From NCBI GenBank assembly GCA_041740315.1, contig JBGSMF010000263.1, forward strand, positions 2,165 through 66,164: a stretch of DNA of 64,000 bases, given 5' to 3'. The position numbers and the translations under genes were made by a program. The notes beneath the pieces were generated by a model. It searched no databases and was not told the origin of the DNA. It was given only the letters and a program-made list of their open reading frames with translations. This stretch comes from Thermoflexales bacterium (GTDB lineage: Bacteria; Chloroflexota; Anaerolineae; Fen-1058). This document shows, piece after piece, positions 1 to 64,000 of the stretch; position 1 is the first letter of the stretch, and every line of letters starts with the position of its first letter.

Positions 1-1061
1 TTCACGGCGTGGAGCACGGCCACCATCACGTCGAGCACATGAGCCACGCTCATCCCAAACCGCCCGAAGGAACAGTCGAGTCCGCCCAGCACGCCGCGCC
101 GTTTGATCCGCAAGATATGATGAACATGGGCGGCTTGAAAGACAAGATGCCCATCACGTTTTGGACCTTTGTGGCCGGCGGGTTGGCGCTGGCCGGTTTC
201 CCGTTTGTCACGGCCGGCTTTTGGAGCAAAGACCTGATCTTGGGCGGCGCGTGGGAAAAGGCTGCTCAAGGCAATTGGCTGGGCTGGTTCGTGTTCATCA
301 TGCTGGCCGTGGCAGCGTTCCTCACGGCCTTTTACACCATGCGCCAGATTGCGCTGACCTTCCTGGGCAAGCCGCGCACCGAGGCTGCCGCGCATGCCAG
401 CGAAAACGTGTGGACGATGACCCTGCCCTTGGTAATCTTGGCCTTTTTTGCCATCACTGCTGGTTGGGTGGGCATTGAAGAAACCTTTCCGGTGTTGGGT
501 GGCCTGGTCCCCAACTGGTTCCATCACTTTGTGGGCGCTACCATTGAGCACATAGTTCACCTGGAAGTAGCGGCGCACTTTCCTTACCCCGCCCTGATTA
601 CATCATTGGTGGTGGCGCTAGGCGGGTTGGCGTTGGGCGCATGGCTGTATTGGTGGCGCAAGCCGCTGCAAGCCGGCGAGGCCGACCCGCTCACGGCGAT
701 GGGAGGCCTGCACACGTTGCTCAAGAACAAGTATTACTTTGATGAACTGTATGACACTGTCTTTATCCAGCCGGTGCTGCGGTTTGCGCGCTGGACCTAC
801 GAGTTTGTTGACAAAAAAATCATTGACGGCTTTTTGCACGGCGTGGCGCGCAGCGCCTACCGCACCGGCGAGGGTTTCCGTGTGTTTGATCGTTATGTCA
901 TCAATGGCGGAGTTGATGCATTTGCCAATGGTCTGCGCTCGTTTGGCGAAAACTTTCGCACCATTCAAACCGGGCGGGTTCAAGATTACTTGTTGCTGGC
1001 GCTGGTCAATTTGCTGGTCTTTCTTGCTTTGGCCATCGCAACAGCCAACATTCAACGGTGA
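1..1061 (+). CDS. nuoL: NADH-quinone oxidoreductase subunit L, C-terminal part (5' end outside window), 2M-type cluster
   Basis: Motifs MGGL...GFWSKD, LTAFYTMR, KYYFDELY...IQTGRVQDY; followed by nuoM-nuoM-nuoN. Confidence 0.95.
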   Translation, partial: HGVEHGHHHVEHMSHAHPKPPEGTVESAQHAAPFDPQDMMNMGGLKDKMPITFWTFVAGGLALAGFPFVTAGFWSKDLILGGAWEKAAQGNWLGWFVFIMLAVAAFLTAFYTMRQIALTFLGKPRTEAAAHASENVWTMTLPLVILAFFAITAGWVGIEETFPVLGGLVPNWFHHFVGATIEHIVHLEVAAHFPYPALITSLVVALGGLALGAWLYWWRKPLQAGEADPLTAMGGLHTLLKNKYYFDELYDTVFIQPVLRFARWTYEFVDKKIIDGFLHGVARSAYRTGEGFRVFDRYVINGGVDAFANGLRSFGENFRTIQTGRVQDYLLLALVNLLVFLALAIATANIQR

Positions 1062-1110
1062 CACCAGTGTTTGGGTATAAATCCAGGCTCAGAATTTCAA
1101 TGAGGTGCGC

Positions 1111-2661
1111 ATGAACTGGGGCAATTTGATCCTCAATAACCTTTTAACCTTCATCACCTTTTCGCCGTTGGTGGGCGTGGCGCTCTTGTTGCTTTCGCCG
1201 CGCAGCACAAGCGATCGCGTGATGAAGTGGGGCGCTTTTTTGTGGAGTTTGGCGCCGCTGGGGCTGGCCATTGTGCTGTGGTCGGCCTATAATCCGAACC
1301 AGGCTGGTTTTCAGTTTGAGGTGGCGCGGGCGTGGTTTCCCCAGATTAATTCCAGCTTTCATTTGGGGATAGATGGCATTAGCCTGTCAATGATCCTGCT
1401 GACAACGTTGCTTACTCCCCTGGCGTTGCTTATCTCGTTCAATATCAAAGAAGACGTGCGGATGTACCTGGCGCTGTTCTTGATGTTGGAAACCGGGATG
1501 ATGGGCGTGTTTGTCGCGCTCGACTTGATTCTGTTCTTTATCTTTTGGGAAATCGGCCTGGTGCCGATGTATTTTCTCATCAATAAATGGGGCGGCAAAG
1601 ACCGCACCTATGCCTCGTTCAAGTTCCTTATCTACACTATGGCAGGCTCGTTAGGCATGCTGCTGGCCATCCAGTGTATATGGGTAGTCACCGGCACGTT
1701 TGACATTGTCCGCTTGTCCACACCCGGGGGATTGCCCTTTGTGTCTCCCAGTGTTCTCACTTTTGTCTCGCCAGAGCTGGCGCGCACGATTGCCTTTTGG
1801 GCCTTTGTGCTTGCTTTTGCCATCAAAGTGCCGGTGTGGCCTTTCCATACCTGGCTGCCCGATGCGCACACCGAGGCTCCCACGGCTGGATCCATGATCT
1901 TGGCCGGCGTGCTGCTCAAGCTGGGCGCTTATGGTTTTTTGCGTTTGGTGCTGCCCCTCTTTCCCGACCAGGCGGCCCGCTTCGCGCCGGTGCTGGCGTT
2001 CTTTGGGATGCTGGCGGTAGTCCTGGGCGCATTTGCGGCGTTGGGGCAGACCGATTTCAAAAAGTTGGTGGCTTATTCTTCGGTCAACCACATGGGCTTT
2101 GTGGTGATGGGTATTGCCGCTGCCGCGTATGTGTTGAATCCCGCCCACCAGACCGAAAAGCTCACCGCCGCGGCCACCATCGCCGTCAACGGCGCGGTGC
2201 TGCAAATGTTCAACCACGGCCTGAGCGCGGCGGCCATGTTTGCCCTGGTGGGCGTGGTGTACGATCGCGCCCACACCCGCGACCTGCGCGAATTTGGCGG
2301 GCTGGGCATTGTGGTGCCTATGTATGGCGGCATTTTGCTGTTCAACGCAATGGCTTCATTGGGGCTGCCGGGGTTGAACGGCTTTGTCAGCGAGTTTATG
2401 GTGGTGCGGGGTGTGTGGCCGATCTTTACGCTCTTTACGGCCTTGGCAATGATTGGATTGCTGTTGACAGGCGGCTATATCTTGTACATGATCGCCAAAG
2501 TGCTCACGGGGCCTCTTAACCCTCAATGGGCCAAGCTGCCCGAGATCAATGCCCGCGAGATTTTTGCCCTGGCTCCGCTGATGGTGTTGATGCTCGTCAT
2601 TGGCCTGTATCCGGGTTGGCTGGTAAACGTGATCAATGCAACTGTGATGCGGTTGTTCTGA
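1111..2661 (+). CDS. nuoM: NADH-quinone oxidoreductase subunit M (first copy)
   Basis: GIDGIS, FIFWE, IKVPVWPFHTWLPDAHTEAPTAGS, YSSVNHMG, GLPGLNGFVSEF; GAGGT RBS before ATG 1111. Confidence 0.95.
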   Translation: MNWGNLILNNLLTFITFSPLVGVALLLLSPRSTSDRVMKWGAFLWSLAPLGLAIVLWSAYNPNQAGFQFEVARAWFPQINSSFHLGIDGISLSMILLTTLLTPLALLISFNIKEDVRMYLALFLMLETGMMGVFVALDLILFFIFWEIGLVPMYFLINKWGGKDRTYASFKFLIYTMAGSLGMLLAIQCIWVVTGTFDIVRLSTPGGLPFVSPSVLTFVSPELARTIAFWAFVLAFAIKVPVWPFHTWLPDAHTEAPTAGSMILAGVLLKLGAYGFLRLVLPLFPDQAARFAPVLAFFGMLAVVLGAFAALGQTDFKKLVAYSSVNHMGFVVMGIAAAAYVLNPAHQTEKLTAAATIAVNGAVLQMFNHGLSAAAMFALVGVVYDRAHTRDLREFGGLGIVVPMYGGILLFNAMASLGLPGLNGFVSEFMVVRGVWPIFTLFTALAMIGLLLTGGYILYMIAKVLTGPLNPQWAKLPEINAREIFALAPLMVLMLVIGLYPGWLVNVINATVMRLF

Positions 2662-2679
2662 AAGTTGGGAGTTGCGATT

Positions 2680-4188
2680 ATGAACTTTCCGTTTTTGAGC
2701 GCATTCATCTTTGTTCCTCTAAGCACGGCAGTGCTGATTTTGCTGCTGCCCAAAGAGCGCAAGACAGAGGCGCGCATGCTGGCGGCTGCCGGTGCGTTTA
2801 TCGTGTTTGCGCTGTCCATTTACGTGTACGTGGCTTATGACAAGGTGCAGGGGGGCTATCAGTTTGTCGAGCAAGTGGCCTGGGTGCCCACGTTGGGCAT
2901 TAGCTACCACCTGGGCGCAGACGGCATTGCCTTGCCCATGGTCTTGCTGACGGGCCTGGTCACTTTTACCGGGGTGCTGGTGAGCTGGGGCATCCAAGAC
3001 CGCCCGCGCGAATTTTTTGCTTTTTTGCTGATGCTGGTGGGCGGTGTGTTTGGCGTGTTTGTCAGCCTGGATTTGTTCGTGTTGTTCTTTTTTTACGAAC
3101 TGGCCATCTTTCCAATGTACTTGTTGATTGCCGTGTGGGGCAGCACGCGCAAAGAATATGCTGCCATGAAGCTGACGCTGTACTTGCTGATCGGCTCGAT
3201 CATCGCGCTGGTCGGCGCATTGGCCATGTATTTCCAGGCGGGCGCTCACACCTTTGACATGGTTGCATTGAAGGAAATGGGCTTTCCGCTGAATTTTCAA
3301 AGGTTGTGGTTTTTGCCGGTCTTTTTGGGCTTTGGCGTGCTGGCCGGCATCTGGCCCTTTCACAACTGGTCGCCCGATGGCCACGTGGCCGCGCCCACGG
3401 CCGTTTCCATGTTGCACGCGGGCGTGCTGATGAAGCTGGGCGCGTTTGCGGCGCTGCGGGTGGGGGTTGATCTGTTGCCCGAAGGCGCGCGCTATTGGCT
3501 GCCGTTTATAATCTTTTTGGTCACGGTCAACGTGGTCTATGGCGCGGCGATTGCCATGGTGCAAAAGGACTTTAAATACGTCATCGGCTTTTCATCCGTC
3601 AGTCACATGGGCCTGGTGACGATGGGCTTTGCCACCATGAATGTGACCGGCATGAATGGCGCGGTGATGCAAATGTTCAGCCACGGCGTAATGACGGCGC
3701 TCTTTTTCGCCGTGGTCGGCATGGTGTACGACCGCGCCCACACCCGCGATATTCCCTCGCTGGGCGGGTTTGCCAAGTACATGCCAGAGGTAGCCATCGC
3801 CTTTATCATCGGTGGTCTGGTTTCTATGGGCATGCCAGGGTTAAGCGGCTTTGTGGCCGAGCTGCAAATTTTTATGGGCCTGTGGCGCGCGGGCAACGAC
3901 CCGGCCATGCAGGCCATTGCGCCCTGGTACCCCTATATTGCGCTGATCTCGTCGCTGGGCATTATTCTGACGGCGGCCTATGTGCTGCGCGTCGTTCAGC
4001 AGGTGTTCTTTGGCCCGTTTGACGAGCACAAGTGGCACGACCTGCGGCCCATCACCTCGCTCGATCGGGTGACGTTGGTCATCTTGTGCGCGGTGCTGAT
4101 TGTCTCAGGTGTGTACCCGCAGTGGCTGATGAACATGATCCAGACTGGTGTGGTGCCGGTCGTCGCCCGGCTCGTGGGAGGTGGGTAG
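2680..4188 (+). CDS. nuoM: NADH-quinone oxidoreductase subunit M (second, divergent copy)
   Basis: GADGIA, FFFYE, WPFHNWSPDGHVAAPTAVSMLHAG, FSSVSHMG, GMPGLSGFVAE; GGGAG RBS. Confidence 0.92.
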   Translation: MNFPFLSAFIFVPLSTAVLILLLPKERKTEARMLAAAGAFIVFALSIYVYVAYDKVQGGYQFVEQVAWVPTLGISYHLGADGIALPMVLLTGLVTFTGVLVSWGIQDRPREFFAFLLMLVGGVFGVFVSLDLFVLFFFYELAIFPMYLLIAVWGSTRKEYAAMKLTLYLLIGSIIALVGALAMYFQAGAHTFDMVALKEMGFPLNFQRLWFLPVFLGFGVLAGIWPFHNWSPDGHVAAPTAVSMLHAGVLMKLGAFAALRVGVDLLPEGARYWLPFIIFLVTVNVVYGAAIAMVQKDFKYVIGFSSVSHMGLVTMGFATMNVTGMNGAVMQMFSHGVMTALFFAVVGMVYDRAHTRDIPSLGGFAKYMPEVAIAFIIGGLVSMGMPGLSGFVAELQIFMGLWRAGNDPAMQAIAPWYPYIALISSLGIILTAAYVLRVVQQVFFGPFDEHKWHDLRPITSLDRVTLVILCAVLIVSGVYPQWLMNMIQTGVVPVVARLVGGG

Positions 4189-5654
4189 TGGATTATTCGG
4201 CTTTGAGTGTTGGCTTGCGGGCAATCTTGCCCGAAATTTTGATGGTCGTCTTGGCCTTTGTGGTGATGGGCTTTGACCTGTTTTTGCCCAAGACCGGCAA
4301 GCGGGCGCTGGCAAGCGTGACGGTAGTGGGGTTCTTGATCATTATTCTCGTCAGCCTGTTCTTGCCGGCTGGTGGCGAGCCTGTCTTGGGCGGCATGGTG
4401 CGGGTTGATTTTTGGGCGCACCTGTTCCGCCTATTGTTCCTGATTGCCGGGGCGCTGGTCAGCCTGATTTCGGTGGATGACAAGTCTGTGCGCCAGGGTG
4501 GCGAGTATTATAGCTTGTTGGTGATCTCGGTGATGGGCATGAGCCTGATGGCTGCTTCGTATGACTTGATCATGCTCTACATCGCATTAGAGACCACCGG
4601 CATCACGCTGTATTTGCTGGCCGGTTATTTGAGGGAGCAAAGCCGCAGCGCCGAAGCGGGCCTGAAATATTTCTTGTTTGGCGCGTTTACCTCTACGATG
4701 ATGCTGTACGGCATGAGCCTGTTGTATGGGTTCACGCGAACTACGGGCTATGTGACGGTAGGGACGGGCTTGTTTAGTTTGCAGCAGGATTTGCAGCAGC
4801 AGTTGCCCATCGGGCTGGCGCTGATTCTGATTGCGGTGGGGCTGGGCTTTAAGGTTTCGATGGTGCCGTTCCACTTTTGGGCGCCCGATGTGTACGAGGG
4901 CGCGCCCACGCCTGTCACGGCCTTTATCTCGGTGGCTTCCAAGGCGGCCGGCTTTGCCGTGCTGGTGCGCATTCTGATGGTTGTTTTTGTTTCTTCCCAG
5001 GTTCAATGGATTGGCCTGCTGATGGCGCTGTCGGTCGTGACAATGTCGTTGGGCAACCTTCTGGCGGTGGTGCAAAGCAATATCAAACGCATGCTGGCCT
5101 ACTCGTCCATTGCGCAGGCGGGCTATGTCCTCATTGGCGTGGTGGCGGTGGCGCGCGGCAATGTGACGCCCTATGGGCCGGCCACGGTGCTGTTTTACCT
5201 GGGCGTGTATGTGTTGACCAATATTGCGGCTTTTGCCGTGGTCACGGCGGTGACCAACGCGCTGGGCAGCGAGCAGCTATCGGCCTTTAATGGCCTCTCG
5301 CGCCGTTCCCTGGGGCTGGCGCTGGCGATGCTGGCGGCCATGCTCAGCCTGGGCGGCGTGCCGCCGCTGGCGGGCTTTTTCGCCAAGTTTTTTGTCTTTT
5401 CGGCGGCGATGGGGCAGGGGTTGACCTGGCTGGTGGTCATTGCCGTGCTGAACAGCTTGCTGGCGTTGTACTATTATTTGATGGTGCTCAAGTATATCTT
5501 TGTGGACCGCAGCGAGGGGGATGAAGAGCCGCTGTCCGTTCCGGCGGCGCTGAACACCAGCATGTGGATTGCGACGGCAGGTATTTTGGTTTTGGGTGTG
5601 TTTGCCACACCGTGGTATACGCTGGCCGAACAGGCGGTGGTTGGATTATTCTAA
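4188..5654 (+). CDS. nuoN: NADH-quinone oxidoreductase subunit N
   Basis: GEYY, EAGLKYF, FKVSMVPFHFWAPDVYEGAPTP, KRMLAYSSIAQAGY; GTG start overlaps nuoM stop (TAGTG). Confidence 0.95.
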   Translation: MDYSALSVGLRAILPEILMVVLAFVVMGFDLFLPKTGKRALASVTVVGFLIIILVSLFLPAGGEPVLGGMVRVDFWAHLFRLLFLIAGALVSLISVDDKSVRQGGEYYSLLVISVMGMSLMAASYDLIMLYIALETTGITLYLLAGYLREQSRSAEAGLKYFLFGAFTSTMMLYGMSLLYGFTRTTGYVTVGTGLFSLQQDLQQQLPIGLALILIAVGLGFKVSMVPFHFWAPDVYEGAPTPVTAFISVASKAAGFAVLVRILMVVFVSSQVQWIGLLMALSVVTMSLGNLLAVVQSNIKRMLAYSSIAQAGYVLIGVVAVARGNVTPYGPATVLFYLGVYVLTNIAAFAVVTAVTNALGSEQLSAFNGLSRRSLGLALAMLAAMLSLGGVPPLAGFFAKFFVFSAAMGQGLTWLVVIAVLNSLLALYYYLMVLKYIFVDRSEGDEEPLSVPAALNTSMWIATAGILVLGVFATPWYTLAEQAVVGLF

Positions 5655-5660
5655 TTAGGG

Positions 5661-5957
5661 ATGAAACCAAAAGAGACTCCATCCGTAACGGTGGCGCATA
5701 GTCTGGCGCTGACCAGCATGGTTTCGCAGATTGGCTGCGTGACCGTGGTGATTGTGCTTGGGGCGCTGCTGGCAGGGCTGTGGCTAGATAATTACCTTGC
5801 TACCAAGCCGGTGTTGACGATTGTGCTGCTGCTGCTCAGCATTCCGGTGAGTATGTACAGCCTGATACGTATCGCGCTTTCGACGGTGGCGCAGTTTCAG
5901 GCGATGGCGAAAGAAGAAAAAACGAGCGATGAAGGACCAACGACAAACGACCACTAG
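5661..5957 (+). CDS. ATP synthase gene-1 (AtpZ/AtpI-family) small membrane protein
   Basis: 98 aa, two TM segments with GLWLD motif, directly before atpB. Confidence 0.75.
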   Translation: MKPKETPSVTVAHSLALTSMVSQIGCVTVVIVLGALLAGLWLDNYLATKPVLTIVLLLLSIPVSMYSLIRIALSTVAQFQAMAKEEKTSDEGPTTNDH

Positions 5958-6002
5958 TTTTAGTCGGTGGTCTTTGGTCGAATTGAGAAAGGAGGGCAGA
6001 GC

Positions 6003-7139
6003 TTGAAAGGTTGCTTGTATGTCATAATCATGTTGGTCGTTGTGACGGCTTTGTGCGGCCTCAGTTCGGGCTTTTTGAGCAGTCTGAAGGTGCCCACATT
6101 GCTAGACGGCGTTTTGGGGCAGCCCGCCATGCCCACGGTCAGCTTGCCCCCTGAGCGGATTACGCCCTATGTTGAAATTTTGGGCTTCAAGACCGGGCTG
6201 ACCAATACGCTGCTTGCCACGCTTTTGGCCGATGTATTCTTGATTGTGATGGCCTTTTTCGCCACGCGCAAGATTCGCGCCGGCTCGCCCGATGCGCTCA
6301 TTCCGCGCGGCTTGCAAAACGTGGTCGAGGCTATCATCGAGGTGTTGTATGGCTTTGCGGAGGCCGTGCTGCAAAAGCGCGCCCGGCAGGTCTTTTGGCT
6401 GGGGGCCACCATCTTTTTGCTGGTGTGGGTCGCCAACTGGATGGAATTGCTGCCCGGGGTAGATGCCATTGGCTGGCTCGAAAAGCCGCACGAGGCAAAT
6501 ATTGCCACGTATTGCACGGGCAGTTTTCTTGGGCTGTCCACCATCAAGGGACCTGTCATCAAGCCCGGAGAAGCACTGCCGCCGAACTGCGTGCCGGCTG
6601 CGGAAAGCGAACATGCCACAACTACCGCCGAGTCGGCGGAAGCGCAGCCAAAGGATGAGCACGCTGAAGGCGAACACGAGACGGGCTATATTCTTGTGCC
6701 GTTTGTGCGGGCCGCCGCCACCGACCTGAACATGACGCTCTCGCTGGCCATCATTGCAATGGTCATGGTTCAGGTCTATGGCTTTCGCGCGCTGGGCGCC
6801 GGCTACCTGGGCAAATTTATCAACACGGCCAAGCTTAACAAGGGCAACCCTATGGGCCTGCTCGATATCTTTGTGGGCGTGCTGGAAACCATCAGCGAGT
6901 TTTCCAAAATCATCTCGTTCACTTTCCGTTTGTTCGGCAATATCTTTGCGGGCCAGGTGTTGCTGTTCGTGATGGGCTTTCTCATCCCCTTTTTGTTCTT
7001 TGGCATCCTCATCTTTTGGGGATTGGAAATCTTTGTGGGGGTGATTCAGGCCTTTGTGTTCATGATTCTTACCTTTGTGTTTGTCGCCCAGGCCATGACC
7101 AGCCACGGCGATCACGCTGAACACGCAGAGTCTCACTAA
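6003..7139 (+). CDS. atpB: F0F1 ATP synthase subunit a
   Basis: PRGLQNVVE, RAAATDLNMT, SFTFRLFGNIFAG (essential Arg), EIFVGVIQAFVF; TTG start after GGAGG. Confidence 0.95.
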   Translation: MKGCLYVIIMLVVVTALCGLSSGFLSSLKVPTLLDGVLGQPAMPTVSLPPERITPYVEILGFKTGLTNTLLATLLADVFLIVMAFFATRKIRAGSPDALIPRGLQNVVEAIIEVLYGFAEAVLQKRARQVFWLGATIFLLVWVANWMELLPGVDAIGWLEKPHEANIATYCTGSFLGLSTIKGPVIKPGEALPPNCVPAAESEHATTTAESAEAQPKDEHAEGEHETGYILVPFVRAAATDLNMTLSLAIIAMVMVQVYGFRALGAGYLGKFINTAKLNKGNPMGLLDIFVGVLETISEFSKIISFTFRLFGNIFAGQVLLFVMGFLIPFLFFGILIFWGLEIFVGVIQAFVFMILTFVFVAQAMTSHGDHAEHAESH

Positions 7140-7212
7140 TTCTCTATCTCTAGCTTTATCTCTAGTCTCTATCTCTATCTTTAATCTCTATCTCAACGGG
7201 AGGAATTACAGA

Positions 7213-7440
7213 ATGGATGCAGATGCAATCAAGCAATTGGCGGCAGGTTTGGCAATCGGGTTGGGCGCGCTTGGCCCCGGCATCGGTATTGGCCTTTTGG
7301 CCAACGGCGCTATGCAGGCCATCGGGCGCAATCCAGAGGCCGCCAGCCAGATTCAGCTCAACATGATTCTGGCCATCGCCTTTACCGAAGCCATCGCCAT
7401 TTACGCGCTGGTTGTGGCGCTCTTGCTCAAGTTTGTCTAG
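7213..7440 (+). CDS. atpE: F0F1 ATP synthase subunit c
   Basis: 75 aa hairpin, GPGIGIG, GRNPEA loop, ion-binding Glu in FTEAIAIY; GGGAGG RBS. Confidence 0.97.
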   Translation: MDADAIKQLAAGLAIGLGALGPGIGIGLLANGAMQAIGRNPEAASQIQLNMILAIAFTEAIAIYALVVALLLKFV

Positions 7441-7519
7441 GTTGGTTACTAGGGATTAGAGTCTGATCTCCCATTTCTAATCTCTACTATCCAATCTCTA
7501 GTTTTAGAGGAGGGAACCC

Positions 7520-8245
7520 TTGGAAGCTTTGGATGCTTTGGGGATCAACCCCATTTATTTGCTGTCATACATTGTGGCTTTTATCGTCTTGGCGATTATA
7601 TTGCGTGCGCTGTTGTACGAGCCAATCTTGAACATGCTGGAACAGCGCCGCGCCAAGATTGAAAAAGGGCTGGAAGACGCCCGCGCCGCCGAAACCGCAC
7701 GCGCCAACGCCGAAACGGAGCGCCAGCGCATTTTGGATGAGGCGCGCGTCGAGACGCAAAAGCTGCGCGCCGAAGCCGGCCAGCAGGCTGACCAGGTAGC
7801 TGCCAAGATCAGGACCGATGCCCAGGCCGAAGCCGAGCGAATCAAGGCCGATGCGCAGCTTGTCCTGGCTGCCGAGCGCGACAAGATGCTGAGCGAGCTG
7901 CGCGGGCAGATTGCCGCGCTGTCCATCGCTGCGGCCAACAAGCTCATTGGCGCGTCGCTAGACCGCCAGCGGCAAGAGGCGCTCATCGCCGACTTTTTCG
8001 CCCAGGTGCCAGCCGAGGTGCGAGTGGGGTTGGCCGGCGCGACGGGCGACGCCGAGGTGACCAGCGCTGTGCCGCTGACGCCCCAAGAGCAAACGCGCGT
8101 CAAGAGCGAACTGAACTTGACCGAAGCTGCTTTCCGGGTTGACCCCAAGATTTTGGGCGGTTTGCGCGTGCGCGTAGGCGACAAGGTGGTAGATGGCAGC
8201 GTGGCAGGCCAGTTGGAAGCGTTGCACTCTAGCCTGGCTCAATAG
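7520..8245 (+). CDS. atpF: ATP synthase subunit b fused to a delta-subunit C-terminal domain
   Basis: N-terminal LGIN, TM, PILNMLEQR and coiled coil (b); C-terminal AEVTSAVPL...VDPKILGGLRVRVGDKVVDGS (delta). Confidence 0.88.
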   Translation: MEALDALGINPIYLLSYIVAFIVLAIILRALLYEPILNMLEQRRAKIEKGLEDARAAETARANAETERQRILDEARVETQKLRAEAGQQADQVAAKIRTDAQAEAERIKADAQLVLAAERDKMLSELRGQIAALSIAAANKLIGASLDRQRQEALIADFFAQVPAEVRVGLAGATGDAEVTSAVPLTPQEQTRVKSELNLTEAAFRVDPKILGGLRVRVGDKVVDGSVAGQLEALHSSLAQ

Positions 8246-8261
8246 TGGCGGCAACTCGCTT

Positions 8262-8349
8262 CTAGCAGGCTGTCGGAGAGGTAGCCTAGCCCCTCGTGGG
8301 CGACGCGCACAAGGCGCTGCGCTACGAGCTCTCTCCAACAGGCTGCTAG
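8262..8349. mobile_element. MITE-like element with CTAG-flanked terminal inverted repeats
   Basis: CTAG-CAGGCTGTCGGAGAG ... CTCTCCAACAGGCTG-CTAG (13/15 IR match); related copy at 13656-13752. Confidence 0.7.
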
Positions 8350-8465
8350 TGTGCAGGCAAAGCCACCAAGCATACTGCGTTTTTGCGCTGGGTTGCAAAC
8401 GCTTGTTATTGAACGTCAAGGCGGCATGCGCGCGCTGTCCTTGACGTTTTGTTCTCGGAGGTACT

Positions 8466-8666
8466 ATGCGCAAGCAAGGATGTCTATCTGGATTATTAAA
8501 GTTGTTTTTGCTCGATGCCTTGTTTGATTGGCTGCAAAACCGCTTTGGTTTTGGGCGGGGGGTCTCGTGCACCGGTTGCGGCTGCGGTGTCATTTTGCTC
8601 ATTATCTTTTTGATGCTGGCTTGTTCGATTTTGAGCGGCACTGATTGGTTCCACCTCGGCTTTTGA
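8466..8666 (+). CDS. Small Cys-rich membrane hypothetical protein
   Basis: 66 aa, GGAGGT RBS, CTGCGCG motif then a TM helix; ends 4 nt before murE. Confidence 0.7.
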   Translation: MRKQGCLSGLLKLFLLDALFDWLQNRFGFGRGVSCTGCGCGVILLIIFLMLACSILSGTDWFHLGF

Positions 8667-8670
8667 AGCA

Positions 8671-10176
8671 ATGAGACTGGGTCAGCTTGTCGGTGCCTTG
8701 CCGCGCGCCGCTGTTGCGGGCAGCAGCGACGCCGAAATCACACACATCACCAGCGATTCACGCCAGGTAAAACCGGGGGCGTTATTTGTGGCTTATACTG
8801 GCGTGGGCGTGGATGGGCATGGCTTTATCGGCGACGCGGTGGGCCGAGGCGCGGCGGCTGTCGTGGGCCAGGTGGATGGCCTGGCTTGTGCTGTCCCTTA
8901 CATCCGGGTGCCCGATGGACGCGAGGCGCTGGCTTTTCTTTCGGCTGCCTGGCATGGTTTCCCGGCTCGCAAGCTGGTGATGATTGGCGTGACCGGCACC
9001 GACGGCAAAACGACGACGACGAACCTCATTCACAACATCCTTACGGCGGCGGGCATCAATGCCGGAATGATCAGCACTGTTAATGCCGTCATCGGTGGGC
9101 AGGCGTATGACACGGGCTTGCACACCACCACGCCCGACGCGCCCGATGTGCAAAAATACATGGCCCAGATGGTGCAGGCTGGGCAAACTCATTGTGTCTT
9201 GGAAGCCACCTCTGAGGGGCTGGCGCAGCGCCGCGTAGATGCCTGCGATTTTGACGTGGCGCTTGTCACCAATATCACTCACGAGCACTTGTACTTTCAC
9301 GGCACGCGCGAGGCCTATCGCGCTGCCAAAGGCAGATTGTTTGAGGCGTTATCCACGTCTTTTCACAAGGGGCCACCCAAGGTGGCGGTGCTCAATGCCG
9401 ATGATGCTTTTTCGTATGATTACCTGCGAGCGATGCCGGTTGATGCGCGCCTGACCTATAGCTTGAGCGGCCCGGCCGATATCGTTGCCCGCGAGCTGCG
9501 CTATGCCCCCCAGGCTACGCGTTTCTCGGTTGGCGCAATGGGTGAATGGTTCCCGGTGGAAACATCGCTAGTGGGGGCGTTTAATGTGGCCAATATTTTG
9601 GCGGCGGTTGGCGCGGCGGTGGCGATCAACACTATTTCTACCGAGGCGATTCAGCGCGGAATTGCTGCGCTGAAAGGCATTCCGGGGCGCATGGAGCGGA
9701 TTGATGAAGGGCAGGCTTTTCTGGCCCTGGTAGATTTTGCCCACACGCCGAATGCGCTGGAAAAGGCGCTGGAAACTGCGCGGCAAATGACAACCGGGCA
9801 GGTCATTGTGGTTTTTGGCGCGGCCGGCTTGCGCGATGTGCAAAAACGCGGCATGATGGGCCACGTGGCGGGCCGGCTGGCAGACAAGATTGTCATCACC
9901 GCCGAAGACCCGCGCACCGAATCGCTTGATGATATTATGGCAGCCGTAGCCCAGGGTTGCCTGGCGCAAGGCCGCCGCGAAGGAAGCGATTTCTGGCGCA
10001 TTGGCGATCGGGCCGAGGCCATTCGCTTTGCCGCAAGGCTGGCCCAGCCAGATGACGTGGTCATGGCCTGCGGCAAGGGACACGAGCAATCCATGTGCTT
10101 TGGCGCTACCGAGTACCCGTGGGATGATCGTCAGGCAATGCGAGAGGCGTTAAGAGGGATGAAGGATAAGGGATGA
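8671..10176 (+). CDS. murE: UDP-N-acetylmuramyl-tripeptide synthetase
   Basis: DSRQV, GVTGTDGKTTT, HTTTPD, TNITHEHL, PGRME, VDFAHTP, EDPR, GKGHE. Confidence 0.95.
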   Translation: MRLGQLVGALPRAAVAGSSDAEITHITSDSRQVKPGALFVAYTGVGVDGHGFIGDAVGRGAAAVVGQVDGLACAVPYIRVPDGREALAFLSAAWHGFPARKLVMIGVTGTDGKTTTTNLIHNILTAAGINAGMISTVNAVIGGQAYDTGLHTTTPDAPDVQKYMAQMVQAGQTHCVLEATSEGLAQRRVDACDFDVALVTNITHEHLYFHGTREAYRAAKGRLFEALSTSFHKGPPKVAVLNADDAFSYDYLRAMPVDARLTYSLSGPADIVARELRYAPQATRFSVGAMGEWFPVETSLVGAFNVANILAAVGAAVAINTISTEAIQRGIAALKGIPGRMERIDEGQAFLALVDFAHTPNALEKALETARQMTTGQVIVVFGAAGLRDVQKRGMMGHVAGRLADKIVITAEDPRTESLDDIMAAVAQGCLAQGRREGSDFWRIGDRAEAIRFAARLAQPDDVVMACGKGHEQSMCFGATEYPWDDRQAMREALRGMKDKG

Positions 10177-10242
10177 GGGATGAAGGATAAAAACACTAGC
10201 AATTTTCATCCTTTTGCCTTCATCCTTCATCCTTCATCCTTG
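10152..10242. repeat. Inverted pair of heptamer tandem arrays (GGATGAA)n / (TTCATCC)n
   Basis: GGGATGAAGGATAAGGGATGAGGGATGAAGGATAA then TTCATCCTTTTGCCTTCATCCTTCATCCTTCATCCTT across the murE stop. Confidence 0.9.
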
Positions 10243-10250
10243 AAACTGCT

Positions 10251-11171
10251 ATGCTTGACCTTGCTATTGTAATCGTCAACTATAATACCTGTGATTTACT
10301 GCGCGATTGCCTGCGCTCGGTTTATGCCAGCCAGGGCGTGACGTTTCAGGTGTGCGTGGTAGATAATGCTTCGCCTGATAAAAGCGGAGCAGATATGGTT
10401 GCCAGCGAATTTCGCCAGGTGGGCCTGCTTTGCAGCCCGGTCAATGGCGGCTATTCGTATGCCAACAACCTGGGTCTGAGGACGTGGGGGTGGGAGGGAC
10501 GACAAGGCAAGGAAACACCGCGTTATGCGCTTTTGTTGAATTCTGATACGGTGATTCCCCCCGATGCGTTGACGCAGATGGTGTCGTTCATGGACGGCCA
10601 GCCCCATGCCGGCGCGGTAGGCCCCAAGCTGGTTTTGCTTGATGGCAGTCTAGACCTGGCCTGCCGACGCAGTTTCCCTTCGCCGGCTGTATCGCTTTAT
10701 CGCCTGGTTGGCTTGAGCAAATTGTTCCCCCATAGCCCTCGTTTTGCCCGCTATAATCTTACCTATCTGGATCCAAACGTGTTGACCGAAGTGGATAGCG
10801 TCAACGGCGCTTTTATGATGGTGCGCCGAGAGGTGGTTGAGCAGGTGGGCCTGCTGGATGAAGCCTTTTTCTTTGGCGGCGAAGACCTGGATTGGGCCTA
10901 TCGCATCAAGGCAGCCGGTTGGAAGATTTATTACAACCCGGCTGTGGTCGTTCGGCATGTCAAGCGGGCCTCGTTCCGCCAAAATCCTCAGGCCAAGTAT
11001 GAATTTGAGCGCGCCATGTGGATTTTTTATCGTAAACATTATCAGGCTTCCACCCCCCGCTTCCTCGATCTGGTCATTCGTCTGGGCTTGGTGCTGCGCG
11101 GCGGCGCGCGGCTGGCGCGCGAGATGGGGGCTCAAAACTCGGTTGGGCAAGCTTTTGGAGTTGGCGCATGA
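10251..11171 (+). CDS. GT2 family glycosyltransferase (WbbL/rhamnosyltransferase-like)
   Basis: IVIVNYN, VVDNAS, NGGYSYANN, LLLNSD, GAFMMVRR, EDLDWAYR. Confidence 0.9.
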   Translation: MLDLAIVIVNYNTCDLLRDCLRSVYASQGVTFQVCVVDNASPDKSGADMVASEFRQVGLLCSPVNGGYSYANNLGLRTWGWEGRQGKETPRYALLLNSDTVIPPDALTQMVSFMDGQPHAGAVGPKLVLLDGSLDLACRRSFPSPAVSLYRLVGLSKLFPHSPRFARYNLTYLDPNVLTEVDSVNGAFMMVRREVVEQVGLLDEAFFFGGEDLDWAYRIKAAGWKIYYNPAVVVRHVKRASFRQNPQAKYEFERAMWIFYRKHYQASTPRFLDLVIRLGLVLRGGARLAREMGAQNSVGQAFGVGA

Positions 11172-12586
11172 GCAAGAACCAGGTGCGAGTTTTGTTTGCG
11201 GCGGGCTTGGTGTTGAGCGATGTGCTGATGACCGCCGGCGCGTTTGTTTTGGCTTATTATGTGCGCGTGTGGTTGCCCTGGCCCAACCCGGCAATCAATT
11301 TGCTGCCGCTGCGTGATTATGTTGGGATGATGATGATTCAGGTGATGACCATATTTGTCGTGTTCTTTTTTTATCGCCTGTATCACCAGGTGCGCGCCGT
11401 TTCGCGCGTGGACGAGTTTTACTCAACCTTTGGGGCGGTTTCAATTGGCATCATGCTGTCTGTGGCTGTAACGTCGCTGCTGTTCAAAAACAGCGTTTTA
11501 GATATGGATTTTTCGCGGGCCATGATTATTTACGCCTGGGTGTTGACGTTGATGCTGGTCACCTTGGGGCGCATGGTGTACCACATTCTGCGCAACCGCG
11601 CCCAGGCGCGCGGTCTGGGCCGCGACCGGGTCATGATTGTGGGCACGGGCGATGTGGGCCAGATGATTTTGCAAAAGATTCGCTCTGCGCCGCCATTAGG
11701 CTACGAAGTGGTTGGCTTTGTCACCCGCAATGGAGCCGCCGCGCCGAAAAATGTGCTGGATGTGCCGGTCTTGGGGGGAGTGGATGATTTGGTGAGCCTG
11801 ATTGATGAGTATAGCATCAATGAGGTAATCATCGCTTTGCCCGAAGCCAGCCACCAAGAGATATTGAGTGTGATTGCCCGCTGCGACCGCAGCACCATCA
11901 GCATCAAGGTGTTTCCAGACGTGTTTCAGTTCATCGCCGGGCAAGTAGGCATAGATGATTTGGGCGGGTTGCCCTTGCTATCGGTGCGCGATGTGGCGAT
12001 GCGCGGGTGGAAGCTCACTCTCAAGCGCGCTATGGATGTTGTTGGCAGCGTGGCGGGGCTGATATTCCTGTCGCCGTTCTTGCTGCTGACGGCGCTGCTC
12101 ATCAAGTTGGAATCGCCCGGCCCGGTCTTTTATGCTCAAGAGCGCATGGGGCTAGACGCCAAGCCGTTTATGATAGTCAAGTTCCGCTCGATGCGCCAGG
12201 ATGCCGAGCGAAACGGCCCCGGTTGGACCACCGCCAACGATCCCCGCCGCACCCGGCTGGGCGCGCTGCTGCGCAAGCTCAATATAGACGAGTTGCCGCA
12301 GTTTATCAATGTCTTGGTGGGCGAGATGAGCCTGGTGGGGCCGCGCCCAGAGCGGCCCGTGTATGTAGAACAGTTCAAGAAAAACATCCCCCGCTACATG
12401 GATCGCCACCGCGAAAAGGCCGGCATGACCGGCTGGGCGCAGGTCAATGGCCTGCGCGGCGACACTTCGATTGCCGAGCGCACCAAGTATGACCTGTGGT
12501 ATATCGAGAATTGGTCGTTACTGCTCGACATTAAAATTATCATCCGCACCGCCGTCCGGGTGTTCATTGACAAGAATGCCTATTGA
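11168..12586 (+). CDS. wcaJ: Undecaprenyl-phosphate sugar phosphotransferase (WcaJ-like)
   Basis: 4 TM, Rossmann-like IVGTG domain, KRAMD, KFRSM, DELPQFINVLVGEMSLVGPRPERP, GMTGWAQVNG. Confidence 0.9.
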   Translation: MSKNQVRVLFAAGLVLSDVLMTAGAFVLAYYVRVWLPWPNPAINLLPLRDYVGMMMIQVMTIFVVFFFYRLYHQVRAVSRVDEFYSTFGAVSIGIMLSVAVTSLLFKNSVLDMDFSRAMIIYAWVLTLMLVTLGRMVYHILRNRAQARGLGRDRVMIVGTGDVGQMILQKIRSAPPLGYEVVGFVTRNGAAAPKNVLDVPVLGGVDDLVSLIDEYSINEVIIALPEASHQEILSVIARCDRSTISIKVFPDVFQFIAGQVGIDDLGGLPLLSVRDVAMRGWKLTLKRAMDVVGSVAGLIFLSPFLLLTALLIKLESPGPVFYAQERMGLDAKPFMIVKFRSMRQDAERNGPGWTTANDPRRTRLGALLRKLNIDELPQFINVLVGEMSLVGPRPERPVYVEQFKKNIPRYMDRHREKAGMTGWAQVNGLRGDTSIAERTKYDLWYIENWSLLLDIKIIIRTAVRVFIDKNAY

Positions 12587-12611
12587 CATTCGCTTTAGCG
12601 GATGTTATACT
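12583..12611 (+). promoter_or_regulatory. Sigma70-type promoter
   Basis: TTGACA-17 bp-TATACT with TG extension, just upstream of the riboswitch. Confidence 0.8.
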
Positions 12612-12647
12612 TGGCGGTGTAATTTATCTAATCACCAATCCTAACAA

Positions 12648-12745
12648 GTGAATGGGGAGCTTGGGGAGCCAGGCTGAGAGGGCGCTTGTGATCCAGCGCC
12701 GACCCCTAGACCTGATCCGGGTAATGCCGGCGTAGGGAAACGCAA
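12648..12745 (+). promoter_or_regulatory. TPP riboswitch (THI element)
   Basis: GGGGAGC...GCTGAGA...GACCC.TAGACCTGATCCGGGTAATGCCGGCGTAGGGAA; upstream of thiN-thiB. Confidence 0.93.
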
Positions 12746-12753
12746 CAAGCTGT

Positions 12754-12786
12754 GCCACCCCTTGCCGGGGTGGTTTTGTTTTATTA
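12754..12786 (+). terminator. Intrinsic terminator (riboswitch expression platform)
   Basis: GCCACCCC-TTGCC-GGGGTGGT hairpin followed by TTTGTTTTATT. Confidence 0.8.
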
Positions 12787-12884
12787 ATGCTTGTATAGCC
12801 AAAGGAACATTCTAGTTCAGAATCATATGCAAAATTTCCTCACGTGTTCCTTTACATGCCCAAAGGGCAGTATGAGGTGTAGCA

Positions 12885-13526
12885 GTGCGCACAGTCATTA
12901 TTGCTAATGGTGAATGTCCCACCAGCAGAGTGGTTCAGAGCTGGCTGAGGGCAGGCGACCGTTTGATTTGCGCCGATGGCGGCGCGCGTCACGCGTTGGC
13001 CTTGGGCTTGCGCCCCGCCCTAGTGGTGGGCGATTTGGATAGCCTGGATGAAATTGCCCAGGCGCAGCTAAGGGCGCTTGGGGCGCGTTTTGTTGTCTAT
13101 CCTTCGGCCAAAGACGAGACCGATCTGGAACTGGCGTTGCTGCTGGCGGTGCAAGAAGGAGCCACCGAGATTGTGGTGATGGGCGGTTTTGGCGGACGGC
13201 TGGATCAAACAATTGCCAATGTGTTGTTGCTTACTCTGCCTCAGCTAGAGAGTGTCTCGGCTCGTCTGGTGGATGGCTCGCAGCAGGCTTTTCTAGTTCG
13301 CGCCGAGGCAGAAATTCAAGGCCAGCCCGGTGATACGCTGTCGCTTATCCCGTTGGGTGGGGATGCTCAAGTTTGCACGGAGGGGTTATTATATCCGCTG
13401 CGCGGCGAAACGCTGCTCTTTGGCCCGGCGCGCGGCGTCAGCAATGTATTGACAGCGCCGCTGGCGCGCATATCTTTGCGGCAGGGTATGGTGCTGGCCA
13501 TCCATACCAGCGCAAACAAATCCTAG
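12885..13526 (+). CDS. thiN: Thiamine diphosphokinase
   Basis: IIANG, ICADGGA, VGDLDS, KDETDLELAL, GGRLDQ, GLLYPL, GVSN. Confidence 0.93.
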   Translation: MRTVIIANGECPTSRVVQSWLRAGDRLICADGGARHALALGLRPALVVGDLDSLDEIAQAQLRALGARFVVYPSAKDETDLELALLLAVQEGATEIVVMGGFGGRLDQTIANVLLLTLPQLESVSARLVDGSQQAFLVRAEAEIQGQPGDTLSLIPLGGDAQVCTEGLLYPLRGETLLFGPARGVSNVLTAPLARISLRQGMVLAIHTSANKS

Positions 13527-13570
13527 GGCAACCTCCTGCCGTAACCAAATCCGTCCACGAAGGTCACCAA

Positions 13571-13631
13571 CCTGTCTGTCTACCTGGCGGCTTGTCTGTC
13601 TACCTGGCGGCAGACAGGCCGCCAGGCAGAG
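13571..13631. repeat. 20-bp tandem repeat with palindromic end
   Basis: C(C/T)TGTCTGTCTACCTGGCGG x2 followed by CAGACAGG and CCGCCAGG. Confidence 0.8.
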
Positions 13632-13655
13632 TAACACGAAGCAAAAACATATGCC

Positions 13656-13752
13656 CTAGGAGCTTGTCGGAGAGGGCCGTTCGTAGTGCGCGCTTTAGCG
13701 CGCTGAAGCGCGCACTACGAGCCTACCAGCTCGCTCTCCGACAGCCTGCTAG
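13656..13752. mobile_element. MITE-like element (CTAG-flanked TIRs) enclosing a GTAG...CTAC palindrome
   Basis: Right end CTCTCCGACAGCCTG-CTAG is the exact reverse complement of the left end of the 8262 element; interior GTAGTGCGCGCTTTAGCGCGCTGAAGCGCGCACTAC. Confidence 0.75.
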
Positions 13753-13803
13753 TGTTCCTTCGTGTCCTTGGTGGATAAAAAAACCTTATAAAGGGAGGCT
13801 AGA

Positions 13804-14841
13804 ATGAAAAAGCAATGGTTGTATGGTTTGTTAATCGTCTTGGTAGCGTCTATGGCGGCTGTGGCGTGCGCGCCGCCCGGCCCGCGCGCGTTGACCGTGA
13901 TGACGCACGATAGTTTCGATGTCAGCGAGGCTGTGGTGGCCGAGTTCGAGCAGTCCAACAATGTCAAGTTGAATTTTCTAAAGTCAGGTGATGCCGGCTC
14001 TGCGCTCAATAAAGCCATTTTGAGCAAGGGCAACCCGCTGGCCGATGTGTTCTTTGGCGTTGATAACACCTTTATGGGCCGGGCGCTAGAAGCGGATATC
14101 TTTGAAGCCTCTACCTCGCCCGCAAGTGTTCCTGAAAACCTCATGGCCTATACCCAGGGCAAGCTGACGCCAGTAGATTATGGTGACGTGTGCCTGAATT
14201 ATGACAAGGCCTACTTTAAAAGTATTGCCCCGCCGCAATCGCTAGATGACCTTCTCAAGCCGGAATACAAGGGCCTGCTGGTTGTGGAAAACCCCGCCAC
14301 CTCTTCGCCGGGTTTGGCCTTTTTGTTTGCTACGATTGCCCAATTTGGCGACCCGGGCTATCTAGAGTTTTGGAAAGCTCTGCGCGCCAACGATGTCAAG
14401 GTGGTAGATGGTTGGGAAACGGCCTACTATACCGATTTTAGCGGATCATCTGGCAAAGGCCCGCGCCCGATAGTGGTGAGCTATGCTTCCAGCCCGCCTT
14501 TTGAAGTGTACTTTAGCGAGGGCAAATTGACCGAGCCGCCCACCGGCGTAGTGGTTGGACCCGGCGCGTGCTTTAGGCAAATTGAATACGTGGGGGTTTT
14601 AAAAGGCGCCAAAAATCGGGACCTGGCCTTCAAGTTTGTTGATTATATGCTGGGAGTGCGCTTTCAAGAGGATATTCCGCTCAAGATGTTCATGTACCCG
14701 GCTAATCCATCGGCTCAGTTGCCAGAGGTGTTTATCCAGTTTGCCGTCAAGCCGCTTGCCCCGGCCACGCTTGATCCTGAGATGATTCAAAAGAACCGTG
14801 AGGTGTGGCTTGAGAGGTGGATCGAAGCTGTTTTGCGATAG
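13804..14841 (+). CDS. thiB: Thiamine ABC transporter substrate-binding lipoprotein
   Basis: Lipobox-like VAC, VMTHDSF, ADVFFGVDNT, PVDYG, NPATSSPGLAF, VVSYASSP, CFRQIEY. Confidence 0.92.
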   Translation: MKKQWLYGLLIVLVASMAAVACAPPGPRALTVMTHDSFDVSEAVVAEFEQSNNVKLNFLKSGDAGSALNKAILSKGNPLADVFFGVDNTFMGRALEADIFEASTSPASVPENLMAYTQGKLTPVDYGDVCLNYDKAYFKSIAPPQSLDDLLKPEYKGLLVVENPATSSPGLAFLFATIAQFGDPGYLEFWKALRANDVKVVDGWETAYYTDFSGSSGKGPRPIVVSYASSPPFEVYFSEGKLTEPPTGVVVGPGACFRQIEYVGVLKGAKNRDLAFKFVDYMLGVRFQEDIPLKMFMYPANPSAQLPEVFIQFAVKPLAPATLDPEMIQKNREVWLERWIEAVLR

Positions 14842-14877
14842 ACCCCGCCAGCCCCCCGGCTTGAATTATCTAAGCTT

Positions 14878-14903
14878 GTAGAACGGCATCCCTATGCCGT
14901 TCG
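14878..14903 (+). repeat. REP-like palindrome
   Basis: GTAGAACGGCAT-CCCT-ATGCCGTTCG. Confidence 0.75.
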
Positions 14904-15114
14904 GAGCTTGGAGTTTCCTGGTGACAGGGCTGTTTTTAAAAGCAGGCGGCCTGTATTCTAGGGCGCTCTGTGTTATAATAGACCTCAAGGCGCGCGGCAC
15001 TTGCCAAGTACCGCGCGCCTGATATTTCTGAAAGGCAAAGTCACAGTCAGACTTGCGTGCCTCTACAGCGATTAAAATCGCTACTGCAAACTGACGCGCT
15101 CTAATGCAAAAAAG

Positions 15115-15909
15115 ATGGCCAAGATTCTTTACCCTACCCAGTTGACCGAGGCTGTGCAGCTTTTGCGCCGTCCCGGCAAGTCGGCTTTCTTGGCCGGCGG
15201 CACCACGTTGACGCCTGAACAGCGCGACAAGCTGGATGTGGTGGTCGGCTTGCGTGATTTGAAGCTAGATTACATTCGCAGCGATGCCAGTTCGCTGCAT
15301 ATTGGCGCACTGATGCCATTGCAGGCGCTCATCGAGGCCGGCGAGTGCCGGGGCGCGTTGGCAAGCGCCTTGCAAGATGTTGCCTCGCCTGATCTCAAAC
15401 TGGCAACTATGGGGGGCACGCTGGTCACGGCAGACGCCAGCAATCCCCTGGCGGTCGTGTTGCTGGTGTTGGATGCTGTCTTGACAGTTTACACCCCCGA
15501 GGCTCGCCAGTTGCCCCTGGATAGCTTTATCAATTATCGCGAGCGGCTGACCCAAGATGGCGCATTGATAACCCAGGTGAGCCTGCCGCTTCGACGGCTG
15601 ATTGCCCGCGCGGCGTATGTCAAGATCGTTGGCGCGTCAGGTGGCGCCCCACTGATATGCGCGTCAGCCTCGGCGCGGCCTGGCATTGGAAAATTTACCG
15701 ACGCGCGAGTGGCGGTGGGTGGAGTTGCTCCTACGGCGGTTCGTTTGTTGCAGGTAGAGCAGTGGCTGGAGGGCAAACCTCTGACCGATGAATTGATTGA
15801 ACAGGCCGGCGAACTGGCCGCATCTAGCGCGGTCCAGACTGGTTCGTCAGAGCATCACCGCGAATCAGTCAGGCAGTTGGTGCGGCAAATGTTGTGCGCC
15901 TTGCGTTGA
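15115..15909 (+). CDS. Molybdopterin dehydrogenase FAD-binding subunit (CoxM/YgfM-like)
   Basis: FLAGGT, LHIGA, ATMGG, ARVAVGGVAP; 264 aa. Confidence 0.8.
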   Translation: MAKILYPTQLTEAVQLLRRPGKSAFLAGGTTLTPEQRDKLDVVVGLRDLKLDYIRSDASSLHIGALMPLQALIEAGECRGALASALQDVASPDLKLATMGGTLVTADASNPLAVVLLVLDAVLTVYTPEARQLPLDSFINYRERLTQDGALITQVSLPLRRLIARAAYVKIVGASGGAPLICASASARPGIGKFTDARVAVGGVAPTAVRLLQVEQWLEGKPLTDELIEQAGELAASSAVQTGSSEHHRESVRQLVRQMLCALR

Positions 15910-15924
15910 AAAATAGGGGATTAT

Positions 15925-17310
15925 ATGATGCTGCAACATATTTCTGGAATGGATGACGAGAATACCCCCATTTATGTCATAGGTCACCGCAACCCCGATA
16001 CCGATACAGTGATGTCGGCCATCGGCTATGCCTGGTTGCTTCGCGAGCGTGACAAACTGAATGTGGTCGCCGCGCGCGCCGGTCAGGTGAATGCGCAGAC
16101 CGAGTTTGCCCTGGGCAAGTTTGATCTAGAGTTGCCGATGCTGCTCTCTGATGCCTCTACGCGCTTTGGCCTGGTGGCGCGCAAGATTGAGGGACTAGCG
16201 CCTCAGCGGCCTTTACGCGATGCCTGGGCGCTCATTGTGCACACTGGTCGGGTAGCGCCTGTGGTAGGGCCTGACGGCGCGCCGCTGGGACTGGTAACGG
16301 GTGTGAGCGTGTTTAAACACCTCACCCATCACCTGGGTGATACCCTGGCTACCAATCAGACGCTGGCCGATTTGCCTTTTGGGCGGGTGTTGGATATGCC
16401 GTGCGGCGATGCGGCAGATGCAAATGTGCCGCGCTTTGAAGCCGATGAGCGGGTGAGCGATGTGCTGCCGCGCCTGTTGCGCGAGGAGCGATTTGATTAT
16501 GTGGTGACGAATCATGGTCGTTACCTGGGTGTGTGCCACAAATCGGACCTGCTGCACCCCCCTCGCCTAAAGCTGATCTTGATTGATCACAATGAAGTGG
16601 GGCAGGCCATCGGCGGCCTGGCGGAAGCAGAGTTGCTAGAAGTGCTGGATCATCACCGCTTGGCCAACCCACCCACGCACATGCCCATTGCTTTTCACGT
16701 AGACCCCGTGGGCAGCTCGTCTACACTGGTGGCCGAACGCGCCATGCGCACCGGGCTGGTGCCGCCGTGTTCGGTAGCCGGGGCTTTGCTTTCGGGCTTG
16801 CTTTCTGATACGCTGGTTTTGCGTTCGCCTACCACCACCGACCGTGACCGCGTGGCGGCGGTGCAACTGGCTTCGTGGGCGTTTGCAGGCCAAGGCGACC
16901 CTTACCAGGCAATGCAAGCTTATGGATGGGAACTGCTGCAAGCGGGCGTCAGTTCAGAGACGCGCACGCCAGATGAAATGGTAAGCGGCGATTACAAAGA
17001 GTACGAGGCCATTGGGCTGCGCTTTGGCGTGGCGCAGATTGAGGTGACCGACATGATAGAGATCGGCAGCCGGCTTGACGAGCTTTGCCAATCGCTGCGC
17101 GACCTATGCGCCAGGCGTGGGTTGAGCTTTGCCGCGCTCATGGTGACCGATATCGTCATGGGCAATAGCCGCTTGATTTACTATGATGAGGCGCATCATT
17201 TGAGCGGCTTGCCTTTTGCCAGGCGTCCCGACAATACCCTGGATTTGCCCGGCGTGGTTTCTCGCAAAAAACAATTGCTGCCCGCCATTTTGGGGGCGTT
17301 GCAGGGATAA
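15925..17310 (+). CDS. ppaC: Mn-dependent inorganic pyrophosphatase (family II, DHH/DHHA2, CBS-like insert)
   Basis: GHRNPDTD, LIDHNE, LDHH, PVGSSST, LLSDTL..SPTTT, GVVSRKKQ. Confidence 0.9.
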   Translation: MMLQHISGMDDENTPIYVIGHRNPDTDTVMSAIGYAWLLRERDKLNVVAARAGQVNAQTEFALGKFDLELPMLLSDASTRFGLVARKIEGLAPQRPLRDAWALIVHTGRVAPVVGPDGAPLGLVTGVSVFKHLTHHLGDTLATNQTLADLPFGRVLDMPCGDAADANVPRFEADERVSDVLPRLLREERFDYVVTNHGRYLGVCHKSDLLHPPRLKLILIDHNEVGQAIGGLAEAELLEVLDHHRLANPPTHMPIAFHVDPVGSSSTLVAERAMRTGLVPPCSVAGALLSGLLSDTLVLRSPTTTDRDRVAAVQLASWAFAGQGDPYQAMQAYGWELLQAGVSSETRTPDEMVSGDYKEYEAIGLRFGVAQIEVTDMIEIGSRLDELCQSLRDLCARRGLSFAALMVTDIVMGNSRLIYYDEAHHLSGLPFARRPDNTLDLPGVVSRKKQLLPAILGALQG

Positions 17311-17449
17311 TTTGGCCTAAATCTAAAAGTGAGTTAGAATAAGACAAGTAGGGTGCCAAAATAAAGTTGACATTTACAGGCCGATTTTGCGCCTAAAACG
17401 CCCTACTTTGCTTTGCGGGCAAGCCATTTGGTTAGAGGCGAGGGATACG

Positions 17450-18880
17450 ATGTGGAAACGCTATTATACTCCGGTTTCTCTTAGGCAGGCGTTGGCCTTG
17501 CTGTCCGATTATAAAGAGGCCGCCCGTATTGTCGCCGGCGGCACAGATTTGCTGGTTGAACTGGAGCGCAAGGTTCGCACCGCCGAAGTGTTGATTGATA
17601 TCACCCGCATTCCTGGCCTAGACCGGATTGCTCTAGACGAAGGCGGCGCAATCCACCTGGGGCCTTTGGTCACACACAACCAGGCGGCTAACTCGGCGGT
17701 GTGCGTCAAAAAGGCTCTGGCGCTGGCGCGTGCCTGCTGGGAAGTAGGCGCGCCGCAAATTCGCAACCGCGGCACTATTGCAGGCAACCTGGTGACAGCC
17801 AGCCCGGCCAACGACACCATCTCTCCATTGTGGGCCTTGGAAGCGACGATTACGCTACAGAATGCGCATCGCCGCCGAACCCTGACCATGCCTGAATTTT
17901 TCAAGGGTGTGCGCAAGACAGCTCTAGAGCCAGATGAAATTGTGACCGATATTTGCATCCCGAGATGCAAGTCTGGCACGCAGAGCGCCTTTGTCAAGCT
18001 GGCTTTGCGGCGCGCCCAGGCCATTTCGGTGGTCAATGCTGCCGCGGTGGTGCGCTTTTATCAGGGTAAGGTGGCGCATGTGCGCATTACGCTAGGCAGC
18101 GTTGCGCCTACCATTGTGCGCGCCGTCCATGCCGAAAATTACCTGACCGGCAAACGCCTGACCGACCAGATTGTGGCGGTTGCCGGAGAACTGGCTACTT
18201 CAGATGCCCGCCCAATTGACGATATTCGCGGCCCGGCTGACTATCGTCGGAGCATGGTCAATGTGGCAACGGTGCGCGTGTTGACACAACTGAAAGATGG
18301 AACCGCCGGGGCCGATTTGCCCAGACACCCGGTTAACTTGTGGGGCAAGACCGACGGCCATTTTCCCACCTGGGCCAAGAAACCGGCCGAGTATGCGCCC
18401 TTGCACGAAGAGGAGGGAGACCAGCCTATTGTCACCACGGTGAATGGGAAGCGTTACGAGGTGCGCGGCGCAAACGACAAGACCCTGTTGCGAATGCTCC
18501 GCGAGGATATTGGGTTGACCGGCACCAAAGAAGGCTGTGGCGAGGGCGAATGTGGGGCTTGCACGCTGTTTCTCGATGGCATCGCCGTCATGGCGTGCCT
18601 GGTGCCTGCCCCCCGCGCCCATGGGGCCGATATTGTCACGATAGAGGGCCTGGCTCACGGCGACAAACTGCACCCCGTCCAACAGGCCTTTATTGACGAG
18701 GGGGCGGTGCAGTGTGGTTATTGCACGCCCGGCTTTGTGATGGCGGCCGCCAAGCTGCTTGAAGAGCGGCCCTCGCCGACCCATTGGGATATTCAACAGG
18801 CCGTTGCCGGCAACTTGTGCCGGTGCACAGGTTATGCTTCGATTGTCGCCGCTATTGAAAAAGCGGCTCGCCACAAATAA
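17450..18880 (+). CDS. Xanthine-dehydrogenase-family FAD subunit fused to a [2Fe-2S] subunit
   Basis: AGGTDL, QIRNRGTIAGN; C-terminal GTKEGCGEGECGAC, QCGYCTPG, GNLCRCTGY. Confidence 0.92.
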   Translation: MWKRYYTPVSLRQALALLSDYKEAARIVAGGTDLLVELERKVRTAEVLIDITRIPGLDRIALDEGGAIHLGPLVTHNQAANSAVCVKKALALARACWEVGAPQIRNRGTIAGNLVTASPANDTISPLWALEATITLQNAHRRRTLTMPEFFKGVRKTALEPDEIVTDICIPRCKSGTQSAFVKLALRRAQAISVVNAAAVVRFYQGKVAHVRITLGSVAPTIVRAVHAENYLTGKRLTDQIVAVAGELATSDARPIDDIRGPADYRRSMVNVATVRVLTQLKDGTAGADLPRHPVNLWGKTDGHFPTWAKKPAEYAPLHEEEGDQPIVTTVNGKRYEVRGANDKTLLRMLREDIGLTGTKEGCGEGECGACTLFLDGIAVMACLVPAPRAHGADIVTIEGLAHGDKLHPVQQAFIDEGAVQCGYCTPGFVMAAAKLLEERPSPTHWDIQQAVAGNLCRCTGYASIVAAIEKAARHK

Positions 18881-18902
18881 CCATAGTCTGGAGAGGTGAG
18901 CA

Positions 18903-19250
18903 ATGTCCCAAAGACGACGACGCGACCGGCTAGGACGCGAGATCAAGACCCAGGCCGATTATGCCCGGATAATTATATCGGCTATTGTGCTGTCGGTTCT
19001 TTTTGTGGCCCTGTTGGCCGGGGCCCTTTGGCTAGACAAACAGTACAATTATGGCAAGCAGGTCACGTTTCCGGCCTTTCTACTCAAAATTATCCCCTCG
19101 GCTGTGTTGCCCTATTGCATGCCAGGCATGTTGGCCGGTATTGTCTTCCTTTTGCTTCAGGGTCTGGTGACAACCGTCTTTAGTCGTTTCTACCACAATC
19201 CAAAAGACGAGCTGGATGAAGACGGGATGTACAAGCACCGAGGCGATTAA
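18903..19250 (+). CDS. Hypothetical two-TM membrane protein
   Basis: 115 aa, GGAGAGG RBS, co-oriented within the molybdoenzyme cluster. Confidence 0.7.
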   Translation: MSQRRRRDRLGREIKTQADYARIIISAIVLSVLFVALLAGALWLDKQYNYGKQVTFPAFLLKIIPSAVLPYCMPGMLAGIVFLLLQGLVTTVFSRFYHNPKDELDEDGMYKHRGD

Positions 19251-19267
19251 GAGTGATGAGGTGACTC

Positions 19268-21475
19268 ATGGATGTTGTGATTGGTGATTCCATCCCCAGG
19301 ATTGACGCTCTGTCCAAAGTCACGGGGCAGGCGCTTTTCCCGGGTGATCTATCTATGCCGGGCATGGCGCATATGAAGGTGCTGTTTGCGCACCGACCTC
19401 ATGCCCGTGTCAAATCTGTCAAGATCGAGCGCGCCAAGCAGTCCCCGGGTGTGCTGGCTGTATTCACGGCTCAAGATGTGCCGGTGAATGAATTCGGGCT
19501 GATTATGTTTGATGCGCCTGTGCTGGTAGGGCCGGTGGAGGGAGGGCGAGAGGGCTTTGATGTGGCGCGGCATGTGGGTGAAAAGATTGCGCTGGTGGTG
19601 GCCGAAACCGAAAAACAGGCTGCCCAGGCGCTGGACTTGACCGAGGTTGAATACAAAGATTTGCCCCTGGTCACCGATCCCCGTGAAGCCATGCGGCCCG
19701 GCGGAGTGCAGTTGCATCCGGGTGTAGAGAATAACATCTTGTGCCATTATCGCATCCGCAAGGGCGATGTGGCTGAAGCTTTCCGGCAAGCTGATGTAAC
19801 GGTAGAGGGCACCTATCGCACGCCTTTTCAAGAGCATGCTTATCTCCAGCCAGAAGCGGGGCTGGCTTACCTTGACGAAGAAGGCCGTGTGACGGTGCAG
19901 GTAGCCGGCCAGTGGACGCACGAAGACCAGGAGCAAATTGCTCACGCGTTGGGATTGCCCACGGAGCAGGTGCGGGTGATTTACCCGGCCATCGGCGGCG
20001 CGTTTGGCGGGCGCGAAGATATGAGCGTGCAAATCATCCTGGCCCTGGCGGCGCAAAGGCTCAAGCGCCCGGTCAAGATTGTGTGGACGCGCGAAGAATC
20101 AATCATCGGGCATCACAAACGCCACCCCATGTACATCCGCGCGCGCTGGGGCGCAACGTATGAGGGCCGCCTGGTCGCCGCGCAAGTCGAGCTGATTAGC
20201 GATGCCGGCGCTTATGCGTATACCTCGACCAAGGTGCTGGGCAATGCCACGCTGCTGTGCACCGGCTCGTATGATATCCCGGCGGTCAGGGTGGATACCT
20301 ATGCTGTATACACCAACAATATCCCCACGGGGGCATTTCGCGGCTTTGGCGGGCCGCAGGCCATCTTTGCCGCCGAGCAGCAAATGAACAAGTTGGCCGA
20401 AAAGCTGGGCATGGACCCGGTGGAATTGCGGATGAAAAATTTGCTCAAGGAGCGCTCGCTGCTTTCGGTGGGCACGCCGCTGCCGCCAGGTGTCAGCTTG
20501 GCCGAGGTGGTGGAAAAGGCCGCCACAGCCAGCGGCTGGCAGCCCACGCTGGATGGATGGAAGCGCCCCTCGCCCGCTTCTACTTTGCGCAAGAACAAGC
20601 GCTATGGGCTGGGTTTTGCTTGCGGGTTCAAAAATGTGGGTTTTAGCTTTGGCGCGCCAGAACAGTGCGCGGCGCGCATCGAGTTGCGCGGCGAGACTGA
20701 AATTGAGCAGGCCGTGCTCTATCATTCAGCTGCCGAGGTGGGGCAGGGGGCGCACACCGCCCTGCTTCAAATGACGGCCGAAGCGCTTGATTTGCCAGAA
20801 TCTAGGGTGCGCCTGATAGTTTCGGATACGGCGCATACTCCACCCTCGGGCAGCGTGTCGGCCAGCCGAATGACGTTTATGGCGGGCAATGCCATTTTAG
20901 GCGCAGCCGAAGTGGCGTTGATGAAATGGCACGCCAGAGAGCGGCCTGCGGTGGGCAGCTATACTTACCGTCCGCCTCGCACCACGCCTTATGACCCAGA
21001 AACCGGCCGATGCGAACCCAACTTTGCCTATGGTTATGTGGCCGAGGCAGCCGAGGTGGAAGTAGACGCCGAAACCGGCCATGTGCGTGTGCTGCGAGTG
21101 TGGTGTGTCGATGATGTGGGCCACGCCATCAACCCCCAGCAGGTGCAAGGCCAGATAGAAGGCGCTATTGTCCAAGCGCAAGGCTATACCGTGCTTGAAA
21201 ACTTTATCATGAAAGACGGGCAGGTGCTCACTCCTCATTTGAGCACTTATCTTATCCCAACCGTGCTGGATGCTCCCCAAGAAATTCAGTCACATATCGT
21301 AGAGCTGCGTGACCCGCGGGGACCTTTTGGCGCGCGTGGCATGGGCGAGATGCCTTACCTTCCCTTTGCGCCAGCCGTCACAGATGCCGTTCATGCTGCA
21401 CTGGGCGTGTGGTTTGATGAGTTGCCGCTCACACCCGATCGGGTGCTGGCGGCGCTCAAGAAGCGTGGTGGATGA
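19268..21475 (+). CDS. Xanthine-dehydrogenase-family molybdopterin-binding subunit
   Basis: KVTG, QEHAYLQPE, IGGAFGGR, AFRGFG, EVGQG, GQIEG, GARGMGE. Confidence 0.93.
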   Translation: MDVVIGDSIPRIDALSKVTGQALFPGDLSMPGMAHMKVLFAHRPHARVKSVKIERAKQSPGVLAVFTAQDVPVNEFGLIMFDAPVLVGPVEGGREGFDVARHVGEKIALVVAETEKQAAQALDLTEVEYKDLPLVTDPREAMRPGGVQLHPGVENNILCHYRIRKGDVAEAFRQADVTVEGTYRTPFQEHAYLQPEAGLAYLDEEGRVTVQVAGQWTHEDQEQIAHALGLPTEQVRVIYPAIGGAFGGREDMSVQIILALAAQRLKRPVKIVWTREESIIGHHKRHPMYIRARWGATYEGRLVAAQVELISDAGAYAYTSTKVLGNATLLCTGSYDIPAVRVDTYAVYTNNIPTGAFRGFGGPQAIFAAEQQMNKLAEKLGMDPVELRMKNLLKERSLLSVGTPLPPGVSLAEVVEKAATASGWQPTLDGWKRPSPASTLRKNKRYGLGFACGFKNVGFSFGAPEQCAARIELRGETEIEQAVLYHSAAEVGQGAHTALLQMTAEALDLPESRVRLIVSDTAHTPPSGSVSASRMTFMAGNAILGAAEVALMKWHARERPAVGSYTYRPPRTTPYDPETGRCEPNFAYGYVAEAAEVEVDAETGHVRVLRVWCVDDVGHAINPQQVQGQIEGAIVQAQGYTVLENFIMKDGQVLTPHLSTYLIPTVLDAPQEIQSHIVELRDPRGPFGARGMGEMPYLPFAPAVTDAVHAALGVWFDELPLTPDRVLAALKKRGG

Positions 21476-22152
21476 TTGCTGCGATTGTCCTGGCCGCCGG
21501 GCTTTCGAGCCGGATGGGAACAAACAAGCTACTGCTGCCTCTTGGAAAAACAACCCTCATTGAGCGAGTGGTGGATGTCTTGGCGGCGTGCCGGGTGGAT
21601 GACATTGTGGTGGTCACCGGCCACGAGCGCGGACGGGTGGAGGCGGCGCTGAGCCACTGCGCGGTGCGTTTTGCGCGCAACCCGGCCTATGCCAGCGGCG
21701 AAATGCTTTCTTCCATCCAGGCCGGCCCAAGAGCCATGCAGCCTGATTGTAAAGCAACCCTGATTGCGCCAGGCGACCAGCCGCTCGTTATGGCGCAGGC
21801 CGTGGGTCGGGTCATTGGCGCGTATGCCCCCGGGCGGATTGTTATTCCCAGCCACCAAAAGCGGGGCGGCCACCCTATCTTGTTAGATGCGGTTCATTGG
21901 GCCGATGTCTTGGCCGCCTCACCTGAGATGACGTTGCGCGATGTGATCCGGGAAAAATCATCTTGTGTGCATTACATCCAGGTAGATACGAGCGTGCTGT
22001 GTGATGTGGATACACCAGGCCAATATCAGGACGTATTGGAAGCAGGGAAGAGTGGCAATTCGCGAACCAGTCGGGGCGATTCGCGAACCTGTTGGGGCGA
22101 TTCGCGAATCGCCCCAACAAGGGAGGTAAATAGTGAAAGGTCTTATTCTTAG
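21472..22152 (+). CDS. mocA: Molybdenum cofactor cytidylyltransferase-like nucleotidyltransferase
   Basis: IVLAAGLSSRMG.NKLLL, MLSSIQAG, GDQP, GHP, DVDTP; C-terminus extended by a repeat. Confidence 0.85.
   Translation: MIAAIVLAAGLSSRMGTNKLLLPLGKTTLIERVVDVLAACRVDDIVVVTGHERGRVEAALSHCAVRFARNPAYASGEMLSSIQAGPRAMQPDCKATLIAPGDQPLVMAQAVGRVIGAYAPGRIVIPSHQKRGGHPILLDAVHWADVLAASPEMTLRDVIREKSSCVHYIQVDTSVLCDVDTPGQYQDVLEAGKSGNSRTSRGDSRTCWGDSRIAPTREVNSERSYS
22054..22118. repeat. 21-bp-period tandem repeat ending in a REP-like palindrome
   Basis: GGC(A/G)ATTCGCGAA at 22054, 22075 and 22096; perfect palindrome GTTGGGGCGATTCGCGAATCGCCCCAAC at 22091-22118. Confidence 0.85.
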
Positions 22153-23197
22153 CGGCGGCAAGGGCACGCGCCTGTACCCGCTCACCTATACTTCTGCCAA
22201 ACAGCTCATTCCGGTTGCCAATAAACCAGTGTTGGTCCGTGTCATCGAAACGCTGCGCGAGGCGGGCATTGACGATATCGGCATTGTGGTGGGCGATACT
22301 GCGCCGGAAATCCAGGCTGTTGTGCAAGACGGCAGCCAGTGGAACGTCAAAATCACCTACATCAAGCAAGATTCGCCTTCAGGGCTGGCGCACGCGGTCA
22401 AGATCTCGCGTGACTATTTGCAAGACGATCGCTTTGTAATGTTCCTGGGTGATAATGTCATTCAAGGTGGCCTCAGCCCCTTGCTGCGCGGTTTTGCCAC
22501 CAGCGATTATAATGCGCAAATCGTGCTCAAGCGCGTGGCCGAGCCGCAGCACTATGGTGTGGCTGTCATTGACAAGGGGCGCATCATCCGCCTGATCGAA
22601 AAGCCCAAAGACCCCCCCAGCAACCTGGCGTTGGTGGGCATCTATATGTTCGACCACAATATCTTTGAGGCCGTCAACGCCATCAAGCCCTCTTGGCGCA
22701 ACGAATTTGAAATCACCGACGCTATTCAATACCTGGTGGAAAAGCAATACAAGGTCTATCCCTACGTTCACGAAGGCTGGTGGATTGACACCGGCAAGCC
22801 GATTGACATGCTGGTTGCCAACAGCTTGGTGCTGGAAGAACTAGATCCCAAGGTCGAGGGACACGTAGACCGCGACTCGATTATTGAGGGCAAGGTCGTC
22901 ATCGAGCGCGGGGTAGAAATCATCAACAGTCGCATTCGCGGCCCCGTCATCATCGGCGAATATACCCGTGTTGTCAATAGTTTTATCGGACCGTACACAT
23001 CTATCTATCACCATTGCGAAATTGTAGATAGTGAGATCGAACACAGTATTGTGCTGGAACATTGCCAGATCAAGGAATTGCCCATCCGCATTGAAGACAG
23101 CCTGATTGGTCGGCACGTCCTCATTATGCGCAGTCCCTACAAGCCCAAAGCGCACAAATTCACCCTGGGCGACCATAGCCAGGTGGGAATCTTGTAA
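22133..23197 (+). CDS. rfbA: Glucose-1-phosphate thymidylyltransferase (long form)
   Basis: LSGGKGTRLYPLT, AKQLIPVANKP, FLGDN, EKP, EITDAIQ, WWIDTG, hexapeptide tail. Confidence 0.92.
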   Translation: MKGLILSGGKGTRLYPLTYTSAKQLIPVANKPVLVRVIETLREAGIDDIGIVVGDTAPEIQAVVQDGSQWNVKITYIKQDSPSGLAHAVKISRDYLQDDRFVMFLGDNVIQGGLSPLLRGFATSDYNAQIVLKRVAEPQHYGVAVIDKGRIIRLIEKPKDPPSNLALVGIYMFDHNIFEAVNAIKPSWRNEFEITDAIQYLVEKQYKVYPYVHEGWWIDTGKPIDMLVANSLVLEELDPKVEGHVDRDSIIEGKVVIERGVEIINSRIRGPVIIGEYTRVVNSFIGPYTSIYHHCEIVDSEIEHSIVLEHCQIKELPIRIEDSLIGRHVLIMRSPYKPKAHKFTLGDHSQVGIL

Positions 23198-23213
23198 TTG
23201 CCTTGGGCCCCTC

Positions 23214-23242
23214 TTGATTTTACAGCCAATATTGTGTAAAAT
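23214..23242 (+). promoter_or_regulatory. Sigma70-type promoter for spoVS
   Basis: TTGATT-17 bp-TAAAAT with upstream TG. Confidence 0.55.
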
Positions 23243-23355
23243 ATTTTCAATGAAGCGAGTGTCCAAACTGCATCGTAGCAGTAAGTTGTACCGGGCACAA
23301 CACTGGAGCTCGTATAGCAGACCCATCACACCAATACGTGGGGAGGAGGCAAACT

Positions 23356-23616
23356 ATGGACATTATCAAAGTTTCGGCTCACTCGCGTTCAACGTCGGTG
23401 GCGGGCGCTATTGCCGGCGTCGTACGAGAATCTGGACGCGCAGAGGTGCAGGCCATTGGCGCAGGCGCGGTCAACCAGGCGGTCAAGGCCGTGGCGATTG
23501 CCAGGGGGTACCTGAAGCAAGATGGCATTGAGATTATGTGCCTGCCTGAATTTGCAGAAATCCAGATTGAGGAACAAGAGCGCACCGCTGTAAAATTGAT
23601 TATTGAGAAAAGATGA
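23356..23616 (+). CDS. spoVS: SpoVS family protein
   Basis: IIKVS..S...VAGAIAG, QAIGAGAVNQAVKAVAIARG, ERTA; GGAGGAGG RBS. Confidence 0.95.
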   Translation: MDIIKVSAHSRSTSVAGAIAGVVRESGRAEVQAIGAGAVNQAVKAVAIARGYLKQDGIEIMCLPEFAEIQIEEQERTAVKLIIEKR

Positions 23617-24443
23617 AAGGTCGCCTGCGGGTAGACCTGCATATGCACAGCACCACCTCCGATGGAGAGCTCGGCCCGTCGGAGGTGGCGCATTTAGCGC
23701 ACAAGCTTGGCCTGGCCTGCATTGCGCTGACGGATCACGATGCCACCGACGGCATAGCCCAGGCGCAGGCTGCCGGGCAGTCCCTGGGCCTGGAGGTCAT
23801 TGGCGGCGTTGAGATTAACAGCGAAGGCGAGCATGGCGACGCGCACATTTTGGGTTATTTCATCAACACCGGCTATGCCCCTCTGCAAGAACAACTGCTG
23901 GCCATCCGCGACGCGCGGGTGGGCCGCGCGCGTGGCATGGTGAAAAAACTGGCTGAACTGGGCATGCCGCTAGAGTGGGAGGACGTTTTAGCCTTTGCCG
24001 GCGACGCGGCCTCGCTTGCCAGGCCGCACATTGCGCGCGCGATGGTGCAGGCCGGCTATGTGAGGTCAACCCAAGAAGCGTTCGACAAGTACCTCAGCAA
24101 CGACGGCCCGGCCTATGTCAACCGGCTGCGCTTGACGATGCGCGAGGCCATCAACTCGATTCACGCAGCGGGCGGCGTGGCCGTGCTGGCGCATGCGGGC
24201 GAATCGGGCCTCATTCACCTGGTGCCGCAGTTGGTCCAGGCTGGCTTGGATGGCGTGGAAGTTTATTACCCCGACCACACCCCCGAACAGCAAGCCGAGT
24301 TGCTAGACTTGGCAAAGCAGTACAATCTGGCTGTAACCGGCGGCAGCGATTTTCACACGCTTGACGACGCAGCGCACATGATGGGGAGTGTGGAGCTTGG
24401 GTACCAGGCTGTAGAGGAACTGAAAGCAAGGCGCGCAGTTTAG
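23613..24443 (+). CDS. PHP-domain phosphoesterase (YciV/TrpH-like)
   Basis: DLHMHSTTSDG, ALTDHD, GVEI, HILGY, RPHIA, GGSDFH. Confidence 0.92.
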   Translation: MKGRLRVDLHMHSTTSDGELGPSEVAHLAHKLGLACIALTDHDATDGIAQAQAAGQSLGLEVIGGVEINSEGEHGDAHILGYFINTGYAPLQEQLLAIRDARVGRARGMVKKLAELGMPLEWEDVLAFAGDAASLARPHIARAMVQAGYVRSTQEAFDKYLSNDGPAYVNRLRLTMREAINSIHAAGGVAVLAHAGESGLIHLVPQLVQAGLDGVEVYYPDHTPEQQAELLDLAKQYNLAVTGGSDFHTLDDAAHMMGSVELGYQAVEELKARRAV

Positions 24444-24463
24444 CCAGGATTCTGCCTCGCAAT

Positions 24464-24489
24464 CGGCTTGCATGGGGATGCAAGCCTAC
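24464..24489 (-). repeat. REP-like palindrome
   Basis: Minus strand GTAGGCTTGCAT-CCCC-ATGCAAGCCG; near-identical copy at 62856. Confidence 0.85.
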
Positions 24490-24507
24490 GGGGTGCGGAA
24501 AATAGGC

Positions 24508-25503
24508 TTAGGGCCAATCGAGCAGCAGCACTTCTAGCGCCAGGCGAGCATTGGCATTGTGCGCAATTTGCCAGGCGGTGCGCGAGAGCGAGACCAACGC
24601 GCCCCGCGCGCGATCTAGCCCAAATTGCGCGGCGTGCTGCCGCAGCGCCTCCGGTCGGTCAATATTGGCTAGGGGGGCAGTGCTGCCTGCCGCCACCAGC
24701 ATCACATCGCGCCACCAGCTTGCCCATAATTCCAAGGTTGGCTGAATAGCCTCGCCGTCGTTCGCAAGCTGCTCGGCATAAGCAAAACGCTCTACGCGCC
24801 TGCCCTCGGCGCCCAGCAGCCGCAGCAAATCATCCAGGCGCGCGGCGCGCTTTTGCAACACGGTCTCATCTTGCGCTGCCGCCAGCGCCCAGCCTACGCG
24901 TCCGCCCGAAAGATGCGCCAGTTGGTCGGCGCGCTGCGCTTCTAGCCCCCTCAGCGCCACCAATGCCTGGCTCACCTGCTCGATGGTCAACGGGCGCAGC
25001 GGCAAATGCTGGCAACGAGACACGATGGTAGGCAGCAGCACTTTTGGTTCGGAAGCGATGAGGATGAGCACCACATGGGGCGAAGGCTCTTCTAGCGTCT
25101 TGAGCAGCGCGTTCGAAGCTTCGAGCGTGGCTTGCTCCATGCCGTCAATGATGGTCACCCGAAAGCGCGCCTCCACCGGAGAAAGCGCCAGGTCGTGCTG
25201 CAGCTCGCGAATCTGGCTGATTTTGATGGATGCGCCTTCTGGCATCACCACCCGCACATCGGGGTGCCCGCCTGTGGCAGTCAGGCTGCACGCTCGGCAA
25301 GCCGCTTGTGCCCTCATATCACATGGCGGCTGTTCTCTTGTGCAGTTCAGCGCGCGCGCCAAGGCCAGCGCTAGCGTGCGGCGGCCAATGTGCGCCATAC
25401 CTGTGACCAAATAGGCATGCGACGGCCGCCCCGCCGCTATGGCGTGCTGCAGCAAGTCCACCGCCCAATCGTGGCCGATAACAGACCAGTTTGTGTGCTC
25501 CAT
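24508..25503 (-). CDS. holB: DNA polymerase III subunit delta'
   Basis: IGHDW, SHAYL, Cys cluster, HPDV, ASNALLKTLEEP, LLPTIVSRC. Confidence 0.93.
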   Translation of the reverse strand: MEHTNWSVIGHDWAVDLLQHAIAAGRPSHAYLVTGMAHIGRRTLALALARALNCTREQPPCDMRAQAACRACSLTATGGHPDVRVVMPEGASIKISQIRELQHDLALSPVEARFRVTIIDGMEQATLEASNALLKTLEEPSPHVVLILIASEPKVLLPTIVSRCQHLPLRPLTIEQVSQALVALRGLEAQRADQLAHLSGGRVGWALAAAQDETVLQKRAARLDDLLRLLGAEGRRVERFAYAEQLANDGEAIQPTLELWASWWRDVMLVAAGSTAPLANIDRPEALRQHAAQFGLDRARGALVSLSRTAWQIAHNANARLALEVLLLDWP

Positions 25504-25564
25504 CAGGAGCATTGTATCACAAAAGCGAGCAATGACCAACGAAGCGTACTGCAACTTTTTACGC

Positions 25565-25590
25565 CGCAACTTTTTGCGCTATAATGCGTA
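25565..25590 (+). promoter_or_regulatory. Putative ECF-sigma autoregulatory promoter
   Basis: CGCAAC-N16-CGTA, same geometry as B. subtilis SigW TGAAAC-N16-CGTA. Confidence 0.6.
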
Positions 25591-25636
25591 ATTACTAACA
25601 AGGGCTACTGGCGCGCAGAGCCTGAAGGATACTAGA

Positions 25637-26218
25637 GTGAATGACGAATTGAGTTGGATTGCGGCCGCGCGGCGCGGAGATGACACGGCTTTTTGCCGCC
25701 TGGTCGAGCTGTACCAGGGATATGTATACAACTTGGCGCACCGCATGCTGGGCGATGGTGTAGAAGCCGAAGATGCCGCTCAAGAAGCGTTTATGCGGGC
25801 GTATAACCGGCTCTCGACCTATCAGCCAGATCGCAGCTTTAAAACCTGGCTGCTGTCTATCACAGCCCACTATTGCATTGATCGGCTGCGGCAGCGGCGA
25901 TTGACCTGGCTTTCCATCGAGCAAGAAGAAGCGCCGCCCGAGCACCTGGTATCGAAAACGCCCGAACCAGAAGATAGCCTGATCCAGAGCGAACAGGAAA
26001 AAATAATCCAGCGCATGCTAAAAGGGCTGCCGCCCGATTACCGTTTACCGATTGTATTGAGATACTGGTACGATATGTCATATGAAGAAATTGCCGAAAT
26101 CACCACAAGCACTATCAGCGCCGTCAAGTCGCGCCTGTTTCGGGCGCGCGGTTTGTTGGCCGACCGGCTGGTCCATTCGCCAAGCGGGGCGCTGGTAGCG
26201 GTTTTGCAGGAGGTATAG
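25637..26218 (+). CDS. ECF RNA polymerase sigma factor (SigW-like)
   Basis: AEDAAQEAF, FKTWLLSI, CIDRLR, SYEEIAE, VKSRLFRAR. Confidence 0.93.
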   Translation: MNDELSWIAAARRGDDTAFCRLVELYQGYVYNLAHRMLGDGVEAEDAAQEAFMRAYNRLSTYQPDRSFKTWLLSITAHYCIDRLRQRRLTWLSIEQEEAPPEHLVSKTPEPEDSLIQSEQEKIIQRMLKGLPPDYRLPIVLRYWYDMSYEEIAEITTSTISAVKSRLFRARGLLADRLVHSPSGALVAVLQEV

Positions 26219-26220
26219 GC

Positions 26221-26793
26221 ATGGGACATGATTATGTTGAATTGATGTCGGCGGCGCTTGATGGCCGCCTGGAGCCTGGCGAACGCGCCGAGTGGAATGC
26301 TCACCTGGCGGCTTGTTCTCGCTGCCAGAAGCGCTGGACCGCATTGCAACAGGTAGACCGCGCTTTCAAGAGCGCGCTGGCTGTAGCGCCGGCGCCCGGC
26401 TTTAAGGCGCGCTTTGCCCAGCGCCTGGCGCAGCGTCAGGCTAGTCAACACAGCCGCCAGCGCACCTTTGCTGGCGCGGGCATGCTGACAGCCAGTGCAA
26501 TGGCGGCCCTGGTTGTCATTGGCTGGGTGCTGGCCTGGCAAGTGCCGGGTCTGGTCGGCGCGTTCACCGACGCGCCGGCGCACCTGAGCAATACCGCTCA
26601 AACGGTTGTGCAGTGGACGGTGTTGCTTCGCGCGTTGGGCGAAATTGGACAATCGTTGGTCAGTTTTGTGCCGTTGTGGGGAACCATTGCGGCGGTGATG
26701 TACGCATGGATTCTTGTTGCACTGGCAACTACCTGGTGGGGCGTTGTGTTGCAAATCACCCGGCCGCGCGCGCCTGTGGCGCTGGCGATCTAG
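26221..26793 (+). CDS. Zinc-binding anti-sigma factor (zf-HC2) with TM helices
   Basis: LMSAALDG, HLAACSRC (HxxxCxxC); follows the ECF sigma. Confidence 0.9.
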   Translation: MGHDYVELMSAALDGRLEPGERAEWNAHLAACSRCQKRWTALQQVDRAFKSALAVAPAPGFKARFAQRLAQRQASQHSRQRTFAGAGMLTASAMAALVVIGWVLAWQVPGLVGAFTDAPAHLSNTAQTVVQWTVLLRALGEIGQSLVSFVPLWGTIAAVMYAWILVALATTWWGVVLQITRPRAPVALAI

Positions 26794-26859
26794 GGGCTGT
26801 CTAAATTTGAAGTCGCCCTTGTAAGGTTTGCAGGCGTATTTCCAATTGCTTGTTTTGAC

Positions 26860-26981
26860 GTAACTGCTCACCCTCCCGCAGGTTTGAACGTTTTTGGATG
26901 TGCAAATACACTTGACCAGGATCACCAGCCCGCCCAGGCAGCCAATTTTGTAACCTGCGGGAGGGTAGGCTGAGTAATTAC
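26860..26981. mobile_element. 122-bp MITE with 8-bp target-site duplication
   Basis: TIRs GTAACTGCTCA / TGAGTAATTAC, inner IR CCCTCCCGCAGGTT / AACCTGCGGGAGGG; GTTTTGAC at both 26852-26859 and 26982-26989. Confidence 0.88.
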
Positions 26982-27012
26982 GTTTTGACAGGGAAAAAGC
27001 ACGGAGGAATGA

Positions 27013-27885
27013 ATGAACAAAGAGTTGGCATTGCTGTTATGCATCGGCCTGTTGGCCGGCGCGGCGCTGAGCTGCACCATTTCTGTGCCTACCCTCAGTG
27101 TGGGCCCTGTGCAAGAAACAAGCCACACGCTGGGCATCGAGGACGCCAGCTCGGCCGATATTCAGTTGTCAATCGGCGCGGGCGAACTGACCGTATCGCC
27201 CAACGCAGATGGCTTGTTGAATGCGACCTTTCGCTATAACGTCCAAGAATGGCAGCCCAAGGTCGAGCGTAACAACGTAGGCAGCCTGGCCAGCGTCCTC
27301 ATCCAACAGGGCTCTGACAAAAACACATGGGGCATTGCCGGCAGCGGCGCGCGCAACGAGTGGGATATCCGCCTGGGCAACAGCCTGCCGATGCGCCTGA
27401 CGATTGGCGTAGGCGCGGGCAGCAGCAAGCTCGATTTGAGCGGCGTGCGCCTGTCGCGGTTGCGGCTAGACGGCGGCGCGGGCGATATGACGCTGAGATT
27501 CGACACGCCCAACCCTGAAGCCCTAAGTGAGATTCAAATTAATTCGGGCGCGGGCAAGGTTGACCTGCAAGGGATGGGCAATGCCAACTTTGAGCAGTTT
27601 AGCTTCAAGGGGGGCGCGGGTCAAGTATCGCTCGATTTCAACGGCGCGTGGACGCGCTCGGCCACGGTAGATGTCATCTCCGGTGTGGGCCAGGTGACTG
27701 TGCGCGTGCCGCGCGAGATTGGTGTAAGGGTAAAAACTAGCGGGTCGCCTGTGGGCAAGCTCGTCGTCGAAGGGCTAAAATCTGTTGGCGATGGCTATGT
27801 CAACGATGTGTACGACTCGGCAGAAATCAAGCTGGATATTTCGCTGACCACCGGCGTTGGCGAGGTGACAGTGACGGATAGATGA
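27013..27885 (+). CDS. Lipoprotein with beta-repeat domain (toast-rack/DUF2154-like)
   Basis: Lipobox LSC; repeated GAG-x-hydrophobic-x-hydrophobic-D units. Confidence 0.75.
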   Translation: MNKELALLLCIGLLAGAALSCTISVPTLSVGPVQETSHTLGIEDASSADIQLSIGAGELTVSPNADGLLNATFRYNVQEWQPKVERNNVGSLASVLIQQGSDKNTWGIAGSGARNEWDIRLGNSLPMRLTIGVGAGSSKLDLSGVRLSRLRLDGGAGDMTLRFDTPNPEALSEIQINSGAGKVDLQGMGNANFEQFSFKGGAGQVSLDFNGAWTRSATVDVISGVGQVTVRVPREIGVRVKTSGSPVGKLVVEGLKSVGDGYVNDVYDSAEIKLDISLTTGVGEVTVTDR

Positions 27886-27924
27886 TTAACAGCAGATGAT
27901 TAACGGATCAACGGAGGTACAACA

Positions 27925-29484
27925 ATGAAAACATGGGTTTCAACAATGAAAACATGGGTTTCAATTCTCAGCGCACTTGTATTGATTGGATTATTGGCCG
28001 GCACGGCCATGGCCGGTGAACTGCCGCAACGGGCCACGGCTACCCCTACCGCAACCACTACGCCAGAGGCCAGCCCAACACCCCCACCCACGTTTACGCC
28101 ACTGCCTACTTATACACCGCTGCCCACTTATACTCCGTTGCCTACTTATACCCCACCTTCCTCAGCCACGCCTGTGCCACCGAGCGCGACCCCAGTGCCT
28201 ACAGAGCGGCCAACTCGAGCGCCGCTGCCCACCATGCCGCCCGCGCCAACCCTGCCGCCCATCCACCGCGGTGGCGGAGATGATGGCAAAGTTATCTTTG
28301 GCGATAGCTATGAACTGGGCGAAGGCGAGCGGCTGCGCGGCGATCTGGTGATTTTTGGCGGAACTGTCATGCTCCGTTCTGATAGCCGCGTGGAAGGCGA
28401 CGTGGTGGTGATTGGCGGCAGCGCCGACATTTATGGGCGCGTAGATGGCAACCTGGTGATGGTGGGCGGCGCGGCCCAGCTGCGCGACGGGGCCTATATC
28501 AATGGCAACCTGGTGCGCGTGGGCGGCACGGTAGAACAAGAGGAAGGCGCTACGGTGCATGGCGAAATGACCACGGGCCCGGTGCCGCCGGTGGTGGTGC
28601 CAAAGGTTCGACCAGTGCGCTGGTGGCTGCTTAATCCGTTCGAGGCCATGGCCGATATCTTTTGGGCGTTTGTTTGGGCAGTTATCTTGGCTGTGCTGGC
28701 CATGGGCATTGCCGCGCTATGGCCTGTGCCCACCACCCGCGCCATGCGGGCGCTGACCGAAGCCGCGCCCACCAGTTGGGTGATGGGGGCGCTTTCGGCG
28801 GTGATCATGGGGTTGGGACTGTTGGCCCTGACCGTTATCTCGGCTATTCTTATGCTGGCCTGCATCGGCGTTTTTGGCCTGCTGATTGCAGCCGTTCTGG
28901 CCGTGGTGGCCGTAGCGGCCTGCCTGTATGGGTGGTTCGTAATAGGAACATTGATTGGACAGCGATTGGTAGACATGCTCAAAATCCGCGAGGGCGGGTT
29001 GATCATTGCCGCCGGTCTGGGCACCGCCCTCATCACCTTGATGTCGGCTCTGCCTTGCCTGGGGATCTTGACTGTCATCCTCCTGGCCCCGGCCGGACTG
29101 GGGGCCGTCATCCTGACGCGCTTTGGAACGCAAACCTATACGCCTGGCGCGCCTCCGCTAGGGCCGCTGCCACCGACGCTGCCAACCCCGCCTGCGCCGC
29201 CGTCTGCCGGGCCGATTGAGGTGCCTGGGCCAGTGATTGAAATCCCCGCGTCCCAAGAACCGGCCTTTACTTCTCCTGCTGAAGCGGCTGCTCCCGTTGA
29301 AACGGGAGTGCGCGAGATTCCGGCTGCCGCCGAGCCAGAAGCACCCCCAACTCCGCCTGCCGAGCCAGTAGTGACGATTGAGCCGGTGATAGAAATTGGA
29401 GCGCCCCAAGAGCCGTCGGTTGAATCAGCAGAGCTAAAAGATTCCTCAGCGGCAGAGGAAGCGCCAGAGGAAAAACAAGAGTAA
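27925..29484 (+). CDS. Membrane protein with Pro/Thr-rich stalk and bactofilin-like beta-helix repeats
   Basis: Signal peptide, (PTYTPL)n, repeated V.G(D/N)LV..GG, several TMs ending in LTRFG, Pro/Glu-rich tail. Confidence 0.75.
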   Translation: MKTWVSTMKTWVSILSALVLIGLLAGTAMAGELPQRATATPTATTTPEASPTPPPTFTPLPTYTPLPTYTPLPTYTPPSSATPVPPSATPVPTERPTRAPLPTMPPAPTLPPIHRGGGDDGKVIFGDSYELGEGERLRGDLVIFGGTVMLRSDSRVEGDVVVIGGSADIYGRVDGNLVMVGGAAQLRDGAYINGNLVRVGGTVEQEEGATVHGEMTTGPVPPVVVPKVRPVRWWLLNPFEAMADIFWAFVWAVILAVLAMGIAALWPVPTTRAMRALTEAAPTSWVMGALSAVIMGLGLLALTVISAILMLACIGVFGLLIAAVLAVVAVAACLYGWFVIGTLIGQRLVDMLKIREGGLIIAAGLGTALITLMSALPCLGILTVILLAPAGLGAVILTRFGTQTYTPGAPPLGPLPPTLPTPPAPPSAGPIEVPGPVIEIPASQEPAFTSPAEAAAPVETGVREIPAAAEPEAPPTPPAEPVVTIEPVIEIGAPQEPSVESAELKDSSAAEEAPEEKQE

Positions 29485-29487
29485 ATG

Positions 29488-29520
29488 ATCCTCCCGCAAG
29501 TTCATAACTTGCGGGAGGAT
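29488..29520. repeat. Perfect 15-bp inverted repeat (MITE core, probable terminator between convergent genes)
   Basis: ATCCTCCCGCAAGTT-CAT-AACTTGCGGGAGGAT, related to the 26860 element. Confidence 0.75.
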
Positions 29521-29675
29521 TGCTTTTAGGCCTCGGCAATAGCCTTGTCTGTTTTTCGCACCTGCCGATTGTTGGAGACGTTCGCGCATGGGGATGCGCG
29601 AACTGTTCAAATATTCGTGGGGGCAGGTCTCAGACCTGCCCATACGCCGGTGGTGTTATTTGAACAGTATTGGGC

Positions 29676-30476
29676 TTAGGCGTGGGTCATTGTCATTTTG
29701 GTATAAACCACGCCAAAGCCTTGTCGTTCTACATTGCGCTGTGAATCGCTGTCAGGGAAGGTATAAGTTACGGCCAGGTTGCAGCCTTGGGTCGCAGCAA
29801 AAGCCAGCCGCGCGTAAACCAGTGCCGTCTGCACGCCACGGTTGCGAAACGCCACCCGTGTGCTGGCCGAAAAGAGCACCGCCAGATCTTTATGGATTGC
29901 AACAACGCCTCCGCCGGCGGGTTGTTCAGTGATGCAGGCCAAAAAGGGATAGGCATTCTGCATAATGGGAAAGGCCAGGCTAATGCCCGGCTCGGCATCA
30001 TCGCGGGCGTCAAAGCCCTGGCTGACTGTGCGCGCCCACAGCTCGATTTCTTGGGGTTCAATGGGGCGCACGACCATTCCCTCGGGGGGAAGGGGAAAAG
30101 ATTCATCTCGGCTCAATTGGCGAACCAGCACATTGTTGGCCTCCATGATGCAATAACCCCGCGCCCCCAGCAGCTCGATCAGCGATCTATCTACCAGCGG
30201 GCAAAGGTCAATCTGCACTGGCGTGCTGCGGCTGCGGTAAAAATCTTCAACCCGCTCAATATCTGCCTGCGTAACTGGGCCGTGCAGCCCCAGCCCCACA
30301 ATGCGGTTCACCGGCGCGCCTGGGCCGGAATAGACCGCCGGCATACCGCCAATGATTTCTATGGCGACATTAGCTTCTGGGTGCACATGCTCCCAGGCGC
30401 GCGCGTAATCTATGCAGCCTTGCGCGTCAGCGGCTTCTATGCGACGGGCCAGATCAAGATCGGCAAGAATGGTCAT
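29676..30476 (-). CDS. GNAT family N-acetyltransferase
   Basis: FRNRGVQTAL acetyl-CoA motif, SQRNVERQGF. Confidence 0.85.
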   Translation of the reverse strand: MTILADLDLARRIEAADAQGCIDYARAWEHVHPEANVAIEIIGGMPAVYSGPGAPVNRIVGLGLHGPVTQADIERVEDFYRSRSTPVQIDLCPLVDRSLIELLGARGYCIMEANNVLVRQLSRDESFPLPPEGMVVRPIEPQEIELWARTVSQGFDARDDAEPGISLAFPIMQNAYPFLACITEQPAGGGVVAIHKDLAVLFSASTRVAFRNRGVQTALVYARLAFAATQGCNLAVTYTFPDSDSQRNVERQGFGVVYTKMTMTHA

Positions 30477-30572
30477 AGTAGCTCCTTCTTACAGAACCCA
30501 CAACCCTCTACAAGGCTGTGTTGTCATTCGCAGTTTTTCTCTGCGCTCTCTGCCGTTACGGTGAAAAAACTT

Positions 30573-33032
30573 TTAGTGGGGGGTAGGGGGTTTGTATTGC
30601 ACCGGCAACACTAGATGAAAATGGCTGCCGGGCATTTTTTCTTCATCGTGGCCGGTACTATGCACCCAGATACGGCCGCCATGCGCTTCTACAACACCCT
30701 TGGCAATGGCCAGCCCCAGGCCGGGGCCGCCGCCCTTGAACTTGGTTTTGCCAGAAGAGTGCAGGGCTACCTGGCCGGTCTGGTAAAACTTTTCAAAGAT
30801 CAGGTCGTGGAATTGGGGGTCAATGCCAATGCCGGTATCGCAGACAATAAACTCGATTGATGGGGTGTCTTCTCCCAGAGCAAGTGGGGCACACTCTCGC
30901 CCGCTGACGGTGATGACGCCGCCATCGGGCGTATACTTGATGGCATTGATGATGAGCTGGTAAAAGACCTTGCGCACCAGGTCGGGGTCGGCCTCGATGA
31001 GGGGGAGGCTGCTCATGTCCTCGATGTTCAAAGTGAGATTGCGCTCTAGCAGGGCAGTCTTGAATTCGTCGTGCACGTCACGGATTTGCATGGGCACAGA
31101 AACCGGCTCGGTGTGCAGCTTGAGCGCGCGGGCATCAATCTTGGTCATGTCCAAGATGGTGTTGACAATTTCGTGCAGGCGGGCCGCGCCGGTGTTGATC
31201 GATTCGACCAACTGGCGGTGAAACTCGTTGGCCCTGATGGCCGAATCGCCCAAGAGCATCTGGCTGGAACCGCGCAAGACGGTAAGCGGCGTGCGCAGCT
31301 CGTGGGCCACCACCGCAATAAAATCTGACTTGGCGCGGTCCAGCCGCTCTAGCTGGTCGAACGCCCGCCGCAGTTGATCGTACAGGCGGGCGTTATCTAG
31401 CGCCACCGCCGCCTGCCCGGCAAAAGTGATGCCCAGCGTGGCGTCTTCGCTCGTGTAGGGGTTGGGTGTTTCGCGTGTCAGCGATACCATGCCAATCACC
31501 TGGTTAGAGCGCACCAACGGCACGCCCATCCACGATTGGGCTTTGGGCAAATTTTCTGAATGTTGCCAGACGGGCCATTCTGCCACATTGGGAATGAGGA
31601 GCGGCTTTTGGGTGCGATAGATTTGATCAAAGATGTCATTCTCTTTGATGAGGATGCGCAACTGGGGATTGCCCCCGCCCGGAAAGCCGCGCGACGCCAC
31701 AAAATCCATTACCTCGCCGGTGGAGCTGGGCAGCATCACCGAAGCGCGGTCGTAGGAGATAATTTCGGCCATCCGGTCTAAAATCAGGTTGAGCACCTCG
31801 GTCAGATCGAGCGTGCCCGAAAGCGCCCGGCCCACCTCGTACAAGGTATCGGACAGGCGACGGCGAATTTGCTCTCGTTGGTAGAGCAAGGCGTTTTGAA
31901 TGGCAATGGTCACCTGGTCGGCCAGCGATTCAATGGCCGGCATATCTTGTTCACTAAAGGCCGCCAGTTGTTCGCACTGAATATCGAGCACGCCCAGCAT
32001 CGCCTCACCCCGTTGCAAGGGCAGCGCCAGTTCCGAGCGTGTGCGCGGCACCGACCTGACGAACACATAGCGGCTGTCTAGAGTCACATCATCCACGCGC
32101 GCAGGCTGGCGGTGCTTGGCTACCCAGCCAATGATGCCCTGTTCGCCTATCTTGAGCCGAAAGCCCTGCTGGCTCAGGGCGCGGCCCGCCTCGCCGGTGC
32201 CGGCGCGAGCCACCACATATTCGCCGCTTTCGTCTACCAGGAAAATGCCCACATAGTAATAGCCATAGCTGTCTTTAATCAGCTCGGCCACGTCGGTCAG
32301 CAGCGTGCTCAGATCGAGGATAGAAGCAACGCGGTGGCCAACGGCGCTGCTCAACTCTAGCGCGCGCCGGGAGCTTTCAGTTGAACTTAGGGCGGCCTCT
32401 AATTCGGCTTTGCGATATTCATCCTGAATGCGCAGCCCTTCCAGTCGTCGCACGGTCCTGATGCGCGCAACGTGTACCACCGCCGAAAGGGCAACGGCCG
32501 AGAGCATGGCAAAGCCAAAATGCTGCACCACGGACATTGATGTAGGCGGCAGGGTGAGCATCACCAGCACCCAGGCAACCACCGACACGCCCAAGACTGC
32601 CACCAGCCAGCGAGTGGAAAGCAACAAAAAGCCCACGCCCACGGCCAGCAGCATAACGTTGGTTGTTTGCAGCGGGTTGTATTCGAGGTAAAGATGGACC
32701 AAACTGTTTAGCAGCGCCAGCCCTGCTAACACACCACCAATGGGGTGCGCCCAACGCGGTGAAATAGCCCACCGGCCTAGTGCATAGCGAAGGGAAAAGA
32801 ACACAATGGCGGTGATGGCGGCCAGGGGCGCCATGACATACACGGTGGGCGCTTTGAGGAACAAGATATGGGCAAGCACAAAAAAAGCATAGAGCGCCCC
32901 CAGGCCAAGCAAAACGGGGCGCATGCTATCTAGCACAACCTTGTCGAGCGCCGCGCGCAGCTCAGCCTCGCTGAGTTGGGGGGTTGATGGTTTTAGGGCA
33001 TTGTTTTCACGACTATCGTTGCTCAAGCCCAC
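30573..33032 (-). CDS. Membrane-bound two-GAF sensor histidine kinase
   Basis: About 6 TMs, two GAF domains (GIIGWVA..SELALPL; SWMGVPL), HELRTPL, NAIKYT, DTGIGI, GLGLAIA. Confidence 0.92.
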   Translation of the reverse strand: MGLSNDSRENNALKPSTPQLSEAELRAALDKVVLDSMRPVLLGLGALYAFFVLAHILFLKAPTVYVMAPLAAITAIVFFSLRYALGRWAISPRWAHPIGGVLAGLALLNSLVHLYLEYNPLQTTNVMLLAVGVGFLLLSTRWLVAVLGVSVVAWVLVMLTLPPTSMSVVQHFGFAMLSAVALSAVVHVARIRTVRRLEGLRIQDEYRKAELEAALSSTESSRRALELSSAVGHRVASILDLSTLLTDVAELIKDSYGYYYVGIFLVDESGEYVVARAGTGEAGRALSQQGFRLKIGEQGIIGWVAKHRQPARVDDVTLDSRYVFVRSVPRTRSELALPLQRGEAMLGVLDIQCEQLAAFSEQDMPAIESLADQVTIAIQNALLYQREQIRRRLSDTLYEVGRALSGTLDLTEVLNLILDRMAEIISYDRASVMLPSSTGEVMDFVASRGFPGGGNPQLRILIKENDIFDQIYRTQKPLLIPNVAEWPVWQHSENLPKAQSWMGVPLVRSNQVIGMVSLTRETPNPYTSEDATLGITFAGQAAVALDNARLYDQLRRAFDQLERLDRAKSDFIAVVAHELRTPLTVLRGSSQMLLGDSAIRANEFHRQLVESINTGAARLHEIVNTILDMTKIDARALKLHTEPVSVPMQIRDVHDEFKTALLERNLTLNIEDMSSLPLIEADPDLVRKVFYQLIINAIKYTPDGGVITVSGRECAPLALGEDTPSIEFIVCDTGIGIDPQFHDLIFEKFYQTGQVALHSSGKTKFKGGGPGLGLAIAKGVVEAHGGRIWVHSTGHDEEKMPGSHFHLVLPVQYKPPTPH

Positions 33033-33245
33033 TTGGTCCTTGTGCTCATTGTGTCTGCAGCCGAGCCGCAGGTTGATCGAATGGTATCAAGCCATTCACG
33101 CAAAATTCTTGGCTGGTAGCTTTACGATGTTTGGCGAGTTATTGCAAGCCCATATAATTTTACGACTATTGTCAAATTATGGCAATTGCGGCAATTATGG
33201 CAATTTGGCAATTGAGGCAATTATGGGGATTCCGCGCGGAATCCC

Positions 33246-36200
33246 TTATGGCAACTGGCTAAAAACCTGATTTTGCCAATCCCACATCCGGCGATACAGT
33301 CCATCTGTTTGCAACAAGCCGGCGTGTTGCCCGCGCTGCACCACCCGCCCGGCCTGCATCACCAGGATTTCATCGGCCAGCTCCAGCCCCACCAGGCGGT
33401 GCGTAATGAGCAAAGTGCTGCGGCCTTGCATCAATGTGTAGATAGCGCGCAGCATCTGCCGCTCGGTCACTGTATCCAAGTTGGCCGTTGGCTCATCCAA
33501 GATCAAAAAGGGGGCGTCTTTGAGGAGCGCACGCGCAATGGCCAATCGCTGCCGCTCACCGCCGCTAAGGCGCAGCCCGTGCTCGCCAATCCAGGTATCA
33601 TATCCTTGCGGCAGCGATTGAATAAAGCCTTCGAGTTGCGCCAGGCGGGCGGCTTGTTCTAGCTCGGCCTGAGTGGCGGCGGGGCGGGCCAGCAGCAGAT
33701 TGCCTCTTATTGTCGCATTGAACAGGTAGGTGCGCTGGCTCACCACGCCAAACAGTTGCCGCACGGCATCGGGATCATATTGGCGCAGGTCGCGCCCGTC
33801 CAGCAGTATTTGGCCTTCCGCATAATCCCAAAAACGCAGCAGCAGGTTGACCAGTGTTGTCTTGCCCGCGCCGCTGGGCCCCACAATGGCCAGGCGCTTG
33901 CCCGGCGGCAAAGTAAAGCTGATGCCATCCAGCGCGGGCGGCTGGGTGGGGCTGTAGCGGAAACCAAGTTTTTCTATAACCAAATCAGAGTTAACTATAC
34001 AGAGATTAGGGGGATTTTCTTTGGCCTTTTCTGTGCTTCTGGGGTAAAAATCAGGCTGTACTTTTATGATGTCAAACAAGCGCCGGGCCGCTTGCAGGTT
34101 GCTTTCCAGGTATTGGGCGGCAGTGGGCAGCGGCAGCACCGCCTCAAAGCTCGACAAGGCTGCCAGCACTAACACGGCTAGATAAACGCCATTCAACTGT
34201 CCAGCGCCGACCATTGAAATGGCCAATGCCAGCACTGCAACGATCGCCATATTCATCAGCAAACTAACCAGCGCGTTTTGCAGCCCGCCCAGCCATGCCA
34301 GGCTGGCCTGCAAGCGCACCAACTTTTGGCTCAATGCTTGCACTTGACGCAGATGGGCATTTGCTTGCCCCAAGGCAAGCAGGTCGGCTAGGCCCTGAAT
34401 GCCGTCTACCAGCGCGGCATTTAGCTCTGCGCGAACGGTCACCACGCGCTGTCCGGCCGCGCGGCTGAGGATTCGCGCCAGCAGCGGGACGCCTGCGCCA
34501 GCCAGCAAGAAAAAGGCCAGCAGGGTTGCTGCCAGGCGCAAGCTAAGGCTGCCCAGCAAAATCCACATCAGCGCGCCGACGAGCACAGCCACCACTGGCG
34601 GGGCCAAGACGCGCACGTAGAAATGTTCCAGCGTTTCGATATCGGCCACCAGGCGCGTCAGCAAATCGCCGCTGCGATATTGCATCAGCCGGGCCGGGGC
34701 CAACGGCTCTAGCGCCTGGTAAAACCACACTCGCAAGCGCGCCAACAGGCGCAAGGTGACCTGGTGCGAAGCATAACGTTCCAGGTAGCGCAGGCCGCCG
34801 CGCGCAATGCCAAAAAAACGCACCCCCACAATGGCCACCTGCAAGTCGGCTATCGAGGGATGCAGGGCGGCGCTGGCAATGATAAAAGCCGAGGTTGACA
34901 TTAACCCAATGCTGCTGCCGATAGTGGCAAAGCCGAGCAAGGTTGCCAAAATCATCCAGGGCCAAAAAGGCTCGGCAAGGCGGAGAAGGGAAATGATTAA
35001 TTGCGAATTGTTAATTGTTAATGGCGAATGGTTAATTTTTGATGGTGAATGGTTAATTTTTAATTGTGGATTGTTAATGGTTAATGATGAATGGCTAATG
35101 AGTGCTGTAGGATCGTTGGTCGTCGGTCGTTGGTCGCTGGTTGCTGGTTGCTCGTCGGCATACGCCCCCACTAGCCGCCGGTAAACGCCGTCGCGCTCCA
35201 TCAGCGCCCTGTGTGTTCCGATCTCTACCACCCGTCCTTCGTCCATCACCACAATCTGGTCGGCGCGATAGACGGTGGCGAGCCGATGGGCAATGATCAA
35301 TACCGTGCGAGCTTGCAAAAGCTGCTCGATGGATTCTTGAATCAGCGCTTCGTGTTCAGGATCGAGGTTGGAGGTGGCTTCATCCAGTATGAGCAGGGGG
35401 GCGTCTTTTAGGAACGCCCGCGCCAGTGCGATGCGTTGGGCCTGCCCGCCGCTCAGCCGCGCGCCCCGCTCGCCGATGAGCGTTCCATAACCCTGCGGCA
35501 GTTCTTGGATGAACTCGTGGGCGTGGGCCAGCCGCGCCGCTCGCTCGATTTCTGCCTGGCTGGAACCGGGCCGCGCCTTTTGGATATTTTCGGCCACGCT
35601 GGCATTGAACAGATAGGGGTTTTGCGGCACCCAGGCCACCTGCGCGCGCCAATCGGTGGGGGATAGTTCGGCAAGCGAAACGCCATTGACGGTGATTTGT
35701 CCTCGCTGCGGCTGGATGAAACAAAGCAGCAATTGCGCCAGGGTGCTCTTGCCAGCGCCGGTTGGGCCTACCAGCGCCACCTTTTGGCCGGGAGCAAGCT
35801 GAAAAGAGACGCCGTTTGCGGCAGGGCGCTGGCCGTCGTCGTAGGTGTAGTGAACGTTGTCGAAGCGTATCAGGTATTGGAGATTGGGTATTGGGTGGTG
35901 CGTGTTGCGCGAATCTGGAATCTGAAATTTGAAATTTAAAATCTCAAAAATGCGAGCAGCAGCGGCCAGTGCCGAGGCGCGGGAATGAAAGCGCGCGCCG
36001 AGTGTGCGGAGCGGCAGGTAAAATTCTGGCGCAAGGATGAGGACAAAAAAGGCCTGCTCGAAAGACAGGCGCGCATAGAGCAAGCGCAGACCTACCTGAA
36101 CCGCCACCACTGCCGTGCTGAGGGTGGCCACCAGCTCTAGGACCAACGCCGAAAGAAAGGCCACGCGCAGCACGCCCAAGGTGGCTTGCCTGAATTGTTC

Positions 36201-36875
36201 AGTGACCTGGTGAATCACCGTCGCCTGGTCGCGGCTGCGGCCAAACAGCTTGAGCGTGGTCAGCCCTTGCAGCACATCTAAAAAGTGCGCGCTCATGCGG
36301 CTGAGCGAACTCCATTGCCGCCGGGTCAGGGCATCAGCCAGACTGCCGATCAAGATCATGAAAACAGGGATGAGCGGCGCTGTCAACAAAAAGACTAGAC
36401 CAGAGATCAAGTCGAGCGGGAAAACAAAAATCAAGATGGTGAGGGGAACCAGCGCGGCCAATGCCAGTTGAGGCAGGTACTGGCTGAAATACGCATCCAA
36501 CGCCTCAATGCCCTCGGTGAGGGTGTTGGTCAGTTCGCCGCTGCGCTCGCCCCGCGTGTAGGCCGGCCCAAGTTCCAACAAGCGCGCAAAAAGACGCTGG
36601 CGCAAGCTTTGCTTGACCTGGCCCGCAGCGCGATTGGCGCTTGTCTCGCTCAGCCACCCCAACGCGGCCCGCGCCGCGCCAAGCGCCAGCAGGCTGATCA
36701 GGAGGGGCTGCACATCGGGCAGTGTTTTGCCATCCAAGAAAACCTGGCTCACCACGCGACTGAGGCAGCCGGCTTGCCAGACGGTACAAGCTCCTCCCAG
36801 CAGGCCCGCGCCGATGGTGACGGCCAGTTCCAGACGCACTGCTTGAGCCAGGCGCAGCAGTTGACGGACTGGCAT
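33246..36875 (-). CDS. cydDC: Fused thiol-reductant ABC exporter CydD-CydC
   Basis: Two TMD+NBD halves (GPTGAGKST/LSGGQ and GPSGAGKTT/LSGGE); CydD YLPQ and APEFYLPLR, CydC RYLERYASH; downstream of cydAB; start uncertain. Confidence 0.9.
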   Translation of the reverse strand: MPVRQLLRLAQAVRLELAVTIGAGLLGGACTVWQAGCLSRVVSQVFLDGKTLPDVQPLLISLLALGAARAALGWLSETSANRAAGQVKQSLRQRLFARLLELGPAYTRGERSGELTNTLTEGIEALDAYFSQYLPQLALAALVPLTILIFVFPLDLISGLVFLLTAPLIPVFMILIGSLADALTRRQWSSLSRMSAHFLDVLQGLTTLKLFGRSRDQATVIHQVTEQFRQATLGVLRVAFLSALVLELVATLSTAVVAVQVGLRLLYARLSFEQAFFVLILAPEFYLPLRTLGARFHSRASALAAAARIFEILNFKFQIPDSRNTHHPIPNLQYLIRFDNVHYTYDDGQRPAANGVSFQLAPGQKVALVGPTGAGKSTLAQLLLCFIQPQRGQITVNGVSLAELSPTDWRAQVAWVPQNPYLFNASVAENIQKARPGSSQAEIERAARLAHAHEFIQELPQGYGTLIGERGARLSGGQAQRIALARAFLKDAPLLILDEATSNLDPEHEALIQESIEQLLQARTVLIIAHRLATVYRADQIVVMDEGRVVEIGTHRALMERDGVYRRLVGAYADEQPATSDQRPTTNDPTALISHSSLTINNPQLKINHSPSKINHSPLTINNSQLIISLLRLAEPFWPWMILATLLGFATIGSSIGLMSTSAFIIASAALHPSIADLQVAIVGVRFFGIARGGLRYLERYASHQVTLRLLARLRVWFYQALEPLAPARLMQYRSGDLLTRLVADIETLEHFYVRVLAPPVVAVLVGALMWILLGSLSLRLAATLLAFFLLAGAGVPLLARILSRAAGQRVVTVRAELNAALVDGIQGLADLLALGQANAHLRQVQALSQKLVRLQASLAWLGGLQNALVSLLMNMAIVAVLALAISMVGAGQLNGVYLAVLVLAALSSFEAVLPLPTAAQYLESNLQAARRLFDIIKVQPDFYPRSTEKAKENPPNLCIVNSDLVIEKLGFRYSPTQPPALDGISFTLPPGKRLAIVGPSGAGKTTLVNLLLRFWDYAEGQILLDGRDLRQYDPDAVRQLFGVVSQRTYLFNATIRGNLLLARPAATQAELEQAARLAQLEGFIQSLPQGYDTWIGEHGLRLSGGERQRLAIARALLKDAPFLILDEPTANLDTVTERQMLRAIYTLMQGRSTLLITHRLVGLELADEILVMQAGRVVQRGQHAGLLQTDGLYRRMWDWQNQVFSQLP
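34992..35152. repeat. In-frame heptamer tandem arrays forming the CydD-CydC linker
   Basis: About 15 units of TTAATGG/TGAATGG type followed by 6 units of TCGTTGG type. Confidence 0.9.
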
Positions 36876-36892
36876 GGGGATGCCAGTCTTGC
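36865..36892 (-). repeat. REP-like palindrome
   Basis: Minus strand GCAAGACTGGCAT-CCCC-ATGCCAGTCCG. Confidence 0.8.
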
Positions 36893-36904
36893 CGAGCCGA
36901 CGTT

Positions 36905-37918
36905 CTAATACTTGAGCGGCTGCTGCCGCCCTATTCGCTCTCGAAAGACCCAATAGGTCCACCCCTGGTAAAGCAGCACAATGGGCACAAAGACGAGCGC
37001 CACGATGCTCATCACCTGCAATGTGTACTGGCTGGACGAGGCGTTATAAATTGTCAGGCTCCACTCTGGATTGAGGCTGGAAACCATCACACGGGGGTAA
37101 AGCCCCAGAAAGGCTGAAATGACGGTGAGGGCAATGGCCAGCCCGCTTACGATAAAGGCCCAGCCGTGCCGCTGCTTGCGCAGGAACCAGCCCACCAGCA
37201 GCACTGCCACGCCTGCGCCCAGCGGCACCAGGCCGGGAGCGATGCCCAGGCGGGTGAATACATCGGTGGCAAAATAACTGCTGATGACCAGCGCAAAGAT
37301 CAACCCGACACTGGGCAACCACAATCTGTCGGCGGCTACGCGCGCCCGTTCCATAATCTCATCTTTGGTCTTGAGGTTGAGGAAAAGAGCCCCGTGCAGC
37401 GTAAAAACCGCCAGGCTGGTCAACCCGGCCAGGAGCGCATACGGATTGAGCAGGTTGATAAAGCCGCCCACGTAATTTTTGCCCGCGTCAATCGGCACGC
37501 CGCGCACAATGTTGGCCAGCGCCACGCCCCACAACAAGGCCGGCCCCAGGCTACCCACGAAAATCATCCAATCCCAAAAATTGCGCCAAAGGGGGTTTTC
37601 ATCCTTGCTGCGAAATTCGAACGCCACGGCGCGCACAATGAGCGCCAGCAGCATCAACAACAACGCCAGGTAAAAGCCGCTGAACAATGTGGCATACCAG
37701 TGCGGAAAGGCGGCAAAAATGGCGCCGCCGGCCGTCAGCAGCCAAACCTCGTTGCCATCCCACATCGGGCCAATGGTGTTGATGACCACACGGCGGTCGG
37801 TATCGTCTTTGGCCAAAAAAGGCAGCAAGATGCCCACGCCATAATCAAAGCCTTCCAAGAAGAAAAAACCGATGAACAGCACAGAAACAAGAATGAACCA
37901 GAGAGTGTTGAGATCCAT
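36905..37918 (-). CDS. cydB: Cytochrome bd ubiquinol oxidase subunit II
   Basis: LEGFDYGVG, IGPMWDGNEVWL, FAAFP.WY, AFEFR, LTIYNASSS. Confidence 0.96.
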   Translation of the reverse strand: MDLNTLWFILVSVLFIGFFFLEGFDYGVGILLPFLAKDDTDRRVVINTIGPMWDGNEVWLLTAGGAIFAAFPHWYATLFSGFYLALLLMLLALIVRAVAFEFRSKDENPLWRNFWDWMIFVGSLGPALLWGVALANIVRGVPIDAGKNYVGGFINLLNPYALLAGLTSLAVFTLHGALFLNLKTKDEIMERARVAADRLWLPSVGLIFALVISSYFATDVFTRLGIAPGLVPLGAGVAVLLVGWFLRKQRHGWAFIVSGLAIALTVISAFLGLYPRVMVSSLNPEWSLTIYNASSSQYTLQVMSIVALVFVPIVLLYQGWTYWVFRERIGRQQPLKY

Positions 37919-37991
37919 TGTCACCTCCAAAAGCTATTGCTGACGAATGACTACCGATCACTATCAATGGTACTGTGTCGGGGGGCGCTGG

Positions 37992-39350
37992 TCAATAAGC
38001 CATTGTTGGCTCGCCTTTATCCACTGGCCCCATTTTGGCATACTTGACCATCAGATAAACATCGGCCACCATCAGCGCGCCATAGAGCAGCGTAAAGGCA
38101 ATCACCGAAGAGAGCACCATGCCGCCCGTCACCGTCGGCGAGACGGCGTCTTGCACTTTCATCAAGCCGAATACCACCCACGGCTGGCGGCCCAACTCGG
38201 TCAGCAGCCAGCCAGAGGTATTGGCGATGTAGGGCAGCGCAATGCCAAACGGCAGCCAGCGCAGCAACCAGCGGGTTTGCTCAAAGCGATTTCTCATAAC
38301 CAGATACAGGCCAAGCAAAGCCAACGCCGCCATGACGAATCCAGCGCCAACCATCAAGCGAAAGGCCCAGTATGTTATAGTAATTGGCGGGGCATAATTG
38401 CCTGGACCGTATTTCTGCTCATACTCGGCCTGAAGGTTCTTGACGCCTTTTACCTCACCGTCAAAGCGATTGTAAGCCAAAAAGCTGAGCAGGCGGGGGA
38501 TGCGAATGGCAAACACATCGCGCTGTTCTGACTCGTTGGCCAAGGTGAACAGCGACATTGAGGCCGGGTCTTTGGTTTCCCACAGCGCCTCGGCGGCGGC
38601 CATCTTCATCGGCTGGGTCCGCACCATGTGCTGCGCCTGGGTGTGCCCGACCATAATCACCATGAGGCTGCCCATAGCGCCATAAACCACCGCCATCTGA
38701 AACGAGCGCCTGAAAAATTCCACATTGTTCTTTCTGAAAAGATGATAGGCGCTAATGCCGAGCACGAAAAACGCCGCCGTTGTCACGCCAGAAAAGAGTA
38801 CATGTGGGAACTGTAGCCATACGTGCGGATTGGAAATCAGCGCCACAAAGTCGGTCATTTCGGCCCGTCCGCTGGCTGCAAGCTGATAGCCCACCGGCTG
38901 CTGCATAAACGAGTTGGCGACTAGAATCCAAAATGCCGAAAGATTCGAGCCAAGCGCCACCACCCAAATTGTGGCGGCATGGATAGGCTTGGGCAGCTTG
39001 TCCCAGCCAAAGACCCACAGTCCAAGAAAGGTGGATTCCAGGAAAAAGGCCAGCAGCGCCTCTATGGCCAGGGGCGCGCCGAAAATATCGCCCACAAAGC
39101 GCGAGTATTCCGACCAGTTCATGCCGAATTGAAATTCTTGCACGATGCCGGTGGCCACGCCTATAGCGAAATTGATGAGAAACAGCTTGCCCCAAAACTG
39201 GGCCATGCGCTTGTACAGGTCTTTGTTAGAGCGCAGATAGGCGCTTTCCATAATGGCCACCAGGATGGAAAGGCCCAAGGTCAGGGGGACAAAGAAAAAG
39301 TGGTACACCGTGGTAATTCCAAATTGCCATCGAGCGAGTGCCAGTTCCAT
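37992..39350 (-). CDS. cydA: Cytochrome bd ubiquinol oxidase subunit I
   Basis: ARWQF, YHFFFVP, QEFQFGMNW, FFLESTF, QPMKMAAAE, ELGRQPW. Confidence 0.96.
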   Translation of the reverse strand: MELALARWQFGITTVYHFFFVPLTLGLSILVAIMESAYLRSNKDLYKRMAQFWGKLFLINFAIGVATGIVQEFQFGMNWSEYSRFVGDIFGAPLAIEALLAFFLESTFLGLWVFGWDKLPKPIHAATIWVVALGSNLSAFWILVANSFMQQPVGYQLAASGRAEMTDFVALISNPHVWLQFPHVLFSGVTTAAFFVLGISAYHLFRKNNVEFFRRSFQMAVVYGAMGSLMVIMVGHTQAQHMVRTQPMKMAAAEALWETKDPASMSLFTLANESEQRDVFAIRIPRLLSFLAYNRFDGEVKGVKNLQAEYEQKYGPGNYAPPITITYWAFRLMVGAGFVMAALALLGLYLVMRNRFEQTRWLLRWLPFGIALPYIANTSGWLLTELGRQPWVVFGLMKVQDAVSPTVTGGMVLSSVIAFTLLYGALMVADVYLMVKYAKMGPVDKGEPTMAY

Positions 39351-39488
39351 TCTTCACCTCTACAGATTCAGGATGCGGCTTGCTGTTTTATATTTTACTC
39401 CGCAATGAAATTAGCACAAGCGGCAGGGCTTGCCGAAAGGACGTTTTGCTGGTATAAGGACTGTTCTCAATAGACATTATCGGAAATA

Positions 39489-39554
39489 GCAGGACTGGCA
39501 TCCCCACACCTGCACTTGCGCCAAGCGCAGCGCAGGTGCAAGTGTGCCAGTCCG
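39489..39554 (+). repeat. REP-like palindrome with a second repeat inserted in its loop
   Basis: GCAGGACTGGCATCCCCA-[CACCTGCACTTGCGC...GCAGGTGCAAGTG]-TGCCAGTCCG. Confidence 0.7.
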
Positions 39555-39624
39555 CCAACGTATGGGGATACGTTGGCTATGTTATTTCCGATAAACTCTA
39601 ATATATCGCAGGATACAAATCACC

Positions 39625-40443
39625 ATGCCAACAGAGAAAGCGCTCATTCTTTTCACCAATGATGATGGCATTGCCTCGCCAGGGTTGCGGGCTGCCGCCG
39701 CTGCACTGGCGGATCTGGGCCAAGCCCTCATCGTAGCGCCCCGTGAACAGCAATCGGGCATGGGGCGCAGCTTGCCTGCCAGCTTTGAGGGGCGTATTAC
39801 GCTTTACCCGCTGGTCATTAAGCGGGATGGCGGCGCCCAGGGGCACATTCAGGGGTACGCCGTCGAAGGCTCGCCCGCGCAAGCTGTGCAGTATGCCCTG
39901 GTGGAAATTGCCCCACGCAAGCCATCGCTGGTGGTGGCCGGCATCAATTACGGCGAGAATATTGGCGGCGGCATTGTTATTTCTGGCACAGTGGGCGCTG
40001 CGCTGGAAGGCGCCGCTTTTGGCATTCCGGCGTTAGCCATCTCGCTGCAAACCGCGCCCGAGCACTATTACAGCCATTCGGAGGAGGTGGATTTCAGCGC
40101 GGCCTCCTACTTTCTCCGCCTGTTTGCCGAGCGGGTTCTGACCATAGGATTGCCTCAGGGAGTGGATCTGCTCAAGATTGATGTGCCGTGCGATGCTACC
40201 CCCGCCACCCCCTGGCGCTGGACACGCGTTTCGCGCCAACGCTATTTTATCCCCCTCAAGCCAGAACGCGCCAAGATCACCGACCCCGGCAAGCTGGGCT
40301 TTGCCATTTATTTCGACCGGGACACGCTGGAACCTGACAGCGACGTGTATGCCTTGGCAGTGGATAAGGTGGTCTCTGTGACTCCCCTCATTGAGGACAT
40401 GACGGCGCGCACGTTTGAAGCTCTACAGGCTGGGGAGCTATAG
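39625..40443 (+). CDS. surE: 5'/3'-nucleotidase SurE
   Basis: TNDDG..SPG, AP..QQSG, GSPA, GINYGEN, SGTVGAA, SVTPL. Confidence 0.95.
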   Translation: MPTEKALILFTNDDGIASPGLRAAAAALADLGQALIVAPREQQSGMGRSLPASFEGRITLYPLVIKRDGGAQGHIQGYAVEGSPAQAVQYALVEIAPRKPSLVVAGINYGENIGGGIVISGTVGAALEGAAFGIPALAISLQTAPEHYYSHSEEVDFSAASYFLRLFAERVLTIGLPQGVDLLKIDVPCDATPATPWRWTRVSRQRYFIPLKPERAKITDPGKLGFAIYFDRDTLEPDSDVYALAVDKVVSVTPLIEDMTARTFEALQAGEL

Positions 40444-40463
40444 GATGGCATAGGGATGCGGCG

Positions 40464-41018
40464 TTATTTCGTATAGACCTCTGGCATCAGCTCGGCGATG
40501 TAGGGTAGGGTGCGGTATTCGTCGGAATAATCTAGCCCATAGCCCACCACCCACACGTCGGGGATTTCAAAGCCCAGGTAGTCAATGTGCACCTCCACCT
40601 GGCGGCGGTCGGGCTTGCTCAACAGCACGCAGGTGCGCAGCGAGGCCGGGTGGCGCGCCAGGAACAGGCTGTGCAAATATTCCAGAGTATAGCCGGTGTC
40701 TACAATATCTTCAACAATAATGACGTGCCGGTTTCTGATCCTGGCCCGCGTGTCCATAATAATGCGCACTTCGCCGGTGCTGGTGGCGCTCTGGTTGTAG
40801 CTAGAGAGCGCAATAAAATCCACGTGAGTAGGCAGGGTGAGGCTGCGGGTCAGGTCGGCCATAAAGATATAGACCCCCTTGAGCACGCCCACCATCACCA
40901 AATCTTGCGCATCGGCATAATCGGCGCTGATTTGCGCCGCCAGTTCACCTGCTCGTTTTTGGATTGTTTGCTGGGCCAGCAATACTCGTTTAATTGCATT
41001 GTTCGTTTTCACATTCAT
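40464..41018 (-). CDS. hpt: Hypoxanthine phosphoribosyltransferase
   Basis: GVLKG, FMADL, IVEDIVDTG, VVGYGLDY, YRTLPYI. Confidence 0.95.
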   Translation of the reverse strand: MNVKTNNAIKRVLLAQQTIQKRAGELAAQISADYADAQDLVMVGVLKGVYIFMADLTRSLTLPTHVDFIALSSYNQSATSTGEVRIIMDTRARIRNRHVIIVEDIVDTGYTLEYLHSLFLARHPASLRTCVLLSKPDRRQVEVHIDYLGFEIPDVWVVGYGLDYSDEYRTLPYIAELMPEVYTK

Positions 41019-41167
41019 CGCGCAGCTCCTCTATCATTAGACGTTATTGAAAATAAGGTTTTTTTAACGCAAAGGTGCAAAGGAGCCAAGCCGCAAAGAC
41101 AAAATCATATTCACTTTGCGTCTTTGTAACTTGGCGGCCTGGCGTTAAAAATTACTCCCGATAAACT

Positions 41168-42622
41168 CTATTTAGCCAATAATTGCATCCCCGCCTCAAC
41201 CACAGACAGCCACGAGCCGGGCGCAATTCCTAACAACAGCGTAACCAGTGCGGCAATGGCCAGGGTCCACCCATACAGGGGGCGCAGTGCGGGCCAGTCT
41301 TGTTCGGGTTCTTGCATTGTCATCACCACCACCACACGCAGATAGTAAAAGGCGCTGACCAGGCTGGTGAGGACGCCAATAGCCACCAGCCAAACTAGGC
41401 GGCTACCCAGGGCCGCCGCAAAGACATAATATTTGGCAAAAAAGCCGGCTGTGGGCGGGATGCCCGTCAACGAAAACATAAAGATTACCATGGCCACTGC
41501 CGCCCACGGCTGGCGGCGCATTAGCCCGGCATAGCGGCCAAACGATTGATCTTCGGTTTTGCTGGCATCCTCAGTCAAAGCTGCCAGCAAAGCAAACGCG
41601 CCGATATTTGTGAATGTATATGCCGCCAGGTAAAACAGCATGCCTGCCGCGCCCAGAGCGCTGCCAGCGGCCATGCCCATCAGCAAATAGCCGGCGTGGG
41701 CAATGCTGGAATATGCCAGCATGCGCTTGAGATTGGTTTGAACAATCGCTGTCACATTGCCAACGATCATTGTCAAGGCCGACAGCACGGCCACAATCGC
41801 GCCCCAATCCACATATAGCTCTGGCAGAGCGTACAAAAAGACGCGCATCAACGCGGCAAAGCCGGCCAGCTTGACTACCACCGACATAAAACCCGTCACC
41901 GGTGTAGGCGCGCCCTCGTACACATCGGGCGTCCACATATGGAACGGCACGGCAGCCACCTTGAATCCCAGGCCGACCAAAATGAGGCCTGCCCCAACTA
42001 GCAGCAATGTGTTGCGCGCCGGATATTGGGTATGTGATATTGCGGCCAGGCTGGTCGTGCCGGTTGCGCCATAGACCAGCGCAATGCCAAACACCAAAAA
42101 ACCGCTGGCAAACGCCCCCAGCAAGAAATATTTGAGGGCGGCTTCTTCAGACTCTAATTGTGGGTGCGCAAAGCCGGCCAACACATACAACGGGATCGAG
42201 AGCAATTCTAGCCCCAAGAACACCACAATCAAATCGGCTCCCGAGGCCATCAACACCATGCCGGCTGTGCTGAACAGCAGTAGCGCGTAATACTCGCCCC
42301 GTTCGATGCGGCGGCTGCGCATATAGTCCATCGAGCTCATCACCGTGAGGGCCGTGGCCGTGATGCCAATGGCGCTGAGGAAAAGCGCCATGCCATCTTG
42401 CACCACGCTCTGCGTCCCGCCAAAGCCGCTGGCTTGCTGCCGCCATAGGGCAATCACTGCTATCATTGCCGCCGCCAACCCCAGCAAGCCAGCCAGCCCT
42501 AGCGCAGTATAGTGCTGCGGCTTGGCGACCAGGTCGAACAGCAAAATAATCATTCCCCAGCCGCACAATATGAGCACAGGCAGAGAGACCAAAATGTCTT
42601 GGGCTGAAAATTGAATTTGCAT
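41168..42622 (-). CDS. nuoN: NADH-quinone oxidoreductase subunit N
   Basis: GEYY, EAALKYF, FKVAAVPFHMWTPDVYEGAPTP, KRMLAYSSIAHAGY. Confidence 0.96.
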   Translation of the reverse strand: MQIQFSAQDILVSLPVLILCGWGMIILLFDLVAKPQHYTALGLAGLLGLAAAMIAVIALWRQQASGFGGTQSVVQDGMALFLSAIGITATALTVMSSMDYMRSRRIERGEYYALLLFSTAGMVLMASGADLIVVFLGLELLSIPLYVLAGFAHPQLESEEAALKYFLLGAFASGFLVFGIALVYGATGTTSLAAISHTQYPARNTLLLVGAGLILVGLGFKVAAVPFHMWTPDVYEGAPTPVTGFMSVVVKLAGFAALMRVFLYALPELYVDWGAIVAVLSALTMIVGNVTAIVQTNLKRMLAYSSIAHAGYLLMGMAAGSALGAAGMLFYLAAYTFTNIGAFALLAALTEDASKTEDQSFGRYAGLMRRQPWAAVAMVIFMFSLTGIPPTAGFFAKYYVFAAALGSRLVWLVAIGVLTSLVSAFYYLRVVVVMTMQEPEQDWPALRPLYGWTLAIAALVTLLLGIAPGSWLSVVEAGMQLLAK

Positions 42623-42683
42623 AAATATCTCTAGTTGTCTAGTCTGATAGTCAAATAGCCTGGTAGTCGAATGGTCTATCCGA

Positions 42684-44186
42684 CTATTTGACTAACAGAC
42701 TAACCGCTGCATCCATTGCATCAAAAAAAGGCCGGGGATACAGGCCGATGACAAAGATCAAAACCACCAGCGGGGCCAGCACCCATAACTCGCGCCGCGT
42801 CAAGTCTTGCATATCCTGGTTGGCCGGCTTGACCTCGCCCAGGTATACTTTTTGGAACATTGTCAGCAAATACACTGCCGCCAAAATCACTCCGCTGGCG
42901 GCAAAGGCCGTATACACCCAGGGCTGTGGGGCCAACGCCTGGCTGTGGAACGAGCCGAGCAAAATCGTAAACTCGCCCACAAAGCCATTCAAGCCCGGCA
43001 GCCCCATCGAGCTGAGCACAACGATGAGCGACAGCGCGCCATACACCGGCATCAGCTTCATCAACCCGCCAAAAGCGTCCATCTGGCGAGTGTGTTTGCG
43101 CTCGTAAATCATGCCCACCAGCAAGAACAAGGCGCCAGTGGACAGGCCGTGATTGATCATTTGCAGCAGCGCGCCCTGGATGCCGGCCGCGGTGAGGCTG
43201 AAAATGCCCAGCACCACAAAGCCCAGGTGGCTGACCGAAGAATAGGCCACCAGCTTTTTAACGTCGCTCTGGGCATAGCTGACCAGTGCGCCATAGATGA
43301 TGCCAATAATCGCCAGCACTGCCATCACCGGCGCAGCCTGCGCCGATGCCTGCGGAAAGAGCGGCAGGTTGAAGCGCAAAAAGCCATAGGTGCCCATCTT
43401 GAGCAAGACGCCCGCCAGGATCACGCTGCCGGCGGTGGGCGCTTCGACGTGCGCATCGGGCAGCCACGAGTGCAGCGGCCACAATGGCACTTTGATGGCA
43501 AATGCGATGGCAAAGCCCGCAAACAGCCACAACTGCTGGCCGACGCCCAGATTCATAGCCAGCGGGATGAGCTGGGTCAGATCAAATGTGCCCACGCCAT
43601 TATGCTGCTCGGCATACATCAACCACAGGCTGATGATGGACAGCAGCATCAGCAGCGAACCAGCCATGGTGTATAGAAAGAACTTGACCGCGGCATACAC
43701 CCGGCGCGGCCCGCCCCAAATGCCAATGAGGAAATACATGGGGACGAGCGTAAATTCCCAAAAGATGTAAAACAAGAAGAGATCGAGCGACGCAAAAACG
43801 CCCAGCATGCCGGTCTCTAGCAAAAGCATGAAAATCATGTACTCTTTGAGCCGGTCGTGCACCGCGTTCCAAGACGATAAAATGGCGATGGGCGTGATGA
43901 GCGTGGTTAGCAGCACTAACCACAGGCTGATGCCATCTATGCCCAGGAAATATTGAATGCCCCACATTGGCACCCACAAGGCGCGGTCTACAAATTGCAA
44001 CCCGGCTTGGCGCCACTGGAAAAAGATCAGCAAGCCCAGCGATAGCACAAACGTCACCGCCGAAAAGACCAATGCCGCGCGCTTGATCATCTCCTCGCGC
44101 TCGCGCCGGATGAGCAGCAGCGCCAGCGCGCCCAGCGTGGGCAGAAAGGTGATAATGGTCAGTAATGGAAAATTCAGAACGTTCAT
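42684..44186 (-). CDS. nuoM: NADH-quinone oxidoreductase subunit M
   Basis: GIDGIS, FYIFWE, IKVPLWPLHSWLPDAHVEAPTAGS, YSSVSHLG. Confidence 0.96.
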   Translation of the reverse strand: MNVLNFPLLTIITFLPTLGALALLLIRREREEMIKRAALVFSAVTFVLSLGLLIFFQWRQAGLQFVDRALWVPMWGIQYFLGIDGISLWLVLLTTLITPIAILSSWNAVHDRLKEYMIFMLLLETGMLGVFASLDLFLFYIFWEFTLVPMYFLIGIWGGPRRVYAAVKFFLYTMAGSLLMLLSIISLWLMYAEQHNGVGTFDLTQLIPLAMNLGVGQQLWLFAGFAIAFAIKVPLWPLHSWLPDAHVEAPTAGSVILAGVLLKMGTYGFLRFNLPLFPQASAQAAPVMAVLAIIGIIYGALVSYAQSDVKKLVAYSSVSHLGFVVLGIFSLTAAGIQGALLQMINHGLSTGALFLLVGMIYERKHTRQMDAFGGLMKLMPVYGALSLIVVLSSMGLPGLNGFVGEFTILLGSFHSQALAPQPWVYTAFAASGVILAAVYLLTMFQKVYLGEVKPANQDMQDLTRRELWVLAPLVVLIFVIGLYPRPFFDAMDAAVSLLVK

Positions 44187-44216
44187 CTGTCTCCTTGATT
44201 CGGTAGATGACAGCTG

Positions 44217-44245
44217 TTGCCGAGCAAGCGCAAGAATGTTATAAT
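44217..44245 (+). promoter_or_regulatory. Promoter of the antisense TA pair
   Basis: TTGCCG-17 bp-TATAAT with TG extension; CCGAGCAA direct repeats near 44220 and 44253. Confidence 0.65.
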
Positions 44246-44290
44246 AATTTAACCGAGCAATACAATTGTTGGCTAGATGGAGTCAAGACC

Positions 44291-44509
44291 ATGTTCAAAT
44301 CAAAACGCCTTACCTTTGATGAATTGTGCGAGCGATTGCGCCAGTACGAGCTCAAATATGGCTATTCTACCATCGAGTTTTATCGCCGCTTTGAAAGCGG
44401 TGAACTGGGCGATGATGACGATCTGATGCTGTGGGCAGGTTTGTATCATCTTTATTTAACTTCATTGCCTATCCGTCAATTTATGCAAAAGGAAACAATA
44501 GCTGCGTGA
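44291..44509 (+). CDS. Putative antitoxin (TumA-like)
   Basis: 72 aa, L..YE.KYG.ST.EFY..F..GELGD...W pattern; GGAG RBS; GTGA overlap with next gene. Confidence 0.7.
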   Translation: MFKSKRLTFDELCERLRQYELKYGYSTIEFYRRFESGELGDDDDLMLWAGLYHLYLTSLPIRQFMQKETIAA

Positions 44510-44895
44510 TTATTGACGAGTATTTCACATCCATCGAACATACTCTGGAACGCAACGCCCGAATTAGCAAGATTGAAGAGCCAATCGTTTGCCTGGCCTC
44601 AGACAACCACAATGGAATTTTGCGATGCCGCGTTTTCTTTTGGGATAATTCGTATCTTGACATCCATGAAACCATCAGCACTGAACTGGGTTATCCTGTT
44701 CGCGTGAATTATGCATATGCTTACATTCGCAATGGTCAGGGTGTATTTCGTTACGATAATGCTCCTCATCATCCCGAAATTGCAACCCATCCTCATCACA
44801 AGCATATCGGGCCAACTGATCGTCTAGCTCCAACAGACCAGCCTACGCTGAGCCAGGTGTTGGCTGAGATAGAAGGCTGGTTGAACTCAACGTAA
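44506..44895 (+). CDS. Putative toxin (TumE/DUF6516-like)
   Basis: 129 aa, YAY...FRYDNAPHH....THPHHKH motif. Confidence 0.78.
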   Translation: MIIDEYFTSIEHTLERNARISKIEEPIVCLASDNHNGILRCRVFFWDNSYLDIHETISTELGYPVRVNYAYAYIRNGQGVFRYDNAPHHPEIATHPHHKHIGPTDRLAPTDQPTLSQVLAEIEGWLNST

Positions 44896-46968
44896 CACCA
44901 AATACACCACAATCGCCACCACGCCCATAAAGATCCCCAATGCATAGGTGCGCACATAGCCGGTCTGCAACTTGCGCAGTTGCTCGGCCAGCGCGCGCAC
45001 CAGCCTGCCCGCGCCATCAAAGCCGGCGTCAATGAGGCCCTTGTCTACCGGCTGGCTCAGAAATTCGGTTGCGCGCTTGAACGTGCCGGCAATCGCAGTA
45101 TCGTGGAACCAATCGTGCCAAAAGCGCCCGTCAATCACATCAGCCAGGAAATTTGCCAGCCGCCGGAACGGGTCAACAAAGAAATAGGCGTAAATTTCAT
45201 CTACCCAATACTTGGCATTCAGCAGCCGGAAAACCCCGCCCAAGCGGCGCAAGGGATCATCTGATTCAACCGGCTGGGGGCCAAAGTAGCTGCGATAGGT
45301 CAGCGTGCCCAGCCCAACGCCCGCTGCCGCCACGGCGATGGAAACGCCCGCCAGCAAGGGCGCAAGCGAAGGTAACGGCTCGGCAGAATGGTGGCCGGTG
45401 TAAAAATCTTGAAACCAGTGAATGCCCAGCAGCGGCGCGTTGGCAAACCCTGCCACGGCGGCCAAGAACGCCAGCGCCAGCAGCACATTGACCATCACCG
45501 GCGGGCTTTCTGTGGCGTGTTTGGCAGCAGCGTGGCGCGGCGCGCCGAAAAAGACCATGATCACCTGGCGCGTCATGTAAAACGCTGTAAAGAACGCCGC
45601 CACCAACAAAAAGACAAAGGCCAGTTGATACGGCCACAAGGCGGCTCCCTTGCTGCCAAAGCCCTTGATAAAGGCTTCTAACACAATTTCGTCCTTGCTC
45701 CAAAAGCCGGCCAGTGGCGGCACACCCGCCAGCGCCAGCGCGCCGACGAGATAGGCCCAAAAGGTCTTGGTTAGCCTGTTCTTTAGCCCGCCCATGTGGC
45801 GAATGTCGCCTGCCTGGTCGGCAGACAAGTTCGGGTCAAATTCGTGGTTGTTGGTCAGCAGTCGGTGGTCATTGGTTGCATGATGCCCGTGCTCCATGGC
45901 GTGAATCACGCTGCCCGCGCCCAAAAAGAGCAGCGCCTTGAAAAACGCGTGGGTGGCCAAATGAAACACGCCCGCGGCAGCCGCGCCCATCCCTACCGCC
46001 GTGATCATAAAGCCAAGCTGGCTGATGGTGGAATAGGCCAGAATCTTTTTAATATCAAATTGGGCCAGCGCGATAGTAGCCGCAAACAAGGCTGTGGCTG
46101 CGCCAACCAGCGCCACCACCGTTTGCGAGACAGGCGCAAGCTCGTAAAGAGGCTGGCTGCGGGCGATCATGTACACGCCCGCTGTGACCATCGTCGCGGC
46201 GTGGATGAGGGCCGAAACCGGCGTGGGGCCGGCCATCGCATCGGGCAGCCAGACGTACAGCGGAATTTGCGCGCTCTTGCCGGCAGCGCCCACAAACAGC
46301 AGCAGTGTGATGGCAGTGGCCAAACCTGCTTCGAGGTGCGGCTCGTGCAAGACCTGGTGGAACTGGAACGAATCAAATGTATAAAAAATCAAGAAAATGC
46401 CCAGCAAAAAGCCAAAATCGCCTATGCGGTTGACGATAAAAGCCTTGTTGGCCGCATCGGAATTCTTTTTCTTTTCAAACCAGAACCCAATCAACAAATA
46501 CGAGCACAGGCCCACGCCTTCCCAGCCGATGAACAGCATCAGATAAGAATTGCCCATCACCAGCGTGAGCATAAAGACCAGAAAGAGATTGAGGTACACA
46601 AAAAAGCGCCGATAGCGGCTGTCGCCCTGCATATAGCCGATGGAGTAAATGTGAATGAGCGTGCCCACGCCTGTAACCACCAGCAACATTGTGGCTGAAA
46701 GCGGGTCAATCCATGCGCCCAGCTCGATTTTGAGTTTGCCTATCTCGGCCCAGGTGTACCACGCGCGCTCGACGCTGTGTGCCCCTTCGGGCAAGCCCAA
46801 CACCGCCACAAAGGTCAGACCCGCCAGCACAAACGCGGCCGACGAAGCCAACACTGCAATGGCGCTGACGGTCTCTTTTTTCATCCGCCGCCCAAAGAAA
46901 GAGTTGATCGCCACACCCAAGGCCGGAAGAACAATAATCAGCCACGCCAGGTCAAAGATTGCTTGCAT
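44887..46968 (-). CDS. nuoL: NADH-quinone oxidoreductase subunit L
   Basis: IHIYSIGYM, GWEGVGLCSY, KAFIVNRIGD, GKSAQIPLYVWLPDAMAGPTPVSALIHAATMV, THAFFKALLF. Confidence 0.97.
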   Translation of the reverse strand: MQAIFDLAWLIIVLPALGVAINSFFGRRMKKETVSAIAVLASSAAFVLAGLTFVAVLGLPEGAHSVERAWYTWAEIGKLKIELGAWIDPLSATMLLVVTGVGTLIHIYSIGYMQGDSRYRRFFVYLNLFLVFMLTLVMGNSYLMLFIGWEGVGLCSYLLIGFWFEKKKNSDAANKAFIVNRIGDFGFLLGIFLIFYTFDSFQFHQVLHEPHLEAGLATAITLLLFVGAAGKSAQIPLYVWLPDAMAGPTPVSALIHAATMVTAGVYMIARSQPLYELAPVSQTVVALVGAATALFAATIALAQFDIKKILAYSTISQLGFMITAVGMGAAAAGVFHLATHAFFKALLFLGAGSVIHAMEHGHHATNDHRLLTNNHEFDPNLSADQAGDIRHMGGLKNRLTKTFWAYLVGALALAGVPPLAGFWSKDEIVLEAFIKGFGSKGAALWPYQLAFVFLLVAAFFTAFYMTRQVIMVFFGAPRHAAAKHATESPPVMVNVLLALAFLAAVAGFANAPLLGIHWFQDFYTGHHSAEPLPSLAPLLAGVSIAVAAAGVGLGTLTYRSYFGPQPVESDDPLRRLGGVFRLLNAKYWVDEIYAYFFVDPFRRLANFLADVIDGRFWHDWFHDTAIAGTFKRATEFLSQPVDKGLIDAGFDGAGRLVRALAEQLRKLQTGYVRTYALGIFMGVVAIVVYLVLR

Positions 46969-47171
46969 AAGTATCCTGTTATCCACAAAGAACACGAAGA
47001 AACACTAATTTTTTCTTTCTTGGTGCGCTTTTGTGGATGGAAATCCCTACAGATTAAGAGTTAATCCATAGGACGGCTCTGGCCGTAGGAATTTCCTTTT
47101 TCACCACAAAGGGCACAAGGGCACACAAAGGAAACTTGGTGTCCCTTTGTGTACTTGGTGGTTAACTTGAT

Positions 47172-47489
47172 TTACCCCTTCATCATATTGATGTCGTCAA
47201 TATTGATGCTTTGCTTGGTTTTGAAAATCATCACAATCAGCGCCAGGCCCACCGCCACTTCGGCGGCTGCCACGGTCATTACAAAAAACACAAATATCTG
47301 ACCCTCCAAAGCGCCCCAGGCATAGGCAAAGGCCACAAAGGCCAGGTTGGCTGCATTGAGCATCAGCTCGACCGACATAAAGACGATGATGGCGTTGCGC
47401 CGTGTTAGCACGCCCACCACGCCCAGTGTGAACAAGACGGTGCTGAGCGCGATATAGCCGGGCAATAATTGTGTTGAAAAAGTATCCAT
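47172..47489 (-). CDS. nuoK: NADH-quinone oxidoreductase subunit K
   Basis: [27 protein letters not shown]. Confidence 0.96.
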
Positions 47490-47501
47490 ACCTTCCACCT
47501 G

Positions 47502-48014
47502 CTATTTTCCGCCTTTCACTTTATCATCCTTCGTCAACACCACCGCGCCCACCAGCGCCACCAGCAGCAAGACCGAGGTGATTTCAAACGGCAGCAAGTA
47601 GCGGCTGAACAAGAGCGTCCCCACCGCCGCCGGGCTGCTATCGGGCAGCGCGCCGGCCGCTGTGGGCAAAGCCGTCCCCCGGCTTTGCACAACCCCGCCA
47701 GCCACCAGCAAAATCAGCGCCAACCCAATGGCAAGCGGCTGTTGCCAGCGCAGGGACTCCTTTTCGTGGGCGTGCTCAGCGCCCAGCAGCATGATGACGA
47801 ACAAAAATAGCACCATAATTGCGCCCGCATAAACCGATACTTGCACCATCGCCAAAAACGGCGCATTCAGGGCCAGGTAGAGCACTGCGATGGCGCTCAG
47901 GTTCAACACCAGGAACAGCGCGCTGTGCACGGCGCTGCGGCTGGTGATCATTGCCACAGCCGAGGCCAATGCCACCGCGCCAACGATGATGAATAGAATC
48001 AATTCAGTATTCAA
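47502..48014 (-). CDS. nuoJ: NADH-quinone oxidoreductase subunit J
   Basis: VHSAL, QVSVYAGAIMVLFLFVIMLL, YLLPFEITS; TTG start after GAGGAAGG. Confidence 0.95.
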   Translation of the reverse strand: MNTELILFIIVGAVALASAVAMITSRSAVHSALFLVLNLSAIAVLYLALNAPFLAMVQVSVYAGAIMVLFLFVIMLLGAEHAHEKESLRWQQPLAIGLALILLVAGGVVQSRGTALPTAAGALPDSSPAAVGTLLFSRYLLPFEITSVLLLVALVGAVVLTKDDKVKGGK

Positions 48015-48068
48015 AATCCCTTCCTCAAACCTATTACGTATTACGTAATACGTAATACGCAATACATT

Positions 48069-48572
48069 CTACGGCTCATTGACTAACCCCTCAGGCCGAA
48101 TAGCCGCCCGCGCGCTGCCAGGCATCACCTTTTGCGGCGTGCCCGGCTTGCCAGCGGGCGGCGGAACGATGAGCATGTCTTTGGTATAAATCAGGCTGCG
48201 CCGGTCATAGGCCGCCAGCTCGTACTTGCCGGTCAAGACGATGGCATTGGTGGGGCAGGCGTCTTCACAGTAACCGCAAAAAATGCAGCGCAGCATGTTA
48301 ATTTCATAGGTCGAGGCATAGCGCTCGCCGGGGCTGTAACGCGCGTCATCAGTATTGTCCGAGGCTTCCACATAAATCGCGTCTGCCGGGCAGGCCGCCG
48401 CGCACAGCGAACAGCCGATGCAGCGTTCTAACCCATCCTCGTAGCGGCGCAGCTCGTGCAAGCCGCGAAAGCGCGGCCGCACTGGCCGTTTGACCTCTGG
48501 ATATTGAATGGTCACCGGCGGGTTGAACAACTGCCGAAACGTTGTGGCAAAACCCTTGAAAAGTTGAAACAT
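48069..48572 (-). CDS. nuoI: NADH-quinone oxidoreductase subunit I
   Basis: TIQYP, RFRG, CIGCSLCAAACP, CIFCGYCEDACP. Confidence 0.96.
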   Translation of the reverse strand: MFQLFKGFATTFRQLFNPPVTIQYPEVKRPVRPRFRGLHELRRYEDGLERCIGCSLCAAACPADAIYVEASDNTDDARYSPGERYASTYEINMLRCIFCGYCEDACPTNAIVLTGKYELAAYDRRSLIYTKDMLIVPPPAGKPGTPQKVMPGSARAAIRPEGLVNEP

Positions 48573-49591
48573 CAAGTCCCTCGCACCACCACTGCTATTG
48601 CCGTCAACACCATATTGGCCAGCGAGATGGGCAGCATCACCTTCCACCCAAACGCCATCAAGCGATCGTAGCGAATGCGCGGCAGGGTAGCCCGCACCCA
48701 CACCATAATCAACAATGCCGCTGCCACCTTGCCAAAGAAATACAGCGGGCCAAGGCCGGGCAACTGTCCGGCCAGCGGCCCGTTGTAGCCGCCAAAAAAC
48801 AGCGTCACTACCAGCGCGCTGACGGCAATCATCTTGATGTATTCGGCCATAAAGAACAACGCAAACTTTATGCCGCTGTACTCGGTGTGATAGCCCGCCG
48901 TTAGCTCTTGCTCGGCCTCTGGCAGGTCGAACGGGGCCCGGCTCACCTCGGCCAGCACGCTGAGGCAAAACATCAGGCAAGCCACTGGCTGCAAAAAGAC
49001 AAACCACACCTTCTGCTGCGCGGCTACAATTTGGTTCAGGTCGAGCGTGCCGCAAAGCAGCACCACGCTGAGGACCGATAGCCCCATCGCCAGCTCGTAG
49101 CTGATCATCTGCGCCGACGAACGCAGCGCGCCCAGCAAGCTGTACTTGTTGTTCGAAGACCAGCCCGCCAGCGCAATGCCGTACACGCCGATTGAAGTGA
49201 TGGCCAGCACGTACAGCAGCCCGACGTTGATGCCGCCCTCCGAGCTGGGCGCGACGACCAAAGACACCTGGCGGCCAAACAACTCTACCACCCCGCCAAT
49301 GGGCACCACGGCAAAGATGACCAGCGCCGGGATGACCGCCACCAGGGGCGCGAGCACAAAAATGACCTTGTCTGCGCCCGATGGGATCAATTCTTCTTTA
49401 AAGATGAGCTTGATGCCGTCGGCCACCGGCTGTAGCCAGCCGAACTTGCCGGCGCGGTTTGGCCCGTAGCGCATCTGCAAGCGAGCGATAAACTTGCGCT
49501 CGAGCAGCGTCATGTAGGCAAAGCCTGTCAGCGCTCCAGCAACAATGCCCAGGCTCTTGAGCAACGCTTCAATGATTAAACCTGTGTCCAT
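48572..49591 (-). CDS. nuoH: NADH-quinone oxidoreductase subunit H
   Basis: LERK, RYGPNR, QPVADGIKLIFKE, AQMISYE, RAPFDLPEAE, RIRYD. Confidence 0.96.
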   Translation of the reverse strand: MDTGLIIEALLKSLGIVAGALTGFAYMTLLERKFIARLQMRYGPNRAGKFGWLQPVADGIKLIFKEELIPSGADKVIFVLAPLVAVIPALVIFAVVPIGGVVELFGRQVSLVVAPSSEGGINVGLLYVLAITSIGVYGIALAGWSSNNKYSLLGALRSSAQMISYELAMGLSVLSVVLLCGTLDLNQIVAAQQKVWFVFLQPVACLMFCLSVLAEVSRAPFDLPEAEQELTAGYHTEYSGIKFALFFMAEYIKMIAVSALVVTLFFGGYNGPLAGQLPGLGPLYFFGKVAAALLIMVWVRATLPRIRYDRLMAFGWKVMLPISLANMVLTAIAVVVRGT

Positions 49592-49637
49592 GCACTTTCC
49601 AGTAGACGAACGACAAACGACCAATGACAAAAATTGG

Positions 49638-51992
49638 TCACCTGTCAACCAGGTGTGCTTTTAGCCGCTCTGATTTTTCAACCAACGTGCCGCGCCGATA
49701 TAATGGTCGCGCTTTGATGGGCGCCACTTGCGGCTCTACCCAGCGCAGCTCGTAACGCTCAGCCGATTCACAGCCCGCTGACAATTGCACCCCCAGCCCG
49801 TCGCGGTTATCGTACACCGTGCCGCCAAAGTACAGGTCGTCGTACCCTACCGGCGGCCATTGTGGGGCGACTTGCGCCAGGCGGGCGTAAGTTGCTTGGG
49901 CATAGCCCGGCATAGTGGCGGCCAGCTCGACCATGATTTCTTCCGAGGTGGCGTAATTCCAATCCAAGCCCAATTTGCGCGCTACTCTCTGCATAATTTG
50001 CCAGTCTGGCTGCGCTTGGCCCAGGGACGGCAAAGCCTTGTAAAAGCGCTGCACACGCCGCTCGGCATTGGTAAAGGTGCCATCGCGTTCGGCCCAACTG
50101 ACGGCCGGAAGGACCACATCGGCCTTGCGCGCTGTTTCGGTGGCAAACAACTCTTGGCAAATGACAAACGCGCTGGGGGGTAATTCTGCGCCGTCTCCCA
50201 CCGGGTCGGCGCCGGCGATATATAACGTGGAAGGCTCAAAGCCAAAATCCGGCGTTTGAAATCCCAGAGTCGTAATTTGATCCAGCACGCCCTGGGTGTT
50301 GGCATGGGGCCACACCGGCAGCAAGCCATTGTTGGGCCGGCCCACGTGCCCAGTGAGAACCGCCAGGTTAGCCAGATGTTGCGGCAGCGACTCGGGTGCG
50401 CCGACGGTGCCAAAGGCAAAAATGGTATTTCCGGCTGCTGCCAGCGCGCGCGCTGTGCTGACAATCGCCTCTGGCGGCACGCCGGTCAATTCGCTCACCC
50501 GCGCGGGTGTAAATTCGGCCAGCTTGGCCTCTAGCTCAGCCAGTCCAGACACCAGGTTTCTATCAGAAGCCTGGTGTCTCTCCAAAATTACGTTTAAAGT
50601 TACGTTCAGCAAACCTAGCACGACATGTGTCTCTGTGCCCTCACGGCACTGAAGGCACGTAACTTGAGCCGGCTGGGTGGAATTTTTGGGTCTGAAACTC
50701 GAAACTTGGAATTTTGGAATTGACCTCAGCCGCAAATTCCATACAGGCGCTTCTTCCTTCAGGTCGGCCCCCACAATCAAGACAACGCTGTTAGCCGGAT
50801 CCAATCTGCCCAAATTCGTTCCGGTCGCCACACCGTATTGCCGCGCCACCTGCGCGCCCCCCACACACGGGTACATTTGCATCCAATCCGATTTAAAGCC
50901 CTGGCGCAGCAGCTTGCCCAGTAGATACACATCTTCGTTGGGCAGACAGTCGCCCACCAGCGCAACTGTCTTGCCGCTTTCCAGCCTGAGCTTTTCGCTC
51001 ACCACCGCCAGCGCCGCATCCCAAGAAATCGGCTGAAGGCTCTCGCCCCAGCGCACCAAGGGCTGGGTCAGACGTTGGGGGCTGTGCGTGTGACCGTGCC
51101 CAAAGCGGCCCTTGTCGCAAATCCATATCTCATTCACCTGCTCGTTTTGTCGGGGCATGACGCGCAAAATTTCCCAGCCGCCCCCTCGCTTGGCGCTGCG
51201 GCGCGTGCTGAGGGTGAGGTTGCACCCCACCGCGCAGTGAGGACACAGGCTGGGGATATTGGTCAGCTCCCACGGGCGGGCACGAAAGTGAAAATCTACC
51301 GTCGTCAGCGCGCCCACCGGGCAGATATCGGTGGTGTTGCCCGAAAAATGGCTATTGAACGGCGGAGCGGAAAACGTAATGATTTCCAGCTTGCGCCCGC
51401 GCTCTGAAAAGCCCAGCACGTGGTCGCCGGCGATTTCATCTTGGAAGCGGACGCAGCGCGCGCATTGGATGCAGCGTTCGCGATCCAGCCAGATGAGGTC
51501 GCCCAGCGGGACGTGCTTGTCTAGCAGTTGCTTGTCTAAAAATTCAAAGCGGGTCTTGCCCGGCCCATAGGCCATCGTCAGGTTTTGCAATGGGCACTCG
51601 CCGCCCTTGTCGCAAATGGGGCAATCGAGAGGATGGCTGGTGAGCAGCAGTTCCAGCACCTCGCGCTGAGCGGCCTTGACTGCGTCGCTTTGCGCGGCGG
51701 TGCGCACCTGCATCCCCTCGCTGACGGGCGTGGTGCAGGCTGTTTGCAGCTTTAGGTTCCAGACAATTTTTTGCTGGCCGCTTTCATCCAGCACCGGCTG
51801 GCCCGTGGCGCGGTCAATGGCTGGCGTGCCAATCTCCACCAGGCACATGCGGCACATCCCCACCGGCTTGAGCTTGGGGTGATAGCAAAACACGGGAATG
51901 GTGATGCCCACCGATTTGGCTGCATCTACCACCAACGTGCCGGCGGGCACGCTCACTTGCTGGTCGTCAATGAATAGGTTAACCAAGTTCAT
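49638..51992 (-). CDS. nuoG: NADH-quinone oxidoreductase subunit G
   Basis: PVFCYH, CRMCLVE, HPLDCPICDKGGECPLQ, CIQCARC, DICPVGAL, CPHCAVGC. Confidence 0.96.
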   Translation of the reverse strand: MNLVNLFIDDQQVSVPAGTLVVDAAKSVGITIPVFCYHPKLKPVGMCRMCLVEIGTPAIDRATGQPVLDESGQQKIVWNLKLQTACTTPVSEGMQVRTAAQSDAVKAAQREVLELLLTSHPLDCPICDKGGECPLQNLTMAYGPGKTRFEFLDKQLLDKHVPLGDLIWLDRERCIQCARCVRFQDEIAGDHVLGFSERGRKLEIITFSAPPFNSHFSGNTTDICPVGALTTVDFHFRARPWELTNIPSLCPHCAVGCNLTLSTRRSAKRGGGWEILRVMPRQNEQVNEIWICDKGRFGHGHTHSPQRLTQPLVRWGESLQPISWDAALAVVSEKLRLESGKTVALVGDCLPNEDVYLLGKLLRQGFKSDWMQMYPCVGGAQVARQYGVATGTNLGRLDPANSVVLIVGADLKEEAPVWNLRLRSIPKFQVSSFRPKNSTQPAQVTCLQCREGTETHVVLGLLNVTLNVILERHQASDRNLVSGLAELEAKLAEFTPARVSELTGVPPEAIVSTARALAAAGNTIFAFGTVGAPESLPQHLANLAVLTGHVGRPNNGLLPVWPHANTQGVLDQITTLGFQTPDFGFEPSTLYIAGADPVGDGAELPPSAFVICQELFATETARKADVVLPAVSWAERDGTFTNAERRVQRFYKALPSLGQAQPDWQIMQRVARKLGLDWNYATSEEIMVELAATMPGYAQATYARLAQVAPQWPPVGYDDLYFGGTVYDNRDGLGVQLSAGCESAERYELRWVEPQVAPIKARPLYRRGTLVEKSERLKAHLVDR

Positions 51993-53836
51993 TTCCGCTT
52001 TTTTGTCCGGGCGCGTCCCATTCGACCGGCCGCCCTCTCCAATTCAGCTTGAAAAGCGCTGTGGCGAGGAAAGCTTTCTCGCGCGCTGTTCAGCATAGCA
52101 TCCGCATCTTTGCCCTGCGCTTGCAGCATCTCTGCGCAGGCGGCCACAAGCACGGCCGCCTTGTCGTAACTTTTGCGGTGTTGCCCGCCCACAATAGCCT
52201 GCATCCGCTTGTTGGCCGTGTCAATGCACCAGGCTGAAAATCTAGTTTGCTGCTCCTTACTCAAAGACGCATTGGGAAGCATTTGGGCATAGGTGTGCTC
52301 TATGCGTTCTGGCAAGCGATTATCTTGGCTGGCAAGGGCGTCTGCTTCCACCCAGCCTTCTTTGTCTTCATAATCATCGTAATCATTGTAGTACGCCATG
52401 CCCCCATAGCCAAACCCGATGCTGCTGCGCAGTGCAGAACGCCAGAGCTCTTTTAAATTTGCGGGCATTGTGGCGTCGGTGCAGCCTGCCAGCAGCGCGA
52501 GGAAAAACGCCAGGCACCACCCTTGTGAACTGGTGTCATAGCTCCAACCTAATACTTGCATGTGAGCGACTTGCTTGTGGGCGGCATCCCAATCTTGGGC
52601 CAACAAATACGCATGAACCAGGACAGATTCGTCAGTCCATGCCTCTTCCTCTTGGTCATCTGGGGGCCACTCTGCGCTTGCTGAGTTGGCTTTGCGCGGC
52701 GGATGGGCAATATAATCTTTCAGGTATTCTGCTGCTTGCCGCATCCACTTGAGCTGCTCTTTGCCCGCGGCAACGGTGTCTTGCAAATCAAGCAAGCATC
52801 CCAGGCCAGGTTGAGCCTCAAAAGCCTGCCAGCGCCCATCGCGCAGGGCTTGGGGGTCATTGAGCTTGCTGGCAGCAACGCACAGGTGATCGGCGACAGC
52901 GGCGCGGATAGGCTGCTTTTCCGGCAGAATCAGGAGAGCCTGTTGCGCAGCGGCGAGCACCTCGGCGTGTTTGCCCTCGCTTTCCAGCGCAGTGAACCAA
53001 TCCAGGTACGCTCTGGGGCGTTTTTTGCCTTCCTTGAGCGCCAGTTTTTCTAGCCCGGCTGTGCCTTGCGAAAGGCGAATGGCCTCTCGCAGCCAGGCGT
53101 CGGCGTCAGCGCCTTTTTGCTTGCGCAGAAAAGCAACCCACTCTTTTAAAAATTGGTCTTGATCGGGCAGCGGCTTGGGTGAAATTTGAATCACATCATC
53201 TAGCATGGCGCGCGGCTTGCCAAAGCCAAAGCGTGATTGTTGCATCTGTTCAAAGAGCGCCTGGGGGCGGCTTGCCTGGGGTTCGGTTTCGTACACCGCG
53301 CGCAAGTAACGCGCCCACAGCTCGGCCTTGTCTACCTGGTCAAGGTCGCTTATCCGCACGCCCCGCCCATGGTCATCTTCCAGGCTGAGCGTCTCGTAAA
53401 GCTTTTGATAGGCCTTGCGCGCCAAAGTCAGCTTGCCATAATCAAACACGGCATCCACCCGCTCAACCAATGCCGCCAGCGGTTCTACAAAATCCTCGTA
53501 AGGGCTAAGGCTATCCTCATCATCGTGATAATCGCCCCACTCGTCGTAATAGCCTTCGTCCCAATATTCCTCGGCGTTCTTCATGGCGGCCTTGATTTCA
53601 CGCGCCAGGTCGCCAATATCGGCCAGCAGGTCTTCTTGCCCAATCGCCTGCTGGATAGCCGAGCCTGTTTCTGCGGCCGGTTCCAATTTGGCTAGAAAAG
53701 CTTGCCGGCCTGCCGGCAAGGTCTCGTGCGCCATTGCGCGCAAAATGGCGCGCAGTTCATCGGCAGAGCATTGGTCCAGCCGCTGCTCCACCGCTTCCCA
53801 AAATGCTTTTAATGTCATTTTTTCTTTGCTTGGCAT
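51989..53836 (-). CDS. Hypothetical 615-aa predicted all-helical protein with acidic/aromatic patches
   Basis: Long ORF with GGAG RBS; stop overlaps nuoG start (ATGA); C-terminal HRKSYDKAA...FPRHSAFQAEL. Confidence 0.8.
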   Translation of the reverse strand: MPSKEKMTLKAFWEAVEQRLDQCSADELRAILRAMAHETLPAGRQAFLAKLEPAAETGSAIQQAIGQEDLLADIGDLAREIKAAMKNAEEYWDEGYYDEWGDYHDDEDSLSPYEDFVEPLAALVERVDAVFDYGKLTLARKAYQKLYETLSLEDDHGRGVRISDLDQVDKAELWARYLRAVYETEPQASRPQALFEQMQQSRFGFGKPRAMLDDVIQISPKPLPDQDQFLKEWVAFLRKQKGADADAWLREAIRLSQGTAGLEKLALKEGKKRPRAYLDWFTALESEGKHAEVLAAAQQALLILPEKQPIRAAVADHLCVAASKLNDPQALRDGRWQAFEAQPGLGCLLDLQDTVAAGKEQLKWMRQAAEYLKDYIAHPPRKANSASAEWPPDDQEEEAWTDESVLVHAYLLAQDWDAAHKQVAHMQVLGWSYDTSSQGWCLAFFLALLAGCTDATMPANLKELWRSALRSSIGFGYGGMAYYNDYDDYEDKEGWVEADALASQDNRLPERIEHTYAQMLPNASLSKEQQTRFSAWCIDTANKRMQAIVGGQHRKSYDKAAVLVAACAEMLQAQGKDADAMLNSARESFPRHSAFQAELERAAGRMGRARTKKRK

Positions 53837-53858
53837 AGCTCCTCCATTGCATCAGGCG

Positions 53859-54605
53859 TCATTTCTTGTGGAACGCAAAATCGGCAAACGTCTGCCCCTC
53901 CAGATAATCTGGAAAAGTATAGACGCCCGTAACTTGAACAAAACACCGATCTGGAAACTTGGCCCAACCGCGAGCCAGCCCGACTCGCAGGTAAACGTCC
54001 CTCGACTGCAAGGCCGCTGTCAACTCGGCGGCAATCTTTATCGGGGCGCAGCCTTGCTCACGTTGACGATCGTGGTAGTATCGCCACGCCAGGTCCGTAA
54101 CCGTCAACCGATAAATCTGTCCTTCGCCATCATTAAAGACAAGACGGTATTGCCATTTGTTTTCAGGCGAAAGGTCGTGAATCACAGATTGTATCTGTTG
54201 AGGTCGAATCGTGCCGAGAGAACGCACTCCTTGGCCCAATTTGACGTAGCAGCCATAATCAAAGTAAAGCAGCGTTTCAAAAACCGACCTAACGCTGGCA
54301 AAAAGCGTCCGGTCGAGTATTTCCCTTTTGGCTTTTTCGTCCACTCGCTTGATAAAGCGCACCGTGGAGGGATTGTAGCGATAATCTTCTGTATGTGGCG
54401 GCTCGGGCACTGCTTGTAGCAGGTCATATTCCACCACCGCAAAAGGGTAAACACTTGGGCGACCCTGCCCGTATAACGTGCTCTCATGAATGCCAGGCGG
54501 CGGCAAAGTTGGGCGGATGCAGTGGCCCTGTCTATCGTAACCGGCCACGCACACGCGCCCTTCTTGCATGCGCGTCAAATCGGTAATGACAATCTCTTTC
54601 TTCAC
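53859..54605 (-). CDS. Dual OB-fold domain-like protein
   Basis: IVITDLTRM..GRVCVAG....CIRP, SLGTI, YRL.F, L.VTD, YLRVGLAR; GTGA overlap with upstream DUF488. Confidence 0.7.
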   Translation of the reverse strand: MKKEIVITDLTRMQEGRVCVAGYDRQGHCIRPTLPPPGIHESTLYGQGRPSVYPFAVVEYDLLQAVPEPPHTEDYRYNPSTVRFIKRVDEKAKREILDRTLFASVRSVFETLLYFDYGCYVKLGQGVRSLGTIRPQQIQSVIHDLSPENKWQYRLVFNDGEGQIYRLTVTDLAWRYYHDRQREQGCAPIKIAAELTAALQSRDVYLRVGLARGWAKFPDRCFVQVTGVYTFPDYLEGQTFADFAFHKK

Positions 54606-55039
54606 AGGTGAATAATCTCCACACCCGACCAATGCGCCGCAAGCCGCTCGGCGACCAGGCGGCGGTGGCACCGCTCAGGCGCAGCCTCGCTACAAAGCAA
54701 ACAGGAAACTTGCTCAAACTCGGCCCGATTCAAAGCGGTAGGGATGTTTCGTTCATCCATAAGGGATTCAAAACGCTCAACGTATCGGACCCAATCTGAA
54801 TCCTGGCGATAATCCTTCAAGAGTTCCTTGGTTGGCGACAGTTCAGGCATGTAGACGTATTGGCAACCGGCCGCAAGGGCGGCAAGAAAGTAGGGCAGAT
54901 CATCTTGTTTGGCAAAGCCGGCCAGTTGCCCGCCCGGGTTCAGGCGAATATCCACCAATCGCTGCACGCCATGCCGCCGCAGCAACTCGAAGAAATCTTG
55001 GGCGCGTTTTTGAGTAAAACCTATTGTGTAAATCTTCAT
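54602..55039 (-). CDS. DUF488 family protein
   Basis: IYTIGFT, LVDIRLNP..QLAGFAK, LLCSE..PE.CHRRLVAE; ATGA overlap. Confidence 0.88.
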   Translation of the reverse strand: MKIYTIGFTQKRAQDFFELLRRHGVQRLVDIRLNPGGQLAGFAKQDDLPYFLAALAAGCQYVYMPELSPTKELLKDYRQDSDWVRYVERFESLMDERNIPTALNRAEFEQVSCLLCSEAAPERCHRRLVAERLAAHWSGVEIIHL

Positions 55040-55581
55040 AGCAAAGTTAGCTGTTCTACTGGCGGCAATTCGTCCACCGAGGCAAGAATTGACCTGGCGC
55101 CAAACACCGAACCATCGCCGCGAATGTGCCGCACGTCTACCTCGGGGCGCTCCGCGATGAGATATTTTGCAATCAAGTGGTGCCGGTGACATTCGGCCGG
55201 ATTCTCCTCGCTGCACATAATTGCCGTCGTTTGCTCGTCGGCCAGTTCCAACAAGCGTTCTATGCCTTTGATAAACCACGAACGCTTCATCACTTCTGGA
55301 TAATCCACCTCGTGTAAATAGTCTGTTCCCTCGGCCGGCAGCGCGCGGCTCTTGTAGCAGAGCGGGTCGGATGGGCGGCCTCCCAGGTATTTGCCAGCAT
55401 GAGCATATTGAATTTCGCGCTGCGGCAAAACAGCTTCAAGGTTCTCTTTGTTGAATTGTGGATTGTAGCGGCTGTAGGGCGCAGTGCGCACGTCAACCAA
55501 GAGCATAACGCCATTGTCCTCTAGCAAAGCGATAAATTTTTCCAAGCTGTGATTGCTGTGGCCAATAGTCAAAAGCTTCAT
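55036..55581 (-). CDS. DUF488 family protein (second subtype)
   Basis: LTIGHSN, LVDVR.APYSR..PQFN, LGG, IMCSEENP.ECHRH. Confidence 0.88.
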   Translation of the reverse strand: MKLLTIGHSNHSLEKFIALLEDNGVMLLVDVRTAPYSRYNPQFNKENLEAVLPQREIQYAHAGKYLGGRPSDPLCYKSRALPAEGTDYLHEVDYPEVMKRSWFIKGIERLLELADEQTTAIMCSEENPAECHRHHLIAKYLIAERPEVDVRHIRGDGSVFGARSILASVDELPPVEQLTLL

Positions 55582-55596
55582 ATCACATCCTGTCTC

Positions 55597-56853
55597 CTAC
55601 ACTTGGCTCACTTTTGCCAAATATTCGTCTTTGAACAAGTTGACGCTAGATAATATCGGCGCAATGGCAAATTCACCCAGCGGGCACAAGCACTTGTTTT
55701 GCATCTGACCGGCCACGCTGCACAGCAACTCAACGTCGTCTGGCTTGCCGTGCCCGGCCGCCAGCCGCTCGAAAATATGTAGCAGCCAATAGGTGCCCTC
55801 GCGGCAGGGAGTGCACTTGCCGCACGACTCGTGCTTGAAAAAGCGAATGACCTTGTGCATCGCCCAAACTATATCAGTGGTCGAATCCATCACGATGACC
55901 GAGGCCGAGCCAAGCATCGAGCCGGCGCCGGCCACCGATTCGTAATCGAGCGGCGTATCCAGCTTGTCGCCCGTAATCAGCGTAGACGACGCGCCCGAAG
56001 GCATGAGGGCCTTGACCTCGGTGCCCTCGCGCAGCAGACCTTGGCCGTATTCCTGGCCGTAAATCAGATCTCGAAAGGTGATGGCGCCGAGCGGGGCTTC
56101 GTAATTGCCGGGGCGCTTGACGTGTCCGCTGAGGGAGTATATCTTGGGGCCGGGGCTTTTTTCGGTGCCAAAGCGCCGATAGGCCGCCGCGCCGTTCAAG
56201 ATGATGTAGGGCACATTGGCCAGCGTTTCAACATTGTTGATGACGGTGGGCCGGCTGTATAGCCCCTCGACGGCGGGGAAGGGGGGGCGCAGGCGCGGCT
56301 GGCCGATTTTGCCCTCTAGCGATTCGAGCAAGGCCGTTTCTTCGCCGCAGATATAGGCCCCCGCGCCCAAATGAACTGCCACGTCCACCGTCACGCCGCT
56401 GCCCAGGATATTTTGCCCCAGGTAACCGGCTTTGTAGGCCTTGTCTACCGCCGATTGCAGCGCGCGCGCCGGTTGGGCAAATTCGCCGCGACAGTAGATA
56501 TAGACCTTTTCGGCCTGCACAGCAAAAGCGGCCAACGCAGCGCCTTCGATCACCTGGTGAGGGTTCTTTTCGAGCAATTGGCGATCTTTGAACGTGCCCG
56601 GCTCGGATTCATCGGCATTGACCACCACATAATGTGGCAGTGCGCCCTTGACAAAGCTCCACTTGAGGCCGGTGGGAAAGCCTGCCCCGCCGCGCCCGCG
56701 CAGGCCCGAATTCGTCACCTCTTGCTTAACCTGATCCGGCCCCATCGAGGTGAGCGCCTTGCGCAAGGCCGCGTATCCAGCGTGCTCAACATAGACATCC
56801 AGCTTGCCAATATCGGGAATATCCAGGTCGCGCAAAAGGATGTGTTGCCCCAT
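55597..56853 (-). CDS. nuoF: NADH-quinone oxidoreductase subunit F
   Basis: SGLRGRGGAGFPTGLKW, NADESEPGTFKDR, GAGAYICGEETAL, HESCGKCTPCREG. Confidence 0.97.
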   Translation of the reverse strand: MGQHILLRDLDIPDIGKLDVYVEHAGYAALRKALTSMGPDQVKQEVTNSGLRGRGGAGFPTGLKWSFVKGALPHYVVVNADESEPGTFKDRQLLEKNPHQVIEGAALAAFAVQAEKVYIYCRGEFAQPARALQSAVDKAYKAGYLGQNILGSGVTVDVAVHLGAGAYICGEETALLESLEGKIGQPRLRPPFPAVEGLYSRPTVINNVETLANVPYIILNGAAAYRRFGTEKSPGPKIYSLSGHVKRPGNYEAPLGAITFRDLIYGQEYGQGLLREGTEVKALMPSGASSTLITGDKLDTPLDYESVAGAGSMLGSASVIVMDSTTDIVWAMHKVIRFFKHESCGKCTPCREGTYWLLHIFERLAAGHGKPDDVELLCSVAGQMQNKCLCPLGEFAIAPILSSVNLFKDEYLAKVSQV

Positions 56854-57282
56854 TCAAACCTCGTCGCTATCCCGCTTGCTCACATACACAATGTCGTGCG
56901 TTTTATATCCCTCGCGCGCAAACAGCGCCTGCGAAGAGGCGTTATCGCCTTCGATCAAGGCGGCAAAAATGTGGATGCCCATCGCGCGCAGCTCGTTTTC
57001 AGTGGCGGTGACCAATTGCGCTGCATAACCCTTGCGGCGATGCTGGGGGTGAATGGCCAGCCGGTTGATCCACCCTTTGCGCGTGTCTTGGGTCACCACC
57101 ACCACGCCAATCAGCTCGCCGCCTTCTTCCAGCCCCAAGATCACTTGCCCGGCAGCCATCTGTGCCGCCATGGTCGCGCGGCTGTCGCGCCCTTGCGCGC
57201 GAATGCTGTGTAGCCCGGCCAACTGCCACAGTCCAATGATTGCGTCGTAATCGTCAATTGTCAAACGTCGAATGGTTGCCAT
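56854..57282 (-). CDS. GNAT family N-acetyltransferase within the nuo operon
   Basis: GWINRLAIHPQHRRKGYA, N..S..LF...GY; start overlaps nuoE stop (TAATG). Confidence 0.88.
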   Translation of the reverse strand: MATIRRLTIDDYDAIIGLWQLAGLHSIRAQGRDSRATMAAQMAAGQVILGLEEGGELIGVVVVTQDTRKGWINRLAIHPQHRRKGYAAQLVTATENELRAMGIHIFAALIEGDNASSQALFAREGYKTHDIVYVSKRDSDEV

Positions 57283-57767
57283 TAACCGGAAAATCGCCGC
57301 AAAAGCAACTCGAACTGTTCTTGAGTGAGGTTTTCAAAATAACTCAGGTCAATTTGCGTCATGGGGGCGCGGTCGCACGCGGCCAGGCACATTACGGTTT
57401 CTACCGTAAACTGGCCGTCCTCCGTCGTTTGCCCGCCGTGGCGCACTTTGTCTGGATCGAGCTTGAGCCGCTGGCACACGTGGTCTACAAACTCGTCTGC
57501 GCCGCGCAGCGCGCATGGCAGATCATCGCAAATTTGGATGACGTGCTTGCCCGTTGCGTGGTCGTAAAACAGCGTATAAAAGCCCACCACCGAGCGCACC
57601 TCGGTTGGATCCAGCTCCACAATCTGTGCTATCTCGCGGGTGACCTCATCGGTGCAGTGGCCGTACACCTTTTGCGCCAGGTGCAGCAGCGGCATCACTG
57701 CCGAACGCCTGGCCGGGTATTTGGCCAGAATGGCCTCTACATCGTCTCGGTGAGTTTTCAACAGCAT
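57282..57767 (-). CDS. nuoE: NADH-quinone oxidoreductase subunit E
   Basis: RSAVMPLL..AQ, FYTLF, CDDLPC...CLAAC [2Fe-2S] ligands. Confidence 0.95.
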   Translation of the reverse strand: MLLKTHRDDVEAILAKYPARRSAVMPLLHLAQKVYGHCTDEVTREIAQIVELDPTEVRSVVGFYTLFYDHATGKHVIQICDDLPCALRGADEFVDHVCQRLKLDPDKVRHGGQTTEDGQFTVETVMCLAACDRAPMTQIDLSYFENLTQEQFELLLRRFSG

Positions 57768-57872
57768 AACAACCCCAAATTTTTAGGACGCGGATTTTCA
57801 CGGATGCAACGGATGAACACGGATTATCCTAAAAGCATCTGCGTCAATCTGTGTTATCTGTGTCCCAATAGA

Positions 57873-59117
57873 TTAGCGATCCACGTCGCCGAGCACAATA
57901 TCAACACTGCCAATGATGGCCACCAGATCGGCCACCATCGCGCCCTTGGAAAGCTGCGGCAAGGCCGCCAGGTTGGCAAACGATGGGCAGCGAAAATGCA
58001 CCCGGCGCGGCAGGCCGCTGCCATCGCTGCACAAATAAACGCCAAACTCGCCGCGCGGCGATTCGACCGCCGTGTACACCTCGCCCACCGGCGGGCGAAA
58101 GCCCTCGGTCCACAGCTTGAAATGATGGATGAGCGCTTCCATGCTATAGGCCAGTTCTTCCTTGGGCGGCGGCGCCACTTTGCGGTCATCGGCAATGTAT
58201 GGGCCGCCAGGCAATGTATCTAGTGCTTGCTGAATAATCCGTAGGCTTTCCCACATCTCCATCATCCGGCAGCGATAGCGGTCGTACACGTCGCCATTTT
58301 GGCCCAGGGGCACATCGAACTGGAAATGGTCGTAGCTGGAATACGGCATGGCCTTGCGGATATCCCAGTTGACGCCGCTGCCGCGCAGGCTGGGGCCTGT
58401 CATGCTCCACGCGATAGCCGTTTTGGCGTCTACCACGCCAATGCCCTGGGTGCGGTCTAGCCACAAGGGGTTTTCCTTCAGCAGCGCCTCGTACTCTTGT
58501 ATGCGCCCTGGCATCAGCTTGAGAAATTGTTGAACTGCCGGCGCAAAATCGGCGGGCACGTCGCGCCACAGCCCGCCAGGGCGAAAATAGCTGGCCATCA
58601 TCCGCTGCCCCGAAACCAGCTCGATGATGTCTAAAATAGCCTCGCGCTCGCGGAAACAGTACAAGAACATGCTCATTGCGCCGATATCCAGCGCGTGCGT
58701 GCCCAGCCAGACCAGGTGGCTGGCAATGCGAGACAGCTCGCACAAAATCACCCGCACGTACTGCGCCCGCGGCGGCACCGGCACATCCATCAATTTTTCC
58801 ACGGCCATGCAATAGCCCAGGTTGCTCGAGAGCGGCGACAGATAATCCATTCGATCCGTCAGCGGGATGACCTTGACATAGGTTTCTTTTTCAGCCGTCT
58901 TTTCAATGCCGGTGTGCAAAAAGCCGACATCTGGCACGCAACTGATGACATTTTCGCCATCTAGCTCCAACAGCAGGCGCAGCACGCCGTGGGTGCTGGG
59001 ATGCTGCGGGCCCATGTTCAGCAGCATTGTCTCGCCGCTGATGGCGCGCTCGGAAACCAAACTTTTCAATTGGTCGAGTGTGACCTCACTCACTCCAGAT
59101 TCTTGCAGAGTAGGCAT
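57873..59117 (-). CDS. nuoD: NADH-quinone oxidoreductase subunit D
   Basis: NMGPQHPSTHGVLR, GFLHTGIEK, DRMDY, RIASH, ESPRGE, LGDVDR. Confidence 0.97.
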   Translation of the reverse strand: MPTLQESGVSEVTLDQLKSLVSERAISGETMLLNMGPQHPSTHGVLRLLLELDGENVISCVPDVGFLHTGIEKTAEKETYVKVIPLTDRMDYLSPLSSNLGYCMAVEKLMDVPVPPRAQYVRVILCELSRIASHLVWLGTHALDIGAMSMFLYCFREREAILDIIELVSGQRMMASYFRPGGLWRDVPADFAPAVQQFLKLMPGRIQEYEALLKENPLWLDRTQGIGVVDAKTAIAWSMTGPSLRGSGVNWDIRKAMPYSSYDHFQFDVPLGQNGDVYDRYRCRMMEMWESLRIIQQALDTLPGGPYIADDRKVAPPPKEELAYSMEALIHHFKLWTEGFRPPVGEVYTAVESPRGEFGVYLCSDGSGLPRRVHFRCPSFANLAALPQLSKGAMVADLVAIIGSVDIVLGDVDR

Positions 59118-59136
59118 ACTTGTCCTGCGTTGGGTA

Positions 59137-59661
59137 TTAGGTATTGGGCATGGCATACGGCTTTTGACTGTCTATTTCGTCAAAGTTGTGCGTGAATTGC
59201 ACTTGTTCTACATACAACCCCAGGTGATCCCGGCGCATGGGGTGCCCCATATAGTCTTCGGGCAGCAGCAAGCGGCGGAGATCGGGGTGACCCACAAACG
59301 TAATACCAAACAAATCATAGACCTCGCGCTCGTACCAGTTTGCGCCCGGCCACACACCCGTCACCGATTGCACCTGTGCAGCTTGCTGGAGCACGCGCAC
59401 CTTGAGCCGCAGGCGGATGTTGTGAGACATTGAGTAAAGCTGGTAGTTGAGGTCAAAGCGGGGATCGCGCGGCAAATGGTCTACGGCGCATAAATCTGTG
59501 AACATGTTGAACGCCATTTCATCGCGCAAGAATGTAGCTAGCTCAACCAAATGCTCAGATTGAACCACCAGCGTCACTTGGCCGCGAAACTCGATCACCT
59601 CGATCACGGCGTTGGCAAAGCGCTCGCGCAGTTCTAGGGCAATCGTCTTCAAATCCGTCAT
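59137..59661 (-). CDS. nuoC: NADH-quinone oxidoreductase subunit C
   Basis: ANWYEREVYDLFGI.F.GHPDLRR, GHPMRRD. Confidence 0.95.
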   Translation of the reverse strand: MTDLKTIALELRERFANAVIEVIEFRGQVTLVVQSEHLVELATFLRDEMAFNMFTDLCAVDHLPRDPRFDLNYQLYSMSHNIRLRLKVRVLQQAAQVQSVTGVWPGANWYEREVYDLFGITFVGHPDLRRLLLPEDYMGHPMRRDHLGLYVEQVQFTHNFDEIDSQKPYAMPNT

Positions 59662-59672
59662 CTTTCCACTTC

Positions 59673-60155
59673 CTACTTCCAATCCGCCAGTTTTTCGCCC
59701 TTGACCTTTTCGTGCAACTTGATAATGCCGTCAATCAGCGCCTCGGGGCGGGGCGGGCAGCCTGCCACGTACACATCCACCGGCACAATCTCGTCTACCC
59801 CCTGCACAATGGCATAGTTGTTAAACACCCCTCCGTTCGAAGCGCAATCGCCCATTGCAATCACCCACTTGGGGTCTGGCATCTGGTCGTACAAGCGGCG
59901 CAGCACTGGGGCCATCTTGCGCGATACGCGCCCGGCTACAATCATCAAATCGCTCTGGCGCGGGCTGGCGCGCATCAGTTCCATGCCAAAGCGGCTCAGA
60001 TCATAATGGCTGGCCTGCGCGCTCATCATTTCGATGGCGCAACAGGCCAGGCCAAACAACATGGGCCACATGGCGTTGGTGCGCGACCAGTTGACAACCT
60101 TTTCCAACGTGGTCGTCAGCACACCCAGATTGCCCAGCTTTTGCTCTAGTCCCAT
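59673..60155 (-). CDS. nuoB: NADH-quinone oxidoreductase subunit B
   Basis: [28 protein letters not shown]. Confidence 0.97.
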
Positions 60156-60511
60156 TCAAACGCCCCCTTTTTCCACGCATACACATACCCCACCAGCAAA
60201 ATGAGGACAAACACAATCATCTCGCCCAACAAAAACCAGCCGGCCTCACCGGCCCCCCTTAGCAGAACCGCCCAGGGGAACAAGAAAATAATCTCTACGT
60301 CGAACAAGATGAACAGGACCGCCACCAGATAGAACTTGATCGGAAAGCGCCGTTGAGCCGGGCCGATGGGCGTCATGCCAGATTCGTAGGCGCTTTGCTT
60401 GCGCGGCGTGGGGCGGCGCGGGCCCAAAAGCGTGCCCAGCAATACAGCCGCTGCCGCGATAAATGTCGCTACCCCAAAAAGGATCAAGATAGGCAAATAG
60501 CTAGACAACAC
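60146..60511 (-). CDS. nuoA: NADH-quinone oxidoreductase subunit A
   Basis: [27 protein letters not shown]. Confidence 0.96.
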
Positions 60512-60586
60512 ATCTGCTCCTTTCAACCTCACCCATCTCTATCTATGGGAGGGGTTAGGAGAGGTTAATACAAGCACAACGGTTGT

Positions 60587-60615
60587 ATCTTAGCACAAAC
60601 CATTCTCAAAATCAA
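60587..60615 (-). promoter_or_regulatory. Putative nuo operon promoter
   Basis: Minus strand TTGATT-17 bp-TAAGAT with TG extension. Confidence 0.55.
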
Positions 60616-60723
60616 GACCGATTTCTTTTTAATTGGCGTATTGGTTCAGTCTATCCTATTCCAGCTTAACCCTGGCTGTGGTATAATCCAAAATACATTA
60701 TCGAGGCAATCCAGCTAAATGCT

Positions 60724-62178
60724 ATGACGATTACGATTTTGGGCCTGGGGCCCGGCCGCATCAACCAATTGACGCTTGAAGCGTGGCAACTTTTGACCGA
60801 GGCGTCCGAGCTTTACCTGCGCACGTGCCGGCATCCCACCGTGGCAGGCTTGCCGCCGCACCTGCAATGGCACAGTTTTGATGCGCTGTACGACCAGGCT
60901 GAGGATTTTGAGCATGTCTATGATGCCATCGCCAGCCAAGTGGTGCAATTGGCGCAACGTCCCCAGGGCGTCATTTACGCTGTGCCGGGCCACCCGTTGG
61001 TAGGGGAAGCCACGGTGACGCGCATTCTCAACCTGGCCGAACAAGCCGGCATCAACGCGCGCGTCATCGGCGCGCCCAGTTTTATCGAACCCGTGCTGGA
61101 AGCGCTGCGGCTTGACGCAATGGGCGGGCTGCAAATTTTTGATGCGCTCGACCTGGCCTCCATGCATCACCCGCCGCTCAACCCAGATGTGCCGGCCATC
61201 GTCGGCCAGCTTTACAGCCGCCAGATAGCGGCAGAAGTCAAGCTGACGCTGATGAACCAATACCCCGATGAACACCCGATGACGATTTTGCAGGCCGCCG
61301 GCACACCCAGCCAGCGCAGCGAGTCTTTGCCTCTGTACGAGCTGGACCGGCGTGATTATGATCATCTGACCACTCTGTACGTGCCGCCATTGGCCCAGCC
61401 GGGCGGCCTGGAAATGTTCCAGGATACCATTGCGCGGCTGCGCGCGCCCGACGGCTGCCCGTGGGATCGCGAACAGACTCATCAAACGCTGAGCCGCAAT
61501 CTGATGGAAGAGGCTTTCGAGGTCTTGCAGGTGTTGGATGCCGACGATGCCGGCGCGCTGTGCGAAGAGCTGGGCGACCTGCTTTTGCAAATTGTGCTCC
61601 ACAGCCAGATTGCGGTCGAGTCTGGCGAGTTTAGCATGGCTCAAGTTGTTGCGCACATTGATGCCAAGATCAAGCGCCGTCACCCGCACGTGTTTGGCAA
61701 CATTCAGGTTTCGGGCGTGGACGATGTCATTAGCAACTGGGAAGCTATCAAACAGGGTGAACGCGAGCAAGCCAACCACCAGGCCGCAACTAACAAGTCT
61801 ATACTGGCCGGTGTGCCAGCGGCGCTGCCGGCATTGGCCCAGGCCGAGGCCTATGGCGAACGGGCTGCCCGCCTGGGCTTTGATTGGCCCAATATCGCCG
61901 GCGTGCTGGATAAAGTGAACGAGGAACTGCGCGAGCTTGAGCAAACTACAGAAGCCCAAGCGCGCACAGCCGAATTTGGCGATCTGTTGTTTGCCTTGGT
62001 CAATGTGGCTCGCTGGCTGGGCATTGACCCAGAAGCGGCCCTGCGGCAGGCCAATGCCAAGTTTGCCAGCCGCTTTCAAGGAGTAGAGGAACAAGCCCGC
62101 GCTCAGGGGCGCGCGCTCCCTCAGATGAGCCTGGATGAAATGGAGCAGCTTTGGCAGGCCGTTAAAGCAGCAGAGTGA
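60724..62178 (+). CDS. mazG: Tetrapyrrole-methylase-like/MazG nucleoside triphosphate pyrophosphohydrolase (YabN-like)
   Basis: GLGPG, YAVPGHP; LR.PDGCPWDREQT, EELGDLLLQ, RRHPHVF, EFGDLLF. Confidence 0.93.
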   Translation: MTITILGLGPGRINQLTLEAWQLLTEASELYLRTCRHPTVAGLPPHLQWHSFDALYDQAEDFEHVYDAIASQVVQLAQRPQGVIYAVPGHPLVGEATVTRILNLAEQAGINARVIGAPSFIEPVLEALRLDAMGGLQIFDALDLASMHHPPLNPDVPAIVGQLYSRQIAAEVKLTLMNQYPDEHPMTILQAAGTPSQRSESLPLYELDRRDYDHLTTLYVPPLAQPGGLEMFQDTIARLRAPDGCPWDREQTHQTLSRNLMEEAFEVLQVLDADDAGALCEELGDLLLQIVLHSQIAVESGEFSMAQVVAHIDAKIKRRHPHVFGNIQVSGVDDVISNWEAIKQGEREQANHQAATNKSILAGVPAALPALAQAEAYGERAARLGFDWPNIAGVLDKVNEELRELEQTTEAQARTAEFGDLLFALVNVARWLGIDPEAALRQANAKFASRFQGVEEQARAQGRALPQMSLDEMEQLWQAVKAAE

Positions 62179-62201
62179 TTTTTTAAACGAGGAGGAAGCC
62201 T

Positions 62202-62840
62202 GTGGGAGATTTTTTAAAGCTATTGACCCAAGTTGCCGGAATAGTGGCCATGCTCCTGATGATTGGGGCGGGCTATTATCTCTACCGGGCATTGCGCGCG
62301 CGCAAAGAATCGCGCTCGGCCATGTTTGGAGCCGAGCGCCAATCGTCTGGCGATCGGGCAATCCGCGCGGCGTTGAGCAGCATGGCGTTGTTTGGCCTGG
62401 CGCTGTTGTTTTTTGGCATCGCTTTGCTGGGTGAAAACATTAGCCCGCCCACCGTCATCTCAAGCCCCACTCCCACCGCGCCACGCACTACCCCTGCCAC
62501 CGGCGTCACGCCGGCAAAGGTTACGCCTGCCAGCCCAGCCACTGCGGCGGCACCCACCGTAGCGGTGACTCTAGTCATAACACCCACTGCAATCCCCCTG
62601 GTCACGGTGACAGGCGAACCACGCAAGACAGCCGTGGTGAGCGGCGCGGGCGAAAACCTGCTCAAGCTGCGGCGCGAGCCAGCCGTCACCGCCGATATTA
62701 TCGTGCAATATCCAGATGGGACCGTGCTCGAGGTTATGGAAGGCCAGCAGACCAACCAGGGCATTGTCTGGCAACAAGTGCGCGACGCTCAGGGAAACGA
62801 AGGCTGGGTGGCAAACCAATACCTGGTATATAACCCCTGA
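62202..62840 (+). CDS. Membrane protein with Pro/Thr linker and C-terminal SH3-like domain
   Basis: Two TMs, LKLRREP...WQQV....GNEGWVA; GAGGAGG RBS. Confidence 0.8.
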   Translation: MGDFLKLLTQVAGIVAMLLMIGAGYYLYRALRARKESRSAMFGAERQSSGDRAIRAALSSMALFGLALLFFGIALLGENISPPTVISSPTPTAPRTTPATGVTPAKVTPASPATAAAPTVAVTLVITPTAIPLVTVTGEPRKTAVVSGAGENLLKLRREPAVTADIIVQYPDGTVLEVMEGQQTNQGIVWQQVRDAQGNEGWVANQYLVYNP

Positions 62841-62855
62841 GAGCCTGTCTGAAAG

Positions 62856-62881
62856 GTAGGCTTGCATCCTCATGCAAGCCG
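62856..62881 (+). repeat. REP-like palindrome
   Basis: GTAGGCTTGCAT-CCTC-ATGCAAGCCG. Confidence 0.85.
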
Positions 62882-62969
62882 GTGGGTGGGGGTGTTTGCG
62901 CAGAGATGTGCTGGTGCATATCCCCTGAGGCATTCATCGTGGCAGCATTAGGCAGAAAGGATATTTCTC

Positions 62970-63335
62970 ATGAGTAATCGGAACGATGAAATCGAACGAC
63001 TCAAACGACTGCGCGACAAGCAGCTCACCGCGCGCGACCCCCAGGTCTACCAGCGCAAGCTCCACCAGCAAATTAGCCAAAAGCAAAAAAAACACAAAAG
63101 CAAGAAAACTGGGTTAAAAGATATTCTAGATGTCATCCCGCGCAAGTGGCTGGGCATTGTCATCGGCGGATTGCTTGGTATTGCGGTGTGGGTGATCCTC
63201 AACCTGGTGGCAGCAACTGCCTCGTGGGCTGACATAGCTGGCTTGGCGGCTATCGTCCTCTTGGCGATAATCGGCTTTATCATCGGCCAGGCTTTTGACG
63301 TGCGCAACGAGCTGATTGACTTTGCCAGCAAATAA
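62970..63335 (+). CDS. Hypothetical two-TM membrane protein
   Basis: 121 aa, AAAGGA RBS, basic N-terminus and two hydrophobic helices. Confidence 0.75.
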   Translation: MSNRNDEIERLKRLRDKQLTARDPQVYQRKLHQQISQKQKKHKSKKTGLKDILDVIPRKWLGIVIGGLLGIAVWVILNLVAATASWADIAGLAAIVLLAIIGFIIGQAFDVRNELIDFASK

Positions 63336-63393
63336 CTGCTCAGCCTACCCTCCCGCAGGCTATAGCGAACCTGCGGGAGGGTGAGCAGTTCAC
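63332..63393. mobile_element. Short copy of the 26860 MITE, opposite orientation
   Basis: TAACTGCTCAGCCTACCCTCCCGCAGG ... CCTGCGGGAGGGTGAGCAGTT. Confidence 0.78.
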
Positions 63394-63438
63394 CACAAAT
63401 AAATAACCACCGTACTGAGCGACAGCAAAGGAGCAACC

Positions 63439-64000
63439 ATGCAATATCGAACTTTTGGAAAACTGGACTGGAAGCCTTCTGCATTGGGCTTTGGCGCGAT
63501 GCGCCTGCCGGTGATTGATGACGACGCCGGCAAAATTGACGAGCCGCAAGCCACCCGCATGCTGCGCTATGCCATTGATCACGGCGTCAACTATGTGGAT
63601 ACGGCCTATCCCTATCATCGTGGTGAAAGCGAAAAATTTGTAGGGCGGGCGCTTCAAGACGGCTATCGAGAGAGAGTGCGGCTGGCAACCAAACTGCCTT
63701 CCTGGCTCGTCAAAAGCACCGACGACTTTGATCGCTTTCTCAACGAACAATTGGAACGCTTACAGACGGATCACATTGACTTTTATCTCCTTCACGCCCT
63801 CAATGCCAGCCATTGGGACAACCTGCCCAAGTTCAAGGTGTTTGATTGGGCCGAGCGGGCAATGGCAGATGGCCGCTTTCACTACCTGGGCTTTTCCTTC
63901 CACGATGAGTATGAGGTGTTTCAGAAAATAATAGATGGATATGACAATTGGACCTTTTGCCAAATTCAATACAACTATATGGATGAAGAGCACCAGGCCG
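63439..64000 (+). CDS. Aldo/keto reductase (runs off window)
   Basis: Translated by hand: MQYRTFGK...ALGFGAMRLP, GVNYVDTAYPYH, LATKLP, LQTDHIDFYLLH, LGFSFH; AAGGAG RBS. Confidence 0.92.
   Translation, partial: MQYRTFGKLDWKPSALGFGAMRLPVIDDDAGKIDEPQATRMLRYAIDHGVNYVDTAYPYHRGESEKFVGRALQDGYRERVRLATKLPSWLVKSTDDFDRFLNEQLERLQTDHIDFYLLHALNASHWDNLPKFKVFDWAERAMADGRFHYLGFSFHDEYEVFQKIIDGYDNWTFCQIQYNYMDEEHQA

Follow-up and report, generated by a model that had tools for sequence, protein, structure and literature searches.

The window analyzed here, 64,000 nucleotides from a Thermoflexales bacterium contig, contains a nuo (complex I) operon in which 3.6 kb of DNA separates nuoF from nuoG. Read on the minus strand, the gene order is nuoF > DUF488a > DUF488b > DuOB > a 615-aa helical protein (H615) > nuoG (Table 1). 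The coordinates and overlaps of these four co-oriented, nonrespiratory genes proved to be as the initial annotation gave them: an ATGA overlap joins DUF488a to DUF488b, a GTGA overlap joins DUF488b to DuOB, and the TGA stop of H615 overlaps the ATG of nuoG. The GTG start of DuOB is supported by the conservation of the N terminus among DuOB homologs.

Table 1. Features of the nuoF-nuoG interval and its flanks, in minus-strand order
Feature	Position	Strand	Evidence and remarks
GNAT acetyltransferase between nuoE and nuoF	56854..57282	-	Pfam Acetyltransf_1 1.6e-14; second nonrespiratory operon gene
nuoF (NADH dehydrogenase 51-kDa subunit)	55597..56853	-	Upstream anchor; Pfam Complex1_51K 4.9e-50, NADH_4Fe-4S 2.1e-28
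15-nt spacer, nuoF stop to DUF488a start	55582..55596	-	GGAGACAGGATGTGAT; GGAG Shine-Dalgarno-like motif; read from sequence
DUF488a, 181 aa	55036..55581	-	Pfam DUF488 6.5e-25; PADLOC PDC-M45B 1.9e-45
DUF488b, 145 aa	54602..55039	-	Pfam DUF488 1.7e-24; PADLOC PDC-M45C 6.4e-55; DUF488-N3a
DuOB, 248 aa, GTG start	53859..54605	-	Pfam DuOB "Dual OB-containing domain" 4e-14, 53.6 bits (cut-off 27)
22-nt spacer before H615	53837..53858	-	GGAGGAG ribosome-binding motif; read from sequence
H615, 615 aa, all-alpha TPR-like solenoid	51989..53836	-	AF2 model; independent passenger gene
nuoG	49638..51992	-	Downstream anchor; Pfam Fer2_4, NADH-G_4Fe-4S_3, Fer4_Nqo3, Molybdopterin

The nuoF orthologs of family relatives are 65 to 79% identical. 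Around the window copy lie MazG, hpt, SurE, and cytochrome bd genes, and there is no defense island around the nuo insert. All four inserted genes are under purifying selection (pN, 0.08 to 0.28; pS, 0.67 to 0.89); the values for DUF488a were 0.08 to 0.12 and 0.71 to 0.82, respectively.

The numbers of promoter-like sites (8 observed versus 5.1 +/- 2.4 in shuffled sequences) and terminator-like sites (15 versus 15.7 +/- 3.8) were recorded, and the spacer preceding DUF488a held no promoter-like site. Positions 49000 to 61500 gave no Rfam matches, and the insert flanks had no direct or inverted repeats beyond short matches of chance size. As first reported, the insert has no integrase, no terminal repeats, and no evident promoter of its own. 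Because neither part of the insert has a recognizable promoter here, we infer that it is cotranscribed with nuo.

The DUF488-DuOB triad

DUF488a, DUF488b, and DuOB recur together in other genomes and are called the triad below. DUF488b matched the Pfam model DUF488-N3a (the "active" subclade) with a score of 47.6 bits (cut-off, 27). Both DUF488 proteins carry the motif C-S-E-x5-C-H-R (C123...C131-H132-R133 in DUF488a and C116...C124-H125-R126 in DUF488b); the initial annotation had recognized this shared, conserved Cys/His/Arg motif but had given its spacing as x4. The motif is invariant or nearly so across the orthologs compared. Invariant residues are T5, G7, D30, R32, C123, S124, E125, C131, H132, and R133 in 18 DUF488a sequences and C113, C116, E118, C124, H125, R126, and R127 in 19 DUF488b sequences. 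A sequence search for a relative of the DUF488 proteins with a solved structure found none. In 2023, Burroughs and Aravind reportedly linked DUF488 to the rhodanese-phosphatase superfamily. A DUF488 homolog is also carried by seven Gordonia phages.

The AF2 model of DuOB is a tandem OB fold (pLDDT, 79.4), and its top Foldseek matches were Teb1 AB, RPA, POT1, HIN domains, and baculovirus LEF-3. Although tandem OB DNA-binding domains (RPA, Teb1, and POT1) were the best matches, their TM-scores with DuOB were low (0.24 to 0.36), there was no sequence similarity, and the invariant residues of DuOB (C19, R31, P70-H71-x-E73-D74, R83, and R154) are its own. DuOB is predicted to bind single-stranded DNA (ssDNA) or DNA ends.

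DuOB is linked to RecQ modules. Seven of the 10 extended DuOB proteins scanned contain RecQ helicase, RQC, or HRDC modules, with DuOB substituting for, or preceding, the N terminus of RecQ proteins. A full RecQ is fused to DuOB in four cases (G028, L050, P0279, and P0374), and in genome G007 DuOB adjoins a TPR-RecQ. These RecQ-like partners scored best against the PADLOC DpdF models (up to 4.3e-207), as any RecQ would. A distant DuOB protein, P0307, is a HEAT-repeat fusion.

The distribution of DuOB is patchy (50 of 401 class genomes and 41 of 215 genera). The paired DUF488 and dual-OB genes do co-occur elsewhere, as the initial annotation had stated: they are tightly linked, and the order DUF488a-DUF488b-DuOB was found in 18 of the 21 loci with DuOB. 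The genomic position of the triad differed in nearly every genome; 16 of the 21 loci had no nuo gene at all, and no flanking gene recurred. At the loci elsewhere, the triad has promoter-like and terminator-like signals of its own. A second insertion into a housekeeping operon, of the kind the initial annotation had thought worth seeking, was found at L041, which reads gatC-gatA-triad-gatB (gatA, 483.7 bits with a cut-off of 481.1; gatB, 611.8 bits). Enrichment in defense islands was not seen: the 20 flanking proteins scanned were mostly housekeeping, only a HEPN protein (L052) and a nucleotidyltransferase (L048) had a conflict-related look, and DarTG was absent from this set. Other neighbors (an AlkD-like DNA repair enzyme, an RNA 2',3'-cyclic phosphodiesterase, and a SurE-NUDIX protein) would fit a role in repair or nucleotide metabolism equally well.

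Judged by profile matches, the triad is a member of the PADLOC candidate system PDC-M45, i.e., Pfam DUF488-N3 plus DuOB, and so what had been put forward as a candidate new system is already catalogued. PDC-M45 is likewise made up of three proteins. Component A is of the DuOB type and ~230 aa long; components B and C, to which DUF488a and DUF488b, respectively, correspond (Table 1), are DUF488 paralogs. The window DuOB differs in that it belongs to a subfamily missed by every PDC-M45A model, and it matched no PADLOC model even at an E value of ≤1; DuOB homologs in G007 and G019 do match PDC-M45A, at 1.4e-9 and 2e-8. The idea of an anti-phage or DNA damage module survives for the triad, which PADLOC carries as a phage defense candidate, but H615 is no part of it.

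PF22557 (DuOB) and PF22751 ("Active DUF488-N3 subclade") both match window proteins, a point of likeness to the DUF488-N3/DuOB nucleic-acid-modifying systems that Burroughs and Aravind are said to have described in 2023. The fusions to RecQ, RQC, and HRDC modules, like the two operon contexts (nuo and gat), come from the present analysis. PDC systems are candidates by definition, and PDC-M45, like the others, was predicted from same-orientation embedding between the genes of another system, according to Payne et al. (2024, bioRxiv 10.1101/2024.01.29.577857). The hosts found here are respiratory (nuo) and, at L041, translational (gatCAB), not BREX, DISARM, or type I restriction-modification.

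H615 and the nuoF-nuoG junction

H615 matched no family in Pfam, NCBIfam, or PADLOC. Its AF2 model (pLDDT, 81.8) consists only of helices, and its fold matches were to generic TPR proteins only (TM-score, ≤0.23). There are more than 445 homologs at about 52 to 60% identity, the few with a named source being labeled Anaerolineae or Chloroflexota, and H615 was present in 19 of the 401 class genomes. Three genomes from two genera (G000, G011, and G015) have it at the nuoF-nuoG junction. At the 18 H615 loci outside the nuo operon of this family, no DUF488, DuOB, or nuo ortholog was nearby; H615 had no conserved neighbor or recurrent flanking gene, and none of the 21 triad loci had H615. Four other class genomes have both H615 and the triad, each time on separate contigs, and G011 has the order nuoF-H615-DUF488a-DUF488b, without DuOB. 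The initial annotation had offered two roles for the helical protein, scaffold or separate passenger; the second is correct, and H615 is a TPR-like gene unrelated to the triad.

The nuoF-nuoG junction is a lineage-specific, variable hot spot in one Anaerolineae (Chloroflexota) family. In 13 relatives from this family, nuoF and nuoG are on one locus. The genes are adjacent in four (gap, 80 to 214 bp), and in the other nine the gap is 0.39 to 3.7 kb and contains open reading frames (ORFs). Among the contents are a ~106-aa ORF, AbiEii (3e-21), H615 (G011 and G015), and DUF488a-DUF488b in a different order (G011); in G007, DuOB is 30 nt upstream of nuoG. At the neighboring nuoE-nuoF site, 14 of 16 family relatives have the GNAT gene, and in G015 a BrnT toxin gene lies between it and nuoF. 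The junction that holds the triad and H615 carries other selfish gene cassettes in related bacteria. No recombinase, repeats, or conserved boundary motif that would indicate the insertion mechanism was found.

The insert had been thought hard to lose by virtue of its position in an essential operon. This is not so, because same-genus genome G001 holds a decayed copy, which has a deletion of DUF488b, a truncated DuOB, and only the last ~33 codons of nuoF; an orthologous nuoF or nuoD was not found in G001, and both cassette and operon have decayed.

The arrangement resembles that of embedded defense systems, such as PrrC in EcoprrI hsdMSR and Septu in Hma, as reviewed by Payne et al. (2024, 10.1101/2024.01.29.577857). 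There, too, promoterless, co-oriented cassettes lie between the genes of a multigene unit, and one junction holds different cassettes in different genomes. However, the hosts of those cassettes are defense systems, whereas here they are housekeeping enzyme operons, and functional coupling of host and guest is not evident.

Origin and function of the insert

The insert is modular. We consider it probable, taking the whole explanation together with its mechanism, that it consists of two unrelated accessory units at a lineage-specific hot spot. The likely role of the triad is the processing of DNA ends or ssDNA in conflict or repair. Regarding substrate and chemistry, DuOB would bind ssDNA, a DNA end, or a junction, and the two paralogous DUF488 enzymes, both of which keep the invariant Cys/His/Arg motif, would act on the end of the nucleic acid so bound, from which they would remove, or transfer, a phosphate, sugar-phosphate, or adduct. 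Unwinding may be supplied by the RecQ helicase or RQC/HRDC modules that are fused or adjacent to DuOB in other genomes. H615 would be a stand-alone TPR-like protein that arrived independently of the triad. We judged a role in intergenomic conflict, whether anti-phage or selfish, more likely than housekeeping repair.

Alternatively, the triad could repair DNA (or RNA) ends as a housekeeping function, working with RecQ-family helicases, and be neither immune nor selfish; its position in nuo would then be incidental. The RecQ, RQC, and HRDC fusions and adjacency, the AlkD-like, cyclic phosphodiesterase, and SurE-NUDIX neighbors, the lack of a defense island around the window copy, and the strong purifying selection would all fit. 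However, the sporadic distribution and ever-changing position of the triad speak against this reading. In addition, PADLOC picked the module up as embedded in defense systems, the nuoF-nuoG junction is shared with AbiEii cassettes (with BrnT at the neighboring GNAT-nuoF junction), Gordonia phages carry a DUF488 homolog, and the RecQ-like partners score best against DpdF models, although this would be true of any RecQ. We regard a pure repair role as unlikely, though it is the most probable of the alternatives.

Alphaproteobacteria, too, have extra reading frames in their complex I operons. Unidentified reading frames are interspersed in the nqo operon of Paracoccus denitrificans, and those of nuo and nqo operons include some around the nuoE, nuoF, and nuoG genes. 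The Rhodobacter capsulatus nuo operon likewise has interspersed non-subunit ORFs (urf genes; PMC9036352). By analogy, H615 and the GNAT gene at least, if not all of the inserted genes, could serve complex I as accessory or assembly factors specific to this lineage. The recurrence of H615 at the nuoF-nuoG junction of three genomes and of the GNAT gene in most relatives is consistent with this. But the alphaproteobacterial frames are fixed in their species, some being proposed assembly factors, whereas here the content of the insert differs from genus to genus, with toxin-antitoxin and candidate defense genes among it. Moreover, the 18 H615 loci of other families have no nearby nuo ortholog, H615 is rare in the class, the triad is mostly away from nuo, and four relatives have adjacent nuoF and nuoG. 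A complex I function is, therefore, quite improbable.

Still less probable, and largely refuted, is the original proposal of a single new anti-phage or DNA damage system made up of all four genes. In it, DuOB would be the sensor, the paired DUF488 proteins the catalytic unit, and H615 the scaffold, and the location in an essential operon would maintain expression and guard against loss. The genes are indeed co-oriented and tightly packed, and helical-repeat partners of DuOB do exist, as the P0307 HEAT fusion and the TPR-RecQ neighbor in G007 demonstrate. However, the HEAT-repeat tail of P0307 is not related to H615, H615 and the triad are not found at each other's loci outside the nuo operon, DuOB is missing from the G011 arrangement, the triad was already known to Pfam and PADLOC, and the G001 copy has decayed.

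Misassembly of the junctions, which the initial annotation had allowed for, has almost no chance of being the explanation: although G000 is a 519-contig metagenome bin with an estimated 9% contamination, the gene overlaps are exact, the same junction or a neighboring arrangement occurs in G001, G007, and G011 from other records, and a 5166-base contig made by another assembler from run X1 covers 51500 to 56610 with zero differences and an even depth of 12.7. Run X1 is probably the source sample, so this contig is not independent; the junction between the nuoF 3' end and DUF488a is also kept in G001.

Genes inserted between nuoF and nuoG

In the window, the nuo operon runs on the minus strand in the order nuoA-B-C-D-E, GNAT, nuoF, four extra genes, nuoG, and nuoH-N; the identities of nuoE, nuoF, nuoG, nuoA, and nuoN are backed by Pfam. 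The initial annotation had reported that four genes split nuoF from nuoG, and this observation is real and was well described. The first extra gene begins 15 nucleotides (nt) past nuoF, ATGA and GTGA overlaps follow, a 22-nt spacer with GGAGGAG lies upstream of the last gene (H615, encoding a helical protein), and the H615 stop codon overlaps the nuoG start. Promoter-like and terminator-like sites were not in excess at the insert, and Rfam gave no match around it. The reported absence of an integrase and of terminal repeats also held: repeats do not flank the insert, and the ORFs scanned from 38 to 64 kb included no integrase. Other hallmarks of an integron cassette or mobile element (a recombinase, an attC-like boundary) were likewise not found for the insert. 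Outside the nuo operon the flanks are housekeeping genes (a MazG/methylase fusion, hpt, SurE, and cytochrome bd). The fusion gene, of the tetrapyrrole-methylase/MazG type, is overlapped on the opposite strand by a 548-aa ORF that matches no family and is probably not a gene.

Coordinates of the nuo insert and of related loci
Feature	Location	Strand	Context or evidence
GNAT acetyltransferase	window 56854-57282	-	between nuoE and nuoF
nuoF	window 55597-56853	-	Pfam
DUF488a, 181 aa	window 55036-55581	-	Pfam DUF488
DUF488b, 145 aa	window 54602-55039	-	Pfam DUF488 and DUF488-N3a
DuOB, 248 aa, GTG start	window 53859-54605	-	Pfam DuOB
H615, 615 aa	window 51989-53836	-	without family
nuoG	window 49638-51992	-	Pfam
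Tetrapyrrole-methylase/MazG fusion	window 60724-62178	+	divergent from nuoA
gatC(weak)-gatA-DUF488a-DUF488b-DuOB-gatB	L041 4008-9334	co-oriented	Glu-tRNA(Gln) amidotransferase operon, other Anaerolineales genome
Decayed copy	L044 (= G001:C21) 6228-8579		nuoB fragment 3 kb upstream
~106-aa ORF	L015:11543-11863	-	nuoF-nuoG junction; without family
AbiEii-type toxin	L015:10918-11583	-	nuoF-nuoG junction, after the ~106-aa ORF
BrnT toxin and overlapping 82-aa partner	L015:13273-13780	-	between GNAT and nuoF
ORFs of 394 and 693 aa	L029:5037-8143	+	insert of 3.7 kb in G004; no Pfam family
DuOB fusion or RecQ-adjacent locus	L018:7220-10213	-	
DuOB fusion or RecQ-adjacent locus	L050:7902-11588	+	
DuOB fusion or RecQ-adjacent locus	L019:2929-6755	-	
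DuOB proteins with RecQ, RQC+HRDC, HRDC, or HEAT parts	P0279, P0374, P0325, P0282, P0246, P0307		

The initial annotation had allowed for misassembled junctions. A 5166-base contig produced by another assembler from sequencing run X1 spans 51500-56610 with 0 differences and even depth. Because X1 is probably the source sample, this contig is not independent support; related arrangements also occur in independent genome records. A candidate empty site, in which nuoG-nuoF joints skipped ~3.9 kb in a contig comparison, was rejected: the sides of the joints were just 21 to 37 letters long at 90% likeness, and we read them as conserved Fe-S motifs from other organisms. The genome that contains the window (G000; a bin of 7.8 Mb with 9% estimated contamination) has further NuoF-like (39 to 49% identity) and NuoD-like (46%) genes on contigs C222, C283, and C331, so the nuo operon in the window need not be its sole NADH-oxidizing module.

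The first three genes (DUF488a, DUF488b, and DuOB, a dual OB-fold protein; here called the triad) belong to families that are already named. The two small proteins match Pfam DUF488 (PF04343) with 88.5 and 87.2 bits (gathering cut-off, 22.2), and DuOB matches the Pfam family of that name (PF22557) with 53.6 bits (cut-off, 27) over residues 3 to 228 and profile positions 1 to 210 of 210. In PADLOC, DUF488a matches component B of a phage defense candidate, PDC-M45 (1.9e-45, 153 bits, profile positions 5 to 156 of 204), and DUF488b matches component C (6.4e-55, 182.9 bits, positions 1 to 144 of 145). DuOB in the window did not match component A, nor any other PADLOC model at E ≤ 1. Its relatives in two other genomes, G007 (1.4e-9) and G019 (2e-8), did match component A, which indicates that the DuOB in the window is homologous to it but beyond the reach of the models, and that PDC-M45 consists of DuOB plus two DUF488 paralogues.

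The main text of Payne et al. (2024, 10.1101/2024.01.29.577857) describes PDCs as 145 untested candidates, nominated because they are embedded in loci of BREX, DISARM, and type I R-M systems ("guilt by embedding"). The name PDC-M45 does not appear in that main text. A literature search by name gave no paper on PDC-M45, and the matches for DuOB were irrelevant by title; among the matches listed for DUF488 and rhodanese-phosphatase, none concerned a DUF488-DuOB system. The Pfam names DuOB and DUF488-N3 were presumably taken from the 2023 work of Burroughs and Aravind, which reportedly assigns DUF488 to the rhodanese-phosphatase superfamily, with a predicted role in processing DNA ends during conflicts between viruses and hosts.

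Both DUF488 proteins retain the motif that the initial annotation had assigned to them, C-S-E followed by C-H-R, except that the spacing is x5 and not x4. The invariant Cys, His, and Arg are kept in both, and the motif, C-S-E-x5-C-H-R, differs from the classical C-x5-R of PTP-like enzymes. DUF488b scores 47.6 bits against DUF488-N3a (PF22751, "Active DUF488-N3 subclade"; cut-off, 27); DUF488a scores only 18 bits, yet its motif is intact. Searches by sequence gave no solved relative. From their motifs, both paralogues look catalytically intact. For all four inserted genes, pN was far below pS.

H615 is a different matter. The four genes had been proposed as one candidate new system, with the helical protein as a scaffold or a separate passenger, but the triad is an already catalogued candidate (Pfam, PADLOC PDC-M45), and H615, which was present in 0 of 21 triad loci, is a passenger unrelated to it. 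More than 445 homologues were found at ~52 to 60% identity, and the few with a named source are from Anaerolineae or Chloroflexota; in the class, 19 of 401 sampled genomes have the gene. Were H615 a subunit or assembly factor of complex I, a consistent linkage to nuo would be expected, but only 3 of 21 H615 loci are in nuo, all in one family. In the fetched flanks of the 18 loci outside that family's nuo operon there was no nuo orthologue, DUF488, or DuOB, and no neighbor was conserved across them; a tyrosine-recombinase-like ORF, judged by N-terminal sequence alone, lies near H615 in 3 of the 18. Four other genomes of the class have both DuOB and H615, on separate contigs. The predicted structure is an all-helical solenoid (pLDDT 81.8), for which Foldseek returned only generic TPR solenoids (TM ≤ 0.23). 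No family in Pfam, NCBIfam, or PADLOC includes H615 (a Drt1a match at 0.018 is at chance level), and in the protein atlas it falls in clusters without a name, with a weak lead to DUF6880 (0.92). Homology to the HEAT tail of the DuOB protein P0307 was considered and rejected (probability, 0.1%).

Distribution, embedding, and decay of the triad

The locus scan covered one genome per species and used an alignment built from close homologues of DuOB (A2). A more diverse alignment (A1) was too divergent, so the scan sampled only the DuOB subfamily of the window. It gave 21 loci: judged by record title, 19 in Chloroflexota, 1 labeled Planctomycetaceae, and 1 labeled only "uncultured bacterium." The order DUF488a-DUF488b-DuOB, with equal tight spacing, is found in 18 of these; the remaining 3 comprise a decayed copy, a fragment, and a locus on a contig whose start lies within DuOB. 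Of the 401 class genomes, 50 have a DuOB-family match. Over the relatives, the PF22557 family search is an undercount, as it missed G010 and G001, both recovered by the alignment search. Among 1.84 billion representatives, the DuOB profile found 2098 cluster representatives at E ≤ 0.001, and a tblastn search of a plasmid collection with DuOB gave no match. The triad is a widespread candidate system, the anti-phage role of which is a prediction.

Clustering of the flanking ORFs of the 21 loci gave no recurrent neighbor, and the boundaries of 17 triad copies shared no 9-mer, with k-mers common to only 2 or 3 copies. The scanned neighbors are mostly housekeeping genes (SurE-NUDIX, aroQ, amidohydrolase, MoxR, Zn peptidase, and Usp); others encode an RNA 2',3'-cyclic phosphodiesterase, an AlkD-like repair enzyme, a HEPN protein, and a nucleotidyltransferase. 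In 13 of the 16 loci with both flanks visible, a co-oriented upstream ORF ends within ~170 nt of the triad; among these 13, the next ORF downstream is convergent in 9 and co-oriented in 4. Some copies have a TTGAC-17-TATAAT-like promoter of their own or a strong terminator hairpin. Two copies in a single genome (L054 and L056, one Thermomicrobiales record set) each lie beside a Zn_peptidase gene, and one of them has a stop or frameshift in both DUF488a and DuOB.

A second embedding in a housekeeping operon was identified, in gatCAB. At locus L041, the triad lies between gatA (483.7 bits; NCBIfam equivalog cut-off, 481.1) and gatB (611.8 bits), leaving gaps of 33 and 115 nt; a weak gatC is upstream, and the genes are all co-oriented.

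Position in an essential operon had been thought to make the cassette hard to lose, which it does not. In G001, a genome of the same genus (85% complete), both the cassette and the operon are decayed. What remains is a fossil consisting of GNAT (78% identical), the last ~33 codons of nuoF, a 16-nt spacer, DUF488a (86% identical), and DuOB residues 62 to 243; DUF488b and the DuOB N terminus are deleted, and neither H615 nor nuoG is present. For the nuoF and nuoD of this operon, G001 has no orthologues elsewhere, only ~48 to 49% paralogues that are shared with G000. This arrangement indicates that the insertion is older than the split between G000 and G001 and that operon and cassette are both able to decay.

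Variability of the nuoF-nuoG junction

We compared the region of the nuoF orthologue in 16 relatives, in 13 of which both nuoF and nuoG were visible. (A separate nuoF tally, 22/22, takes in G012, which was used nowhere else.) The two genes are adjacent in 4 of the 13, with gaps of 80 bp (G017 and G003), 130 bp (G014), and 214 bp (G010). Gaps of 0.39 to 3.7 kb, containing co-oriented ORFs, separate them in the other 9. A conserved ~106-aa ORF (the small ORF) occurs alone in G002, G008, and G013, and is joined by a ~220-aa ORF in G015, G016, G018, and G021, the last with an extra 119-aa ORF before the pair. Pfam identifies the larger ORF of G015 as an AbiEii type IV toxin (3e-21), as does PADLOC (AbiEii); those of G016, G018, G019, and G021 were called AbiEii-like from visibly similar translations. 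The ~106-aa ORF may be the cognate antitoxin. H615 follows the pair in G015. The gap in G004 has the ~106-aa ORF and two large ORFs, and that in G011 reads nuoF-H615-DUF488a-DUF488b-small ORF-nuoG, without DuOB and in an order unlike that of the window. No trace of the ~106-aa ORF or of AbiEii was found in the window.

Two genomes outside the 13 have partial views of the junction. In G019, the small ORF and the AbiEii-like ORF lie past nuoF, after which the operon is interrupted. In G007, one contig ends at nuoF; another starts within DuOB, with nuoG 30 nt downstream of DuOB.

Further junctions of the operon also hold extra genes. GNAT separates nuoE from nuoF in 14 of the 16 relatives and is absent in G008 and G016; in the window its stop abuts the nuoF start, and its best NCBIfam match is a generic GNAT model below cut-off. 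In G015, a BrnT toxin (1.6e-27) and its partner are next to GNAT, and a 175-aa ORF without an assigned function lies between nuoG and nuoH.

That contents and orders differ at nuoF-nuoG implies that genes were gained, lost, or shuffled repeatedly and independently at this one site. Nothing that would explain this turnover (a recombinase, a repeat, or a boundary motif) was found. The variability of the junction shows that toxin-antitoxin and candidate defense genes can use a respiratory operon as a landing pad, and because methods based on defense islands would miss genes embedded in operons, the junction matters for defense-gene searches. A broader reading, which is possible but which we consider rather unlikely, is that promoterless conflict or selfish cassettes (the triad, AbiEii, and H615, with BrnT next door) colonize junctions of highly expressed housekeeping operons (nuoF-nuoG and gatA-gatB) and borrow their transcription. 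If so, the nuoF-nuoG junction of this Anaerolineae family would be a "micro defense island" inside a respiratory operon, and "guilt by embedding" would extend beyond immune loci into core metabolism.

DuOB, RecQ, and a proposed role

The AF2 model of DuOB (pLDDT 79.4, pTM 0.80) has two beta-rich halves. Its best fold matches, at low TM scores of 0.24 to 0.36, are DNA binders with two OB folds: Teb1 AB, RPA, POT1, telomere end-binding protein, HIN, and baculovirus LEF-3. Fusions of DuOB to a complete RecQ occur in G028, where a PDC-M45B-type DUF488 precedes the fusion, and at locus L050; in G007, DuOB is immediately upstream of a TPR-RecQ. Ten longer DuOB proteins picked from the 2098 representatives were scanned for domains. 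RecQ-type modules were present in 7 of the 10 (2 full RecQ, 1 helicase core, 1 RQC+HRDC, and 2 HRDC alone); 1 has HEAT repeats, and 3 have only an N-terminal extension of ~140 to 180 aa without a known family. The idea that the ~140-aa extension is a DUF488b homologue was rejected (hhalign probability, 0.2%). For the RecQ parts of DuOB loci, the best PADLOC scores were to DpdF models. RecQ links and embedding contexts may already be described by Burroughs and Aravind or by Payne et al. in their supplementary tables.

The recurrent fusions of this tandem-OB module to RecQ, RQC, or HRDC point to a DNA-end or single-stranded DNA (ssDNA) substrate. We infer a mechanism in which DuOB would bring the two DUF488 enzymes, both Cys-dependent, to a DNA end or to ssDNA; there the pair would act on a terminal phosphate, sugar-phosphate, or adduct, and in some variants a RecQ-type helicase would assist. 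A role in conflict is favored over one in repair because the triad is patchy and mobile in its distribution and comes from the PADLOC candidates, and because toxin-antitoxin cassettes occupy the same and neighboring junctions. That the cassette can live promoterless in essential operons is a lead for testing the triad, and together the nuoF-nuoG hot spot, the gatCAB embedding, and the DuOB-RecQ link make the biology of the module more testable.

Alongside the conflict reading we cite a phage homologue of DUF488, with 30% identity over 99% of DUF488b (4e-8). It occurs in 7 records (H1 to H7), all Gordonia phages of about 33.8 to 34.3 kb, in which it is annotated as hypothetical.
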